Source: Eledone cirrhosa (lineage: Eukaryota). Taken from it: a stretch of DNA of 64,000 nt. Every line of letters begins with the position of its first letter. Position 1 is the stretch's first letter. Shown here piece by piece: positions 1 through 64,000 of the stretch. The position numbers were made by a program, and so were the translations under genes. The notes under the pieces were generated by a model that ran no database searches, had not been told where the DNA came from, and saw only the letters and a list, made by a program, of their open reading frames with translations. The stretch spans positions 92,256,001 through 92,320,000 of the forward strand of contig OZ024741.1 of assembly GCA_964016885.1 (NCBI GenBank), given 5' to 3'.

Positions 1-371
1 TGCTGGTGCCATGATAAAAAGCACCCAACCCACTCTCTAAGGTGGCAGTGCCAGAAATCAACCTCAAAATTGACCCTATGAACAGGATGTAGTCACCTGA
101 CCCACCTGGTATCAATATGTGATAGTCCATCTAACCCATTGAAATGGAAAAAAGACATTAAATAGTGATGATGATGATGATAATGATGATTTCTACAATG
201 GATTCTTTTAATACAGTGGAGTATTTATAGAAGCTTGTTATGAGTCTGCAAGGCTAACCCCTATTTTAGCAGGGAACGTAGCCTCAAAATGTTTCTTATT
301 ATTTGTTGCTTGTTGGTTGAAACAAAGAAGTATTTGAACAATTTCCTTATTTCTACATTATATTTCTACAG

Positions 372-479
372 GAGATTCTCTCAGTACAGTGGAGTGTTTT
401 GACCCTGTAAACAGAAGATGGAAAATAGCCGAAGCCATGAGTACCATGCGCAGTCGAGTTGGCGTGGCCGTCCTTAATT
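372..479 (+). CDS. KLHL18: Kelch-like protein 18-like, internal coding exon (first in window)
   Basis: ag acceptor at 370-371, gt donor at 480-481; translates (G)[35 protein letters not shown], a Kelch repeat resembling KLHL18 GDSLNVVEVFDP...RSRVGVAV; phase 1 at both ends. Upstream exons (BTB/BACK) lie outside the window. Confidence 0.9.
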
Positions 480-496
480 GTAAGTTCCTAAATATA

Positions 497-1052
497 ATAA
501 TAATAATAATTGTTTTTGATATAGGCACTAGGCCAACAATTATTTGGAGAGGGAAAGTCGATTAAATTGACCCCAGTGTTTACTGGTACTTTATTTTATC
601 GACCCTGTAAGGATGAAAGGCAAAGATAATCTCAGTGGGATTGGAACTCAGAATGAAAAGAAATGTAACTCTATGCTGTAAAACAGTGTCCGATGCTCTA
701 ATAATGGTTTCTGATTTATGCACAAGGCCAGCAATTTTGGGGGAGGGGAAAGTCAATTAAATTGATCCCAGTGCATTACTAGTACTTTATTTCATCGACT
801 CTGTAAGGATGAAAGGCAAAAATAACCACAGCGGGATTTGAACTTAGGACGTAAAGGGACGTAGCTCTATGCCATCAGACATTTTATCCACTGCGTTAAT
901 GATTTTGCTTATCCACTGCACTCCTACCAGTTGTCTAATAATAATGGTTTCTGATTTTAGGCACAAAGCCAACACTTTGCAGGGAAGGGAAATTTAATTA
1001 AATTGACTCCAGTGCGTTACTGGTACTTTATTTTATCGACCCAGTAAGGATG
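497..1052 (-). mobile_element. Three head-to-tail 5'-truncated copies of SINE family A
   Basis: Three repeats of ggcacaaggcc...ctggtactttattttatcgacccNgtaaggatgaaaggcaaa, each preceded on + by an (aat)n tail. Confidence 0.8.
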
Positions 1053-1299
1053 TGTAAAAGTAAACACAATGATAATAATTATATTAGGAGTAATGACAAT
1101 TGTAACAATAATAATAAATATGCTAGTGTGGAAACTGGATGTTAAACAACGATAATGATGATGATCTGTACACCTCCCATCTACAGAATTTTTCATCGGC
1201 TGTCTTTAATTCAACATCACTATTGATTTTTGTAACAAAGCTACAAGCTGTTTACATCTCCCATCTAAAAATTCCTTCCTCTGGAAACAGAAACATTAG

Positions 1300-1549
1300 T
1301 TAACCTTTTTGGTATCAAACTGCCTTAAATTGCTCCTTCAATTAGAAAAAGCTGTTTATTTGATTTATCTAAGAACCTAACATTATAGTTTTATGTAAGA
1401 ATATTTGTTAAGTTATGTTTCAGACACCAACATAATAATGAGAAAGCTAGTTATTTTACTAAATCACTCCAAATTCATGATTATTTTCGAAATTATTTGA
1501 AAATTATAGACAGTATCTTTCATGAAAAATAGGGTAACATAAAGGTTAA
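1300..1549 (-). mobile_element. TTAA-flanked piggyBac-type MITE (reverse orientation)
   Basis: ttaa-cctttt ... aaagg-ttaa termini; the interior is the reverse complement of the 1611-1823 copy. Confidence 0.7.
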
Positions 1550-1610
1550 TTTTTGTATATAAATTCTATACAACCTAGATCTAAAAATTCTTTCATCTGG
1601 AAACCTTTAG

Positions 1611-1823
1611 TTAACCCTTTTATTACCATATTTTCAATGATTTTCAAATGATTTAGAAAATAATCATGAATTTGGAGGGATTTAACTTTCTCATTTTTTA
1701 CCAAAGATTCTTACATAAAATTATGATGTTATGCATTTAGATAAATACAAACACTTTAAAATAAACAGCTTTGTTTTGTAGGACCTGCAGCAGTTTTGAG
1801 CAGGTTGGTATCAAAAGGCTTAA
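1611..1823 (+). mobile_element. TTAA-flanked piggyBac-type MITE
   Basis: ttaa-ccctttt ... aaaaggc-ttaa; same family at about 7239-7394, 8680-8923, 18739-18988, 19540-19732, 20625-20850 and 23603-23843. Confidence 0.7.
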
Positions 1824-1853
1824 TTCAATAATTATCACTGTTGGTTTTTGTAG

Positions 1854-1968
1854 CAAAGCTTTACGCCATTGGTGGATATGATGGCCAAGATCGACTGAGT
1901 ACAGTAGAAGTATTTAAACCTGATACAAAACGATGGAGAAAAGTTGCATCTATGAACTGTAAAAGAAG
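1854..1968 (+). CDS. KLHL18: KLHL18-like internal exon
   Basis: tttttgtag acceptor, ag|gtaagt donor; [38 protein letters not shown]; phase matches both neighbouring exons. Confidence 0.92.
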
Positions 1969-2039
1969 GTAAGTTGTTTTCCAATTTTCCTTTTTATCCA
2001 GCTATATTGATTTTGCTAATCATTTTAATATCAAGTGAA

Positions 2040-2345
2040 GCTTAGTTGTTGGGCTCACAATCATAAGTCATGAGTTCAATTCTTGGACTTGGTAGCATGT
2101 TATGTTATTGAGCAAGGTGTTGCTCCAAATCACTCAGTTGTAAAAAATTAGTTGTGACATCACAGGTTTCAAGCTGTGTCAGTCTTTACCTTTCCCTTGG
2201 ACTATATTGGTGGTATTATAAGAATTAGACAGGTATACATGAACTACTACTGGTCTTCCACAAAAATACCATACCCAGATTTGCACTTTGGAGAGGAACT
2301 TTCCAGGTGCAAACTCATAGTCAGTTATGATGACCTAAAGGAACC
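2040..2345 (+). mobile_element. Degenerate tRNA-headed SINE
   Basis: B-box-like gagttcaattc followed by tgttattgagcaagg...cactcagttgtaaa central domain. Confidence 0.5.
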
Positions 2346-3593
2346 TTTTTGTCTTTGATACCAGACTACCTGAAACCACCACTGGTTCTACATTAACTAT
2401 TATAGTCTTATAGTCAAAAAGGCCATAGCACTAAAAGACTTAAAGATTTTTAAAACTTTCTATTTTAATAATGGAATAAAATTGAATTATGGTTAATAGA
2501 CTGCATACAAATAGACTCTATCTTCGTCTGATGTGTCCTCTATTACAATATAGGATGGTTCCTTCACACTGCATTGGGTTACATGATTACATGACTTTAT
2601 TATTACTACTAGAATACCTAAATTGTTAACCTTATTAGCATCTTCCTGTTTATCTCAAATTAATCTAAGTTACTAATTAAAAATTTGTAGTCATCTTCTT
2701 TTAGAATTCTATTATAATTCCATTCACATCTAGAGCACTTTTTCACTATTAACATCCTGTAATGATTTAGCTGGAAATATCTAGTGGACAGGGCATTGTG
2801 AAAATTTGCTACAAATTAAAAGAAAGACTTTGATTTTTAATATGATGCAGTCACTGTAGTTTTGTTCTTGCTAATGGGATTTCTTGCAGTGCAAGACATT
2901 AAAAGTTAAAGAATATTGAATCAATCTAAGTATTTGACTGGTACATTATTCTGTTGACCCTGGAAAGATGCAGAACAAATTATCCTTGGCAGAATTTAAA
3001 TTTAAAACATAAAAGGCTAAATACCACAGAGATTTCGTCAGAAGTGTTACTGACTTTGTTAATTCACCACACAATCTTCATTGATAATTCTTCAATTTTG
3101 CTTTTAAAAAACTGTTTAGTCTGAGGGGTTGGACATCTTGGGAAACATTTTCAAGGATAGATAAGCTTGATGGAAAGGATGAAGGGAGGGAAGAAAGTAT
3201 CCTCATACTGGAGACATGAATCAAATGTTGCAACAGTGTGGACTCCTCTACAGGAACCCAAAGGCCAGGAGGTGATGTTAAACTGGGTGTCAGATTAGGT
3301 CTGCTAACTCAATAGTCTACAGCAGGATTTAAACTCAGAACACAAGATCCAGAACATCTCATCCACAACTCTAATATTTCCACCAATCCATCACCTTTTA
3401 TTTTGTCTACACTGAAAGAATGAAAGGAAAAGTTGATGCCAATTTGATTTGAACTCAGAATGCAAGACCAAATACTAAAAGGTCATTTGTCTGATTATCT
3501 AACAACAATTCCCAGATGTAATTCACTATATGATACTATAGAATACTAACAAGGCTTTCATACTTTGTTCTCCATGGGGGGATTAAATTGAAA

Positions 3594-4075
3594 TCTTTTA
3601 GATGACTAAATGGTAGTTAAGTTCATATCTTCTCCACAGACATTAAGAGTACAAATAAAGGGAACTAACCACTACTTGGAATCAAAGCCAGTTTGCAGAC
3701 TGTATACTGAGAACTTTCCTGATGCTCTATAGAATTAGACAAAAATGTTAATGTAACTAATAAAAAAATTTTTTTTAAAGTTAAATAAACACAGGCATGG
3801 CTGTGTAGTTATGGAATTTTCTTCATAAACTCTTTTAGAAGATGACTAAATGGTAGTTACTAAGTTCATGTCTTCTCCATAGACATTAAGAATGCAAATA
3901 AAGGAAACTAACTACTACCTTGAATCAAAGCCTGTTTGCAGACTGTATACTGAGAATTTTCCTGCTGCACTATAGCATTAGACAAAAATTTTAATTTAAC
4001 TGATAAAAAAAAAAACAGATAATAAATAAATACATGCATGGCTGTGTAGTTATGGAATTCGCTTCACAAACTCTT
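3594..4075. repeat. Tandem duplication, ~240 bp unit x2
   Basis: gatgactaaatggtagtt... starts at 3601 and 3841, with collinear similarity through gcatggctgtgtagttatggaatt. Confidence 0.9.
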
Positions 4076-4415
4076 GGTTTCAGGTTCATCCCACTGTATG
4101 GAATCTTGAACAAGTGTCTTCCACTATAGCATAGAGTTGGCCAATATCTTGTGAGTGAAGTTTGGTAGAAAAAAAATGGGAAAAACTTGTTATATATCTA
4201 TACCATCATCATCACCTAAAATCATTCATTTTCCCTGCTAGCAAGGGTTGGATGGACCAGGAGCATGCTTCTTGCTTAGATACTCTATAGAGTGCCCTGA
4301 GTACATTTCATTGTAGCACTAGCACCAGGGAGGTTGTCATGTCTATGGCACAGTTGAAGAGTTCTCCTGACCTTTTGATTGGAAGGTTTTCTACAGCTGG
4401 ATATTACACACACAT

Positions 4416-4760
4416 GGAGGCACATGGCTTAGTGGTTAGAGCATTGGGCTTGCAATCGAAAGGTTGTGAGTTCAATTCTCAGACCGGGTGATGTGTTGTT
4501 TCCTTGAGCAAGACACTTTATTTCACATTGCTCCAGTTTACTCAGCTGTAGAAATGAGATGATAGGGACTGGGGTCCATATCATTCCACTGCAAAGTGGT
4601 CGTGGAGGTGCCACGGCAAAAAAGCACTCAGCACTCACTGTAAATGAGGTTGGTGTTAGGAAGGGCATCCAGCTGTAGAAATCAAGCCAGAACCAGTTCC
4701 CGCCCCACCCTTGCAAGCAGGGAAAAAGCGGACGTAAAATGAAATGATGATGAAATGATG
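4416..4760 (+). mobile_element. SINE family B (tRNA head, CORE/Meta-like centre, (atg)n tail)
   Basis: A-box tggcttagtgg, B-box gttcaattc, gtgttgtttccttgagcaagacactt domain, tail ggacgtaaaatgaaatgatgatg; close reverse copy at 14129-14466. Confidence 0.75.
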
Positions 4761-4799
4761 ACACACACGCACGCACGCACGTGCGCGTGTGTGTATTTA

Positions 4800-5006
4800 T
4801 GGAAAAGTTTATGGCCCTGTTTCAAAACTGTTCATTAAGTATTTAGTAGTTAGTTCCAAATACATATGATTTATGTATAGATTACAGGTATTTAAGGTAC
4901 ATGAATAAATTTATATACATGCAACCTATACATAAATCATATGTATTTGGCACTGATTACTAAATACTTAATGAACAGTTTTGAAACAGGGCCATAAACT
5001 TTTCCA
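4800..5006. repeat. Inverted repeat, ~80 bp arms, ~45 bp spacer (intronic)
   Basis: 4800-4880 is the reverse complement of 4926-5006 with few mismatches. Confidence 0.9.
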
Positions 5007-5615
5007 AGCTTGCATAGGTTAGATGAATCTTCTCGAGCTCAGCTTTCTGTAATCACTTCTCACCACTTCTGCTTAGGTTTTCTTCAGTTTTCCTCTTCTG
5101 AAGTTTCCTTACAATGGGATCTCTTGGCACTTCTTCACCCAACAACCATCCTCTATATGCATATCATATACACACCAGCAAAATCTTCTCTCCAGCACAC
5201 TATCATTACACATCCAGTGGAACATGCTAACTTCATTCTTTTTAATCATCATATATCCTTTACACTCAATGCCCAAATATAAAAATCTTATCTTGAGCTC
5301 AGTCCTAAGCACGGAAACCAATCGGGCCAGGGTTTACTCTGATTTCATTGATGTTAAGCAACTGAGAGTATAAGACTCTTCCCTGGACAGGACACAAGAG
5401 CATCACAGGTTTAACCCCCCAGCTGTTGCTGGTAGCCATTTTCATTTGAGTAGACTGGAGCAATGTGAAGTGAAGTGTTTTGTTTAAGAACATGTGCTAC
5501 TCAATCAGCATGAGCCCAACTTCCTAACCACTTCACCCCGTGCCTTCATATTTCATATTCCAATTTATTTTGAAGTATTTCAATCATTAATTAATTTTGT
5601 TTAATGTTATTTCAG

Positions 5616-5720
5616 TGCCCTTGGTGCTGCAAGCCTTGGTAGAAAACTCTACATATGTGGTGGCTATGATGGTGTATCTTCTCTACGGTCTGTTGAAGTC
5701 TATGATCCAAAGATCAATGT
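5616..5720 (+). CDS. KLHL18: KLHL18-like internal exon
   Basis: tttcag acceptor, gtaagt donor; SALGAASLGRKLYICGGYDGVSSLRSVEVYDPKIN; phase 2/2. Confidence 0.92.
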
Positions 5721-6490
5721 GTAAGTGTTGTATGCTACATTTTATTTTATTTATTGTTCTTATTTTGATGACGATGACAATGGTGGTGGTGGTGGCAGCA
5801 GTTGTGGGGATTCCCCCCCTCCCCACCTCAACAATTTTGTTGATAACAGCCTGAATTTGATATACTAATAGAATTGTAGAGACTTACAATTAAGTTTAAG
5901 TTTCTTGGCCTTTAAATCATCATTACTATTTAATGTCCATTTTCTATGCTAGCCTCTACAATTTTATTGGTATATCGTATTCAGGCTGATATCAATAAAA
6001 CTATCAGAGAAGTAATGATTTAACAGAAAATATCTAAAAGAAAATACAGGTTTGTTAATTCAAATGTTTATAGTATCTTTAATAGTAGACATAACCTTGT
6101 GAAAATTTGAAGTAAAGACTTCAATATTTAATGTATTCTAGAGCTGTTTTATACTTTTCAAGAATGTCTTGTTAATGCAGCTTCTTGCAGTACAGGACAT
6201 TGAGTTAAATTTGTTTTTCTCTGGCTAAAACAGAAGAACTCTATCCTATTTCAAGGATATCACCTAAAGAGAATATCAATTTTACATATAAATTGCTTTC
6301 TCAACACATCCAAGATGAAGAAAACAGTGTAAAAACCAATTTCTACAGCTGGATACCCTCCCTTATGCCAACCAGTCCATGGCATCTACTCAATCTTTTT
6401 ATTTCTCTACTATTGATATTAGTAATCTTTGTTGGTAGTAGAACCTGTTCCATAGGTGTTTCAAAACTGATTATATTTTTGTTTTTGCAG

Positions 6491-6602
6491 ATGGACAATT
6501 ATTTCCAATATGTTAAAGCACCGTAGTGCAGCAGGAGTAGCTGTTTTAGATGAAGAGATATATGCCTGTGGAGGACATGATGGTCTTTCGATATTTGACT
6601 CT
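6491..6602 (+). CDS. KLHL18: KLHL18-like internal exon
   Basis: tttttgcag acceptor, gtaagt donor; WTIISNMLKHRSAAGVAVLDEEIYACGGHDGLSIFDS, resembling the KLHL18 RSAAGV...GGHDGLQIFSS segment. Confidence 0.92.
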
Positions 6603-7917
6603 GTAAGTAGACATTCAGATTTTCAAACATCTAAATTCTCTGTAACTTTGCAAAGATTTTCAATTTTGGAGAAAATCTAATATATCTTTACCTTACAGCC
6701 AGCATGTAAATTGGCTAGATCATAAAGATTGTGAAATGAACTCCTCAAAAAGAGTCTGGTGATATTTCTCATAACCATAATAGTTTGGACAAAATATTAC
6801 ACATTGCATGCATCCAGTTTAAAACAGGTACACTGTATCTTTGCATGTTGTAAGAGGAAACTAAAAGGATTGATACCAGAAAGGGACTCCCATTGTAAAA
6901 AATTGCCTCAGAAAGGATCTTATGATGTGTATGAAGACTGTCATGGGGCCTAAAAGGCTAACCCCTACTTTAGCTTGGAAAATTGCCTTAAGATGCCTAT
7001 CAGATTTATCTAACATGTAAATTAGCTGAATCATAAAGGTTTTTTTTTTTAAATGAATTCCCCCAAAACTTATCAGTGTCTGGTGACATTTCTCATAATC
7101 ATAGCAGTTCCAGACAAAATATGAGACATCTATTCTAAACAATTATTAACTATGGTATTTCTATACAGTTTATCTGGTTTACTTCATATAAAAGTCTCAA
7201 AAATTTGTTAAATCCTAAATAACAGATCATGCTCCATTTTAACCATTTTGATATGAAACTACTTAAAACTGCCTCTGGTTTTATGATACAAAACTCTTTG
7301 TTTTAAAACATATATCTAAAACCCATCCATTATAATATGATTTGAAAATCATAGGCAGAGTCTTTTATTAGAAATATGGAAACAAAAGGGTTAAAGATAG
7401 GAAAGTTACATAGCTGATTAATTCTGAACTAATGCTGCAAATTATTTATTTCACTAGCCATGTATAAATGTAAAATATAAAAAAGGTGCATAGAAGAAAA
7501 AAGTATGTTACACTATTTACAAAGAAGAGAATAAACAGTTCTTAGGAATGGAATGAAATGGTTCATTATTTAGAATACACTAATGAGGCTAGTGAGACCA
7601 TTGGGAAGGATTATAGTAACAAAAACTATCATCCTTTTTATGGTGGCCTGTAAAAGGAGCATTTTATGCATAGTCATTTTTTATTTTATTTACAAATTTC
7701 GAAATATCTTTTTAACGTTACTAAAAATGGTAATTAAGGTTTTACTTAAATTTCTTAAACCATTTCACTTATTAATGCTAGTGGGAAAGGAAAAACATCT
7801 GAACATGTGGAGAAAATATTTTTTCACTCAAAGTTTGACTTCTCAGTCATTTCTTAATGGTAAACCTTTGTTTCTTCCATTCTTCTTAACCCATTGCATT
7901 ATTTTAACACGTTTAAG

Positions 7918-8093
7918 GGCGGTGGATTGGCAGTATCGGTAGAGGGTCGGACGCCATACTTTGTAGTAAAGAGTTACGGCCCTTTATGGTCAGAGTTCAA
8001 ATTCCACCAAGGTTAACTTTGCCTTTCATCCTTACGGGGTCGATAAAATAAGGTACCAGTAATACACTGAGATAATTGCTGGCCTTGTGCTAA
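7918..8093 (+). mobile_element. SINE family A, near full length, 20 bp TSD
   Basis: A-box tggcagtatcgg, B-box gagttcaaattc, Nin/Deu-like gcctttcatccttacggggtcgataaaataa; TSD attattttaacaYgtttaag at 7898-7917 and 8094-8113. Confidence 0.85.
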
Positions 8094-8994
8094 ATTATTT
8101 TAACATGTTTAAGTCATCATAACTAACTTAGCAGTTAAACCTACCAAATAAGACAACATTTCTATCAGACTTTCCTAATTCTATCAGTACCATCTTAACT
8201 ATAATAAAGTAAGGAGTGCGGGATTGCATCCAGAATATATTTTTTATCCCATTTGTAAAATAAGTTGGATTACTTTGAATAAATAATGAATAAATATTAC
8301 ATAATTTATCTACTAAATTTCATAATTCTTGATTAAATATAAAAAGTTTTGTTGCTTATTTTAAGATTCACTTCTTTAAAATTTTCAAATGTCAATGCTT
8401 CTGGTTAGCGATCGCTTATATAAAACATTCATGTATTTCCGTCACTAATTTTTTTCCTAATGCAGTTTATATATAATATCGTCTTTTTTTAATGTATCAT
8501 GGATTACGTTACTGATTACATAAGACAGTGCAACACAGATTCTCTTCAATTTCTGTGGATATTGTCAATTACAATTTTATTTGATGTATTATATCTACAT
8601 GCATGTATATTTGTGTATAATATCAATATACACACTACACATGCTACCAGAAAAACCACCCTAAGGGTGGTTTTTCTGCTAGTATTTCTAATGAAAGATA
8701 TGCCTATCATTTTCAAATTATTTCAAAAATACTCATGAATTTGTAGGGAATTAGTATTTTAACTAACTTTCTCATTATTAAGCTGGTGTTTGGAGCATAA
8801 CTTAACAAAAATTCTTTATATAAAATTATGATGGAAGTTTTTTAGATAGCTATAAGCATTTTAAAACAAAGTTTTATATTGTAGAACCAGGGCAGTTTTA
8901 AACAGTTTGCTATCAAAAGAGTTATGATCAAAATTTTTGTAATTATTAGTAAGCATCCAATGTAATTAAAACACGTAGCTCAACTTTGTATGTA

Positions 8995-9465
8995 AGACCA
9001 GGATGATTTTTTAAAACCTTTTTAAAACCAAGAGTGGGTCTTTATGCCTTTAAATACAATACTTCTTTATGTCTGTGAGATGTGGTCAGTGAGAGTGGTC
9101 GAGTTATGCAAGCTGAACGCTTTTAACCACTTTTGCTTTTGCCAAATCCTTCATGTTCAGTACATTTGTGTCACACTCCGAATTTGTCATAGCTGCCAGA
9201 TCAATACCTTTAAACAACTCCTACATAATTCATGATGCAATCGTACCAGACACCTTCCTGTGATGGTTTAAATGGCAAAGTGGTTTAAATGGCAAAGCTG
9301 AACATTCAATCTTGAGCTAATCTGGTCTTCGTGTATATTGTGTCTTTCATTGGAATCATGACTGACTGACAATATCTGCATTGGATGTCAGTGATTGCCA
9401 TACATGGGCAGCCTCTGCTCACAATGCTGAGGATGCACTGACTGGAACTGACACAAGTATGTACA
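8995..9465 (+). mobile_element. Highly degenerate RTE-like LINE 3' fragment
   Basis: LLYVCEMWSVRVVELCKLNAFNHFC resembles the RTE LLYG(C/S)ETW motif; many stops. Confidence 0.5.
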
Positions 9466-9803
9466 AGTAAGTAAATGAAATACTTGTCACACGAAGGACT
9501 AATTGCTAATTTTCTGAGGAAATATTTGTAAAATCATAATTTTTGCATCCACTTTTCCATTCTCGTATGAGTTGGATGGGATGTTTTGAGACAATGTTTT
9601 ATAACTGGATGCCATTCCTGATGCCAACCCTTTTAATTGCCTCATACAACATGCAGGAATATGGTGTACTTACTATAAGCTGTACCTATTCTAAAAACCA
9701 GGATACACATACACACATCAGTATTTATTGTGAGTGTTATTTTTGTTTCTACTTTCTATTTTTTTATGTTATTGCAATGAACTGGATATTTTCTTCATTG
9801 CAG

Positions 9804-10193
9804 GTTGAGTGCTACAACCCAGCGACAAACACCTGGTGGATGGTCCAGCCCATGCAGTCCAAGCGATGCCGTCTGGGAGTGGCTACCCTCAATGGCAAGC
9901 TCTATGCTGCCGGTGGCTACGATGGATCTGTATTTCTGCGAACAGTAGAGCGTTACGACCCTTGCACACAGACATGGACGTACGTAAAGCATATGAATTT
10001 GAAACGTAGCAGAGTGGCGCTTGTTGCAACATGTGGCAAGCTATACGCTATTGGTGGCTATGATGGTGTGGCTAACCTGAACTCAGTTGAGATGTATGAC
10101 CCGGAAATGGACACATGGACTTTTGCTGCTTCGATGTGTGCTCATGAAGGTGGGGTTGGTGTCGGTGTCATGCCAACTGAACCGGAGCTCTGA
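9804..10193 (+). CDS. KLHL18: KLHL18-like terminal coding exon
   Basis: ttgcag acceptor, phase 0; VECYNPATNTWW...[34 protein letters not shown]...HEGGVGVGVMP, TGA at 10191-10193; the HEGGVGVG C-terminus is typical of KLHL18. Confidence 0.93.
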   Translation, partial: VECYNPATNTWWMVQPMQSKRCRLGVATLNGKLYAAGGYDGSVFLRTVERYDPCTQTWTYVKHMNLKRSRVALVATCGKLYAIGGYDGVANLNSVEMYDPEMDTWTFAASMCAHEGGVGVGVMPTEPEL

Positions 10194-11030
10194 GATTAGT
10201 CTTTACAATTCAATCTTCAACCATTTTAAGTCAAGAGTTCATATTTTGGTTTTAGTTTATTATCTCAATAATGCTGGGAATATCACATCATTACTCTTTG
10301 ATATCTCAATATCCTCACTAAAATGTGCCAATCTCTCTTATACCTAAATACATAACTGTTACGTGTGTATGATTGTGTATGGAGGTATGTGGCTTAGTTG
10401 TTTAGGTGCTGGAATTTTGATTGTAATGTCGTCAGTTTGATTCCTAGACCAAGTGGTATGTGTTCTTGAGCAAAACACTTCATGTCACAATGTTCCTGTC
10501 ATCATCTTCTGTGTAGTTGCAGTGGTGGGGGTGGGGGGTATCAGTTGCCTAATGCTAGTGAAGCTTGAAACAAATTTTAACCTTATATATATAAATATTT
10601 ATATATATATATTAGTAATAAGGAATGGTGACGAGGTATCAATTCAACATCATTGTTTCTTCACGTGTGACACGCATTTTGGAATTGGTCAGCTCAAGGT
10701 ACGATCGGTAATGACTTTGGAATCGATACCAATGAATAAACACGTGAATAAACATAATGATGCTGTATTGACACCTCAATCATGCTCTTTATTATTATTA
10801 TTAATACTCTACTTCTTAAGGATACTGACTACAGTTTCAAATTTGCCTTTCATCCTTTCGAGCTTGATAAAAAAAAAGCACTAGTCTAGTACTGGGGTTG
10901 ATTCTTCCTCTCTGGAAGAAATCTGCTGTAATCAGGCCTGGAGAGGGATTGGCTCCGCCAGGCCTAAAAGTGCCCAAGAAACGGTGTATGTCAATACGAT
11001 GCCCCTATGACTCTATCAGGAGTTATGGAA

Positions 11031-11068
<38 letters not shown>

Positions 11069-12929
11069 AAGTAGGCAAGTTATAGGAAATATATTCGCTA
11101 TAATTTTGTTTGCTCACATTACTCACTCAATGAGATATGGTTTGAACTTATAAGGAAATGAACCTGTCTCAGAGTGCTAACAAAACGTTTATTTGTAATG
11201 GGGTGGTTGCACGTGGTTGTCCTCGAGATTTCTGCAAGTACAGGCTGCACTGACAAATGCAACTTGCAATTTGCCAATCACAGTGGCAGCATCATGCATC
11301 TATGCATGCCAATTCTGTATTGCGTCATCAGTGGATGTAATTAAAATAGCGAGAGAGTGCGAAGTGGTCTGTGCAGTCCGTGCATTGAGAAATTACTGCT
11401 ACAATGGCTAAGGCAGTTGGCAGCATGTTGTGATGTCACATGTGGAGAATGACTAATTATTTACCTAGGGGCAGTGCTAGCAGTAAATTCAAAATGAGAT
11501 ATATTTCAACCAATTAAAAATAAAAAAAAACAGAATTACAAAGAAATACAGAGGGAGTAGAATGATGAAAATACCATTTACTTACATTTCTGGCTATTCT
11601 GTGAAGTGGGAGAAAAAATAGACTAAGTAGCGAGGTTATAGGAAATATTTTTGCTCACATGTATATATATATATCATCATCATTATTTAACATCCACCTT
11701 CCCTGCTAGCAAGGGTTGGACAGGTCTACATAGTCCATATCAGTACTGAAGCAGGGCTACTGACCTCCAGGCAGGCCAAGGGGTCTGTATCCCATTTATG
11801 TACGGTCATATCAAGTGCAGAGGAGAAGTTGTGTCTTTTGACAGAAACTAAAGTGTCGTCCTTAGTCCGTGTTTGGCAAGCTCTCTATTTATATATATAT
11901 ATCATTATCGTTTAATGTCTATTTTCCAACATTGTTTAGATACATGGATTATTTAGCAGTGGATGGTGATTGGGAGTGGAGAGAGGATTGCTGCAGACTA
12001 GTGTGTCCTCTACATGTTCATTGTGCACATGGGAGGGTGGGTCTTCTGCAGTACAGTATGATGCCAGAGATCTCGATCCTGCGTCGTCTCCTTTGTGAGG
12101 TTTAATTGGGCATGGTCAGCTTTTATCACTTCATCCTAAATTTTCATAGGTCTTCCTCTTTCATAGTTACCATTGACTTTATACATCTGTCATCCTCCAT
12201 GCATATCACATGTCCAAACCACTGCACTCTCCTCTCATGCACACTGCATCTGATCCATCCTATGCCTAGTTTCTCTCATATTTATGTGTGTATATATATA
12301 TATATATATATACACATACATATATCTTTATATATGTATCATCACCATCATCATCATTTTACATTCATATGTTTAACTATATTACTTTTTTTAAAAATCA
12401 TTTTACAGCTGGAAAATATTCGGCTATTCAAAAAACCAAATTAGTCTCATGATTTTTCCATACCAATAATTTGATTTTTTCATACCAATAATTTGATGTT
12501 TTCATAGCAAGAATTTGTTCTTTCTGCTTCACTTAATGACATAATTCTCCTTGTATACAGTTCGTTACATCTCAAGGGAATGTCTTCACGTGTTACTGTT
12601 ATGTCTTTCTATTTTCCAGAGGCAATATTTTGAGGTAATTTTTTAAACATATTTACTTCTGTGTCTACAAATTGATATTTCAGAAGATTCCACATTAAGG
12701 AGAAAGCAGAAATTGTTTGCTTAAACTTTTAATCTCTGCTAATGATTAATATATATATATATATATACCATTTATGTTCTGTTGTTTACACACATAATAA
12801 ATACACACACATTATTCTACAACAGGAATCATAACCACATTTATATAGCAGACATACATAGAGATACACATACCCATGAAATTCACAGCCATAAACACAT
12901 AAATAGGTCATGTACTAGAAAGGAGTAAC

Positions 12930-13797
12930 TAATGGCCCAAATTATGAAAGTGACCGAAAGAGTTGTTACACCACTAATTAGGGAGAGTTTAACTAGATCA
13001 AATGTAGTTCAGTTTTGTACGAGGGAGGAGTACTATAGGTGCTCTCTTCATAGTGAGACAACTACAAAAGTAATTTATAGCTAGGAATAAGCCTCTGTAT
13101 CTAGCTTTTGTTTATCTAGAGAAGGCCTTTATCAGAGTACCATGATTTGTCATCTGGTGATCCTTAAGGAAACTAAGTGTAGAAGAATTGCCAGTGAGAG
13201 CTGTGCAAGCCATTTGCAAAGGAGATGTTAATAAAGTAAGAATAGGAAATGAATTAAACAAATAATTCAAAGTACAGGTAGGAGTGCATCAGCATTCAGT
13301 TCCCCAGGCCATAACAAAGGAGTATAAGAGAGGTTGCTGGAGGAACTTCTGTATGTTGGTGATCTGGTTCTTATAGCTGAATCTGCAAAAGAACTAGAGA
13401 ACAAATTCAAACTGTGGAAACAGAACTTAAAAACAAAAGAGCTGAGAGTAAACTTAGCGAAAACTAAAGTGTTGATAAATAGGAAAGAATACAAGGTCCT
13501 AATCCCATTAGGGAAATGACCTTGCTTGATATGCAGAAAAGGAGTTGGTAGAAACTCTAGATTATGTTTACAATGCAAATCTTGGGTACAGAAGAGGTGT
13601 AATTGGATAGCTGGTAAACGTTTGTATGTAACAGATGTTCAGGGAACATTAATTAGTAAGAATGTCAATGATATTCACTATTTTCAATCCTAGGTAGGAT
13701 CGATAGAAGTGGTTGTGATGAGAGAAGAGATGTTACACTGAAAAAACCCCATCCAACCCATGGAAGCATGAAATAGCAATCGTAAAATGATGATGAT
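12930..13797 (+). mobile_element. Degenerate RTE-clade RT fragment
   Basis: Broken frames give QFSFVRGRSTIGALFIVRQLQ, AFVYLEKAF and EELLYVGDLVLIAES...LRVNLAKTKV; ends in an (atg)n tail. Confidence 0.75.
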
Positions 13798-14128
13798 ATG
13801 TATATATATATATATATGTGTGTGTATGTGTGATTATATATATATATATTTTTTTTTTTTCCATCTTTTATTTTTCATTCTATCTTCTGATGGAGAACTA
13901 ATGCCCGAAATGTAAATACTCTTTTCCTACTATATCAAGCATTATACTAATATTTTATTTCATTGTATTGTATTGTTTACTTTATTGTTTCCATTTACCT
14001 TTTGCATTTAGTTTAACTATGACAAGTATTTTGGTATGATTACCAATCTGCAGATAATTTTCTTCGATTTGTCCCAGAAGCCCTGAAATAGTGGTTGTTG
14101 GAACTGCCTTTCCTCTTTGACTAAGTGA

Positions 14129-14466
14129 TTATCATCATCATCATCATCATCATCATACGTCCGCTTTTCCCTGCTTGCAAGGGTGGGACGGGAACTGATT
14201 TTGGCTTGATTTCTACAGCTGGATGCCCTTCCTAACACCAACTTCATTTACAGTGAGTGGTGGGTGCTTTTTTGCTGTGGCACCTCCATGACCACTTTTT
14301 CAGTGGAATGATAGGGAGCCCAGTCCAATCATCTCATTTCTACAGCTGAGTAAACTGGAGCAATGTGAAATAAAGTGTCTTGCTCAAGGAAATAACCCAG
14401 TCTGAGAATTGAACTCACAACCTTTCGATTGCAAGCCCAATGCTCTAACCACTAAGCCATGCGCCT
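14129..14466 (-). mobile_element. SINE family B copy
   Basis: Reverse complement of 4416-4760 with high similarity; (tca)n tail at 14129-14156. Confidence 0.8.
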
Positions 14467-14480
14467 TATATGTATGAATA

Positions 14481-14944
14481 TAGATTTAAGTTATTAGAAA
14501 TGTATTATTGATATATTGTTTTTACCTAGGTGATAATAATGTTTTATTACTTCTTCTGACAATTACACTTTATTAATATATTGTTCTATACACTACGAAA
14601 GACATATATATATATATATTTAACAACAACAAAAGGCCAGACTGGAAAATTTGCTTTAGAATTTTAATCCTGCAAAATCACTATACATATTTCAATGGCC
14701 CAGCTCCATCATTCAATCATGATGCAAGGCACTACCAAAGACATTTAACCTAATATATTCCTTCCATATACTGTACCGATTGTGTTGTTATTTCTGTTTA
14801 CCTTTTACATACATATATATATATCTTTGGTAGTGTACAGAATAATATATTAATAAAGTGTAATTTTCAGAAATAATAAAACACTGTTTGTGTCTTAGGT
14901 AAAAAAAATGATATCAATAATACATTGCTAATAACTTAAATCTA
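14481..14944. repeat. Inverted repeat, ~125 bp arms
   Basis: 14481-14604 pairs with 14822-14944 (tagatttaagttattag / ctaataacttaaatcta; aattacactttattaatatatt / aatatattaataaagtgtaatt). Confidence 0.85.
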
Positions 14945-15265
14945 GTGATTTCATCTTTCATGAGACTTACCAAGATATAAATTTACATTCACACATATAA
15001 TCACTTAGTCAGAGAAAGGGGAGTTCCCATAACCACTATTTCAGAACTTCTGAGACGAATCGAAGAAATTTATCTGCAGATTGGTAACCATACCAAAATA
15101 TTTGTCATAGTTAAACTAAATGCAAAAATTAAATGGAAACAATAAAGCAAACCATATAATACAATAAAGAAATATATTAGTTTAATACTTGATATAGTAG
15201 GAAAAGAGTCTTTACTAGCATGGAAAATGTGGACGTTAAGCAATGATGATGATGATGATATATAC

Positions 15266-15311
<46 letters not shown>

Positions 15312-15387
15312 GAAAACACATAACTATATATATATATATATCATCACCATCATCATCATTGCTTAATGTCCATATATATATATATAT

Positions 15388-15726
15388 AAAGTAAGTAGAA
15401 TTGAAGTCAGTGTTGCAGAGTATGTAGAAACTTTATTGCCATATTACAATTGTTCCAGTATCGATCAGCTGAGGGTATAATCATAATGACTGGGGCCCGA
15501 CTCTTCTTCGACATCTTATTCGACATCTAAGTTTATATGTGCAAAGATACATCCAGTTTAGATGTTTCTTTGTATATATAAACTCACATATCTGAGGAGA
15601 AGACTAAGAAGAGTCATGCCTCAGTCATTATGATTGTACCTGAGCTGATCAATATTGAAACGATTGTAATTTGCCAATAAAGTTTCTACATATGCTGCAA
15701 CACTGTCTTTGATTCTACTTACTTTA
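15388..15726. repeat. Long imperfect foldback (~165 bp arms)
   Basis: aaagtaagtagaat / attctacttacttt, atgtagaaactttattg / caataaagtttctacat, gactcttctt / aagaagagtc; (TA)n on the left. Confidence 0.85.
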
Positions 15727-15883
15727 TTTGCATCCTCCACACTACAGCTGCTTGCTGCCTTAACTCTGGAATACAACCCAACTCAAGAGGACCTTGTAAC
15801 AGGGTTGAGGGCTTTGAACAGTGTGTCGCCTGTAACTGTAGTTACACACATAACTAACACGTATATATATATATATAATATAG

Positions 15884-15929
<46 letters not shown>

Positions 15930-16046
15930 ATAATTTGCATATTACTGAGGAATGTTATGTGTATATGTAATTAACGAAAGATGTTAAATCATAAAGCAAG
16001 CAGATCAATTTGAAGCACATTTTGGGATATTACTATAGAGTCTATA

Positions 16047-16231
16047 GGGCGGTGGATTGGCAGTATCGGTAGAGGGTCGGACGCCATGCTTTCCAGCATA
16101 GTTACGTCCCTTTACGATCTGAGTTCAAATCCCGCCGAGGTTGACTTTGCCTTCCATCCTTACGGGGTCGATAAAATAAAGTACCAGTAATGCACTGGGT
16201 AATTGCTGGCCTTGTGCCTAAAGTAGAAACA
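16047..16231 (+). mobile_element. SINE family A, full-length reference copy with 15 bp TSD
   Basis: A/B boxes, Nin/Deu-like domain, tail ggccttgtgcctaaagtagaaacaatt; TSD attactatagagtct at 16029-16043 and 16232-16246. Confidence 0.9.
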
Positions 16232-16974
16232 ATTACTATAGAGTCTTCATTTCGGTTGTTAAACTCTCTAATGAAGAACATTTAGAACAGAGTTTTCCAA
16301 AATGTTTTAGACTCCCACCCCTTTTTAGAAAATGTATTTCATCAGCGCCTCCCTGCAAAGTTGTTCAAAATTTATTTGATGTAAATTTTAAAAATATAAG
16401 AATTATTATATATTTTATGCACAAGTACAGTGTGTAAATTGTTAGTGTTGGTACCATAAAAAAATACACCCAGTACCCTCTATAAAATGAAAGTGGTGAT
16501 GCCATGAAAAAATGCAAGCAGATGGGTTGGTGTGATCTGTCTTGCTCATATGTTCCATATTTAGCATGGTTTTAAATCATGACAACCCGTCCAACTCATG
16601 TCACCATGGAAAGCAGATTTAAAATGATCTTGATGATTGTGCCTTGACTCCTTGTATATCCAGAAATTTCAGTACTACATTAACTTTCATGTTATTGAAG
16701 ATCTTTTCGAATCTACACAGGCAATACAAATAGGCAACCTGTACTCTTTGGCTGTATTAGAGTGAATATGTGGTCTATTGTGCTGTAGTTTTTTTTCAAA
16801 AACCTGCTTGCTCCTTTCAGCTGCTGGTTGTTAAAATGTTTCGATAGTCAGATAACTATGACCTTTGTAAATAGCTTGTGGGGTGATTGTTTCTCAGATC
16901 TTCAGATCTGTCATCCTTCAATAAATTTAAGGGTTTTATTTAAGCATTTATTAAATAACAAAAGGTGACAGTTT

Positions 16975-17530
16975 TCATTTGGCGACCTCGGCCAAAATTG
17001 ACTCAACAATTGATCTCCAAGTGGGTCTGTCATTCATTGCTGTTGCCAAGTCCTGGATTTCAATATCAGAATCTCTGCACATGACATCGAGATAGGAGAA
17101 CTTGCACCCCCTGTTATTAGTGACTACTTGTGGTTTCCAGAGCACTAGTGGGGACACAGCCTCAGAGGTGGCACAATTGCAGTGGCCAACAAATCTTACT
17201 CTCCTTTTACGTACAACAACAGATATGCATGTGAGGCCAGCATATGTCAAAGTCAGATGTTGCCAGCTTATGTTCTGAATGCGTTGAAGTAGGTGAGTGT
17301 AGGTGTCATCAACATGCTTTTGTTGTTTGGATGAAAGCGTCCATGTTTCACTTCCATACAGTAAGATTGGTTGAATTGTTACTTGAAAGGGTCTGATTTT
17401 GGTTGAAAAGATTTGAGCACCAAACTCAATCCATCTTGTGAAAGCTGACCATGCTTGGGCTTTTCTGGTGGCAAAATCCTTCCCCGAGTCTATGATCCAG
17501 GACCCAAGATACTTAAAGACAGTTTTACAA
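16975..17530 (-). mobile_element. RTE-like LINE ORF2 C-terminal fragment
   Basis: FKYLGS, ILLYGSETWTL, RRVRFVGHC and AMNDRPTWRSIV are RTE C-terminal motifs. Confidence 0.75.
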
Positions 17531-17872
17531 GCAATTACTAATTTGTATTATTTGCTCCTTTCCTCCTTCACTCCTTGCCATTCAATGAGATTCCCCCTCT
17601 TGAACCCCATGCCTTCCAGTGCCTGCCCCTCTTAAGTCTCCCAGAGCTTTCTTTAGAAATCATTGATCCTGACTGGTACTTTAGTTCGTAACTTAGCAAA
17701 CTCTTGTTTTTCTTATCTAGAATCGATTTTTTAAATATTATTATTATTATTTTCTTGGAGTCTCAGTCATTGAGGTTATTTAACTGGAAAGTTTGTTCAA
17801 ATGACATCAAGCTACTACCTGCAGTATTCTTCTTCTTATTATTATTAGTAGTAGTGGTGGTAGTAGAAGGAG

Positions 17873-18065
17873 GTGGGCAGTGGATTGGTAGAATCATTAG
17901 AGCATTGAACAAAATGTCATGTGATATTTGATTATAACGCTTTGCCTTTCATCCTTCCCAGCTCGATAAAATAAAGTACCAGTAATACATTGGGGTCGAT
18001 TTAATCGACTTTCTCTTCCCTTCAAATTGCTGACCTTGTGCCTAAAGTAGAAACAATTATTAATA
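17873..18065 (+). mobile_element. SINE family A variant
   Basis: Head gggcagtggattggtagaatc, central domain and gaccttgtgcctaaagtagaaacaattatt tail. Confidence 0.75.
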
Positions 18066-18084
18066 TTATTATTGTTGTTGTTTT

Positions 18085-18119
<35 letters not shown>

Positions 18120-21100
18120 AACACACACAAGAAGAGTTACATTTATAAATCAGTTCATTAAATATATAAGTGTATGCATGTATGTGGGTATGTTGTGGCC
18201 AACACTAACAATACAAACTAGTCAATGAAAGGTTGTCACACGCCCCAATTTGTTTACTCTGCTTCAACATGCAGAACTCTAGATTATGCCAGCTCAAGGT
18301 TCCCTCGTGATCCTTTGTTGTTTTTCAATACCAACTTAGTCTTATGATTATGTTTTAAATTTATCTATTGTTTAATCATGAAGGGAGACTGGCAGTGGCC
18401 TTGACCTTTTATTTTTGTTTTTTAGAGCTGCCAAGGCTTGTTGTAAGAATTTATCCGCAAATAACTACTGACCTGGCCTGAATTTATGCAACAGGCTCTG
18501 TTAACTCTTTAGCATTTAAACCGGCTATATCTAAGACTACATTGAATAGTGTAATTTTAGATATGATACCTGAAAAAGAAGATAAGTTAGTCATGGCTGG
18601 AATACTTTTGATCATAGATGGGTCTGCTGAATCAGGGAGTATTCAAAACAGTACTGTAAACTAATCCTGCCTTCCAGTGATGAACTATACCACACTTTGG
18701 TGCCTATTTATTGTAAAGTGAACTGGGCTATTGATAATTAGCCCTTTCATTACAATATTTTTAATGAGAGACACTGTGTATGATTTTTTAATAATTTTGA
18801 AAATAATTTAGAATTTTAGTAAAACAACTTTCTCATTATTAAGCTAGTGTTTGGAGCATAATTTAACAAAAGCTCTTACATAAAACTATAATGGAAGGTT
18901 TTCAGATAAATATAAACACATTTTAATAAACAGTTTTGTATAATAGAACCAGTGGTGGTTTCAGACAGTTTGGTATCTAAAGGGTTAAGTGTCTTGTCAT
19001 GGAAACAATGTAGTTCTGGTGTCAGAATCTGAACTGTCAACCTCTTGGCTACTTGGCATTTCAACTATATCAAACATATTCAATATATTGTCAACTGTGG
19101 CATTTCAACTATATCAAACATATTCAAGATGCACTTTAAATTCCGATATCTATTTCACTATTGGAGGCCCTGCTATGTCACTGCCAAATTTTACAATTCT
19201 TATTGAAATCAGTCCTCATCTAGCAGACCCATCGTCAGAGATGTTCCAGCTTTGACCATCCTTTTGATTATATATATATTATTCAACATGGTCTCCATTT
19301 TTTAGAATGTAGGGCTATTTTTTCAGTTTTACATGAAAGATAGGATTTATATTTAGTTGAAACAAGGATTTCCATAGCTGGGTGTCTTTTCGTTGAGAAA
19401 CCACATAAGTGGAATTTGTTATCAAATACATTGTAGCAACCAAAGTTGAGTGTTTTACCCAGGAAAAAACCTAATGGTTGTAACAGCATGATTTCAACTG
19501 ATCACCTTCAATGTTGTCAAGTAGCTCAGCGCTTCACCATTAACCCTTTTGTTACCATATTGTTAATGATAGGCCATGCTTACAATTTTAAGATTATTGT
19601 GAAAATAATCAAGAATTTGTCATGGTTTATTTATCTAAATAATTCTCTTAAGGTTTTTAGATAAAGGTAAACACTTTAAAATAAATAGCTTAGTGTTATA
19701 GGACCAGGAGCAGTTGGGTGTCAAAAGGGTTATTTATATGAATGAACATTTACAGGTGTAACCACAAATATTTTATTGGTTATATATCTTTTTTAGATAA
19801 TTTTTACCTTCTCATGGAAAGGCAAGGTGTATGTAATTTGTGCAGGAAACTGTATAGTAAGATAGCATTTTTAACTGAAGTCTTCAGCCTCATGAAGTAT
19901 AGGAAAACAAATATACTCTTAACCAAATAGAAGGAAACCTCCATGTGAAAGTGGAAGATCAAGAAAGACATGGGCAGAGGTGATGAAAGCTGATTTTAAG
20001 AAACTACACCTCACAAAGAAGAAAGACAAGTGGAGAAATGCTGTAGTGGAGAAAATGTATCTTAACCGTGCAAGCATGGAAAAATGGATGTAAAAACCAA
20101 TGATGTTGATGGTGATGAGCCTGTTGACCTGTAACCAAACATGTTAATGGGAAGTTTAACTAAAGTAAAACCGCTCAACTAGAACACAAACCTAGCTTCA
20201 CTTGCTATGAACTTGCCACTATTTATTTATAGAGTGAACAATTATATTTGTGTATATCATCAGTTACCATTACACGGGTCACATAGGATGTTCCTTTTAG
20301 AGGATGATAGTACTTTGTTTAGTGTATGTGTATGTGTGTGTCTATTGTATGACAGTAATTACATGATACTTAATAAATCAGAGAGATGACCTTCATATAT
20401 GATGTCATTCATCTTCAGTTTGTGTGCCATCATTGGATCTAACTATATGAATCTTTCTCTGGATCAGTGACTTTCAAATAGTGTGCAACGAGATGTAACC
20501 AGGTGGACCATGTAAATTACATAGTTATATTTTTCAAAACTTAAAAAACAGAAATTAAAACATTCTAAATATAATGTTTTGATAATTATGCTTCATTTAT
20601 TCAAGAAAGAAATAAGTACTTAATAATTTTCTCTCATTACCATATGTCTAATGAAAAACACTGCCTGTAATTTTCAAATTATTTTGAAAATAATCATGTA
20701 TTTGGAGAGATTTACTAATATATCTAACGTTCTCATTATTAAGTTGGTAATTGAAGTATACTTTTACAAAAGTTCTTATATAAAATTGTGGTGGAAGGTT
20801 TTGTATGTTAGAATCAGGGGTAATTCCATGTGGCTTAGTATCAAAATGGTCAGATTATTTATAGGCTAAAATATATACTTTTTTCCTCTACATATAAACA
20901 GTTTTCAGTTTCTTTGCACTTGTGATCAAGAATCTTAACTTCATTAATATGTAATAAACATATGTTCATGTACGAAAGCACTTCTACTTACTTACCAGTA
21001 AATGATTAATACTTTGTTCACCTATGATAACACGACCATAGCTATAAAGTAAAATTAAGTAAAAAGCAAATTGATTTTTTAGGAAATGTTTACTTTACAG

Positions 21101-22439
21101 CAGGTATACTTTTATAGTCTGCAAAGGGTATTTGCTTTTGGGTGTGGTGTGTTAAGCCTTTTCAATTTAACAGGTTTAATTGGTAATGACACATAATTCA
21201 TTTCAATACTTTATTGAGCAATTTTAATAATCCTGACTAAACATTCTTTTTTTCATTCATCATGATTTTTCCTACTACAGCAATCTCCACATATGACATC
21301 TTCAAAATATATCGAGGAAAACTTAGTGCATATTATACATGAGAGATAAGTTTTTCCAAGATTTCATTGCTAATAATTTGGGGCGTGCATTATATAGAAA
21401 TGTGTAATATTATTGAAATAGATATGGTGGCTTTTTCTAAATTCATTTTTTTTTTACATTATGCACAAAGTGTGTCAAAATATTTTTATTTGCACTAAAA
21501 TGTACAACAACTAGAAAAAGTTTGGAAACTACTGATCTAGACTCTGAACTTCACTAAATATAATGGATGATCCACAAGGAGAAACAATGCCTCTGACTGC
21601 TTTGATCTCAACAATACACTAGCTTTACTACTGTTGTTTAGGCATTTGTGAATGTGTGTCTGTGGTTTTGTTTGTTTTGTAATTATTGTATTTTTGAAAT
21701 ATTCAGTGCCATTTCTTCTGTCCAACATTCCATTTTAGTTCCACTATTTTGGACCAATTTCAAAACTTATTCCAACTAAACTTACACTTACATTTACTTG
21801 AATTTTTTTAAAATCAAAAGTCAGATTATATATTTAATATCTAATCCCCAATTTCCATCACTTTTTCATTTTCAGTTTTGTTAACTTACTCTTGACTTAT
21901 GAAATGTTGAAATACCTTATAAATGTAAAATAATTGTAATTTCTTGTCATATGTTTAACAAACCCAACTTGATTAACAATGTTTAAGCTGGTATGCCCTA
22001 ATCTAATCTGGCTTGATCTGACCTGATTCAGCTACGTTTGTAATACTAATATTATATAAGAATGTAATTTAACTGCTGTTTCTCTCCACAATTGACAAAA
22101 AAAAAAAAGAAAACGATTTTTTGCATTTCTTGTCATATCATATATTATTTTAAAACCTTATTAATACCCTTGCCTCTGTTCTTAGTTTTAAACTCTGGTG
22201 TACTACAAGCATTCTAAGGCCATTCCCTCTACTAAAGCAGAAGTTAACTTTGCGGTCACCATGATAGACTTCATACTTATCATGACATCCTTTTTGAGGC
22301 AGTATCTTAAAGCAAGAAACTCTTTTTGACACCATCCCTTTTAGTCACTTTTACAATATGCAAGGATATAGTGTACCTACTCTAAACTGGATATCCACAG
22401 AGGAGTATTAATTCCTAGTGTATTTGTCAAAATACCTCT

Positions 22440-22810
22440 ATTGATGATAGCTACATTATATTATATGGTATAACATAACATGGGTATTGTTGATCTGTAT
22501 AGCTGGTAATTCAAATCTTTCAGTAAGTTAAAGACATCTATGGTTGCTGGTCTATAAATGTTAGCAGCAATACTATTCAAGAACTTTGTGATCCTGACAA
22601 TTGATCTCAAAGAGGTTCCTCTGCTCAGCATTGTGTGTCTGTTAACATTGTTCATTGGGTGACTCTTTAATCCAAGTAAACTTGACCAGATGATTATGTT
22701 GATGATGATCGTTAATTTCAATGGAGCAGTCTTTTTGATGTTGAGCCACATTCCAAATTGAATCTGAATTTCTCTGCCAAACTTGCCTGAAATCCAATCC
22801 TAATGGTTAT
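22440..22810 (-). mobile_element. Degenerate CR1-like LINE 3' fragment
   Basis: SLRSIVRITKFLNSIAANI...NLLKDLNYQL weakly resembles CR1 ORF2 C-termini. Confidence 0.35.
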
Positions 22811-24133
22811 GTTCTCCACAGAGGTTTCAAATCACAAATCAATTTAAGTTGAAGCCATTCTTCTACCTCAACTCTAATTGTAATATTGAACTTCTATTGG
22901 GGTAGCCATAGTTACATCTATGTAGTTAATTAGAGGTAAAAAATATTAGAGTGGATAAGTTGTTGCTCTTTTAGCTGAAATGATTAGTATTTCAAATTCT
23001 AATACTTGCACTCTGCAGTATCCCTGGCAAAGATACCTAACCCTCATTACTTCAGTCCACCTAGCTGTAATTAGATAGACACCTTGGTATGAGTGCAGCA
23101 TCCTGCTGTAAGCATAACCCTATATTATAAACCAGCGTTATCCTCCTAAGGGATGGAGAAGTTAATAGTGAACCTGTTGCTTTTCAAAGCTTTACAATTG
23201 TTATTCTTCAAAAATAACTAGAATTTGTCTACAACTCAATATGATTGTTAATCAGTGATGGCAGATCAATATACATATGTGTATATTATATAAATGTTTC
23301 TACTTTAGGCACAAGGCCAGCAATTATCCAGTACATTATTGGTACTTTATTTTATCGACCCCGTAAGGATGAAAGGCAAAGTTAACCTCGATATTTTATA
23401 TAATGTGCAGTAATTTGTGTAGTGTATTGTTCAGTTGCAACAATGCACTGCATATGAAACAGTAGATTTCTACATGTTATAGAAGCAATGTCATGTATTT
23501 TTTCAATGTTTCATTAATTTACATGAAATTTCCCTTTTCCTGGAAAAAATCCCCAACTCATATAATATTTTGTTGTTCTGTCACTTAGAAATAACCAAAA
23601 GTTTAGCCCTTTTATGACTGTATTTCTAATGAAAACATTCAATTTTAATTAATTAATGAAGAATTTTGAGGGATTTATTAAAATTATCAATTATTTCATT
23701 ATCAAGATAGTAATAATTTAATATATGGTTCATATATAAAATTATGTTGGAAGATTTTGATTTAAATAGGAAATTTTGAAAATGGGTGGTTTTGCTTCAA
23801 AGAACCACAGCTGGTTTTGGCCAGGTTGGTATCAAAAAGGTAACATTGGCTTATATTTTATACCATTTTGTTTGTCATTGATTTAATTTCGCCATGACTC
23901 GGTTTCAGTTTTATTATAATAATAGTTATAACTAATTTTTTTTTATATTTAAATACAATCCCTTCATGGTTTGTAAAAATGGAAGTTGATGCCTTAGGTC
24001 CTCTCCCAAGTGGTTTAATAAGGTACAATGGTTCCAGCCTTGGATTATATAAAAAAATAACAAAAAACAACAACATTTTTTCAAATCAAAATACAAATTG
24101 TAAACTTGATTCACAAATTTTATCACCCATTAT

Positions 24134-24166
<33 letters not shown>

Positions 24167-25438
24167 CATAAATTTGATAGTGATGCTGATTGTTAACAAT
24201 AAAACATTACAGATCATAATTACTCTGTGTTTTAAAATTAAAAGAAACATGATTTGATTTAACCACTGTGTTGAGTTAACCCAAGCCTGGTTTAGATGGT
24301 AGTTCAACCATCAATATTTATTTTTTTTTTCAAATTTGTCAATACAAGTTATATGGGAAACATAATTTGATTTGATCTCTGTCTCATCAATTATTTTTTT
24401 TCTTCATTTTATATATTCATTTATTTATTTGTGGATACAGTATGGCTGAATAGTTAGAGAGTTTGCTTTACAATCATAATGCCCCAGGTTTGAACCTAGT
24501 GTGGCATCTTGGGCAAGTATCATTTAAATAACACTCAGAAACCTTATGAGTGAATCTAGGTAGACTAACTGGATGCTCATTGGATGGACTATTTGTAATT
24601 CAAAGGGCCTTCCTTGTCACACACAATGTTAGACTGAATCTCTCCAATAACTGCATTAAGGGTACACACGCCTGTGGAATGCTCATCCACTTGCACATTA
24701 ATTTCATGAACAGGTTGCTCTGTTGATCAAACAACTGGAACATTCATCGTCGAAACTGACGAAGGTCCATTCCAATTTTCTTTTTTTTTAAAATCTGTTA
24801 ATACAAGTTTAAATTAACAGAACAACACTTTATTTGCATTATGTGAATGTTAAGTGTAAGCTTGAATATTTTTCTTTCCAATGGATCAGCTATGTTGTGG
24901 ATCTTATTCACCTAATTGGATATTTTCCCCACTTTTTAGTCAGGGAGGGAAGGGCAATGCCAATAAACCCCCCTCAGGGCCTCTAAAACTGGTGAGAGGA
25001 AGGATAGAAGGAATCTTTAAACTGAAACCTGGCCCCCATGCTTGCAACAGATTGGATTCTGCTGAGGGCCAGTTTGTGGCATTAAACCAGGCAAAGGATT
25101 AACTCTACCACCCAGATTGATCCTAATCAATGTAAATCTCTAAATTGATTTCCTCATATTAATGATCCACTGGATTTCCAATTTGAGTTTGCTAATTATC
25201 ATTGATTGATTCGCTGTGCAGATTTTCTTTTTTTTTTTTTTCTTTTTTTTTTACTGATGAGTCAGCTATGCCTGCCATTCTCTTCCTATGTGGTTAAGGA
25301 GTTTGCTTCACAGCCATGTGGTTTAAAGTTCAGTCTCGCTGCATGACACCTTAGGCAAGGGTTTTCTACTATAGCTTCATCCTGACCAATGCCTTCTAAG
25401 TAAAATTTGGTAGACAAAATCTGTGGAAGCTCATCATA

Positions 25439-25523
<85 letters not shown>

Positions 25524-26294
25524 AATAAGTACTGGGGTTAATATGATCAACAAAATCCTTTTGAGGCTGTGCCCACAAAGCTTTTCAGGTCCTCCAAACT
25601 ATACACCTGGCCTTAATGCTTGCTAAAGGCATCCATGGTGGATGATGTTAAATCAGTCACTTCACTGAAGACAGTGAGGGGGCAAAGACCTTTCAACAAA
25701 ATAGTGGGTTTTCATTAAATTTTACCTTTCCTTTTATTCAATCTTTGTAAATATTGGAATTTCTATGAAAAAATTTTTTTTAAAATTCAATTAAAACCTT
25801 TTTCCAATAATCTCTTATTATATTTAATTATATTTGTTGGTCCAGGAGGGGTGAGCAGATGGCCGTTAAGGTCAAACACTAGACTAAATGCCTTACAGTG
25901 TTTAGATCTGTTTGTCGCAGTTCTGAGTTCAAATCCTTAATCCTGCCACAAGAGTATCAGTAATTTACCAAGGCCAGTTCAGACACCTAAAAATAATTTG
26001 TTAAAACAAATCAGTAACTATTGTCAATAAAAATTGTTCAAAATCATCTTAATTTATGAAATTTGTATTCTGAAAGGGAAACATTTTGGAAAATTTGAGG
26101 AGAGAAAGAATGTGTGTGTGATTTAAAGTTACTTGAACAAAACTGATTTTGAGGAATGAAAACCCAGCATTTTTACTATATTGATGTAATAAGCACTTTA
26201 AAAGTTTCTGACAAGCTTTTAATTTACAGTTAAAGCCATTTTACTTCACTTTTATTGATAATACACTTGAGAAATGATGTGAATATTATAACAA

Positions 26295-26388
26295 TTATTT
26301 CCTCTAAAATATAGGGTCTTTCTTATAAACATTATTAATATGAATCAATAATATTTATAAGAAAGACCCTATATTTTAGAGGAAATAA
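26295..26388. repeat. Perfect ~35 bp inverted repeat abutting a SINE dimer
   Basis: ttatttcctctaaaatatagggtctttcttataaa at 26295-26329 and its reverse complement at 26354-26388. Confidence 0.9.
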
Positions 26389-26390
26389 TA

Positions 26391-26703
26391 ATCCCGCCGA
26401 GGTTAACTTTGCCTTTCATCCTTCCGGGGTTGATAGAATAAAGTACCAGTAATGCATTGGGTAATTGCTGGCCTTGTGCCAAAAGTAGAAACAATTATTA
26501 ATATGAATCAAGGGTGGTGGATTGGCAGTATCGGTAGAGGGTCAGACACCATGCTTTGCAGCACAGTTACGTCCCTTTACGGACTGAGTTCAAATCCCGC
26601 CGAGGTTAACTTTGCCTTTCATCCTTATGGGGTCGATAAAGTAAAGTACCAGTAATGTACTGGGTAATTGCTGGCCTTGTGCCAAAAGTAGAAACAATTA
26701 TTA
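26391..26703 (+). mobile_element. SINE family A tandem dimer (truncated + full)
   Basis: Two copies, each ending gaaacaattattaatatgaat. Confidence 0.85.
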
Positions 26704-26753
26704 ATATGAATTATAACTCAGGTGTAATTATATCTATATACTACACTCAGTGG

Positions 26754-27062
26754 CAAGGGTCAAGAACCTGTAACTCCAGAGCCACACTACCCAAGTGGCT
26801 CTGAATCACTGAATTTTTTTTTTTTTTTCAATTTTATTTTATTAAATCTACATTCTTGTATTAAAATCAAAGTCAGACATTGAAGCAATTTCAGTTAAGA
26901 TTCAAAGTATCAAAAATCGTATTAAGAAAGACATTAGCTAAATTCATGTGTGTTTTTTTTTTAATGTATTTTTGTTTATAATAAATTATGTGGCTCCAAT
27001 AGTCCCAATTATTGTTTTTAGCTAAAAATGGCTCTTCTGATTGAAAGGGTTTCCAACCCCTG
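26754..27062. mobile_element. Probable hAT (Charlie-like) MITE
   Basis: Imperfect TIRs caagggtcaagaacct / agggtttccaacccctg (CAGGGGT-type ends); 8 bp flanks ctcagtgg and ctccatga match at 5 of 8. Confidence 0.5.
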
Positions 27063-28704
27063 CTCCATGATTATGCGCTATAAGAGAACTGGGCCTTGTT
27101 TCACCACATAAGTGTATCAAGAAGGATTCACAAAGGAAAACTAAATTCAAACTACATTGTTACTGATATTTCAATATAAAAAAAAAAAATTGGTGTCTGT
27201 TTCATATAATAATAAATAAATATATTTAAAACAAAATATGATAATGAAAATAATCATGTATTTATAACAAACTTTAATTTGATGTTAAAAATAGCTCTGC
27301 TTAAATTGCTTTCTATTAAAAATAAAACCCTAAAACAATTGTTTAATTGCAGTTTTTTTTTAAATTGTTTCATTGAACACTACTTATCTTCAAATAGCTG
27401 TGAGATGAGGTGCATAAAGTTACTGTGCAATACACTATTTTATATACATCCTTTCAGATATTGCTGAAGGAAAAAAAAGTTGTAAATAAAAATGTTATAA
27501 AAATTAATTCTGGCAATCTTTCTTTTCACTTTTAATATTGTTTTCAATAATCATATTTTCATTAATTCAAATAACAGTTGCCATTACAATGGAAAAGCGA
27601 ACCATTATTTCCTCGAGGATTGTTATGTTGGTCTCTCTAGAGCATATTCACTTCTTGGGGTAAAGATAAAAATAATAGATAGCAACTAACAAGATAGAAG
27701 AGTTGACAGTGTGTAACAAAGATCATCTTACTGAAGACTACACCTTCAGTGCTATCTGTGTAGACCTTACATCTCTCGAAGCAAACTTTTCATGAAAAAT
27801 GCAATTTCGAAAAATTATGTATTTCATGGTTTTCTAGAAACTTCCAACAATCTTTTAGTTTTTAAAGTAACCATCCTGAAATTCTGGAGATATTATCAGT
27901 TATGAGTATAATATGCTAGAAAAGAAAAATGTATTTGTTATAAACCACGAATTTTACAATGCAAATGTTAAAACATCTATACAGACAAGTGCCTTTCAGA
28001 GTATACAAAACACTTACACAAGCACTATCAAACAACTCTATTTACAAATACTCTAGAAAAATGCATGACTTAACAGTTCAAGTTAACCCTGATTATTACA
28101 GAACTATGGTACCTATGTAGTCAATCAAATTACTAATTAAGATACTCAGATTCATTGGTCTAGATAAGATACACTATGGCTCCTCCAAATGGAGTTTCAC
28201 ACAGCATATTCCAATTTATAATAGTTTATCATATGAGGTGCTGTATTACAAGTCTGTTCAATTTGTTCCTGGGTGGCTGTTGTCATTTAGCCCCAGGTCA
28301 GCTTTGAATGAGCAGATCTATGGATTATAGTTGACCATCTAACCAACTATCTACAATCCATTGCTTTTGATACACCAACAACCACCTAATTAATTACCAT
28401 AAGATACATTCCAGTATGCAGTGACTAATTGATGAGATGCAGTCTGGCAGTTTGGGCATGTTCCACCTTTTGTAGTAGTTTTCTAGGTTCTTTAGTGTGC
28501 CTGTACATATAATGGTAAGGATTGTGTGGTTAGAGGCTTGCTGCTCCATACATGTCCAGGACTTAGGCTTGCTGCTCCATACATGTCCAGGACTTAGGCT
28601 TGCTTAAGCAGGTATCTTGGCATGCCTGAAACATTTTCAGAGAGAAACATCTGCATTCCCTGTTGTAAAATGTAATTGAGTGTGAACATTTTCTCTGACT
28701 GGAA

Positions 28705-29625
28705 GTGGTGGATTGGCATAGAGTTACGGCCCTTTATGGTCTGAGTTCAAATCTCACCGAGGTTAACTTTGTCTTTCATCCTTACAGGGTTGATAAACAA
28801 TGCACTGGGATAATTGCTGGCCTTGTGCCAAAAGTAGAAACAATTATTTTTTCTCTGACTAATTTTTTTTATTGATTTGACATTTTGTATTATATATCAT
28901 ATTTATTTTATAAATCGTGTCTATATGTGCAATAAAGCAGTCTAAAGTGATATATTGTGTCACACTGATTCAGCTTTAGAACTAAACTAAAGGTACATGT
29001 GTATGTGGAAATATTCAATGAGTTACACTATAATAGTTTCAGATTTAGGCACAAGGCCAGCAATTTTTTTGGTGGGGAGGGGAAAATCCCTAGTGCATTA
29101 CTGGTGCTTTATTTTATCGACCCCGTAAGGATGAAAGGTAAAGCTAACCTCGGCGGTATTTGAACTCAGATCGTAAAGGGCCGTAACTCTATGCTGCAAA
29201 GCATAGTGTCCTACGCTCTACCGATACTGCCAATCCACTACCCTCACCACTTACACTATAATAAAAAATAAACTGTCTGTAATTCAAAGGTCCGACTGTG
29301 TCAGATATTGTGTTATACTATTTGGTTTTGGGAAGTATGTCAAGGGTACGTAAGTCTGTGGAATGCTCAACATCTTATACATTAGTTCATGATATTGAAC
29401 AACTAAATGCTCATCATCAAAACCGACGGAGGATCCATCATAATTGTTTCTACTTTTTGGCACAAGGCCAGCAATTACCCAGTACATTACTGGAGCTTTA
29501 TTTTATCGACCTCCGTAAAGATGAAAGGCAAAGTTAACTTCGGTGGCATTTGATCTCAGAACGTAAAGGGTCAAAATCTATGTTGCAAAGCATGGTGTCT
29601 GACGCTCTACCGATACTGCCAATCA
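28705..29625. mobile_element. Cluster of SINE family A copies (+28705-28848, -29035-29243, -29441-29625)
   Basis: Family motifs present; TSD ttacactataat at 29023-29034 and 29251-29262 around the middle copy. Confidence 0.8.
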
Positions 29626-30047
29626 AGCTACTTATTGTACCTCCTGAGCAAGCCAAATATACAGAGAGTACAAAAACTTGTGATGCCATTTAAAAACTGA
29701 AACTCTGTTTTATGTATTCACTAATTTGCAATAATTCTCTCTAATATTGGCACAAGGCCATCAATTTCAGATAAGGAGAAAATCGACCACACCGACCCCA
29801 ATACTTAACTGGTTGATCAAACAACTGGATGCTCATCGTTAAAATTGATGGAGGATCCATCACTGTTACAGTGTTAGTGAGTGAATTTGTCAGGTAAACT
29901 AGATAGAAGAGTCTTTTAATTATATGTTAAAATTGAGTTAACTTTAGTAATTAAGCTTGTGATGAAACAGTATTTGATGATGTCAATGACATTCCTCGGC
30001 TTTGAAGAAACAACAGGAAATGAATAACAGTGGTATTACATACTGTA

Positions 30048-30125
<78 letters not shown>

Positions 30126-30180
30126 GGTGGTAGTAGTAGTAGTAGTGGTGGTGGTGGTAGTAGTAGTAGTAGTGGTGGTG

Positions 30181-30216
<36 letters not shown>

Positions 30217-30231
30217 GTGATGGTAGTGGTA
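30048..30231. repeat. Compound (GTA)n/(GTG)n microsatellite
   Basis: Alternating blocks of agt and ggt triplets. Confidence 0.95.
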
Positions 30232-30573
30232 AAAAACCGTAAATATCACCTCAACTAATTTTGTTTCTCTTAGTGTCCCTGCTTTGGCTGCTTCTAATTT
30301 TAGTAGTGATAATTTGCAAGAGGTCAGTTGAGGACAGCTTCAAGATATTTTAAGATTCGACAAATTGGAAACAAAGCCTTTTAAATAAGACAGTGAATTA
30401 GCAGAGCCTTTAGAAAGTCAAGTAAGCTGGTTTGTAGTATTTGTTCTGGTCATCTGGCACTCTGAGTTCAAATCCCGTTGTTCTTAATAATATTGAGGTT
30501 AACTATATTGCAATTTAAGATAGTAAAGACTCCATCGTCACGATAAGAATTTGATAACAGTATCAAACTAGCT

Positions 30574-31773
30574 AATTTCTTGGATGCATCTCTTAATCTT
30601 GACACTGGCCTATATTACCCTTACCATAAAAACAATGAGAACCTAAATCATGTTAACTTTAAATCTAACCATCCTACTAATATCAAGAATGCTATAGTTA
30701 GTAATATTGGAAAAAGAATATCTAACCTATCTTCTAATAAAAACATCTTTGATGCTAACACCAATTACTATAATAACGCACTTTCTAAAGCCGGCTATCC
30801 TGATAAAATCAAATATAGTAAAGAAACAAATTCTAGAAGAACTTACAGTAGAATAATTAATCATGATCATTCCAATAACTTTAATAAAAGACCTAGATAC
30901 AAAAACATAATCTGGTATAATGCTCCTTTCTCCATCTCTATTAATAACAATATTCCTAAATTATTCTTTAGTGCCTTAAATAAATGCTTCCCTCCCTCAC
31001 ATATCTATAGTAAAATATTTAACAAACACACCATAAAATTTTCTTATTCTACATCCTCCAATATTTCCAACATTATCTCTAAACACAACAATAAAATACT
31101 AAATACTAAATCTCTTCCTTCCAACACTGAATTTCATAATAATAGTAATAGTACTCCCGACGTCATTGTAAACCCTAGGCTAATTTCTGCAAACCCAAAT
31201 ACAACGTCAAACACAACTTCGCTAAATGTTCATAACCCAACTCTAAATCAAGAAACTATTATTCCTATCGCAAACAACTTCTCCAATCCAATTCCTTCTA
31301 TAGATAACACTAGGTCACTCATTAATAATCTCTCTAATTGCAATTGCAATTGCCCTATTAAAAATAAATGTCCTCTCAACAACCATTGTCTTGATAAAAA
31401 CTTAATTTATGAATGTAAAGTTATAACTAACACCAATTCCTTCACCTATTTTGGCTCCACTTCCACCTCTTTTAAAGCTCGTCTCTATAATCATCATTCA
31501 TCTTTTAAATACAAACTTAAAAGAACCAACACGGCTCTCTCAGAACTCATATGGTCCTTGAAAGACAAAAACATTAAATATACCATCTTTTGGAAGAAGG
31601 TTTCTTCTGCGTAATCATACTTGAACAGCTCTCTATCTAAAATCTGCAATCTCTGCCTAAATGAAAAATATACCATTATCTCTAATCTAGATTCTATAAT
31701 AAATAGACGAACTGACTTGTTTTCTATCTGCTTGCATAAATTCCATAAAACATTTCACAAAGTATACAGCTAA
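30574..31773 (+). pseudogene. Penelope-like RT/GIY-YIG ORF remnant
   Basis: The frame of ORF 30580-31614 continues past one TAA to a stop at 31771-31773; the RT catalytic core is missing. Confidence 0.85.
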
Positions 31774-32627
31774 TATTCAATTCTTTATCAATTTAGAATC
31801 TTTTTCTCAAAGGCACATATACATACACCTCTTTTAAAATATACCCATCTTCCTACTTTATTTCAAAGGGTATAATACACTCTATAATACTTGTTTACTC
31901 ATTACCCTTACTCTATTTTCACCTTGTAAAATCCTTCGTAACATATACATTTGTTTTGACGCCAGATTATTCATCCTTAATTCATTATTTTTTTCTCCCT
32001 ATCATCTAACTCATTCTCAATACATATTAACTCTTTCTTCGCACATATTATCAATTCCTTCAATATACAAACCTTAACTTCACATTATTTTTCTCAAATC
32101 CTTCAATACACAAACCTTAATTAATTATTTTTTTTCTCTTCGTTAATTTTCAAATTTCCATAATACTTGTAAACATACACACTTTTTTTTGACGTTAGAA
32201 TATTCATCCGCAATTCATTATTCTATTCTCTCTATCATCAAACTCATTATTCTAAATACATATTAACTCCCTCTCCTTCGTCGCACATATTTTTCCCTTC
32301 GTTAATTTTCAAATTCTTTTAATTTATACATTATCTTCCAACGGTTTTCAACCTCTCTATGTAAAACAATATATCTTTCTCAGTTATAAAAACTATCTCT
32401 CTCTCTCTATCACCCATCTCTCCCCCTATCTCATCCTTCCTCATTATATTCCTCCCTCTCATCTCACCTTCACTCTCATCTCTTCCTCTTTTTTTCATCC
32501 TTTCCACCCCCCCCTCTAAATAAAATATTTTTCCCAATATCACACATCAATCTAAAACTACTTCTCATATGTTGATTTAAAACTGCACTATACACAAGTG
32601 TTTTTTAGCCTTCATATCATGTCCTCC

Positions 32628-32698
32628 TGTTTTATCTGATGAAAACACAAATATTATTGCATGATGATGTTTGTTTTTGAAATGCGCATAATAAAATA
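32628..32698 (+). ncRNA. Type I minimal hammerhead ribozyme, intact core
   Basis: Stem I tgttttat/ataaaata; CTGATGA 32636-32642; stem II aaacacaaata/tgtttgttttt; GAAA 32679-32682; palindromic stem III ATGCGCAT; predicted cleavage after AUA at 32690. Confidence 0.8.
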
Positions 32699-32827
32699 CA
32701 TGGAACTCCTTTAACCATCTTTTGTTCTTATATATTATGTAAACTCCAGTCCTACAAACTGTAGAGTGCTTCTTATCCGATATCTGCATTGCTTTATTGT
32801 ACTACAATAAAACTCACCTCCTACATT

Positions 32828-33019
<192 letters not shown>

Positions 33020-33715
33020 GTATATATATATGTATATATATATAGAGAGAGAGAGTAAAAAAATTGAACGGGAACAAAACAGAGAGGTAGTACGAACAAA
33101 GGTTTATTAGTTTCACGCTCTTGAGAGTGGGTGGTGAGTGTGTGTGTGTGTGTGTGTGTGTCTGTGTCTGTGTATATAAATGTAATCTGAGTTTTTAGAA
33201 TATTAATAATTGTTTCTACTTTTGGCACAAGGCCAGCAATTACTCTGTGTATTACTGGTACTTTATTTTATCGGCCCCGTAAGGATGAAAGGCAAAGTTA
33301 ACCTCGGCGGGATAACATTCGATTCGTTTTCAATTATGCATAGAACACCAGAAGTTTGATTGTAAACGATAAACGATATATACCTAGATATATCGATTGA
33401 GAAAGAAGCTAGTATTTTGTACATATATATACAACAAATGACATGTAGATTTAAATACAAAATTTAAACAAATACTCATATGTGTTCAAATAGTGGTGTA
33501 CTTAGTTAAAGATTATGCTTTGCTTACATAGACATGCATATATATATAGATAAATAAGAGCCCGACCGTGCTGCCAATCGGTTTCGGCCCGTGTGTTCAG
33601 TAAGCCTCGCTGAACACACAATCAGAAAACGCTTGGCGCCATGGTCGGGACTTACCTATCTCTATACCCACTTTGCATCACCTCATGCATTGAGTACTCT
33701 CATGATTAGTGGCCT

Positions 33716-33793
<78 letters not shown>

Positions 33794-33797
33794 ATAT

Positions 33798-34175
33798 AAA
33801 ATAATTAAGTCAAATATTTAAAAGTTGGCTTCGTTTATTGAAGATGTACTGCTATATATATTTCGGTGACCGCCATCATTGGCTGTGACCTCTTCAGGCA
33901 GTCCGAATTGGTGTGGCAGAGACAGGTACACATATTGTTGAAGAGTTTTACTCCGTCAATTCTCCGATATGTCCAGCTCCTAGTTGGGTTGTTATTTCTG
34001 TGAGGAACTAGAATCATATGAGTAAAACACTTCAACAACATGTGTACCTGTCTCTACCACACCAATTCGGACTGCCAGAAAAGGTCACAGCCAATGACGG
34101 CTGTCACCGAAATGTATATAGCAGTACATCTTTAATAAACGAATCCAAATTTTAAATATTTGACTTAATTATTTA
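33798..34175. mobile_element. Inverted pair of hammerhead-bearing Penelope-type terminal repeats (~155 bp arms, 66 bp spacer)
   Basis: 33798-33953 is the reverse complement of 34020-34175; lies between (TA)n tracts; a third copy is at about 56575-56725. Confidence 0.8.
33848..33902 (-). ncRNA. Type I minimal hammerhead ribozyme, intact core
   Basis: Minus strand reads actgc-CTGAAGA-ggtcacagccaatgatggcggtcacc-GAAA-tatat-ATA-gcagt; stems I and II and a palindromic (AT) stem III are present. Confidence 0.78.
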
Positions 34176-34269
34176 CATTACTCCGGAGTAACCAAACCAA
34201 CCTGCGTACTTCGTCGAGTGCTCCAATCTGCATACTAAGGTGTAGGTAAACAACCAACATATACTCAAA

Positions 34270-34311
<42 letters not shown>

Positions 34312-34315
<4 letters not shown>

Positions 34316-35092
34316 CAAATGCATGTATTGAGTTAGAAACTCAAAATAGTCTCATTACAGTAAATTAACTCTTGGAAAAAGATTTTTCCGAGCTGTATAT
34401 AACTGAACAAAAAGGAAAAACGAACACAGACATATATATATATATATATGTCTGTTCAAATCGTAATGGACCAAAATCGCTAAGGTGAAACAAATACTAA
34501 CTACCGACAATAGGGTTTGCTAGACTCAATTTAAGAATAAATTAAGAAAAATAAATACAAACCAGTATTGTGGTAACTACCATCACCCAGGCGGTCTTTG
34601 ATAGAACCTTTTCGCAATATTATTTGTGAAGAGATATAACAAATTCCAGGCTCATCAGTGGGTGATGAAATTAGTATCCTCCCCACTTCTAAGTCAAATA
34701 GAAAACTGGAAAATGTGTGTATATATATAACGCACATGGTTCCCGAACTTAGCGTGTCGCGCATACTTATGCCACTAAAAATAGCAGCCGGGTCTACACA
34801 ACATTTGAAATAGCTCTACGAATTAACGGAGCCGAATATATCAAAAGCATGTATTGAGTTAGAAACTCAAAATAGTCTCATTACAGTAAATTAGCTCTAG
34901 GAAAAAGATTTTTCCGAGCCGTATATAACTGAACAAAAAGGAAAAACGAACACAGACATATATATATATATATGTGTTCAAATCGTAATGGACCAAAATC
35001 GCTAAGGTAAAACAAATACTAACTACAGACAATAGGGTTTGCTAGACTCAATTTAAGAATAAATTAAGAAAAGTAAATACAAACCAGTATTG
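34312..35092 (-). mobile_element. Direct-repeat (~255 bp x2) element enclosing a degenerate hammerhead; PLE pseudo-LTR or retrozyme-like
   Basis: 34312-34570 is near-identical to 34839-35092; hammerhead-like fold at 34581-34667 between the repeats. Confidence 0.7.
34581..34667 (-). ncRNA. Degenerate type I hammerhead
   Basis: Minus strand: stem I catcaccca/tgggtgatg (9 bp), CTGATGA, gc..gc stem II, GAAA, ggt/acc stem III; the cleavage triplet reads GCC rather than GTC. Confidence 0.6.
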
Positions 35093-35130
35093 TGTCTTTT
35101 TTGTTCAGTTATATATATATATATATTATT

Positions 35131-35310
35131 AAGAGTCGGGACCCGACGGTTTAGCTCTTTTTCTTCTTTATTTCTCTTTCTATCTTCTGATAAAGGACTA
35201 AAGTCCAAAACGTTGAGACTCGTTTCCTACTATATCAAGCGCAAAACTAATATATTTCTTCATTATACTGTCTCGTTTGCTTTGCTATATCTGTTTGCCC
35301 TTTGTAAACA
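35131..35310 (+). mobile_element. Penelope-type terminal repeat with degenerate hammerhead
   Basis: tctt-CTGATAA-aggac-taaa-gtcc-AAAACGTT-gaga (two core G>A changes); related copy at 13865-14010 (ctgatgg...cgaaa). Confidence 0.5.
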
Positions 35311-35346
35311 TATATATAGTAACCACGCAGCCTCATTCCTCTTAAT

Positions 35347-35398
<52 letters not shown>

Positions 35399-35548
35399 GT
35401 GCGTGTGCGTGTGTGTGTGTGTGTGTATATATATATTAGTATTTTTGTCTGATGAGATGTCAGTTTGGTAGAGCCTCCTCCAATATACAGCTGTGACCGT
35501 AACTGGACCCCGAAACCAAAGATCGCGCATACATGTTAAGTGTATGAA

Positions 35549-35730
<182 letters not shown>

Positions 35731-35844
35731 ATATCCTATGGCTAAAACAGCACGACGTGCTGTGACCAGCGGCGCCGATTGGCACCCGACAGACAGGTCG
35801 GTCAAGATGATCAAGGTGATATGATATATCGTGTATATATTATG

Positions 35845-36025
35845 TGGATTGGCAGTATCGGTAGAGGGTCGGACATGCTTTCCAGCATAGTTACTTCCCT
35901 TTACGTTCTGAGTTCAAATCCCGCCGATGTTAACTTTGCCTTTCATCCTTACGGGGTCGATAAAATAAAGTACCAGGATTGTACTGTGTAATTGCTGGGT
36001 TTGTGCCAAAAGTAGAAACAATTAT
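35845..36025 (+). mobile_element. SINE family A copy
   Basis: Head, B-box, central domain and gtgccaaaagtagaaacaatta tail. Confidence 0.85.
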
Positions 36026-36247
36026 ATATATAATATATGTATAATATGTATGGGAGTAAGTATGCTCATTTACTGGGTGTTTTTTAGCTCAGTGCAATAA
36101 GGGTCATACAGAGCTGTTATACATTTATAGTGTATATATATATATATATATATATTTATATACATATCGAATTATCATAGCTAGTTCCAGGTCTATATAT
36201 ATATATATACATATCTATATATATATATCTATATCTATATATCTATA

Positions 36248-36294
<47 letters not shown>

Positions 36295-36298
<4 letters not shown>

Positions 36299-36477
36299 TG
36301 AGATGAGCAGAACAAACAAACATTAAACAATTCTTTAAATAAATTAAAAATGATTTAAATATTTACCTGTAAATGGAAACTGCTGGTAATAGCATTGCGA
36401 ACAGGTAAATATTTAAATCATTTTTTAATTTATTTAAAGAATTGTTTAATGTTTGTTTGTTCTGCTCATCTCAATTT
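36295..36477. repeat. Near-perfect inverted repeat, ~76 bp arms, 30 bp loop
   Basis: 36295-36370 versus 36401-36477, one indel. Confidence 0.95.
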
Positions 36478-36580
36478 TTATAGTTCTGGTATCTCGAATT
36501 AGTACCATAGAACAACAATTATATTATAGACACCCTATATATCTCTATGGGTACTTAGTACTCAGAGAGATATTTACCTC

Positions 36581-36618
<38 letters not shown>

Positions 36619-36658
36619 CGTATTATCATAGCTAGTTCCAGTCTCTCTCTATATATAT

Positions 36659-36948
36659 ATATTGTTATACTTTGGGAGGGTCATGTTGCCAATAAGAAAC
36701 ACACGCACCAGTTGTTTCACTCCAATTTATTATAAATTAAATTATAAATTAAAAAAAATTTATAAGTTTCTGGTTGGTTGGTTGGTTCCACAACCGGATG
36801 GTTGTTCATATATTGTCAAAGTTCTTTCGTCACACATTCTGTGACCTCTCATTATAAATTTATAATTTAATTTATAATAAATTGGAGTGAATCAACTGGT
36901 GCGTGTGTTTCTTATTGGCAACATGATCCTCCCAAAGTATAACAATAT
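36659..36948. repeat. Inverted repeat, ~90 bp arms, ~105 bp spacer
   Basis: atattgttatactttgggagg...attataaatt versus its reverse complement at 36857-36948, about 2 mismatches. Confidence 0.92.
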
Positions 36949-37002
36949 CGGTTTCAACACACGTTTTCAAATAAAGAATCTTGCTAAACAAATTCAGAAA
37001 CG

Positions 37003-37148
<146 letters not shown>

Positions 37149-37641
37149 TCTGTTGAGAACTTAATTCGTTTTGTGATATTTTGCAATTTTGCAATAACAC
37201 ATACTGAATTCATCCGCCAAAACTAAGGGTTGCCCCCCTTGTCGAGCCCCACGTGGGTTTTGATAACGGTCAGTCCTTGGCTGGCACTGAACTAAAAGCC
37301 TGTTAAGAAAGTGACTTCCTTATTCGATCATCCTACCAAAAGCTTAACATTATTTGTCTAAGCAGACAGTACTTGATTTAGAAGTTGCAGAAACCCAAAT
37401 GCTGGATTTTACCAACCTTCCAGGGGTCCGGGTATAATTTTCAATCATATTTTATTTGTTTGACCCAATTACTTGGTCGTTTCTATGGCTGTGCGGATAA
37501 TGGTTTAACCATCGTCTCAGTGTGTTTGGCCATTTAACTTATGTTGTAGCTCTAGTTCACTAGCTTCTATGGAGCGCTTGTCACACATCTCGGAAGTTGT
37601 TTTTCGCTAATTTCCAATAGCCGAAATACGATTCCTCGCTA

Positions 37642-37731
<90 letters not shown>

Positions 37732-37994
37732 GTTAATGATAATGCTTTCTGTATTAACCACAAGGGTTTACATAAAGTAGTAGACATTAAGGACAGTACA
37801 GGACAATACAGGACGGTACAAATGAGCATTTCTGCGTGTAAAAAAAACAGAGGATGTAATAAAAAAAATAACAATGAAAAATTCCCCAATAGGGGGGAGA
37901 CTTCCGAGAGACATTTGTGGAGAAAGCCCATTAAAAGGCCACAGTTACCCTGACCACCAGGGCAAGTGCCCTCTCCCAGTTTTCCACCTTTAAT

Positions 37995-40900
37995 TTACAG
38001 ACACATACTCAGAGTAGGCCCATTCAGCCGAGCCACACTTGCTTCTCTCACCCATCTTTCAACAAAATGCTGGGAAGAGAGCACTTCCCTCTCTACCCTG
38101 ATTTTCCTTTTCAAATGAAATTTGAAAAAGTTAATCAGGGCATCACCGAAGAGGTAAGTGCTCGTCTTCAGCCCTTTCAAACGTGTCCACCATACTATCT
38201 CTTTCGCCATGGCCACCAGACAAATAGAAACTGCCTGCCCTTTCCGGCTAAAGGAAGCGGGCGGGGAAATCCTCACGATGGACTCAGCTGATAGCTGGAT
38301 CCGTCCTACACGTGACAGCAGGTGTTCGACATAAACCCACAAGTCAGCAATGCTCGGACACTGGACGAGTGCGTGCAGAACGGTTTGGTCGCCCTGCGCG
38401 CATCTCGGACATGCCCGGCTGACGGCACCTCCATGCCTGTAGAGTTTATCCCGAACTGGCAAAGCTCCTCGGTAGCACTGCCAGACCAGGGATTTCTGAA
38501 AGTTGTCCATAGGCCCCGGCCCGAAAGTTCTTCCGAAGAGATTGGCTAGTTGATTTTCGTCGACGCCTAGAGTTTCTCCAAGTACGTCGTCGCTCTTCCC
38601 CTCCACTAATCCTCTATAGAACGCCAAGGTGGAGTTTCCACCGATCACATTGCCCGATTGGTCGAGGGCTGTGAGCGCCTGAAGACATTCCAGTCTCCAA
38701 GCGCTCCCTCTCGGTCTTCGCTTGACCCAGGACTGCAGCTCCGTCAAGGAGACGAGCTGGGGAAAGACGTGTCTAGCAAACGGCGACCACACCTGATCAC
38801 CGTCGAGGAAGAGGTGGAGATGTCGTAGCCTGGGCGCGTGTCTGCGCATCATCAGCCACGGCATTCCCAACCTTCCACGTAGCGGGTGTTGACAGCAGAT
38901 GGACCTCCTCACCATCGGAGCGCGTCCCTTCCACAAAAAGCGAAAGAGCAAACGCTCCAGCGCAGTCAGGCGGGCTTAGAACAAGGTACGACGGTCAGGC
39001 GGTAGTAGATGACGGACGCGATGTACGCGTTAGCCACCTCCGCTCGACCTTTCAGGGATAGCTTCATCTCCGCCCATTTCTGGGTGAGAGAAGCCACCCT
39101 GCTCGTCACCTCGTCCCAGTGTTTGTTCGTCTGGAGGTCTGGACCGAACCAGACCCCTAGCAATTTAACCGGTCCATCCGTCCAGCGCCCGACGACGCTG
39201 TTGGACGGCATGGACCTGCCTCTCCAGGTGCCGAGCTGCAGGCCCACTGAATTTTCCTGGTTGATCATTGCTCCTGTCACCGCTTCGTATTCTCTTTGTG
39301 TAGTGCCGATCGCCTCGATGTGTTTGGCGTTCGACACCACTACGGTGACATCGTCCGCATATGCTGACACGGATCTTCCGCATCCTAGTTCGCGCGGGAC
39401 CCCACTCAACGTCTCCAGTTTGTGCAGTAATGGCTCGAGAGTCAATACGTACAAGAGGGACGAGAGGGGACATTCTTGGCGGACCGAGCGCATGATGTTG
39501 AACGGTTCCGAAAGGTGACCGCTCACTCTCACCACAGAGCAGATGTCGCTGTGCATGGCAGCGATCCAGCCTCTGAAGACGGGCCCAAAGCCAGCCGCCC
39601 TCAGGACTGCCGCTAGGTAACGATGGTCGACTCTATAGAAAGCTTTCGACTGATCTAAATGGATCAAGGACCCACCCGTGCCAGGTTCCCTAGCTACTCT
39701 CTCTACGATGTATCGCATGAGGTGGAGGTTGTCAGGGATGGATCTGTCGGGAATGGCGCACGTCTGCGCCTCTCCCACCAGACCACCAACGACAAGCGCC
39801 AACCTCTTTGCTAACACCTTGGCCAACATCTTGAACTCTATGTTTAGCAGGGTTATGGGCCTGAAATTATCTATGTTATCCCCCTTGTTTGGATCCTTTC
39901 TCAGCAGCGCCACAGCTCCTCGGCTCACAGAGCTGGGAATTCTCCCGTTCTGTTGCCAGTTGCAGTAGATGTCCGCCAAGAGGCCTCCGAACAAGTCTGG
40001 CATCCGTACGTAAAGTTCATAGGGCAGACCATCCAAACCAGGCGATTTACCCCTTGTGCAGCCAGTAATTGCTTCCCGTACTTCAGCGGCTGTTATCTGC
40101 TTTTCGCAACACCTCGCCTCAGTGGCCGAGAGCCACGGCAGTCCGTCGAGGTAGACACTAAAGTCCATCCCTCGATTAGGCCCGCCGCTGCCCCCGAACA
40201 GCTGGGCGAAGTGTCGCTGGAAAGCTTCACACATTTTCCCGGGATCGAGTAGCATGCGCCCGTCGTGGTCCACCAAAGACCGGATCGTGGCTTTGTTGCC
40301 ACGACGCGCCTCCGCTACTCGGGCCCATTGAACGGCTTTCGTCCCCTCGTGTCTGAGAGCACGCACCCTAGCTCTGACAACGCAGCCTTCGTGCTTTGCA
40401 TTGAAGAATTGGTCAAGGGCCAATTTCGTCGCAAGTATGTCGGTCGCGATGCCTTTGCTTAGTGCCTCGTCTAATTTTCTAACTAGTTCTCCCTCTGCTC
40501 TATTTTTCTCTATTGCTAAAGCCTTACTAAACCTAATGGACTCTATTCTAATCGCTCTTTTCAGAGCAAACCACCACTTGTTGTTGACGATGGCCCCCGT
40601 CAACGCCCGCTTAACTAGTTCGCTAATCCGGTCTCTGTAGGCCTTGCGCGCTGGTAAGGACGCGTTTAGCTTCCAGTAGCCGGGTCCTCGTCTATGAAGC
40701 CTATCTAAGTCAAGCACACAGATCACGAATTTGGGGTCCGTGTAACTGACTATCTTGAATTGTGGACAGCCTATGCTAGACCTATCTATTTCCCTACAAA
40801 ATACTCTATCTAGATATGATCTGGATGACCCTATGCGGTTTGTCCAAGTCCACATTGGCACATTCGGGAAATCCAATCGGTACCTGTCAGACAGTTCAAA

Positions 40901-41413
40901 ACACCTGAGCAGGCTGGTGAGGCTCTTGCACCCTCCTCCCCTATTCGCTAATCCCACACAGTCCCAGCGTGCATCTAAGATCCCGTTCCAGTCGCCCACT
41001 AACACTAAAGAGCGGGACGTTCCAAGAAAGGTCTCCAGACGCCGGAAGAAATCAGGCCGCCCTGCTCCTGTCGGGGCATAGACAGCCACTAGCCTGAAAG
41101 CTTGCCCATCTCCGCTGGTCACGTCCAGCACCATCAACTTACCTTCTGGGTCCAGGAAGATGGCCCGTATGGCGAGATCCAAACTTCTCCGAAAAAGCAC
41201 AGCAACTCCTCCCCCCGATCCAGGACGGCTGGGAGATGCGTACACATCGTAGCCGCCGAAGATCGGTACGAAGGCCCGTGCTTCGGAGATTATGGTCTCG
41301 CTGATGGTCACTACATCTATGTTTAGTGACCTGAGGTCGTTGAGCAGGTGGCCCTGCTTCCATGACGACCCCAAGCCACGCACATTTATGCTGCCTATTC
41401 TGAGTGAGGTCAT
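37995..41413 (-). pseudogene. Tx1-like ORF2 (APE endonuclease, RT, C-terminal zinc finger), one frameshift near 38960
   Basis: SINVRGL, ISET, GDWN and SYLDRVF (APE; SDH reads TDP); KSPGLDGLP, FRPITLLN and YADD (RT); CPRC...H...C. Confidence 0.93.
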
Positions 41414-41447
41414 GTTGAAATGGAGTGGAAAAGATGGGGAAGACCAC

Positions 41448-43368
41448 TTACCTTACTTCTCGTAGAGGAAGGATGGTTTGTCCATCCTTTTCACTGCTTG
41501 TGGCCTCCTCCGGAAGGATGTTCTTATAAATCCTCCTGGAGAGTGTTTGTCGGAAGTCTCCGATGTCTTTGGGGAATTTTTGTTTTAGTGTCGTGTACGT
41601 TTTCTGTGTGATGCGAGTGATTTGTATGTGTGGAGGTGGTGTGAACTTTTGGGTTGTTGTGTAGTCTTTTTCTGTGATGCTGGTGTTGTGTTGGCTGTAG
41701 TGTAATAATTGGTTGTTGTTCAAATTTAATGCTGTGTAGTGTGGATCGTTTTGGTTGTTTTGTTTTGTTTGGGTTTGTTGTGGGTTTGTTTCTGTTTCGC
41801 TTTTTGGTGACTTTTGTGGTGTTGGTGATGGTAGTGTTGGGGTTAATGATGGTGATGGTGTTGGTGTTTGTGGTGATGGGGTTGGTGATGCTGGTGTGGA
41901 TGGTGGCATATCTGTCCTAACTTTTTTGTTTGATAGTCTATTTGTTTCCCTCTGTATTTTGTTTTTGGAGGGGGAAGGAAGAGGATTTTTTCTTTTTTGG
42001 TTTCTTTTTTTTTCTTTTTCCCGATACCGTTTCCCACTCTTCGTCGTCACAATCAGTCTCCAGTTGCGATAGGTCGGGGAGTGGAAAATCCTCCACAGGC
42101 GTTGGTTTTGGTTGTGGCGTGGTGGATGGTGTAGGCGCTGGTGCTAGTTCTGGCGCGTTGGGTGGTGGTGGTGTTGGTTTTGCTACTGTTGCTGGGGTTG
42201 TTGCTGTTACAGTTGCTTCTGTTGTTGCTGCTACAGTTGTTGCTGCCATTTCTGCTGCTGGTGGTGTTGATGGCTGAGTCACTGGGGTGGGTAAGAGAGG
42301 AACCCACCTAAGGGCTTTCTGTCCTTAGGTGGGTTCCTTCACCACAAACGACACACCTAGGCCTTCTGCCCTCGACGATTACGGTGAGGTGGCTGCCGTC
42401 AGTGAGGTCTATTACTTCTGGGATCTCCTCAATGCTTTTTTGGTCCGCTTGGATCAGAAGCTCCATCCCAGATCCGGACCAGTTCTCCTGCTTTTCTTTC
42501 GCTATTTCGATTATCTTGGTGTTGGCCTCGATGCCGGCGAGGACGGTAGCCATTAGCCAGGGAATTTCGATGGCCGGTGGAACGTGGGTCACTCTGATCT
42601 TCACGAGTCTCTGGCCACAATAGCTTGGGACGAGTGTGAAGTCGTCACTTCTTAATGGGGCCATGGAGTGTTCTCTGGCCTCCTGTGGTGTTTCAAAGAA
42701 CACGTCCACGGTTCCATATTTCTGCCCACGTCTGATGTGAGTTTTTTTGCCCACACGTGTCCCAAAGCTTTTTGGATTTGGGACTCGGATGCCCGTTCCA
42801 CTCGGCGCGATTTTATGTTAATCGTCCGATAAGACACGGTGCATAGGCGCCGATGCTCCATTTTATTAGGGGGGGGGAGGCTGACCCTGTACCCATCTTT
42901 CTTTACCATTCTTTTGGCTTCTTCTAATTCCTCCTGAGTTACCTGTAATGCTTCGCACTTTTTTGCTACTCTGGCAAAACTCAGGGTTTTCTTATTCTCA
43001 TTGTTACTGTTGTTGTTATCGTTATTTTTGTTATTGTTAATTTTAGTTTCATTTGTGGTGGTGGTGGCGTCAGTGGTGTTTGGTGTGGAAGAGTTCATTT
43101 TGGGTGAATTCATTTCGATATCACGAGATAATTTATTTTTTCTTTTGTTTCTGTTGTCGCTGTGGTGGTGGTGGGGGTGGCGGCTTCAACACCTGCAGTC
43201 ATTGGTAATGGCGGGAAATGAATGTCTGCCTGAGACAAATTTAAAATATTGCTATTGCTTATATTTTTAGTGTTGGCAAACGTAGTAATATTTACAATGG
43301 TGGTGTCGGTGTGAGGTTAGTTTATGAGGAAGGCTCTCAGCTACTGGGTTCAGCTGTGAGTCGGCCAT
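41448..43368 (-). pseudogene. Tx1-like ORF1, frameshifted
   Basis: Probable ATG at 43368 (MADSQ); fragments 42652-43113, 42308-42754 (EGRRPRCVVCGEGTHLR knuckle), Pro/Thr-rich 41938-42282 and 41448-42050; homologous to copy 2 ORF1. Confidence 0.8.
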
Positions 43369-43584
43369 GATTTTTCAAAGAAATTTTTTTTTTTTTAATA
43401 ATTATAAAAGTTTTAATTTTGGGCTCAAGGCCCTAATCTTTTTGAGTGTCCTTTTCAGAAAACAATGTATGTGCACTTATATACAGTTAACAATAAACAT
43501 TTTCCATAAATGGCAATTTTAAACAACTGAAAACAACAAACCTTTGCGGAGCTCACGATGATACAATTTACTACGTAGGTCGCC

Positions 43585-43628
<44 letters not shown>

Positions 43629-43901
43629 TTTCATTTATTGGCCACAGAGGCCGACATATAGGGGACAATACAAAAGACTGGGACAGTGGGGTTTTACAGA
43701 AAAATCGAGTAAACAATATGAATAAACAAAGTAACAATAACAAAGTAACAATAAAGTAACAAGAAAATTACAACAAGAAAAAATTCCCCAATAGAGGGGA
43801 TGACCACCTAGGGTTCGCTCAGGTACCCCACCAGTCCTGAACGACCCGACGCTTCGAGAGCACCCTGGAAGGGCACCCCTCTCCTCTTCAAATTTACCTA
43901 C

Positions 43902-46900
43902 CTACAGCCGCATGACCAGAGTAGGCCCACTCACACGGGCCATTCTCGCCACATTCACCCACCTTTCAGCAAATGTACTGGGGGGCAGCACTTCTCTCTC
44001 CACCCTCACCTTCCTTTCCAAGTGAAACTTGAAAAAGTTGATGAGGGATTGGCCGAAGAGAGAAAAGTGTCTGTCTTCAGTCCTTTCAACCTCGTCCACC
44101 ATACAACCTCTTTCGCTACTGCCACCAGACAGAGGAAAATTGCCTGCCCTTCCTGGCCAAAAGAAGGTGGCGGGTCGATCTTCACTATGGACTCGGCCGA
44201 TAGCCGGATCCGTTCTACACGCGACAACAGCTGTTCAACATAACTCCACAAGTCAGTAATGCACGGACACTGGACGAGTGCGTGCAGAACGGTTTCGCCG
44301 CTCTGCGCGCATCTCGGACAAGTCCGTCTGACAGCACTTCCGTGCCTGTAGAGTTTATCTCGAACCGGCAGTGCCCCCCGGTAGCACTGCCAAGCGAGGG
44401 ATTTTTGGAAATTATCCATCGTCCCCGGCTCGAAAGTCCTCCAGTACAGACTGGTTAGTTCGACTTCGTTGACTCCCAGAGCCTCTCCGAGTGCGTGGTC
44501 GCACTTTCCCACCACTAATCCTCTATAGAACTCGAGAGTGGAAGTTCCACTGACCGCATTGCCCGCCTGGTAGAGGGCAGTGAGTGCCTGGCAACATTCC
44601 AGATGCCAGTCACCCAGCCTCGGTCTCTTCTTGACCCAGGACTGCAACTCAGTCAAAGAAACGAGCTGCGGAAAGGCCCGTCTGACAAACGGCGACCACA
44701 CCTGTTCACGGTTTAGGCAGAATATCTGGAGATGCCGCAGCCTCAGCGCGTGCCTGCGCATCATTAGCTACGGCATGCCCAGCCCTCCACGTAGAGGGTG
44801 CTGGCAGAAGATGGACCGCCTCACCAGCGGAACCTGACCTCTCCACAAGAATTTGAAGAGGAGCCGCTCCAAGATGGCGAGGCGCGAACGGGGATAAGGG
44901 ACGACAGTCAGACGGTAGTAGATGACGGACGCGATGTACGCGTTTGCCACCTCCGCCCGACCTTTCAGTGATAGCTTCATTCCAGCCCATTTCTGGGTGA
45001 GACTGACTACTCTGCCCGTCACTTCGTCCCAATTCTTATCCACCTGGAGGTTTGGCCCAAACCAAACCCCTAGCAACTTTACTGGTCCGTCCGTCCAGCG
45101 CCTAACGACGCTATTGGACGACATGGATTTGCCTCTCCAGGTGCCGAGCTGCAAGCCTACTGACTTTTCCGGGTTAAGTTTTGCTCCCGTCAACCTTTCA
45201 TATTCCTCCAATAAGTTGCCGACCACCTCGATTTCTGAGGTGTCCGACACCATCACGGTAACGTCGTCCGCATAAGCCGACACAGCCTTTCCGCGTCCCA
45301 GTTCGAGCGGGATGCCCTGCAACAGCTCCAGCTTCCGCAGTAAAGGCTCGAGAGTCAATACGTACAGAAGGGAGGAGAGAGGGCACCCTTGACGAACCGA
45401 TCGGGAGACCTGAAACGGTTCCGAGAGGTGGCCATTAATTTTGACCATCGAGCAGGTGCCGCTGTGCATTGCAGCGATCCAGCTTCTGAAGACGGGGCCG
45501 AAGCCAGCCGCCTTGAGGACAGCCTCCAGGTACCGATGGTCGACCCTATCGAATGCTTTCGATTGATCTAAATTGATCAGAGCCCCACCGAAGCCAGGTT
45601 TACACCCTACCCTCTCTATGATGTATCGCATTAGGTGGAGGTTGTCGTGTATGGACCTGGTTGGGATTGCGCAAGTTTGCGCCTCCCCAACCAAATGCCC
45701 GACGACAAGCGCCAACCTCTTCGCTAACACCCTGGCAAAAATCTTAAACTCTGTGTTGAGTAGAGTTATGGGCCTGAAATTGTCTAATGTGTCCCTCTTG
45801 TTCTCGTCTTTCCTTATCAGCGTCACTACGCCCCGGCTCACAGAACTGGGAATACTCCCGATTTGCTGCCAGTTGCAGTAGAGGGCTTCGAGGAGATTGG
45901 AGAACAAGTCTGGCATATTTACGTAAAGCTCGTAGGGCAGACCATCCAAACCGGGTGACTTGCGCCTCATGCAGCCTACAAGGGCATCCTGAATCTCGGC
46001 TGAAGTAATTGGCCTTTCGCAGCGCCCAGCGTCAGCCGTCGAGAGTTGCGCCAAGCCATCGAGGTAGGGACTGAAGTCTGCCACCATCTCTGACCCGCCA
46101 CTTCCCCCGAACAACCGAGCAAAATGTTGGCGAAAGGCCTCACACATCCTCTTGGAATCGCTCAGCTCGTGCCCGTCTCGGTCCGTCAAAGACCGAATCG
46201 TGGTTTTATTACCACGCTGCGCCTCTGCCATGCGGGCCCATCGAACAGATTTGGTTCCCTCGTTTCTCAGAGCACGCGCCTTAGCTCTGACAATGCAACC
46301 TTCGTGTTTCGCATTGAAGAAATGGTCTAATGCCATTCTCGCCGCTAGCACGTCAGTTGCAATGCCACTACCAATAGCCTCGTCTAACTTATCTACCAAC
46401 TCCCCCTCCTTTCTATTTTTCTCTAATGCTACTTCTTTGCTAAACTCTATCAACATTACTCTAATCTCTCTTTTGAGAGCCCCCCACCATCTATTGTTGA
46501 CGACTCCCCCTGTCAACTTTTTCTTAACTAAATTGTTAACCTGGTCCCTGTAAGCCTTACGTGCCGGAAATGACATGTTTAGCTTCCAGTAACCAGGTCC
46601 TAACCTACGCGTCTTATCTAGGTCGACCATACAGATCACAAACTTGTGATCTGAATAGGCGACCGTTTCAAAACGTGGACAGCTTACACTATTTCTGTCT
46701 ATTTTCCTAATGAATATCCTGTCTATATACGATCTAGATGACCCTATGCGGTTAGCCCAGGTCCACACTGGCGCATTAGGGAAATCTAGTCAGTACCTGT
46801 CAGACAGTTGGAACTGGCTGATCAGGTTCTTGAGGCTTTTGCACCCCCCCCCCCCGCTCCTATCGGATACTCCCACACAGTCCCAGCGTGCGTCTAAGAT

Positions 46901-47332
46901 GCCGTTCCAGTCCCCCGCTAACAGTAAAGGGCGAGACGTACCCAGAAAGGCTTCCAGGCGTCTAAAGAAGTCCGGCCGTCCTGCCCCAGTAGGAGCATAG
47001 ACGACCACCAGTCTAAAGGCACCACCTTCATTATTGTTCACGTCCAGGACCACCAACTTCCCGTCCGGGTCCCGGAAGATCGACCTTACCTCGAGATCCA
47101 GGCCTTTCCTAAACAGCACTGCCACCCCGCCTCCCATTCCCGGCCGGCTAACAGATGCAAAGATCTGAAAGTAGTCGAAAATGGGGGCTAGTGCGCGCGT
47201 GTCGGAAATCCTGGTCTCGCTGACTGCAATTACATCCATTTCTATAGACCTGAGGTCGTTGAGCAGGTGACCCTGCTTCCAGGATGATCCCAGGCCTCGA
47301 ACATTTAAACATCCTACTCTTAATACGGCCAT
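43902..47332 (-). pseudogene. Tx1-like ORF2 with two nonsense codons (46790, 44768) and a frameshift near 44060
   Basis: ORFs 46790-47332, 44768-46768 and 44006-44764 are one frame; CLNVRGL, GDWN, YSDH, QGCPLS, YADD, CPRC..H..C. Confidence 0.93.
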
Positions 47333-47367
47333 GTTGGCAGGTTAAACAGAGGGAGAGGAAGGTTTAC

Positions 47368-49337
47368 TTACCTTCCGGGCTCTTGTGAAGGTCGAGTGTT
47401 TCGACCTCCATAGTTGGTGGAGTTTCTTTTGGGAACCCCTTTAAAAGTCTTGATGTAGGTTTTACGTTCTGGGTTCCCACGTCCCGAGGAAAGCTGTCTC
47501 GAATCTCTGTAGAAATCGTACGACATTCGCACCAGAAACAAATCTTCCGGCACGCGAAATGTGCTCGATTAAAAAATTTCCCCTTCTGTTTGTAATTCTT
47601 TACTTTGTGCTACGAGAGCCATCAATTCCTTGTCAGCCCTTCTGACGAGCACGAAGTTTTGTATGTTTTGTTGGTGCGATTTTATTTGTTTGCGTGACTA
47701 TAGTGATGATGGTTTTGATGGTGTTGTTTCGGTTGCGTTTGTGTTTGTTGTGAGTGCGGTGTCTGTGGTTTCAGATGTTTGTGTGTGTATTTGTTCTTGC
47801 GTCTGTTTCGTTTGTTTGCGTTTGGGGGATTCTGGTGATGGTGGTGGTGGTGTTGATGTTGGTGTTATTGGAGAGATGTTTGCGTGGGTGGTGTCTGCGT
47901 TTTTTATTGTGGGTGCTTTTGTGCTTTGTGGAGTTTTTTTTTTCTTTTTGTGTTTCCTTTTTTGGATTTTGGGGGATTTTGGATTTCCCTCATCTTCACT
48001 ACTGGTAGATGAGGGGTCTGTGTCTGTAAGTGTGTCTGTATGTATGTTTAAGGTTTTATTGGTGTGTGTATTTTTGGGGGGAGGGGGAATTTGACAGCTT
48101 TCCTCGTTTCCCCCCTGGGTGGTCAATGTTGGTGGTGGTTTTTCTATTGGTGTTGTTGTTGGTGGTTTTGCCGGTGCAGGTGTTGGTTGTGGTCCGAGCC
48201 CCGGCGTCGGCAGCAGTGGAGCCTTTCGACCCCTTGCCTCTTTCAGCAGTTGAGGGCAGAAGGCTCGCAAATGGGTTTTTTCCCCACAAACAAAACACTG
48301 CGGCCTTTTGCCTTCGGTCATAATGTGAATGACCGTCCCATTCTGAAGTCGGATGTGGTCTGGGATTGTCTTCACATTCTCGGGCCTGATCTGGAGAAGG
48401 ATCTCCAGGTCAACCCCGGACCAGTCCTCTCTGGCCGTTCTGGTCACTTCTATAGGGACTGTATCCGTCCCCTCCACAATCACACATCCCAGAAGCCACC
48501 ACATATCAAGTCCTGGTGGGATTCTGGGAATGCGGAGACGGGCCGTTCTTTTTCCCATGTGGGAGGGGTACATTATGACCGTGCTGGTTTTGCAAGGAGT
48601 CATGGCGTGTTTCATCGCGAGGGCTTCTGACTTTAACAACACCGAAATGGTGCCGTACTGTCTGCCCCTCTCTATGTACTGGGTGTCTTCTCTGATGCAC
48701 CTCAGCGCGACTTCGACATCTTCTTGTGGGATTAACGCTGCCCTTTTGGTTTGTGCTGAGATGCATCTATAATGCACCGTTTTGCGCTCCACTGCTTCAA
48801 TAGCTTCTACCGGGACAGTTAAGTTGGCCCAAGTTTGCTCTTGCTTGATGAGCTTCCATGCCTGGGCCAACTTTTCATCTTTGTTTGAGAGGTCCATGTT
48901 GAAGCATGGCCTCTTTTTTGCTGCTGCCGCAGCGAAAGTGGTCTTGTTTTCGTTGGGGGTGTTGTTGTCGTTGTTCTTGTTGGTGTTGTTGTTAGCACTG
49001 TCGCTGTTATCATTGTTGTCTTTGCTGCCACCGTTGTTCTCGGTGCAGTTGGTATTGTTGCTGTTGGTGTTGTCGCTATTTGTTTTCATGTTAGTGGTGT
49101 TGATATTGTTCTTGTATTTGTTATTTTTTTTTTGTTATCTGTATTTTCGTTGTCGCTGTTACTGTCATTTTTTTTCAAATTAGAGTTCTTATTGGTATCA
49201 TTGGTGTCTTTGTTTACCTTGTTTGTGGTGGTGTTTGTGTTATCAATGTGTGTTAATTTCGCTGTAGCGCTCCTCTCAACTTTTACGTCGTTGTCGCACG
49301 ACAGCCGACATATCGCTGGGGGGCGTGGCTCAGCCAT
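47368..49337 (-). pseudogene. Tx1-like ORF1 with CCHC knuckle, disrupted
   Basis: Probable ATG at 49337 (MAEPRPP); Asn/Thr-rich N-terminus; main frame 47698-49089 with CFVCGEKTHLRAFC; C-terminal piece 47368-47553. Confidence 0.82.
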
Positions 49338-49544
49338 GTTTTTTTTTCTTCGTAAATTTTTTAACATGTAAAAAAAAAGTTCAAATATTTGGGCCAAAAG
49401 GCCCAAATATTATACTTTCCCCTACAGGGGGCAAAGTCTTAGGGCTTATATCCCTTACACAACAAGAAATATTTAACAACAAATAATTTAAACAGGCAAA
49501 TAAAGCGACTTACTGTGAGCGAGCAAAATACGTCCGCTTAGACC

Positions 49545-49585
<41 letters not shown>

Positions 49586-51589
49586 TTTCTTTATTGACCA
49601 CAAGGGTTGACATCAAGAAAAACATTACAGACGACACAGGACGGTACAGGACGGTACGATGTGGGTTTTGTTCGTGTAAAGATTTTTATTATTTATATAA
49701 GAAAAGAAAAGAAAAAGACATAGAAACATATTTATATATAAACAATAAAAATGAAAATTGAAACAATGAAAAATTCCCCAATAGGGAGGGAACCTCTGAA
49801 GGTTACTCGTGGCGAAAACCACACAAAAGACCACGGCCACCCTGACCACCAGGGCAAGCGCCCTCTCTCAATTTTTCCATTTCTCAAACTACAGGCGTAT
49901 ATTCATAGCGGTCCCGTTCACTCGGACCATTCTCGCTACATTCACCCACCTTTTAACAAACTTGCTACAAGGCAGCACTTGCCTCTCCACCCTGATTTTC
50001 CTCTTCAAGTGAAACTTGAAAAAGTTAATTAGGGATTCGCCGAAGAGGAAAGTGTCTGTCTTTAACCCTTTCAACCTTGTCCACCACACAATCCGTTTCG
50101 CCATGGCCACCAGGCAGATGAAAACCGCCTGCCCTTCCTCCTCGAAGGAAGACGGCGAGACCATCTGCACAATGGACTCAGTCGATAACCGGATCAGTCC
50201 TACACGCGACAGCAACTGTTCGACATAGCTCCACAAGTCAGAAATGCTCGGGCACTGAACGAGTGCTTGCACGACGGTTTAGTCGCTCTGCGAGCATATC
50301 GGACAGGCTCGGCTGACGGCACTTCCGTGATTGTAGAGCTTATCTCGAACCAGCAACGCTCTCCGGTAGCACTGCCAGGCCAGGGATTTTTGGAAGTTAT
50401 CTATAGGCACTGGGCTGAAAGTTCTCCGGAAGAGAGCAAACAGCTGATCTTCTTCGACGCCCAGGATCTCTCCGAGAACGGCGTCGCTCTTCCCCTCCAC
50501 TAGTCCTCTATAGAACGCCGAGGTGGATGTTCCACCGATACTGGTGCCCAGCTGGCAGAGGGCAGTGAGCGTCTGGAGACATTCCAGTTTCCAAGCGCTA
50601 TCCCTCGGTCTTTTCCTGACCCAGGACTGCAGCTCCGTCAAGAAGACGAGCTGTGGGAAAACGTGCCTGGCGAACGGCGACCACACCTGTTCACCGTCAA
50701 GGAAGCACCAGAGATGTCGCAGCCTCAGCGCATGTTTGCGCATCATCAGCCATGGCATGCCCAGTCCTCCACGCAACGGGTGTTGACAGCAGATGGATCG
50801 TCTGACCATGGGAGCACGTCCCTTCCACAAAAAGCGGAAGAGGAGGCGCTCCATTTTGGTGAGAGTTGGGCCGGGGAAAGGGACGACGGTGAGGCGGTAG
50901 CAGATGACGGATGCGATGTACGCATTCGCCACCTCCGCCCGACCTTTCCGACCCATTTCTGGGTGAGGGAGGCTAGCTTGCTCGTCACCTCGCTCCAGTT
51001 TTTCTCCATCTGGAGGTCCGGTCCGAACCAGACCTCGAGCAATTTAACCGGTCCGTCCGTCCAACGCCCCACGACGCTGTCGGACGCCATGGACTTGCAT
51101 CTCCAGGTGCCGAGCTGCAAGCCCACCGACTTTTTCTGGTGTATCTTTGCTCCTGTCACCGCTTCGTATTCCTTGAGAGCGGTGCCGAGCATCTGGACGT
51201 GTCTAGTGCTCGACACCACCACGGTGACGTCGTCGGCGTAAGCCGACTCGGATCTCCCGCATCCTAGTTCGCGTGTGACGCCCCTCATCGCCCCCAGTTT
51301 GTGCAGTAACGGCTCGAGAGCCAATACGTACAAGAGGGACGAGAGGGACAACCCTGGCGAACCGAGCGCATGATGCTGAACGGCTGCGACAGGTGACCGT
51401 TCACCCTCACAACTGAGTAGATCGCAGTACATCGCAGCGATCTAACCCCTAAAAACGGGCCCGAAACCGGCTGCCTCGAGGACCGCCGCCAGGTACCGAT
51501 GGCCGACCCTATCGAATGCTTTGGATTGATCCAAGTTGATCAGGGCCCCACCCGTGCCAGGTTCCTTAACCACCCTCTCTATGATGTAT
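49545..51589 (-). mobile_element. 5'-truncated Tx1-like copy 3 (RT C-half to 3' end)
   Basis: YADD, WTDGPVKLL and CPIC..H..C in broken frames; (ATT)n tail at 49545-49583. Confidence 0.9.
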
Positions 51590-52280
51590 AATAATGATTT
51601 CTTTATTGGCCACAAGGGCTGACATCAAGAAAAACATTACAGACGGCACAGGACGGTACGATGTGGGTTTTGTGCGTGTAAATATTTTTCTTGGCCACAA
51701 GGGCTGAAGAAATCATTATTATTATTGTACCTCCCTGTATGATCTGAGTTCAAATACCGCCGAGGTTAACTTTGCCTTTCATCCTTACGGGGTCGATAGA
51801 ATAAAGTACCAGTAATGCATTGGATAATTGCTGGCCTTGTGCCAAAAGTAGAAACAATTATTATTATTATTATTCAAAACCTGTCGAGGTTAACTTTGCC
51901 TTTCATCCTTACCAGGTCGATAAAATAAAGTACCAGTAATGAACTGGGTAATTGCTGGCTTTGTGCCAAAAGTAGAAACAATTATTATTATTATTATTAT
52001 TATTATTGTTGTTGTTGTTCTAATAATAATAAAGCACGTAGGGCAGACCATCCAAACCTGGCGATTTACCCCTTACGTAGTCAGACATCGCTTCCCGTAT
52101 TTCACCTGCTGTTATCGGCTTTTCGCAATACTGCTCTGCGGAAGTCGAGAGCTGCGGCAGTCCCTCGAAGTATGCACTGAAGTTCACACTCCGATCCGGC
52201 CCGCCGCCGCTCCCAAACAGTTGAGCAAGGTGCTGCTGAAAAGCTTCACACATCTGCAAAAATTGAATAATAATAATAAG
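51590..52280. mobile_element. Jumble of Tx1 3'-end fragments, SINE A copies and an internal Tx1 RT fragment
   Basis: 51590-51690 repeats the copy 3 3' end; SINEs at 51740-51874 and 51882-52006; 52035-52258 encodes MCEAFQQH...KSPGLDGLPY and has (taa)n on both sides. Confidence 0.8.
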
Positions 52281-52765
52281 TTGACGGGACTAGAATAAGG
52301 TTTCCCTAATAGTACCGGTTGCATCTCAGTGTGCTCAATAGGTAAGGTTATGTAAAAACCCCAGAGTAGACACAAAGTTATTTGCCTCAATACAACACAT
52401 GTAAATGGGTACTATAAACTGTACCCGTACTCAAGTTTTGGCCACACTTAATGCAGCAAGAGAGCATACATCTACTGTCTGCATTTATTATGCAACAATG
52501 CACAATCAGTGCATGTGGCTTCATCAACAGGTCTCGCCTAGTCAATAACCAATCTATCGATAGAATTCGATTCCAGTCCGTGCTGCATATGGCAGTAAAT
52601 GCGACAGGCACAGCAGTAAATTAGTACTGAAATACCTAGGCGTTATCAAAATACCGTCAACCGATTGGCCACTGGTTCAGAAATTTACGAGTCGAGATTC
52701 TATTCGTCGGCCCTCCATAACGACTCAACCAACATATCTCAAGTCAACACAAATTAACGAGTGTT

Positions 52766-52858
<93 letters not shown>

Positions 52859-53205
52859 GCGTGTGCGTGTGCGTGTGTGTGTGTGTTTACGTGTGCATAC
52901 TTACATTTACGTATTAGCTGTGCTAGGGCGAGAAATAAAATTCTAATTTTATTTGTGATATTCGGCAAGGCCCGCCGTAACTCGTCCGTTGTGCAAATGA
53001 GGCTACTCAACCGATTTCTACTTAAGAAAATACTATATATTTTCAACCGTACAGATTGGCATAGGTGTACAGTCCTGATGAACAGTAATGACCCAGAAAC
53101 ATGTTGATCGTTCCTCAAGGCCAGTGTTGAACTAACATGTGATGATCGGTCACCGTCACGGCAAAGATCGAATCGGGCCGTTTGTTTACAAACGAATCGA
53201 ACATT

Positions 53206-53557
53206 CGGACGCCATGCTTTCCAGCATAGTTACGTCCCTTTACGATCTGAGTTCAAATCCCGCCGAGGTTGACTTTGCCTTTCATCCTTACGGCGTCGAT
53301 AAAATAAAGTACCAGTAATGCATTGGATAATTGCTGGCCTTGTGCCTAAAGTAGAAACAATTATTAATGTTGGCAGTGTCGGTAGAGGGTCGGACGCCAT
53401 GCTTCCCAGCATAGTTAAATCCCTTTACAGTCTGAGTTCAAATCCCGTCGAGGTTAACTTTGCCTTTCATCCTTACGGGGTCGAATAAATAAAGTACCAG
53501 TAATGTATTGGAATAATTGCTGGCCTTGTGCCAATAGTTGAAACAATTATTAATGTT
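53206..53557 (+). mobile_element. SINE family A tandem dimer
   Basis: Two copies, each followed by attattaatgtt (TSD of the second copy). Confidence 0.88.
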
Positions 53558-53587
53558 CGATATAACCCATACGTACATATGTATGTA

Positions 53588-53656
<69 letters not shown>

Positions 53657-53761
53657 GTTCAGAATGGGGTGTGACTCCTAATTTTTAAGTTTCTCTTAAG
53701 CTAACAATGCCTATGTGTATGTGTGTATGTATGTATGTATGTATGTATGTATGTATGTATA

Positions 53762-54195
53762 TGGCCATCGAAAATCACCGGGAGAGATGACGCCTTAGCC
53801 TTTGTCAAGGCAGAATTCTAGGAGAAGGAAAACTCTGATATAACACCTGCAACCCTGATGGTATCCAATGATGTTGACTTGTTCTTCTTTTTGGTAAATA
53901 TCATCTTGGTTAAGAGAGTGGGACTGGCTTTGTGCAGTGCTTTTGCTCACTATAAAAGCTTCACGGCACAGGCATTGCTTTATATCTGGAGATCTCTCTG
54001 CACTTGTCGTCACATGGTACCATGGGCCCAGCACTATGTGTCAATAATTGTCACAGGTGTAGTGTTTGTACCAGAGTTTTCAAGTCGCTGGCTGGACTAA
54101 AAAGTCACACTCGTTCAGCGCATCGGTAGGGGTCCTCCTACATGGATATAAAGTAGTGGCCGTACTCGAAAACGAGTTGGCAGCCACCATATGTA
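53762..54195. repeat. ~430 bp dispersed repeat, near-identical copy at 61223-61655
   Basis: Collinear identity with few substitutions; both copies end in (TA)-rich microsatellite; family not identified. Confidence 0.9.
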
Positions 54196-55075
54196 CATAT
54201 ATTTGTATATATATATATATGTATATATATATATGTGCAAAATAGCCCTTCTACCTCCTTCCCACCCCCACCCCTACCTCTCCTCAACCTGAAACACGGC
54301 ATTATGGTTATGTAAGTACATCTTACCTATCTGCATTTTCTGCTTGTAGAGCTGTTTTTATGTGCCTGTGTATATGTGTATATTTATGAGTACATGTTTG
54401 TTTGTATGTATTTGCATGAGCGGCCGTTCGTTTGTATGCATATCGCTGTGTGTACGTGCGTCCACATGTACCTGCATTTGGGCATGTTTGTGTATGTTTG
54501 TGTGTGTATATATATTATCCATGTGCAACCAGCAGTATTCTTCTCACCCATATTTTCATATATTTACTCAAACTGCAATTCTGTGTTTCTCTTCCTCTCT
54601 TACTGCTCCCTCGTTCTCTCTGTTTCTCTTACTTTCTTTCGTCCCCTCGCCATGTCAGTTAACTCTTTCTCTCTACTGACCTCTTCCTCGCACTCCCACT
54701 CACTCAGTCCCTGTTTCTCCCCTTCTTTCTTCCTCCCGTTCGCTGGGAAAACGGTTTTCATTCTTTCTAACACCGGATTCACTAGCGAAAGGTCTGTTTT
54801 CTGACTCGCTCATATATTCACACAGCTTATGCTGAAAGAATAACTATGTTGCTTGTGTTTATTTCCATCTTCGGTTAGCTTCCCCCTGTGTTGTTTACTT
54901 GTCTCACTCGCTTTACGCGTTTCTATTGTCCTAATAACTTATTGCTCGCACCAACGTGAGGTATATGATTTTTAATGCGATGAAATACCCATGATCGTTT
55001 GGTAAATCACTGATGAGGGACTCATTTTATAACATGTTATCCATGTGCAACCAGCAGTATTCTTCTCACCCATAT

Positions 55076-55159
<84 letters not shown>

Positions 55160-55165
<6 letters not shown>

Positions 55166-55775
55166 TAAAATAACAGATTAAAGTTTAAGCAAAGAATCGC
55201 TGCTTTCACCCTTAACGGGATCTTCTGAAACTAACAAAGTCAATCTGTAAACGCATAAGTGGATATTTCAAAAAACGTTGACCCCTCTTTGGTTTTAGTC
55301 TTCAAATTTATTATTATTACTATATATATATATTTATATATATATATATTAATTTATTGAAATAACAGATTAAAGTTTAAGCAAAGAATCAGTGCTTTCA
55401 CCCTTAACGGGATCTTCTGAAACTAACAAAGTCAATCTGTGAACGCAGAAGTGAATATTTCAAAAAACGTTGCAACCGGAGGAAGACAGGAAGACGATAC
55501 TTTGGTTCGTCGAAACGTTCCCTGGCAAAGAACGGAAAAAAACGAATATAATACGTCATTATTTGGAGCAGTGTAAAACAATTACACGCAAAGACAGAAC
55601 CACGTTTATGGTATAAAAGAAGTCGTACACTAATATTCTCTTAGGTGGTTCATAGAGACGTTCTCTGGCAATGAACGAAAAAAAACGAAGATAATACGTC
55701 ATATGTGGAGCGTGGAGAACAATTGCACGCAAAGACAAAACCACGTAAATGGTATAACTGAAGTCGTAGACTAAA
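55160..55775. repeat. Two sets of tandem direct repeats (~120 bp x2 and ~145 bp x2)
   Basis: 55160-55280 ~ 55353-55471; 55515-55632 ~ 55658-55775. Confidence 0.8.
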
Positions 55776-56625
55776 ATTCTAACTAGGAAACCGAATGATT
55801 CTCCGCTTCAGAGTTAAGAATAAAGTAAATAAAATACAGAGGTAATTGAAATTAAATAAATACATACACGCATCCAAATACGTACCTACACAAGCATACG
55901 CGAAAACACTCGCCATAGGTGTACAAATACACGCACATATAAATATATGTGTGTGTGTGTGTGTGCGTGTATACAAATAATTAAATAAATGTATATAAAT
56001 AAATAAATAAAGAGGTCACAAGCGCACACACATACCTACATGTAAATACACAAATGTTCGGAGACGCACGTCAACCAAAACACGAAGTACACATATACAC
56101 ACACCCTAAATACGTACGAACCCGCATACTCACACAGACGCAAAACTCACGTATACACATAACCAAAAGCATATGTACCAGAATATATAAAATATACGCC
56201 AAAACATATACAATCAAATATACGTACGAGAAAGTATACGTATCTTCACAAAATATACAGGTAATATATACTTACCTATGCAAATAAGTAATGGTATAAA
56301 CATAACATATACTTAGCTACCACATCAAGACGTAAAATATCCGCGTATAGATCGTACTATCCGTTAGGGTATAATGTGGGGCTGTAATACAGGAAAGTTT
56401 TGTGCAATTTATGTTTACAAGCCGAAATTGCCTCAGATTTTTTGTTTAAGATGTAGTCTGTGGCGTAGAGTATTTCCAGGGCCTGAGAGGCGCAGAGGTC
56501 ACATTCAGATATGATTCCAGTTCCTCAATGAAATAACAACCCAACCAGGAACTGGGCATATCAGAGTATTGACAAAGTTATACACCTCAACAACATATAT
56601 ACTTGTCTATACCACACTAATTCAG

Positions 56626-56680
56626 ACTGCCTGAAGAGGTCACAGCCAAAGATGGCTGTCACAGAAATATATATAGCAGT
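56626..56680 (+). ncRNA. Type I minimal hammerhead (same family as 33848), near intact
   Basis: actgc-CTGAAGA-ggtcacagccaaagatggctgtcaca-GAAA-tatat-ATA-gcagt; the stem II closing pair is mismatched. Confidence 0.65.
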
Positions 56681-56729
56681 AATAAACGAAGCTAAATTTT
56701 AAACATTTGACTTATTTATTTTATTTTAA

Positions 56730-57223
56730 ATATAAGTATGTATACGTACATAAATGTATGTATACAGACGTACAGTAGTATACATATATATATAGATATA
56801 CATATATACATACATGCACACATACATATATGTACGTATGGATTTACCGAACATTTATTATAATGCTCGGTGTGTTTGTAAACAAACATCCCGAATTAAG
56901 CCGTACAGTGTCTAGCAACCATCGTTGCTCATTTGTTAAACACTGACAAAGGAACGTTGTACTAGTTTCAAGCTTATTAGCTATCGTCAGCAACGTATAC
57001 CTTCCTGCCAGATGGTTGAACGTCTGAAAGTATATACTTTCCTTATGCATATTAACGGCTGAGCAGCCTAATTTGCATATCGAGTGAGTTAATCGGCCGG
57101 GGTACCGAAAACGATAAACGGAAAAAATGAAACGAAATTTCATTTCTCACTCTTGGTATGGCTGTTACTTAAATATAAGTATGTATACGTACATACATGT
57201 ATATATTCAGACGTACAGTAGTA

Positions 57224-57287
<64 letters not shown>

Positions 57288-58100
57288 TATTGAAGTTTGC
57301 TTGAAGCATTGTGGAATAATAGGTAAATATCTTTAAGTCGTTTGGAAGCCTCGACAATGCAAATGAGTAAATCTCCGGGTAACAAGATCCGGTGGTGGAG
57401 AGAGAAAGATGTAAGTGGGTGTACGTTGAGATGCGTGGCGTGTATAAGACGTGTAGAGGAATGAAGGAAAGAGTATAAAGGATAAAATAAAAATAACAAC
57501 ACGAGAGAGAGAGTTACCTTGGGAGAGATTTAATTGTCCCTATATATTTCGGATTCACATCATCAACTGGGGTTTTTTTCCGGGGTGGGGGAAAGGTTGT
57601 TTGTCGGAAAGGTGCGAAACGCGTCCTCCGCTGTTTGTTACCCGGATCTTGTTACCCGGAGATTTACCCATTTGCATTGTCGAGGCTTCCAAACGACTTA
57701 AAGATATTTACCCATATATATATATACATACATACATACATGCACACATACATATATGTACGTATGAATTCACCGAATATTTATTATAATGGTCGGTGTG
57801 TTTGTAAACAAACATCACGAATTAAGCCGTACAGTATCTAGCAACCATCGTTGCTCATTTGTTCAACACTGACAAAGGAACGCTGTACTAGTTTCAAGCT
57901 TATTATCTATCGTCAGCAACGTAAACCTTCCTGCCAGATGGTTGAACGTCTGAAAGTATATACTTTCCTTATACATATTAACGGCTGAGCAGCCTAATTT
58001 GCATATAGAGTCATACATGTATGTACGTATACATACTTATATTTAAGTAACAGCCGTACTAAGAGTGAGAAATGAAATTTCGTTTCATTTTTTCCATTTA
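56730..58100. repeat. Nested direct/inverted repeat family; another inverted copy at about 62425-62820
   Basis: 56810-57085 ~ 57730-58010 (direct); 57125-57200 versus 58012-58095 (inverted); inner IR 57322-57392 / 57642-57712. Confidence 0.8.
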
Positions 58101-58127
58101 TTTTATTTTATTTTATTTTATATATAC

Positions 58128-58160
<33 letters not shown>

Positions 58161-58181
58161 CATGTATATATATATATATAT

Positions 58182-59162
58182 ACATTATGAAGAGAGAAGG
58201 AACATTTAGATATAATTAGTAATAAAATGTATCATACCTAAACTGCTCCTAGATTTCACTAATTTTCTCCTAATGCAGTTTATATATAATATCGTCTTTT
58301 TTTAATGTATCATGTATTACGTTACTGATTACATAAGACAGTGTAACGCAGTGATACATTTTATTACTAATTATATCTAAATGTTCCTTCTCTCTTCATA
58401 ATGTATTTTTAACTCTGATACTGGTTCAGTCTAGTTCAACCGGATTGGTCTGTCCCAGTCATTCATTGAGCAACATCGGTGAGGTTGGCACCCTTAACTC
58501 ACGGTTGGGTGTGGATGCATTCATGTATATGTGTGGGTCCGCATGTATCTGTGTGTTTCTAAATATATTGTTAATAACTCCCTCTGGTTGAGTAATCTTT
58601 GAAGTGTGGTGGCTGCTGGAAAGCTGCCATTACTCATACTTCTCGCCTCCTTCACCACCTCTTCTACGGCTACGATATAAATACCCCCTCCGCCTCCGTG
58701 GTATTTTCTTCGGGGTTATAAGAGGCTTAGCTCTGTTTCTCGACCGTTATATCGCGTGACTATCTCCCCCCTCCGCCTTTTGGGATTCTTTCTCACGTCG
58801 TGTAGACGCGTTCTTGAGGCTAGTAAAATGAGGTATCCTCTTGATAAGTCGGCAGACCTCGCAGGGACTCTATATCTTTATGATGTATTGTTTTTGTTTA
58901 TGCCACGAAACTACGTAGTCGAGGAATCTAGGAGCAGTTTAGGTATGATACATTTTATTACTAATTATATCTAAATGTTCCTTCTCTCTTCATAATGTAT
59001 TTTTAACTCTGATACTGGTTCAGTCTAGTTCAACCGGATTGGTCTGTCCCAGTCATTCATTGAGCAACATCGGTGAAGTTGGCACCCTTAACTCACGGTT
59101 GGGTGTGGATGCATTCATGTATATGTGTGTGTCCGCATGTATCTGTGTGTTTCTAAATATAT
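58182..59162 (+). mobile_element. Penelope-type structure: inverted terminal fragment + two direct repeats + degenerate hammerhead
   Basis: 58352-58570 ~ 58946-59162 (direct); 58182-58256 is the reverse complement of 58925-58999; hammerhead-like 58836-58925. Confidence 0.72.
58836..58925 (+). ncRNA. Degenerate type I hammerhead
   Basis: tcctc-TTGATAA-gtcggca...tgccac-GAAA-ctacgta-GTC-gagga; palindromic stem III ACTACGTAGT; two core substitutions. Confidence 0.6.
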
Positions 59163-59181
59163 TATATATATATATATATAT

Positions 59182-59304
59182 ATAGGAACCAGTAAGACCC
59201 CGACAGCTGAGCTCAAGCCGTTTCGACGGCTAATTCTGAACTGAGTCCAGAATTAGCCGTCGAAACGGCTTGAGCTCAGCTGTCGGGGTCTTACTGGTTC
59301 CTAT
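59182..59304. repeat. Perfect 57 bp inverted repeat, 9 nt loop
   Basis: 59182-59238 is the exact reverse complement of 59248-59304; a diverged inverted copy of 59252-59383 lies at 62838-62972. Confidence 0.95.
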
Positions 59305-59380
59305 TACCCACTCTACTACCTCAAGTATTGAGTACTTTGGTGCGTTATGGTCCACCTGGTTCCTTACCACATTTCCTTCG

Positions 59381-59455
<75 letters not shown>

Positions 59456-59674
59456 TTACACTAATCAAAGTTCAGTTTAAATCATTTATTTGCTTACAAT
59501 TGTTTCCTCCAAACCGAGGTTTGGATTCTTCGGAGCAACTATTTAGTGATCTATAACATACTTGACCTCCTTTTCAACACAAGAGACATATAAAACATAT
59601 GCACATATTGATCCAGTGGGATGACATCCATCAAAATGATATAGCATGGCAATTTACATATAAAGGTTAAAGGA

Positions 59675-60302
59675 TAAAAATAAAAATAAAAATAAAAATA
59701 AAAATAAAAATAAAAATAAAAATAAAAATAAAAATAAAAATAAAAATAAAAATAAAAAAAAAAATAAAAATAAAAATAAAAAAAAAAATAAAAAAAAAAT
59801 AAAATAAAAAAAAAAAAATAAATAAAATAAAAAAAAATAAAAATAAAAATAAAAATAAAAATAAAAATAAAAATAAAAATAAAAATAAAATTAAAAATAA
59901 AAATAAAAATAAAAATAAAAATAAAAATAAAAATAAAAATAAAAATAAAAATAAAAATAAAAATAAAAATAAAAATAAAAATAAAAATAAAAATAAAAAT
60001 AAAAATAAAAATAAAAATAAAAATAAAAATAAAAATAAAAATAAAAATAAAAATAAAAATAAAAATAAAAATAAAAATAAAAATAAAAATAAAAATAAAA
60101 ATAAAAATAAAAATAAAAATAAAAATAAAAATAAAAATAAAAATAAAAATAAAAATAAAAATAAAAATAAAAATAAAAATAAAAATAAAAATAAAAATAA
60201 AAATAAAAATAAAAATAAAAATAAAAATAAAAATAAAAATAAAAATAAAAATAAAAATAAAAATAAAAATAAAAATAAAAATAAAAATAAAAATAAAAAT
60301 AA

Positions 60303-60333
<31 letters not shown>

Positions 60334-60345
60334 TAAAAATAAAAA
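59675..60345. repeat. (TAAAAA)n array, ~670 bp
   Basis: Direct reading. Confidence 0.97.
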
Positions 60346-60851
60346 TGAAAATAAAAATGAAGCATTGGCAGTCTATGAAGATAAAGCAAGAGGAAAGTTT
60401 AGAGTAGTCAGTGGTGTATGAAACAATCTCACGTGTAGCATGCACGCGTGTCTTATTTATACAGGATTAGAGTGCGTCAGAATGTTATTTGCAGGGTCAG
60501 GCAGTTGAAGCAGGCAATCGATATTATTATGTGGGCTGAATTATTAAGTCATTTATTCGCATACACCTGTATGATATACAGTCCCGAATGTAGAGAAACA
60601 CCAAAATATCAGAAATTTCAAACATATTATAAACCGTATTATATCGTAGGCAAAACAGTACCACTGTCTTCGCTCACACCACCACTCACATAATCCATGA
60701 GACGCAATATATAGAACACGGGTCTATCATATAATTCACGATGGTTCAGCATATAACCAAGTTATAAACCGTATCTTGTCGATTCTTAATTAATAGATCA
60801 TGTTGTTTAGTTTTGTGTGATGATATTATATTCCGGAAGTCTCTATATATG

Positions 60852-60935
<84 letters not shown>

Positions 60936-61655
60936 TATATATATGTATATATGTATAAATGTATATATATGTATGTGTATATATATATATGTATGTGTAT
61001 GTGTGTATGTATGTATGTATGTATGTATGTATGTATATGTACACATATATATGTATATATATATATGTATATGTATATACATATGTGTATATATATATGG
61101 TCGGGTCGTTGGCGACTAAACTGGCAAACCCACCAAGGTTTCTTGGTGAGGAGGGTGACTTTGGACATCCTGCAGGACTAAAAACAAAACCTGTCAAAGG
61201 GCAAAGGAGCTCTTAAGAGTCAATGGCCATCCAAAATCACCGGGAGAGATGACCCCTTAGCCTTTGTCAAGGCAGAATTCTAGGAGAAGGAAAACTCTGA
61301 TATAACACCTGCAACCCTGATGGTATCTAATGATGTTGACTTGTTCTTCTTTTTGGTAAATATCATCTTGGTTAAGAGAGTGGGACTGGCTTTGTGCAGT
61401 GCCTTTGCTCACTATAAAAGCTTCACGGCACAGGCATTGCTTTATATCTGGAGATCTCTCTGCACTTGTCGTCACATGGTACCATGGGCCCAGCACTATG
61501 TGTCAGTAATTGTCACAAGTGTAGTGTTTGTACCAGAGTTTTCAAGTCGCTGGCTGGACTAAAAAGTCACACGCGTTCAGCGCATCGGTAGGGGTTCTCC
61601 TACATGGATATAAAGTAGTGGCCGTACTCGAAAACGAGTTGGCAGCCACCATATG

Positions 61656-61686
<31 letters not shown>

Positions 61687-61703
61687 GTATATGTATATAT
61701 ATA

Positions 61704-61790
<87 letters not shown>

Positions 61791-61917
61791 ATATATGTGT
61801 ATATCTATGTATATATATGTATATATATGTGTGTATATGTGTATATATATGTATGTATGTTTGTATGTATATATATATATATATGTGTGTATGTATGTAT
61901 GTGTGTATCTATGTATG

Positions 61918-61960
<43 letters not shown>

Positions 61961-62325
61961 ATATGATATATATGTGTGTGTATATATATATATATATCAC
62001 TCTACATCAGACTATAGGTGAGGAAGATGAAAGACCAAGGGAGCATCCCTTCTCTGTGCTCCTGAGGAGAAGGGTTGCACACTTTTTTTCGGGGGTGTGT
62101 GCGACCCCCCCAAGGCACCTCCTCTCTATTGAGGACTTTGTTATACATTTTATTTTTTGTTATATTTTATTTTATTTTTATATATTGTTATTGCCTCCTC
62201 CTTATTGAGGACGCCTTGTTTTGTAAACTCCCCCCATTGTACTTGTCCCACTTTTGATGCCCTGGTGGCAAATAAAAGAAACATATCTATATATATATAT
62301 GTATGTGTGTGTATATGTATATATA

Positions 62326-62385
<60 letters not shown>

Positions 62386-62997
62386 AATGTGTCTGTTGAC
62401 ACCTGGAATATAGCTTAAGAGAAATATTTCGTTTCATTTTTTCGTTTCATTTTTTCCGTTTATCGTTTTCGGTGCACCCGACCGATTAACCCACTCGATA
62501 TGCAAATTGGGCTACTCAGCCGTTAATATGCATAAGGTAAGTATATACGTTCAACAATCTGGCAGGAAGGTATACGTTGCTGATGATAGCTAATAAGCTT
62601 GAAACTAGTACAGCGTTCCTTTGTCAGTGTTGAACAAACGAGCAACGATGGTTGCTAGACACTACAGCTTAATACGGGATGTTTGTTTACAAACACACCG
62701 AGCATTATAATAAATGTTCGGTCAATCCATACGTACATATATATATGTGTGCATGTATGTATACATATATATATACTACTGTACGTCTGTATACATATAT
62801 GTATGTACGTGTACATACTTATATATATATATATATATAACAAAGAATGTGTGGTAAGATACCAGGTGGACCATAACACACACCAAAGTGTTCGATACTT
62901 AGGGTAGTAGAGTAGGTAATATGAAAAGAGTCAGGACCCCGACGGCTGAGCTCCGGTCGTTTCGACAGCTAGATGTATATATGTGTATGTATATGTT

Positions 62998-63051
<54 letters not shown>

Positions 63052-63163
63052 TATAGATATATATGTGTGTGTGTGTGTGTATGCATGTGTATATATATAT
63101 ATATATATACTTATCCTTATCGAGCCCTCTTTGGATTTTAGTCTTCAAATTTATTATTATTAC

Positions 63164-63201
<38 letters not shown>

Positions 63202-63220
63202 ATATATATATATGTATATA

Positions 63221-63285
<65 letters not shown>

Positions 63286-63369
63286 TATATACACATACAT
63301 ACACCCACATGTGTATATATACACACACACACACACATAAACACACACACACACGCGCGCACACACCAT

Positions 63370-63470
<101 letters not shown>

Positions 63471-63678
63471 CCTTTTCCTCCTGGCCTTTTGATTAATAAA
63501 AGGCCTCGGGTGCACCCGAACAACACCGATGTCCTGTAATTCAGCGCTGAACATCGGTTCGGGAAACATTTACAGCTGACGAAGGAAACTCCTTTCTTCC
63601 TTTCTCCTCTTGTTCCGTCCTAACCACCATCCTAAACCTTGTTTTTAGTAACCACACAGCTCCTTTCGTTTCATATAC

Positions 63679-63749
<71 letters not shown>

Positions 63750-63815
63750 GAAGCTCCAACCGTTATGGTTGTCTTTTTTCCGGGTATGTCAATATTTATT
63801 TATAAAACAAATCTA

Positions 63816-63880
63816 TATTTTATCTGATGAAAGCGCACCATAATTTGCCTGGTTGCCCTTGAAATATGTATAATAAAATA
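63816..63880 (+). ncRNA. Type I minimal hammerhead ribozyme, intact core
   Basis: Stem I tattttat/ataaaata (extended by tatttataaaac/gttttataaata); CTGATGA 63824-63830; stem II aagcgcacca/tggttgccctt; GAAA 63861-63864; t-atgt-ATA; similar in layout to the 32628 ribozyme. Confidence 0.78.
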
Positions 63881-63911
63881 AATATGGTTTTATAAATATA
63901 GTTTCCATTTA

Positions 63912-63970
<59 letters not shown>

Positions 63971-64000
63971 GTGTGTATAATGGTAGCTATAGGCGGTATG

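Follow-up and report, generated by a model that had tools for sequence, protein, structure and literature searches.

The last ~28 bases of SINE family A (SINE A) match the 3′ end common to what is likely an octopod lineage of Tx1-like LINEs. The SINE is probably copied, with a probability of roughly 0.65, by the ORF2 protein of these LINEs through binding of a predicted hairpin with a 3–4 bp stem and a CUNGU loop, in the manner of stringent LINEs. The origin of the SINE tail from Tx1 is very probable, and mobilisation of the SINE by Tx1 may be accepted with good, if somewhat lower, confidence. A LINE–SINE partnership had been proposed in an earlier note on this DNA; the present data support it, and none of the three tests capable of refuting it (comparison of the tail with other LINE clades, conservation and covariation of the stem, and target profiles) did so.

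The window, i.e., the whole analysed stretch of 64,000 nucleotides, contains three L1-clade (Tx1-like) LINEs arranged head-to-tail, together with an additional fragment:

37708..43584, minus strand: full-length Tx1-like LINE copy 1 of family B, reading frames broken, with Exo_endo_phos, RVT_1 and zf-RVT matches
37756..37768, minus strand: 3′ hairpin of copy 1, AACC-CTTGT-GGTT, read from the sequence and present in the MFE fold
43585..49544, minus strand: full-length Tx1-like LINE copy 2 of family C
43640..43652, minus strand: 3′ hairpin of copy 2, GGCC-TCTGT-GGCC, a private loop variant, in the sequence and the MFE fold
47698..49134, minus strand: ORF1 region of copy 2, the translation of which contains a CX2CX4HX4C knuckle
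49545..51589, minus strand: Tx1-like LINE copy 3, family A, 5′-truncated
49597..49607, minus strand: 3′ hairpin of copy 3, ACC-CTTGT-GGT, in the sequence and the MFE fold
51588..51692, minus strand: extra short 3′ fragment of LINE family A, hairpin GCC-CTTGT-GGC at 51609–51619

The (ATT)n tail of copy 2 directly adjoins the 5′ end of copy 1 at 43584, and the tail of copy 3 adjoins the 5′ end of copy 2 in the same manner. The domains of LINE ORF2 found over the cut-off are PF03372 (APE endonuclease), PF00078 (reverse transcriptase, RT) and PF13966 (C-terminal zinc-binding). In a comparison with solved structures only, the RT of copy 2 was closest to human L1 ORF2p (E 4e-42 vs 2e-22 for R2). The protein atlas matches of the copy 2 ORF1 were zf-CCHC (0.92) and ZCCHC3-like RNA-binding clusters, and a Pfam search of this ORF gave no match; the CCHC zinc knuckle in ORF1 is a feature of Tx1. 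These LINEs preferentially occupy ATT tracts, form tandem arrays and gave target-site duplications of 18 nt. They likely belong to the L1 clade, being named Tx1-like by domain set and targeting; the tree used for them, a quick one, has unnamed outgroups.

SINE A is present in the same window as short, duplication-flanked elements with internal A and B boxes, two copies of which contain no TTTT:

16046..16233, plus strand: SINE A copy, full length, A box at 16058, B box at 16123, tail hairpin at 16208–16218, duplication ATTACTATAGAGTCT
26511..26700, plus strand: SINE A copy, full length, in tandem behind a truncated copy
29029..29244, minus strand: long SINE variant with an additional C-rich segment ahead of the same tail
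51728..52007, plus strand: next to the LINE array, two SINE A copies in tandem, both 5′-truncated and ending in (ATT)n
53205..53552, plus strand: two tandem SINE A copies

The SINE tail has 124,811 exact matches across the 3.0-Gb genome. In the SINE head, ARAGORN reported no gene, and Rfam gave no tRNA match at E 1 or less over positions 15900–30000. The central domain of SINE A may resemble Nin/Deu. Short words of the SINE body had no relevant match in the searchable supplement files of PMC4824008 and PMC4758252. In the O. vulgaris assembly, SINEs account for 11.6%, and no partner is assigned to them in the accessible part of the text (PMC13282606).

All five hairpins reported earlier, four at LINE ends and one in the SINE, have the described sequence, and the structure is spread far beyond the window. 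The SINE hairpin, GGC-CTTGT-GCC at 16208–16218 on the plus strand, is followed here by T, not A. More than 20,000 LINE 3′ ends of two sister Tx1 clades in the 3.0-Gb genome carry a 3–4 bp stem with a CUNGU loop, followed by AAUAAA and a simple-repeat tail. The LINE hairpin is not a product of chance: a pattern in which the 14 positions of stem and loop were left unconstrained had 13,060 genome matches for the first clade and none with the reversed control. Among the 100 matches listed, counted by hand, the loop was CTTGT in 96 and the three inner pairs were kept in 97. In the second clade, the hairpin was found in 7,587 genome matches. The middle base of the loop may be A, C, G or T in different families, while the stem is retained.

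It had also been claimed that the stem varies with pairing and loop kept. This holds for the three inner pairs. With a pattern in which the loop and the first G on the 3′ side were fixed, these pairs were found in 134, 134 and 131 of 136 LINE ends; for the SINE, the figures were 140, 139 and 136 of 143 ends. It does not extend to the fourth pair, unpaired in 42 of the 136 LINE ends and 68 of the 143 SINE ends: this pair is lost in LINE family A (A·C) and replaced by T·T in 62 of the 143 SINEs. Two of the forms seen in the window are uncommon. The TCTGT loop is private to copy 2, the remaining family C ends gathered having mostly CTTGT, and ACC/GGT of copy 3 is a minority form, because 28 of 39 family A ends have GCC/GGC.

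The stem is conserved across the two Tx1 clades with compensatory changes, as the partnership proposal had assumed, and the number of independent events is small. Among 20 type representatives, three of four pairs change on both sides, with a covariation of 0.47 vs 0.17 after shuffling and 0.15 or less after sliding; this value derives from about four events at the family level, and, as the rows are related to each other, the shuffle counts cannot be read as probabilities. The SINE stem is distinguished from the LINE stem by a compensatory swap of C-G to G-C. Among the SINE copies themselves, nothing beyond independent decay was observed. Of the 100 listed SINE copies with changes on both sides of pair 2, counted by hand, 64 had A-T, the margins giving an expectation of 64.7, and 1 had the C-G pair of the LINEs; therefore, there is no within-SINE covariation, and an intermediate subfamily with the LINE-type pair was not found among these matches.

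In the LINE ends aligned, AATAAA follows directly 3′ of the hairpin and, therefore, a role of the hairpin in RNA processing is possible instead of a role in recognition. According to this alternative, which we consider unlikely, the SINE tail came from Tx1 and the SINE is moved by Tx1, but the decisive step is base-pairing between the (AUU)n tail and the nicked target, and the hairpin serves 3′ processing, ORF1p binding or RNA stability. It agrees with the tolerance of mismatches at the outer pair and with the thermodynamically unremarkable stem: all 8 ends folded have the predicted hairpin in their MFE structure, but folding z-scores are just −0.07 to −1.10. The SINE speaks against it. It has lost AATAAA, yet the loop and the double-swapped inner stem are kept. 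Moreover, CR1 RNA ends in AUU repeats too, but its insertion signature differs.

Comparison of the SINE tail with the 3′ ends of different LINE clades gave the best alignment with Tx1, as expected for the partnership. The last 30 nt of the SINE scored z of 2.8–6.4 against seven Tx1 family ends, whereas one CR1, three RTE-like and two R4-like ends were at the background level (z from −0.7 to 1.4). A chance or convergent resemblance of short AT-rich ends placed beside a common microsatellite may be proposed instead of common descent. The common segment is indeed just ~28 nt long, and an unrelated CR1-like family has (ATT)n tails as well. We regard this explanation as very improbable. The loop, spacing and GAAA box of the SINE and Tx1 ends are aligned without gaps, and, for SINE A, the score of the family B end was reached at 32 of 2,944 ATTAT-preceding background sites and that of each of the other six Tx1 ends at 3 to 9, the top scorers of this background resembling decayed SINE tails. 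As for the (ATT)n tail, which had been counted among the shared characters, it is present on both the LINEs and the SINE, but cannot be accepted as diagnostic of partnership because the CR1-like family, with 8,535 exact 3′-end matches, carries one too.

Several other LINEs were considered as partners of the SINE and rejected. CR1 has a different hairpin and a background tail score, and real duplications are absent from it: the nominal ones, 5 of 33, are 9 nt or shorter or TA repeats. The R4/Dong-like elements, which end in (AAT)n, are inserted in the opposite orientation, and their tail has no likeness to that of the SINE. RTE-like families end in (GAT)n. Family D was rejected as a dispersed driver, with 2 matches only in a DNA search that skips common words. 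No RT of L2, Nimb or Ingi type was met in the LINE census, which covered ~2 Mb of 3,000 Mb and in which no reliable 3′ end was obtained for one R4-like and three minor CR1-like families. An exclusion pattern that looked for the SINE stem downstream of sequence other than the SINE had 555 matches, without any recurring family among the 100 listed except one tandem array; this pattern lets unrelated upstream sequence through just about 4 times in 10 (estimate).

The insertion signatures agree with the partnership in part. Duplications were found at 53 of 115 full-length SINE copies (control, 18 of 572), with a median length of 16 nt, and 45 of the 53 start with ATTAT; just two clean duplications were measured for Tx1 of the ATT-tailed clade, both of 18 nt and starting with ATT. 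ATTA occurs in the 5′ flank at 23 of 39 Tx1 and 107 of 160 SINE junctions, but at 1 of 34 CR1 junctions, with a background of 14%, and the SINE cannot be told apart from Tx1 by its 5′-flank signature (p = 0.36). In ATT tracts, the SINE has the same orientation as Tx1, opposite to R4-like elements. Thus, target profiles agree in duplication length and 5′ flank; they differ in the length of the ATT tail or tract, with a median of 20 nt in Tx1 vs 7 nt in the SINE and tracts of 12 nt or more at 73% of 59 Tx1 vs 8% of 39 SINE sites. The ages of SINE and Tx1 overlap, the median pairwise identity being 90.0 for the SINE, 90.0 for LINE family A and 90.3 for family B.

The occurrence of the SINE mostly at short ATTAT sites, with Tx1 in long tracts, may suggest that its real partner is an unsampled or extinct LINE, either a looser-targeting L1/Tx1 or an L2, Nimb, Hero or CR1 element, and that families of the ATT-tailed clade are mere relatives or neighbours. 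This is compatible with the small size of the census, with the low pass rate of the exclusion pattern, with the existence of a rare, older ATT-tailed lineage (the 2 matches mentioned) and with the fact that the top tail match of the SINE is the (TATC)n-tailed family E, not a member of the ATT clade. It seems improbable in view of the tail, unlike all six non-Tx1 ends scored, as well as the similarity of the 5′ flanks and the coincidence of ages. We consider the ATT-tailed clade (families A, B and C) as the likelier driver of the SINE because the loop CUUGU, tail and target are common to this clade and the SINE, although the ancestor of the SINE tail may have been closer to the TGCC/GGCA clade.

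Under the preferred explanation, hairpin recognition by ORF2p, the SINE would be transcribed by Pol III from its A and B boxes and ORF2p would bind the predicted hairpin of the transcript. The ORF2 endonuclease would nick the bottom strand opposite C/ATTAT, the freed ...ATAAT-3′ end would pair with the AUUAU tail and prime reverse transcription, and a second nick ~16 nt off would create the duplication. We are slightly inclined to believe that this is an animal Tx1-like (L1-clade) lineage with strict hairpin recognition, in which the CUNGU hairpin was kept through switches of tails and targets, (ATT)n, (TATC)n and a fixed repeat, and that this hairpin was captured by a tRNA-type SINE, which thereby reached more than 120,000 copies.

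Stringent pairs of the L1 clade have already been described from maize/sorghum and Chlamydomonas (PMC3472496), namely LINE1-1_ZM with ZmSINE2/ZmSINE3 in maize and L1-1_CR with SINEX-3_CR in Chlamydomonas (Ohshima 2012, PMC3472496; PMC3747384). According to the accessible parts of these papers, the 3′ end of an L1-clade LINE is there, as here, common to SINEs, which are tRNA-derived there and putatively so here, and the monocot pair ends in a hairpin whose stem varies, with compensatory changes, and whose loop has a conserved UCU motif, stringency having been deduced from sequence in that case too. The present system is distinguished by its animal host, a Tx1-like LINE with target preference, a common end of ~28 instead of 50–80 nt, the CUNGU loop and a tail of (ATT)n, not poly(A)/poly(T).

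In crocodilians, SINEU was likely moved by Tx1-Mar, similarly to the case under consideration, which was argued from common targets and overlapping ages (Kojima 2015, PMC4494074). SINEU elements begin with snRNA heads and end in poly(A), and that study found no LINE with the 3′ terminus of SINEU-1 (PMC4494074); unlike them, SINE A has an A/B-box head, and its 3′ end itself is common to a LINE and predicted to be structured. Insertion into simple repeats is also known for the Tx1 families Kibi and Koshi, which target (TC)n and (TTC)n, respectively, and for crocodilian (TTCC)n/(TTTC)n ones, whereas the present families insert into (ATT)n, (TATC)n/(TA)n or a fixed repeat; in the accessible passages on those known families, no SINE partner with a common hairpin is given (PMC4494074). 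Eel UnaL2 and zebrafish ZfL2-1/ZfL2-2 likewise have a 3′ stem-loop before the element end (Hayashi 2014, PMC4176376). It was proven experimentally that L2 ORF2p binds this stem-loop, with the loop conferring specificity (PMC4176376, as far as its accessible text shows); the elements considered here belong to the L1 clade, and their recognition of the hairpin is predicted from sequence.

Strict hairpin recognition in L1-type elements has been described for plants and algae, with none found for animals in the literature searched. The same search revealed no octopus SINE–Tx1 pair, and Repbase or Dfam may already note the pairing. If true, our interpretation identifies what probably drives the spread of a very abundant SINE in this genome and provides an animal counterpart of plant and algal stringent L1s, as well as a system for studying how mammalian L1 came to need poly(A) alone. 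A stringent animal Tx1-like lineage, whether ancestral or re-acquired, would allow animal-side comparison with human L1 ORF2p, the structure of which is solved, making RNA-binding determinants testable via domain swaps.

Parts of the LINE end were also found in public runs, in contigs of two other organisms, with no stem differences among the matches listed, where the stem lies near the edge of the stretch; a single RNA run was among them, with a share of 0.05. In metagenomes, 80 relatives with 24–50% identity were fetched. The CTNGT hairpin before AATAA was present in 0 of the 52 examined, some contigs of which end before the 3′ end, and several of these relatives end in poly(A).

The window belongs to contig C2, in a genome of 3.0 Gb. 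Three Tx1-like LINEs are arranged head-to-tail on the minus strand of the window, and the 5' end of the next LINE directly adjoins the (ATT)n tail of copy 3 and, likewise, that of copy 2:

51589-49545, minus strand, copy 3, Tx1-like LINE of family A, 5'-truncated
49544-43585, minus strand, copy 2, Tx1-like LINE of family C
43584-37708, minus strand, copy 1, Tx1-like LINE of family B

The copies share 74–78% identity and represent three separate families. Pfam matches identify APE endonuclease, RT and zf-RVT domains in them, human L1 ORF2p is the closest solved structure to their ORF2, and a CCHC knuckle is present in ORF1; the label Tx1-like is based on these traits together with targeting. 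Species-named relatives of ORF2 come solely from Argonauta hians (68%, 59%) and Acanthosepion pharaonis (47%), which points to an octopod as the likely host. The stretch 51588-51726 joins a short 3' fragment of family A to an inverted hairpin and (ATT)4 on the opposite strand, a junction that suggests a template switch at the hairpin.

The five stem-loops attributed to the LINEs and the SINE by the earlier note were each recovered at their positions. The stem and loop variants listed there are present too, two of which, a TCTGT loop and an ACC/GGT stem, proved private to the copies of the window. A first genome pattern, which left 14 positions free and took its anchors from outside the stem, gave 13,060 matches; in a hand tally of the 100 matches listed, the loop was CTTGT in 96 and the three inner pairs were intact in 97. 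With a second pattern, 7,587 ends were retrieved that belong to further families and carry TGCC-CTNGT-GGCA; the tail is (TATC)n, (TA)n or (TC)n, or else the target is fixed, and most of these ends follow related ORF2 sequence. The hairpin is lineage-wide among these Tx1-like LINEs. In a quick tree, the two hairpin groups are sister clades and the Argonauta protein falls outside both.

The proposal that the stem varies while pairing is kept finds support at the level of families. About four double changes were counted on the quick tree and against the SINE, namely T-A/G-C/A-T at the outer pair 4, G-C/A-T at pair 3, and G-C in the SINE versus C-G in the LINEs at pair 2. On 20 type representatives, the structure scored 92.5% paired and covariation was 0.47 versus 0.17 in shuffled and at most 0.15 in slid alignments, a difference from shuffled that is not a probability, since the rows are mutually related. 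Pair 4 is disrupted in many ends (A.C in family A and T.T in 62/143 SINEs), and the position beyond it is almost never paired. The minimum free energy fold contains the hairpin in 8/8 ends, and none of these folds stands out against shuffled sequences. No covariation was found among the SINE copies themselves, as expected of copies decaying after insertion. The hairpin was found in 0/52 distant relatives examined and may therefore be specific to the lineage, not ancestral.

Other hairpins occur in these LINEs. One of them, CCCC-TATT-GGGG, is conserved and lies about 120–170 nt upstream of the tail in the 3' UTR of many copies of families A, B and C (the ATT clade; 8,868 matches), and was not seen in the SINE copies examined; in the window it is located as follows:

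37884-37895, with a variant near 43790, minus strand, CCCC-TATT-GGGG hairpin

In six copies of family B, the 5' UTR (43417-43434, minus strand) contains GGGC-CTTGA-GCCC and, after it, an A-rich run and ATTAT, an order similar to the SINE tail in polarity.

The SINE measures about 188 nt and has A and B boxes, with internal T4 absent in both copies checked; tRNA-gene (ARAGORN) and Rfam searches detected no tRNA homology of its head. For the SINE tail, 124,811 exact matches were counted in the genome, versus 0 for the reversed control pattern. A tandem array of at least 11 units of 37 bp, each consisting of the SINE tail alone, occupies G000:C1:126428923-126429326, on another contig of the genome.

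Rival partners were sought by a census of RTs across roughly 2 Mb, of which 600 kb had been picked blind and the remainder lay around search matches and the window. The families met were Tx1-like, CR1-like, RTE-like and R4-like; none of the RTs was of the L2, Nimb or Ingi type. The (ATT)n tail, regarded earlier as a mark of partnership, loses this value, since (ATT)n also terminates the main CR1-like family, there accompanied by a different hairpin; the R4-like ends seen are (AAT)n and the RTE-like ones (GAT)n. The last 30 nt of the SINE, compared against a background of 2,944 sites, scored z 2.8–6.4 with seven Tx1 ends, family E of the sister clade matching best, and -0.7 to 1.4 with six non-Tx1 ends. 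The preference for Tx1 over other clades holds in an incomplete comparison, made for SINEs other than the long variant and for families with a reliable 3' end, which was lacking in one R4-like family and three minor CR1-like ones. A pattern placing the SINE stem behind non-SINE sequence gave 555 matches, the 100 listed being heterogeneous except for one tandem array. A young CR1-like family (loci L081-L110, L251-L280) has a 945-aa ORF intact in many copies; its members terminate in GTGC-ACCTGA-GCAC and (ATT)n and show no duplications.

Target-site duplications flank 53/115 full-length SINEs versus 18/572 mismatched controls (median 16 nt); 45 of the 53 begin with ATTAT and 23 are preceded by C. 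Two duplications of the ATT clade, 18 nt each, begin with ATT. Most remaining Tx1 junctions lie inside pure ATT tracts or are not true ends. ATTA occurs within 24 nt upstream of 23/39 Tx1, 107/160 SINE and 1/34 CR1 junctions (background 14%; SINE versus Tx1, p = 0.36), in a tally that leaves out, by rule, Tx1 junctions inside a divergent ORF1 region and includes SINE loci picked around Tx1 matches. The target sites of SINE and Tx1 agree in the ATT start, the ATTA flank and duplication length (16 versus 18 nt), but the agreement is not perfect, as tracts are longer in Tx1 (median 20 versus 7 nt); this may reflect RNA tails of greater length or a driver family with looser targeting. The ages of SINE and Tx1 overlap.

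Behind 102 Tx1 tails, 11 Tx1 heads and 11 SINE heads shared the orientation of the tail, and 22 R4-like tails and two SINE tails faced the other way. The R4-like LINEs with (AAT)n ends, tail-to-tail with Tx1 at these 22/102 ends (L071, L148, L149, L116 and many Tx1 flanks), indicate that several clades use one microsatellite from opposite strands. Family F of the sister clade ends not at a microsatellite but at a fixed sequence starting ACTCTATATATACTA; the same sequence is found again about 5.7 kb upstream, copies stand in arrays with about 5.8 kb spacing, and the family reads as a sequence-specific Tx1:

L341, L342, L352-L359, L363, L370, L481, L484, L485, family F loci; array at G000:C1:4.229-4.259 Mb

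The shared tail, the family-level double changes and the insertion signature support the partnership of Tx1 LINE and SINE. In our opinion, the likeliest reading, with a probability of about 0.65, is target-primed reverse transcription by Tx1-like ORF2p, which would hold the SINE RNA at the hairpin and nick opposite the junction C/ATTAT, copying being primed on the AUUAU tail. Loop and stem are retained in the SINE but the AAUAAA of the LINE ends is gone, a pattern in keeping with selection for the hairpin and not for polyadenylation. Binding of the hairpin by ORF2p and the need for it would follow the L2 precedent, as described in the accessible part of PMC4176376.

Stringent pairs are common, with 58 SINEs catalogued and L1 tails in only three of these, from maize/sorghum and Chlamydomonas, according to the available portions of PMC3472496 and PMC3747384. 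The elements described here are probably such a pair of the L1/Tx1 clade in an animal. SINEU of crocodilians is another SINE that Tx1 likely mobilises; its tails, however, are poly(A), and the accessible text states that no LINE with the SINEU-1 3' end was found (PMC4494074). The O. vulgaris repeat annotation gives 13 recently active L1-Tx1 families, and the words 'partner' and 'mobiliz' are absent from its available text (PMC13282606). Among papers on molluscs and SINE domains, the available parts give L2 and CR1 as partners in bivalves or mention no partner. Our literature search, within reach of sources other than Repbase, Dfam and most subscription papers, found no account of this SINE-Tx1 pair.

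Other features of the window are the following:

9540-10193, plus strand, Kelch-repeat exon (Pfam)
16975-17547, minus strand, RTE-like fragment
30547-31614, plus strand, ORF, no Pfam match

The last of these may resemble the GIY-YIG end of Penelope.
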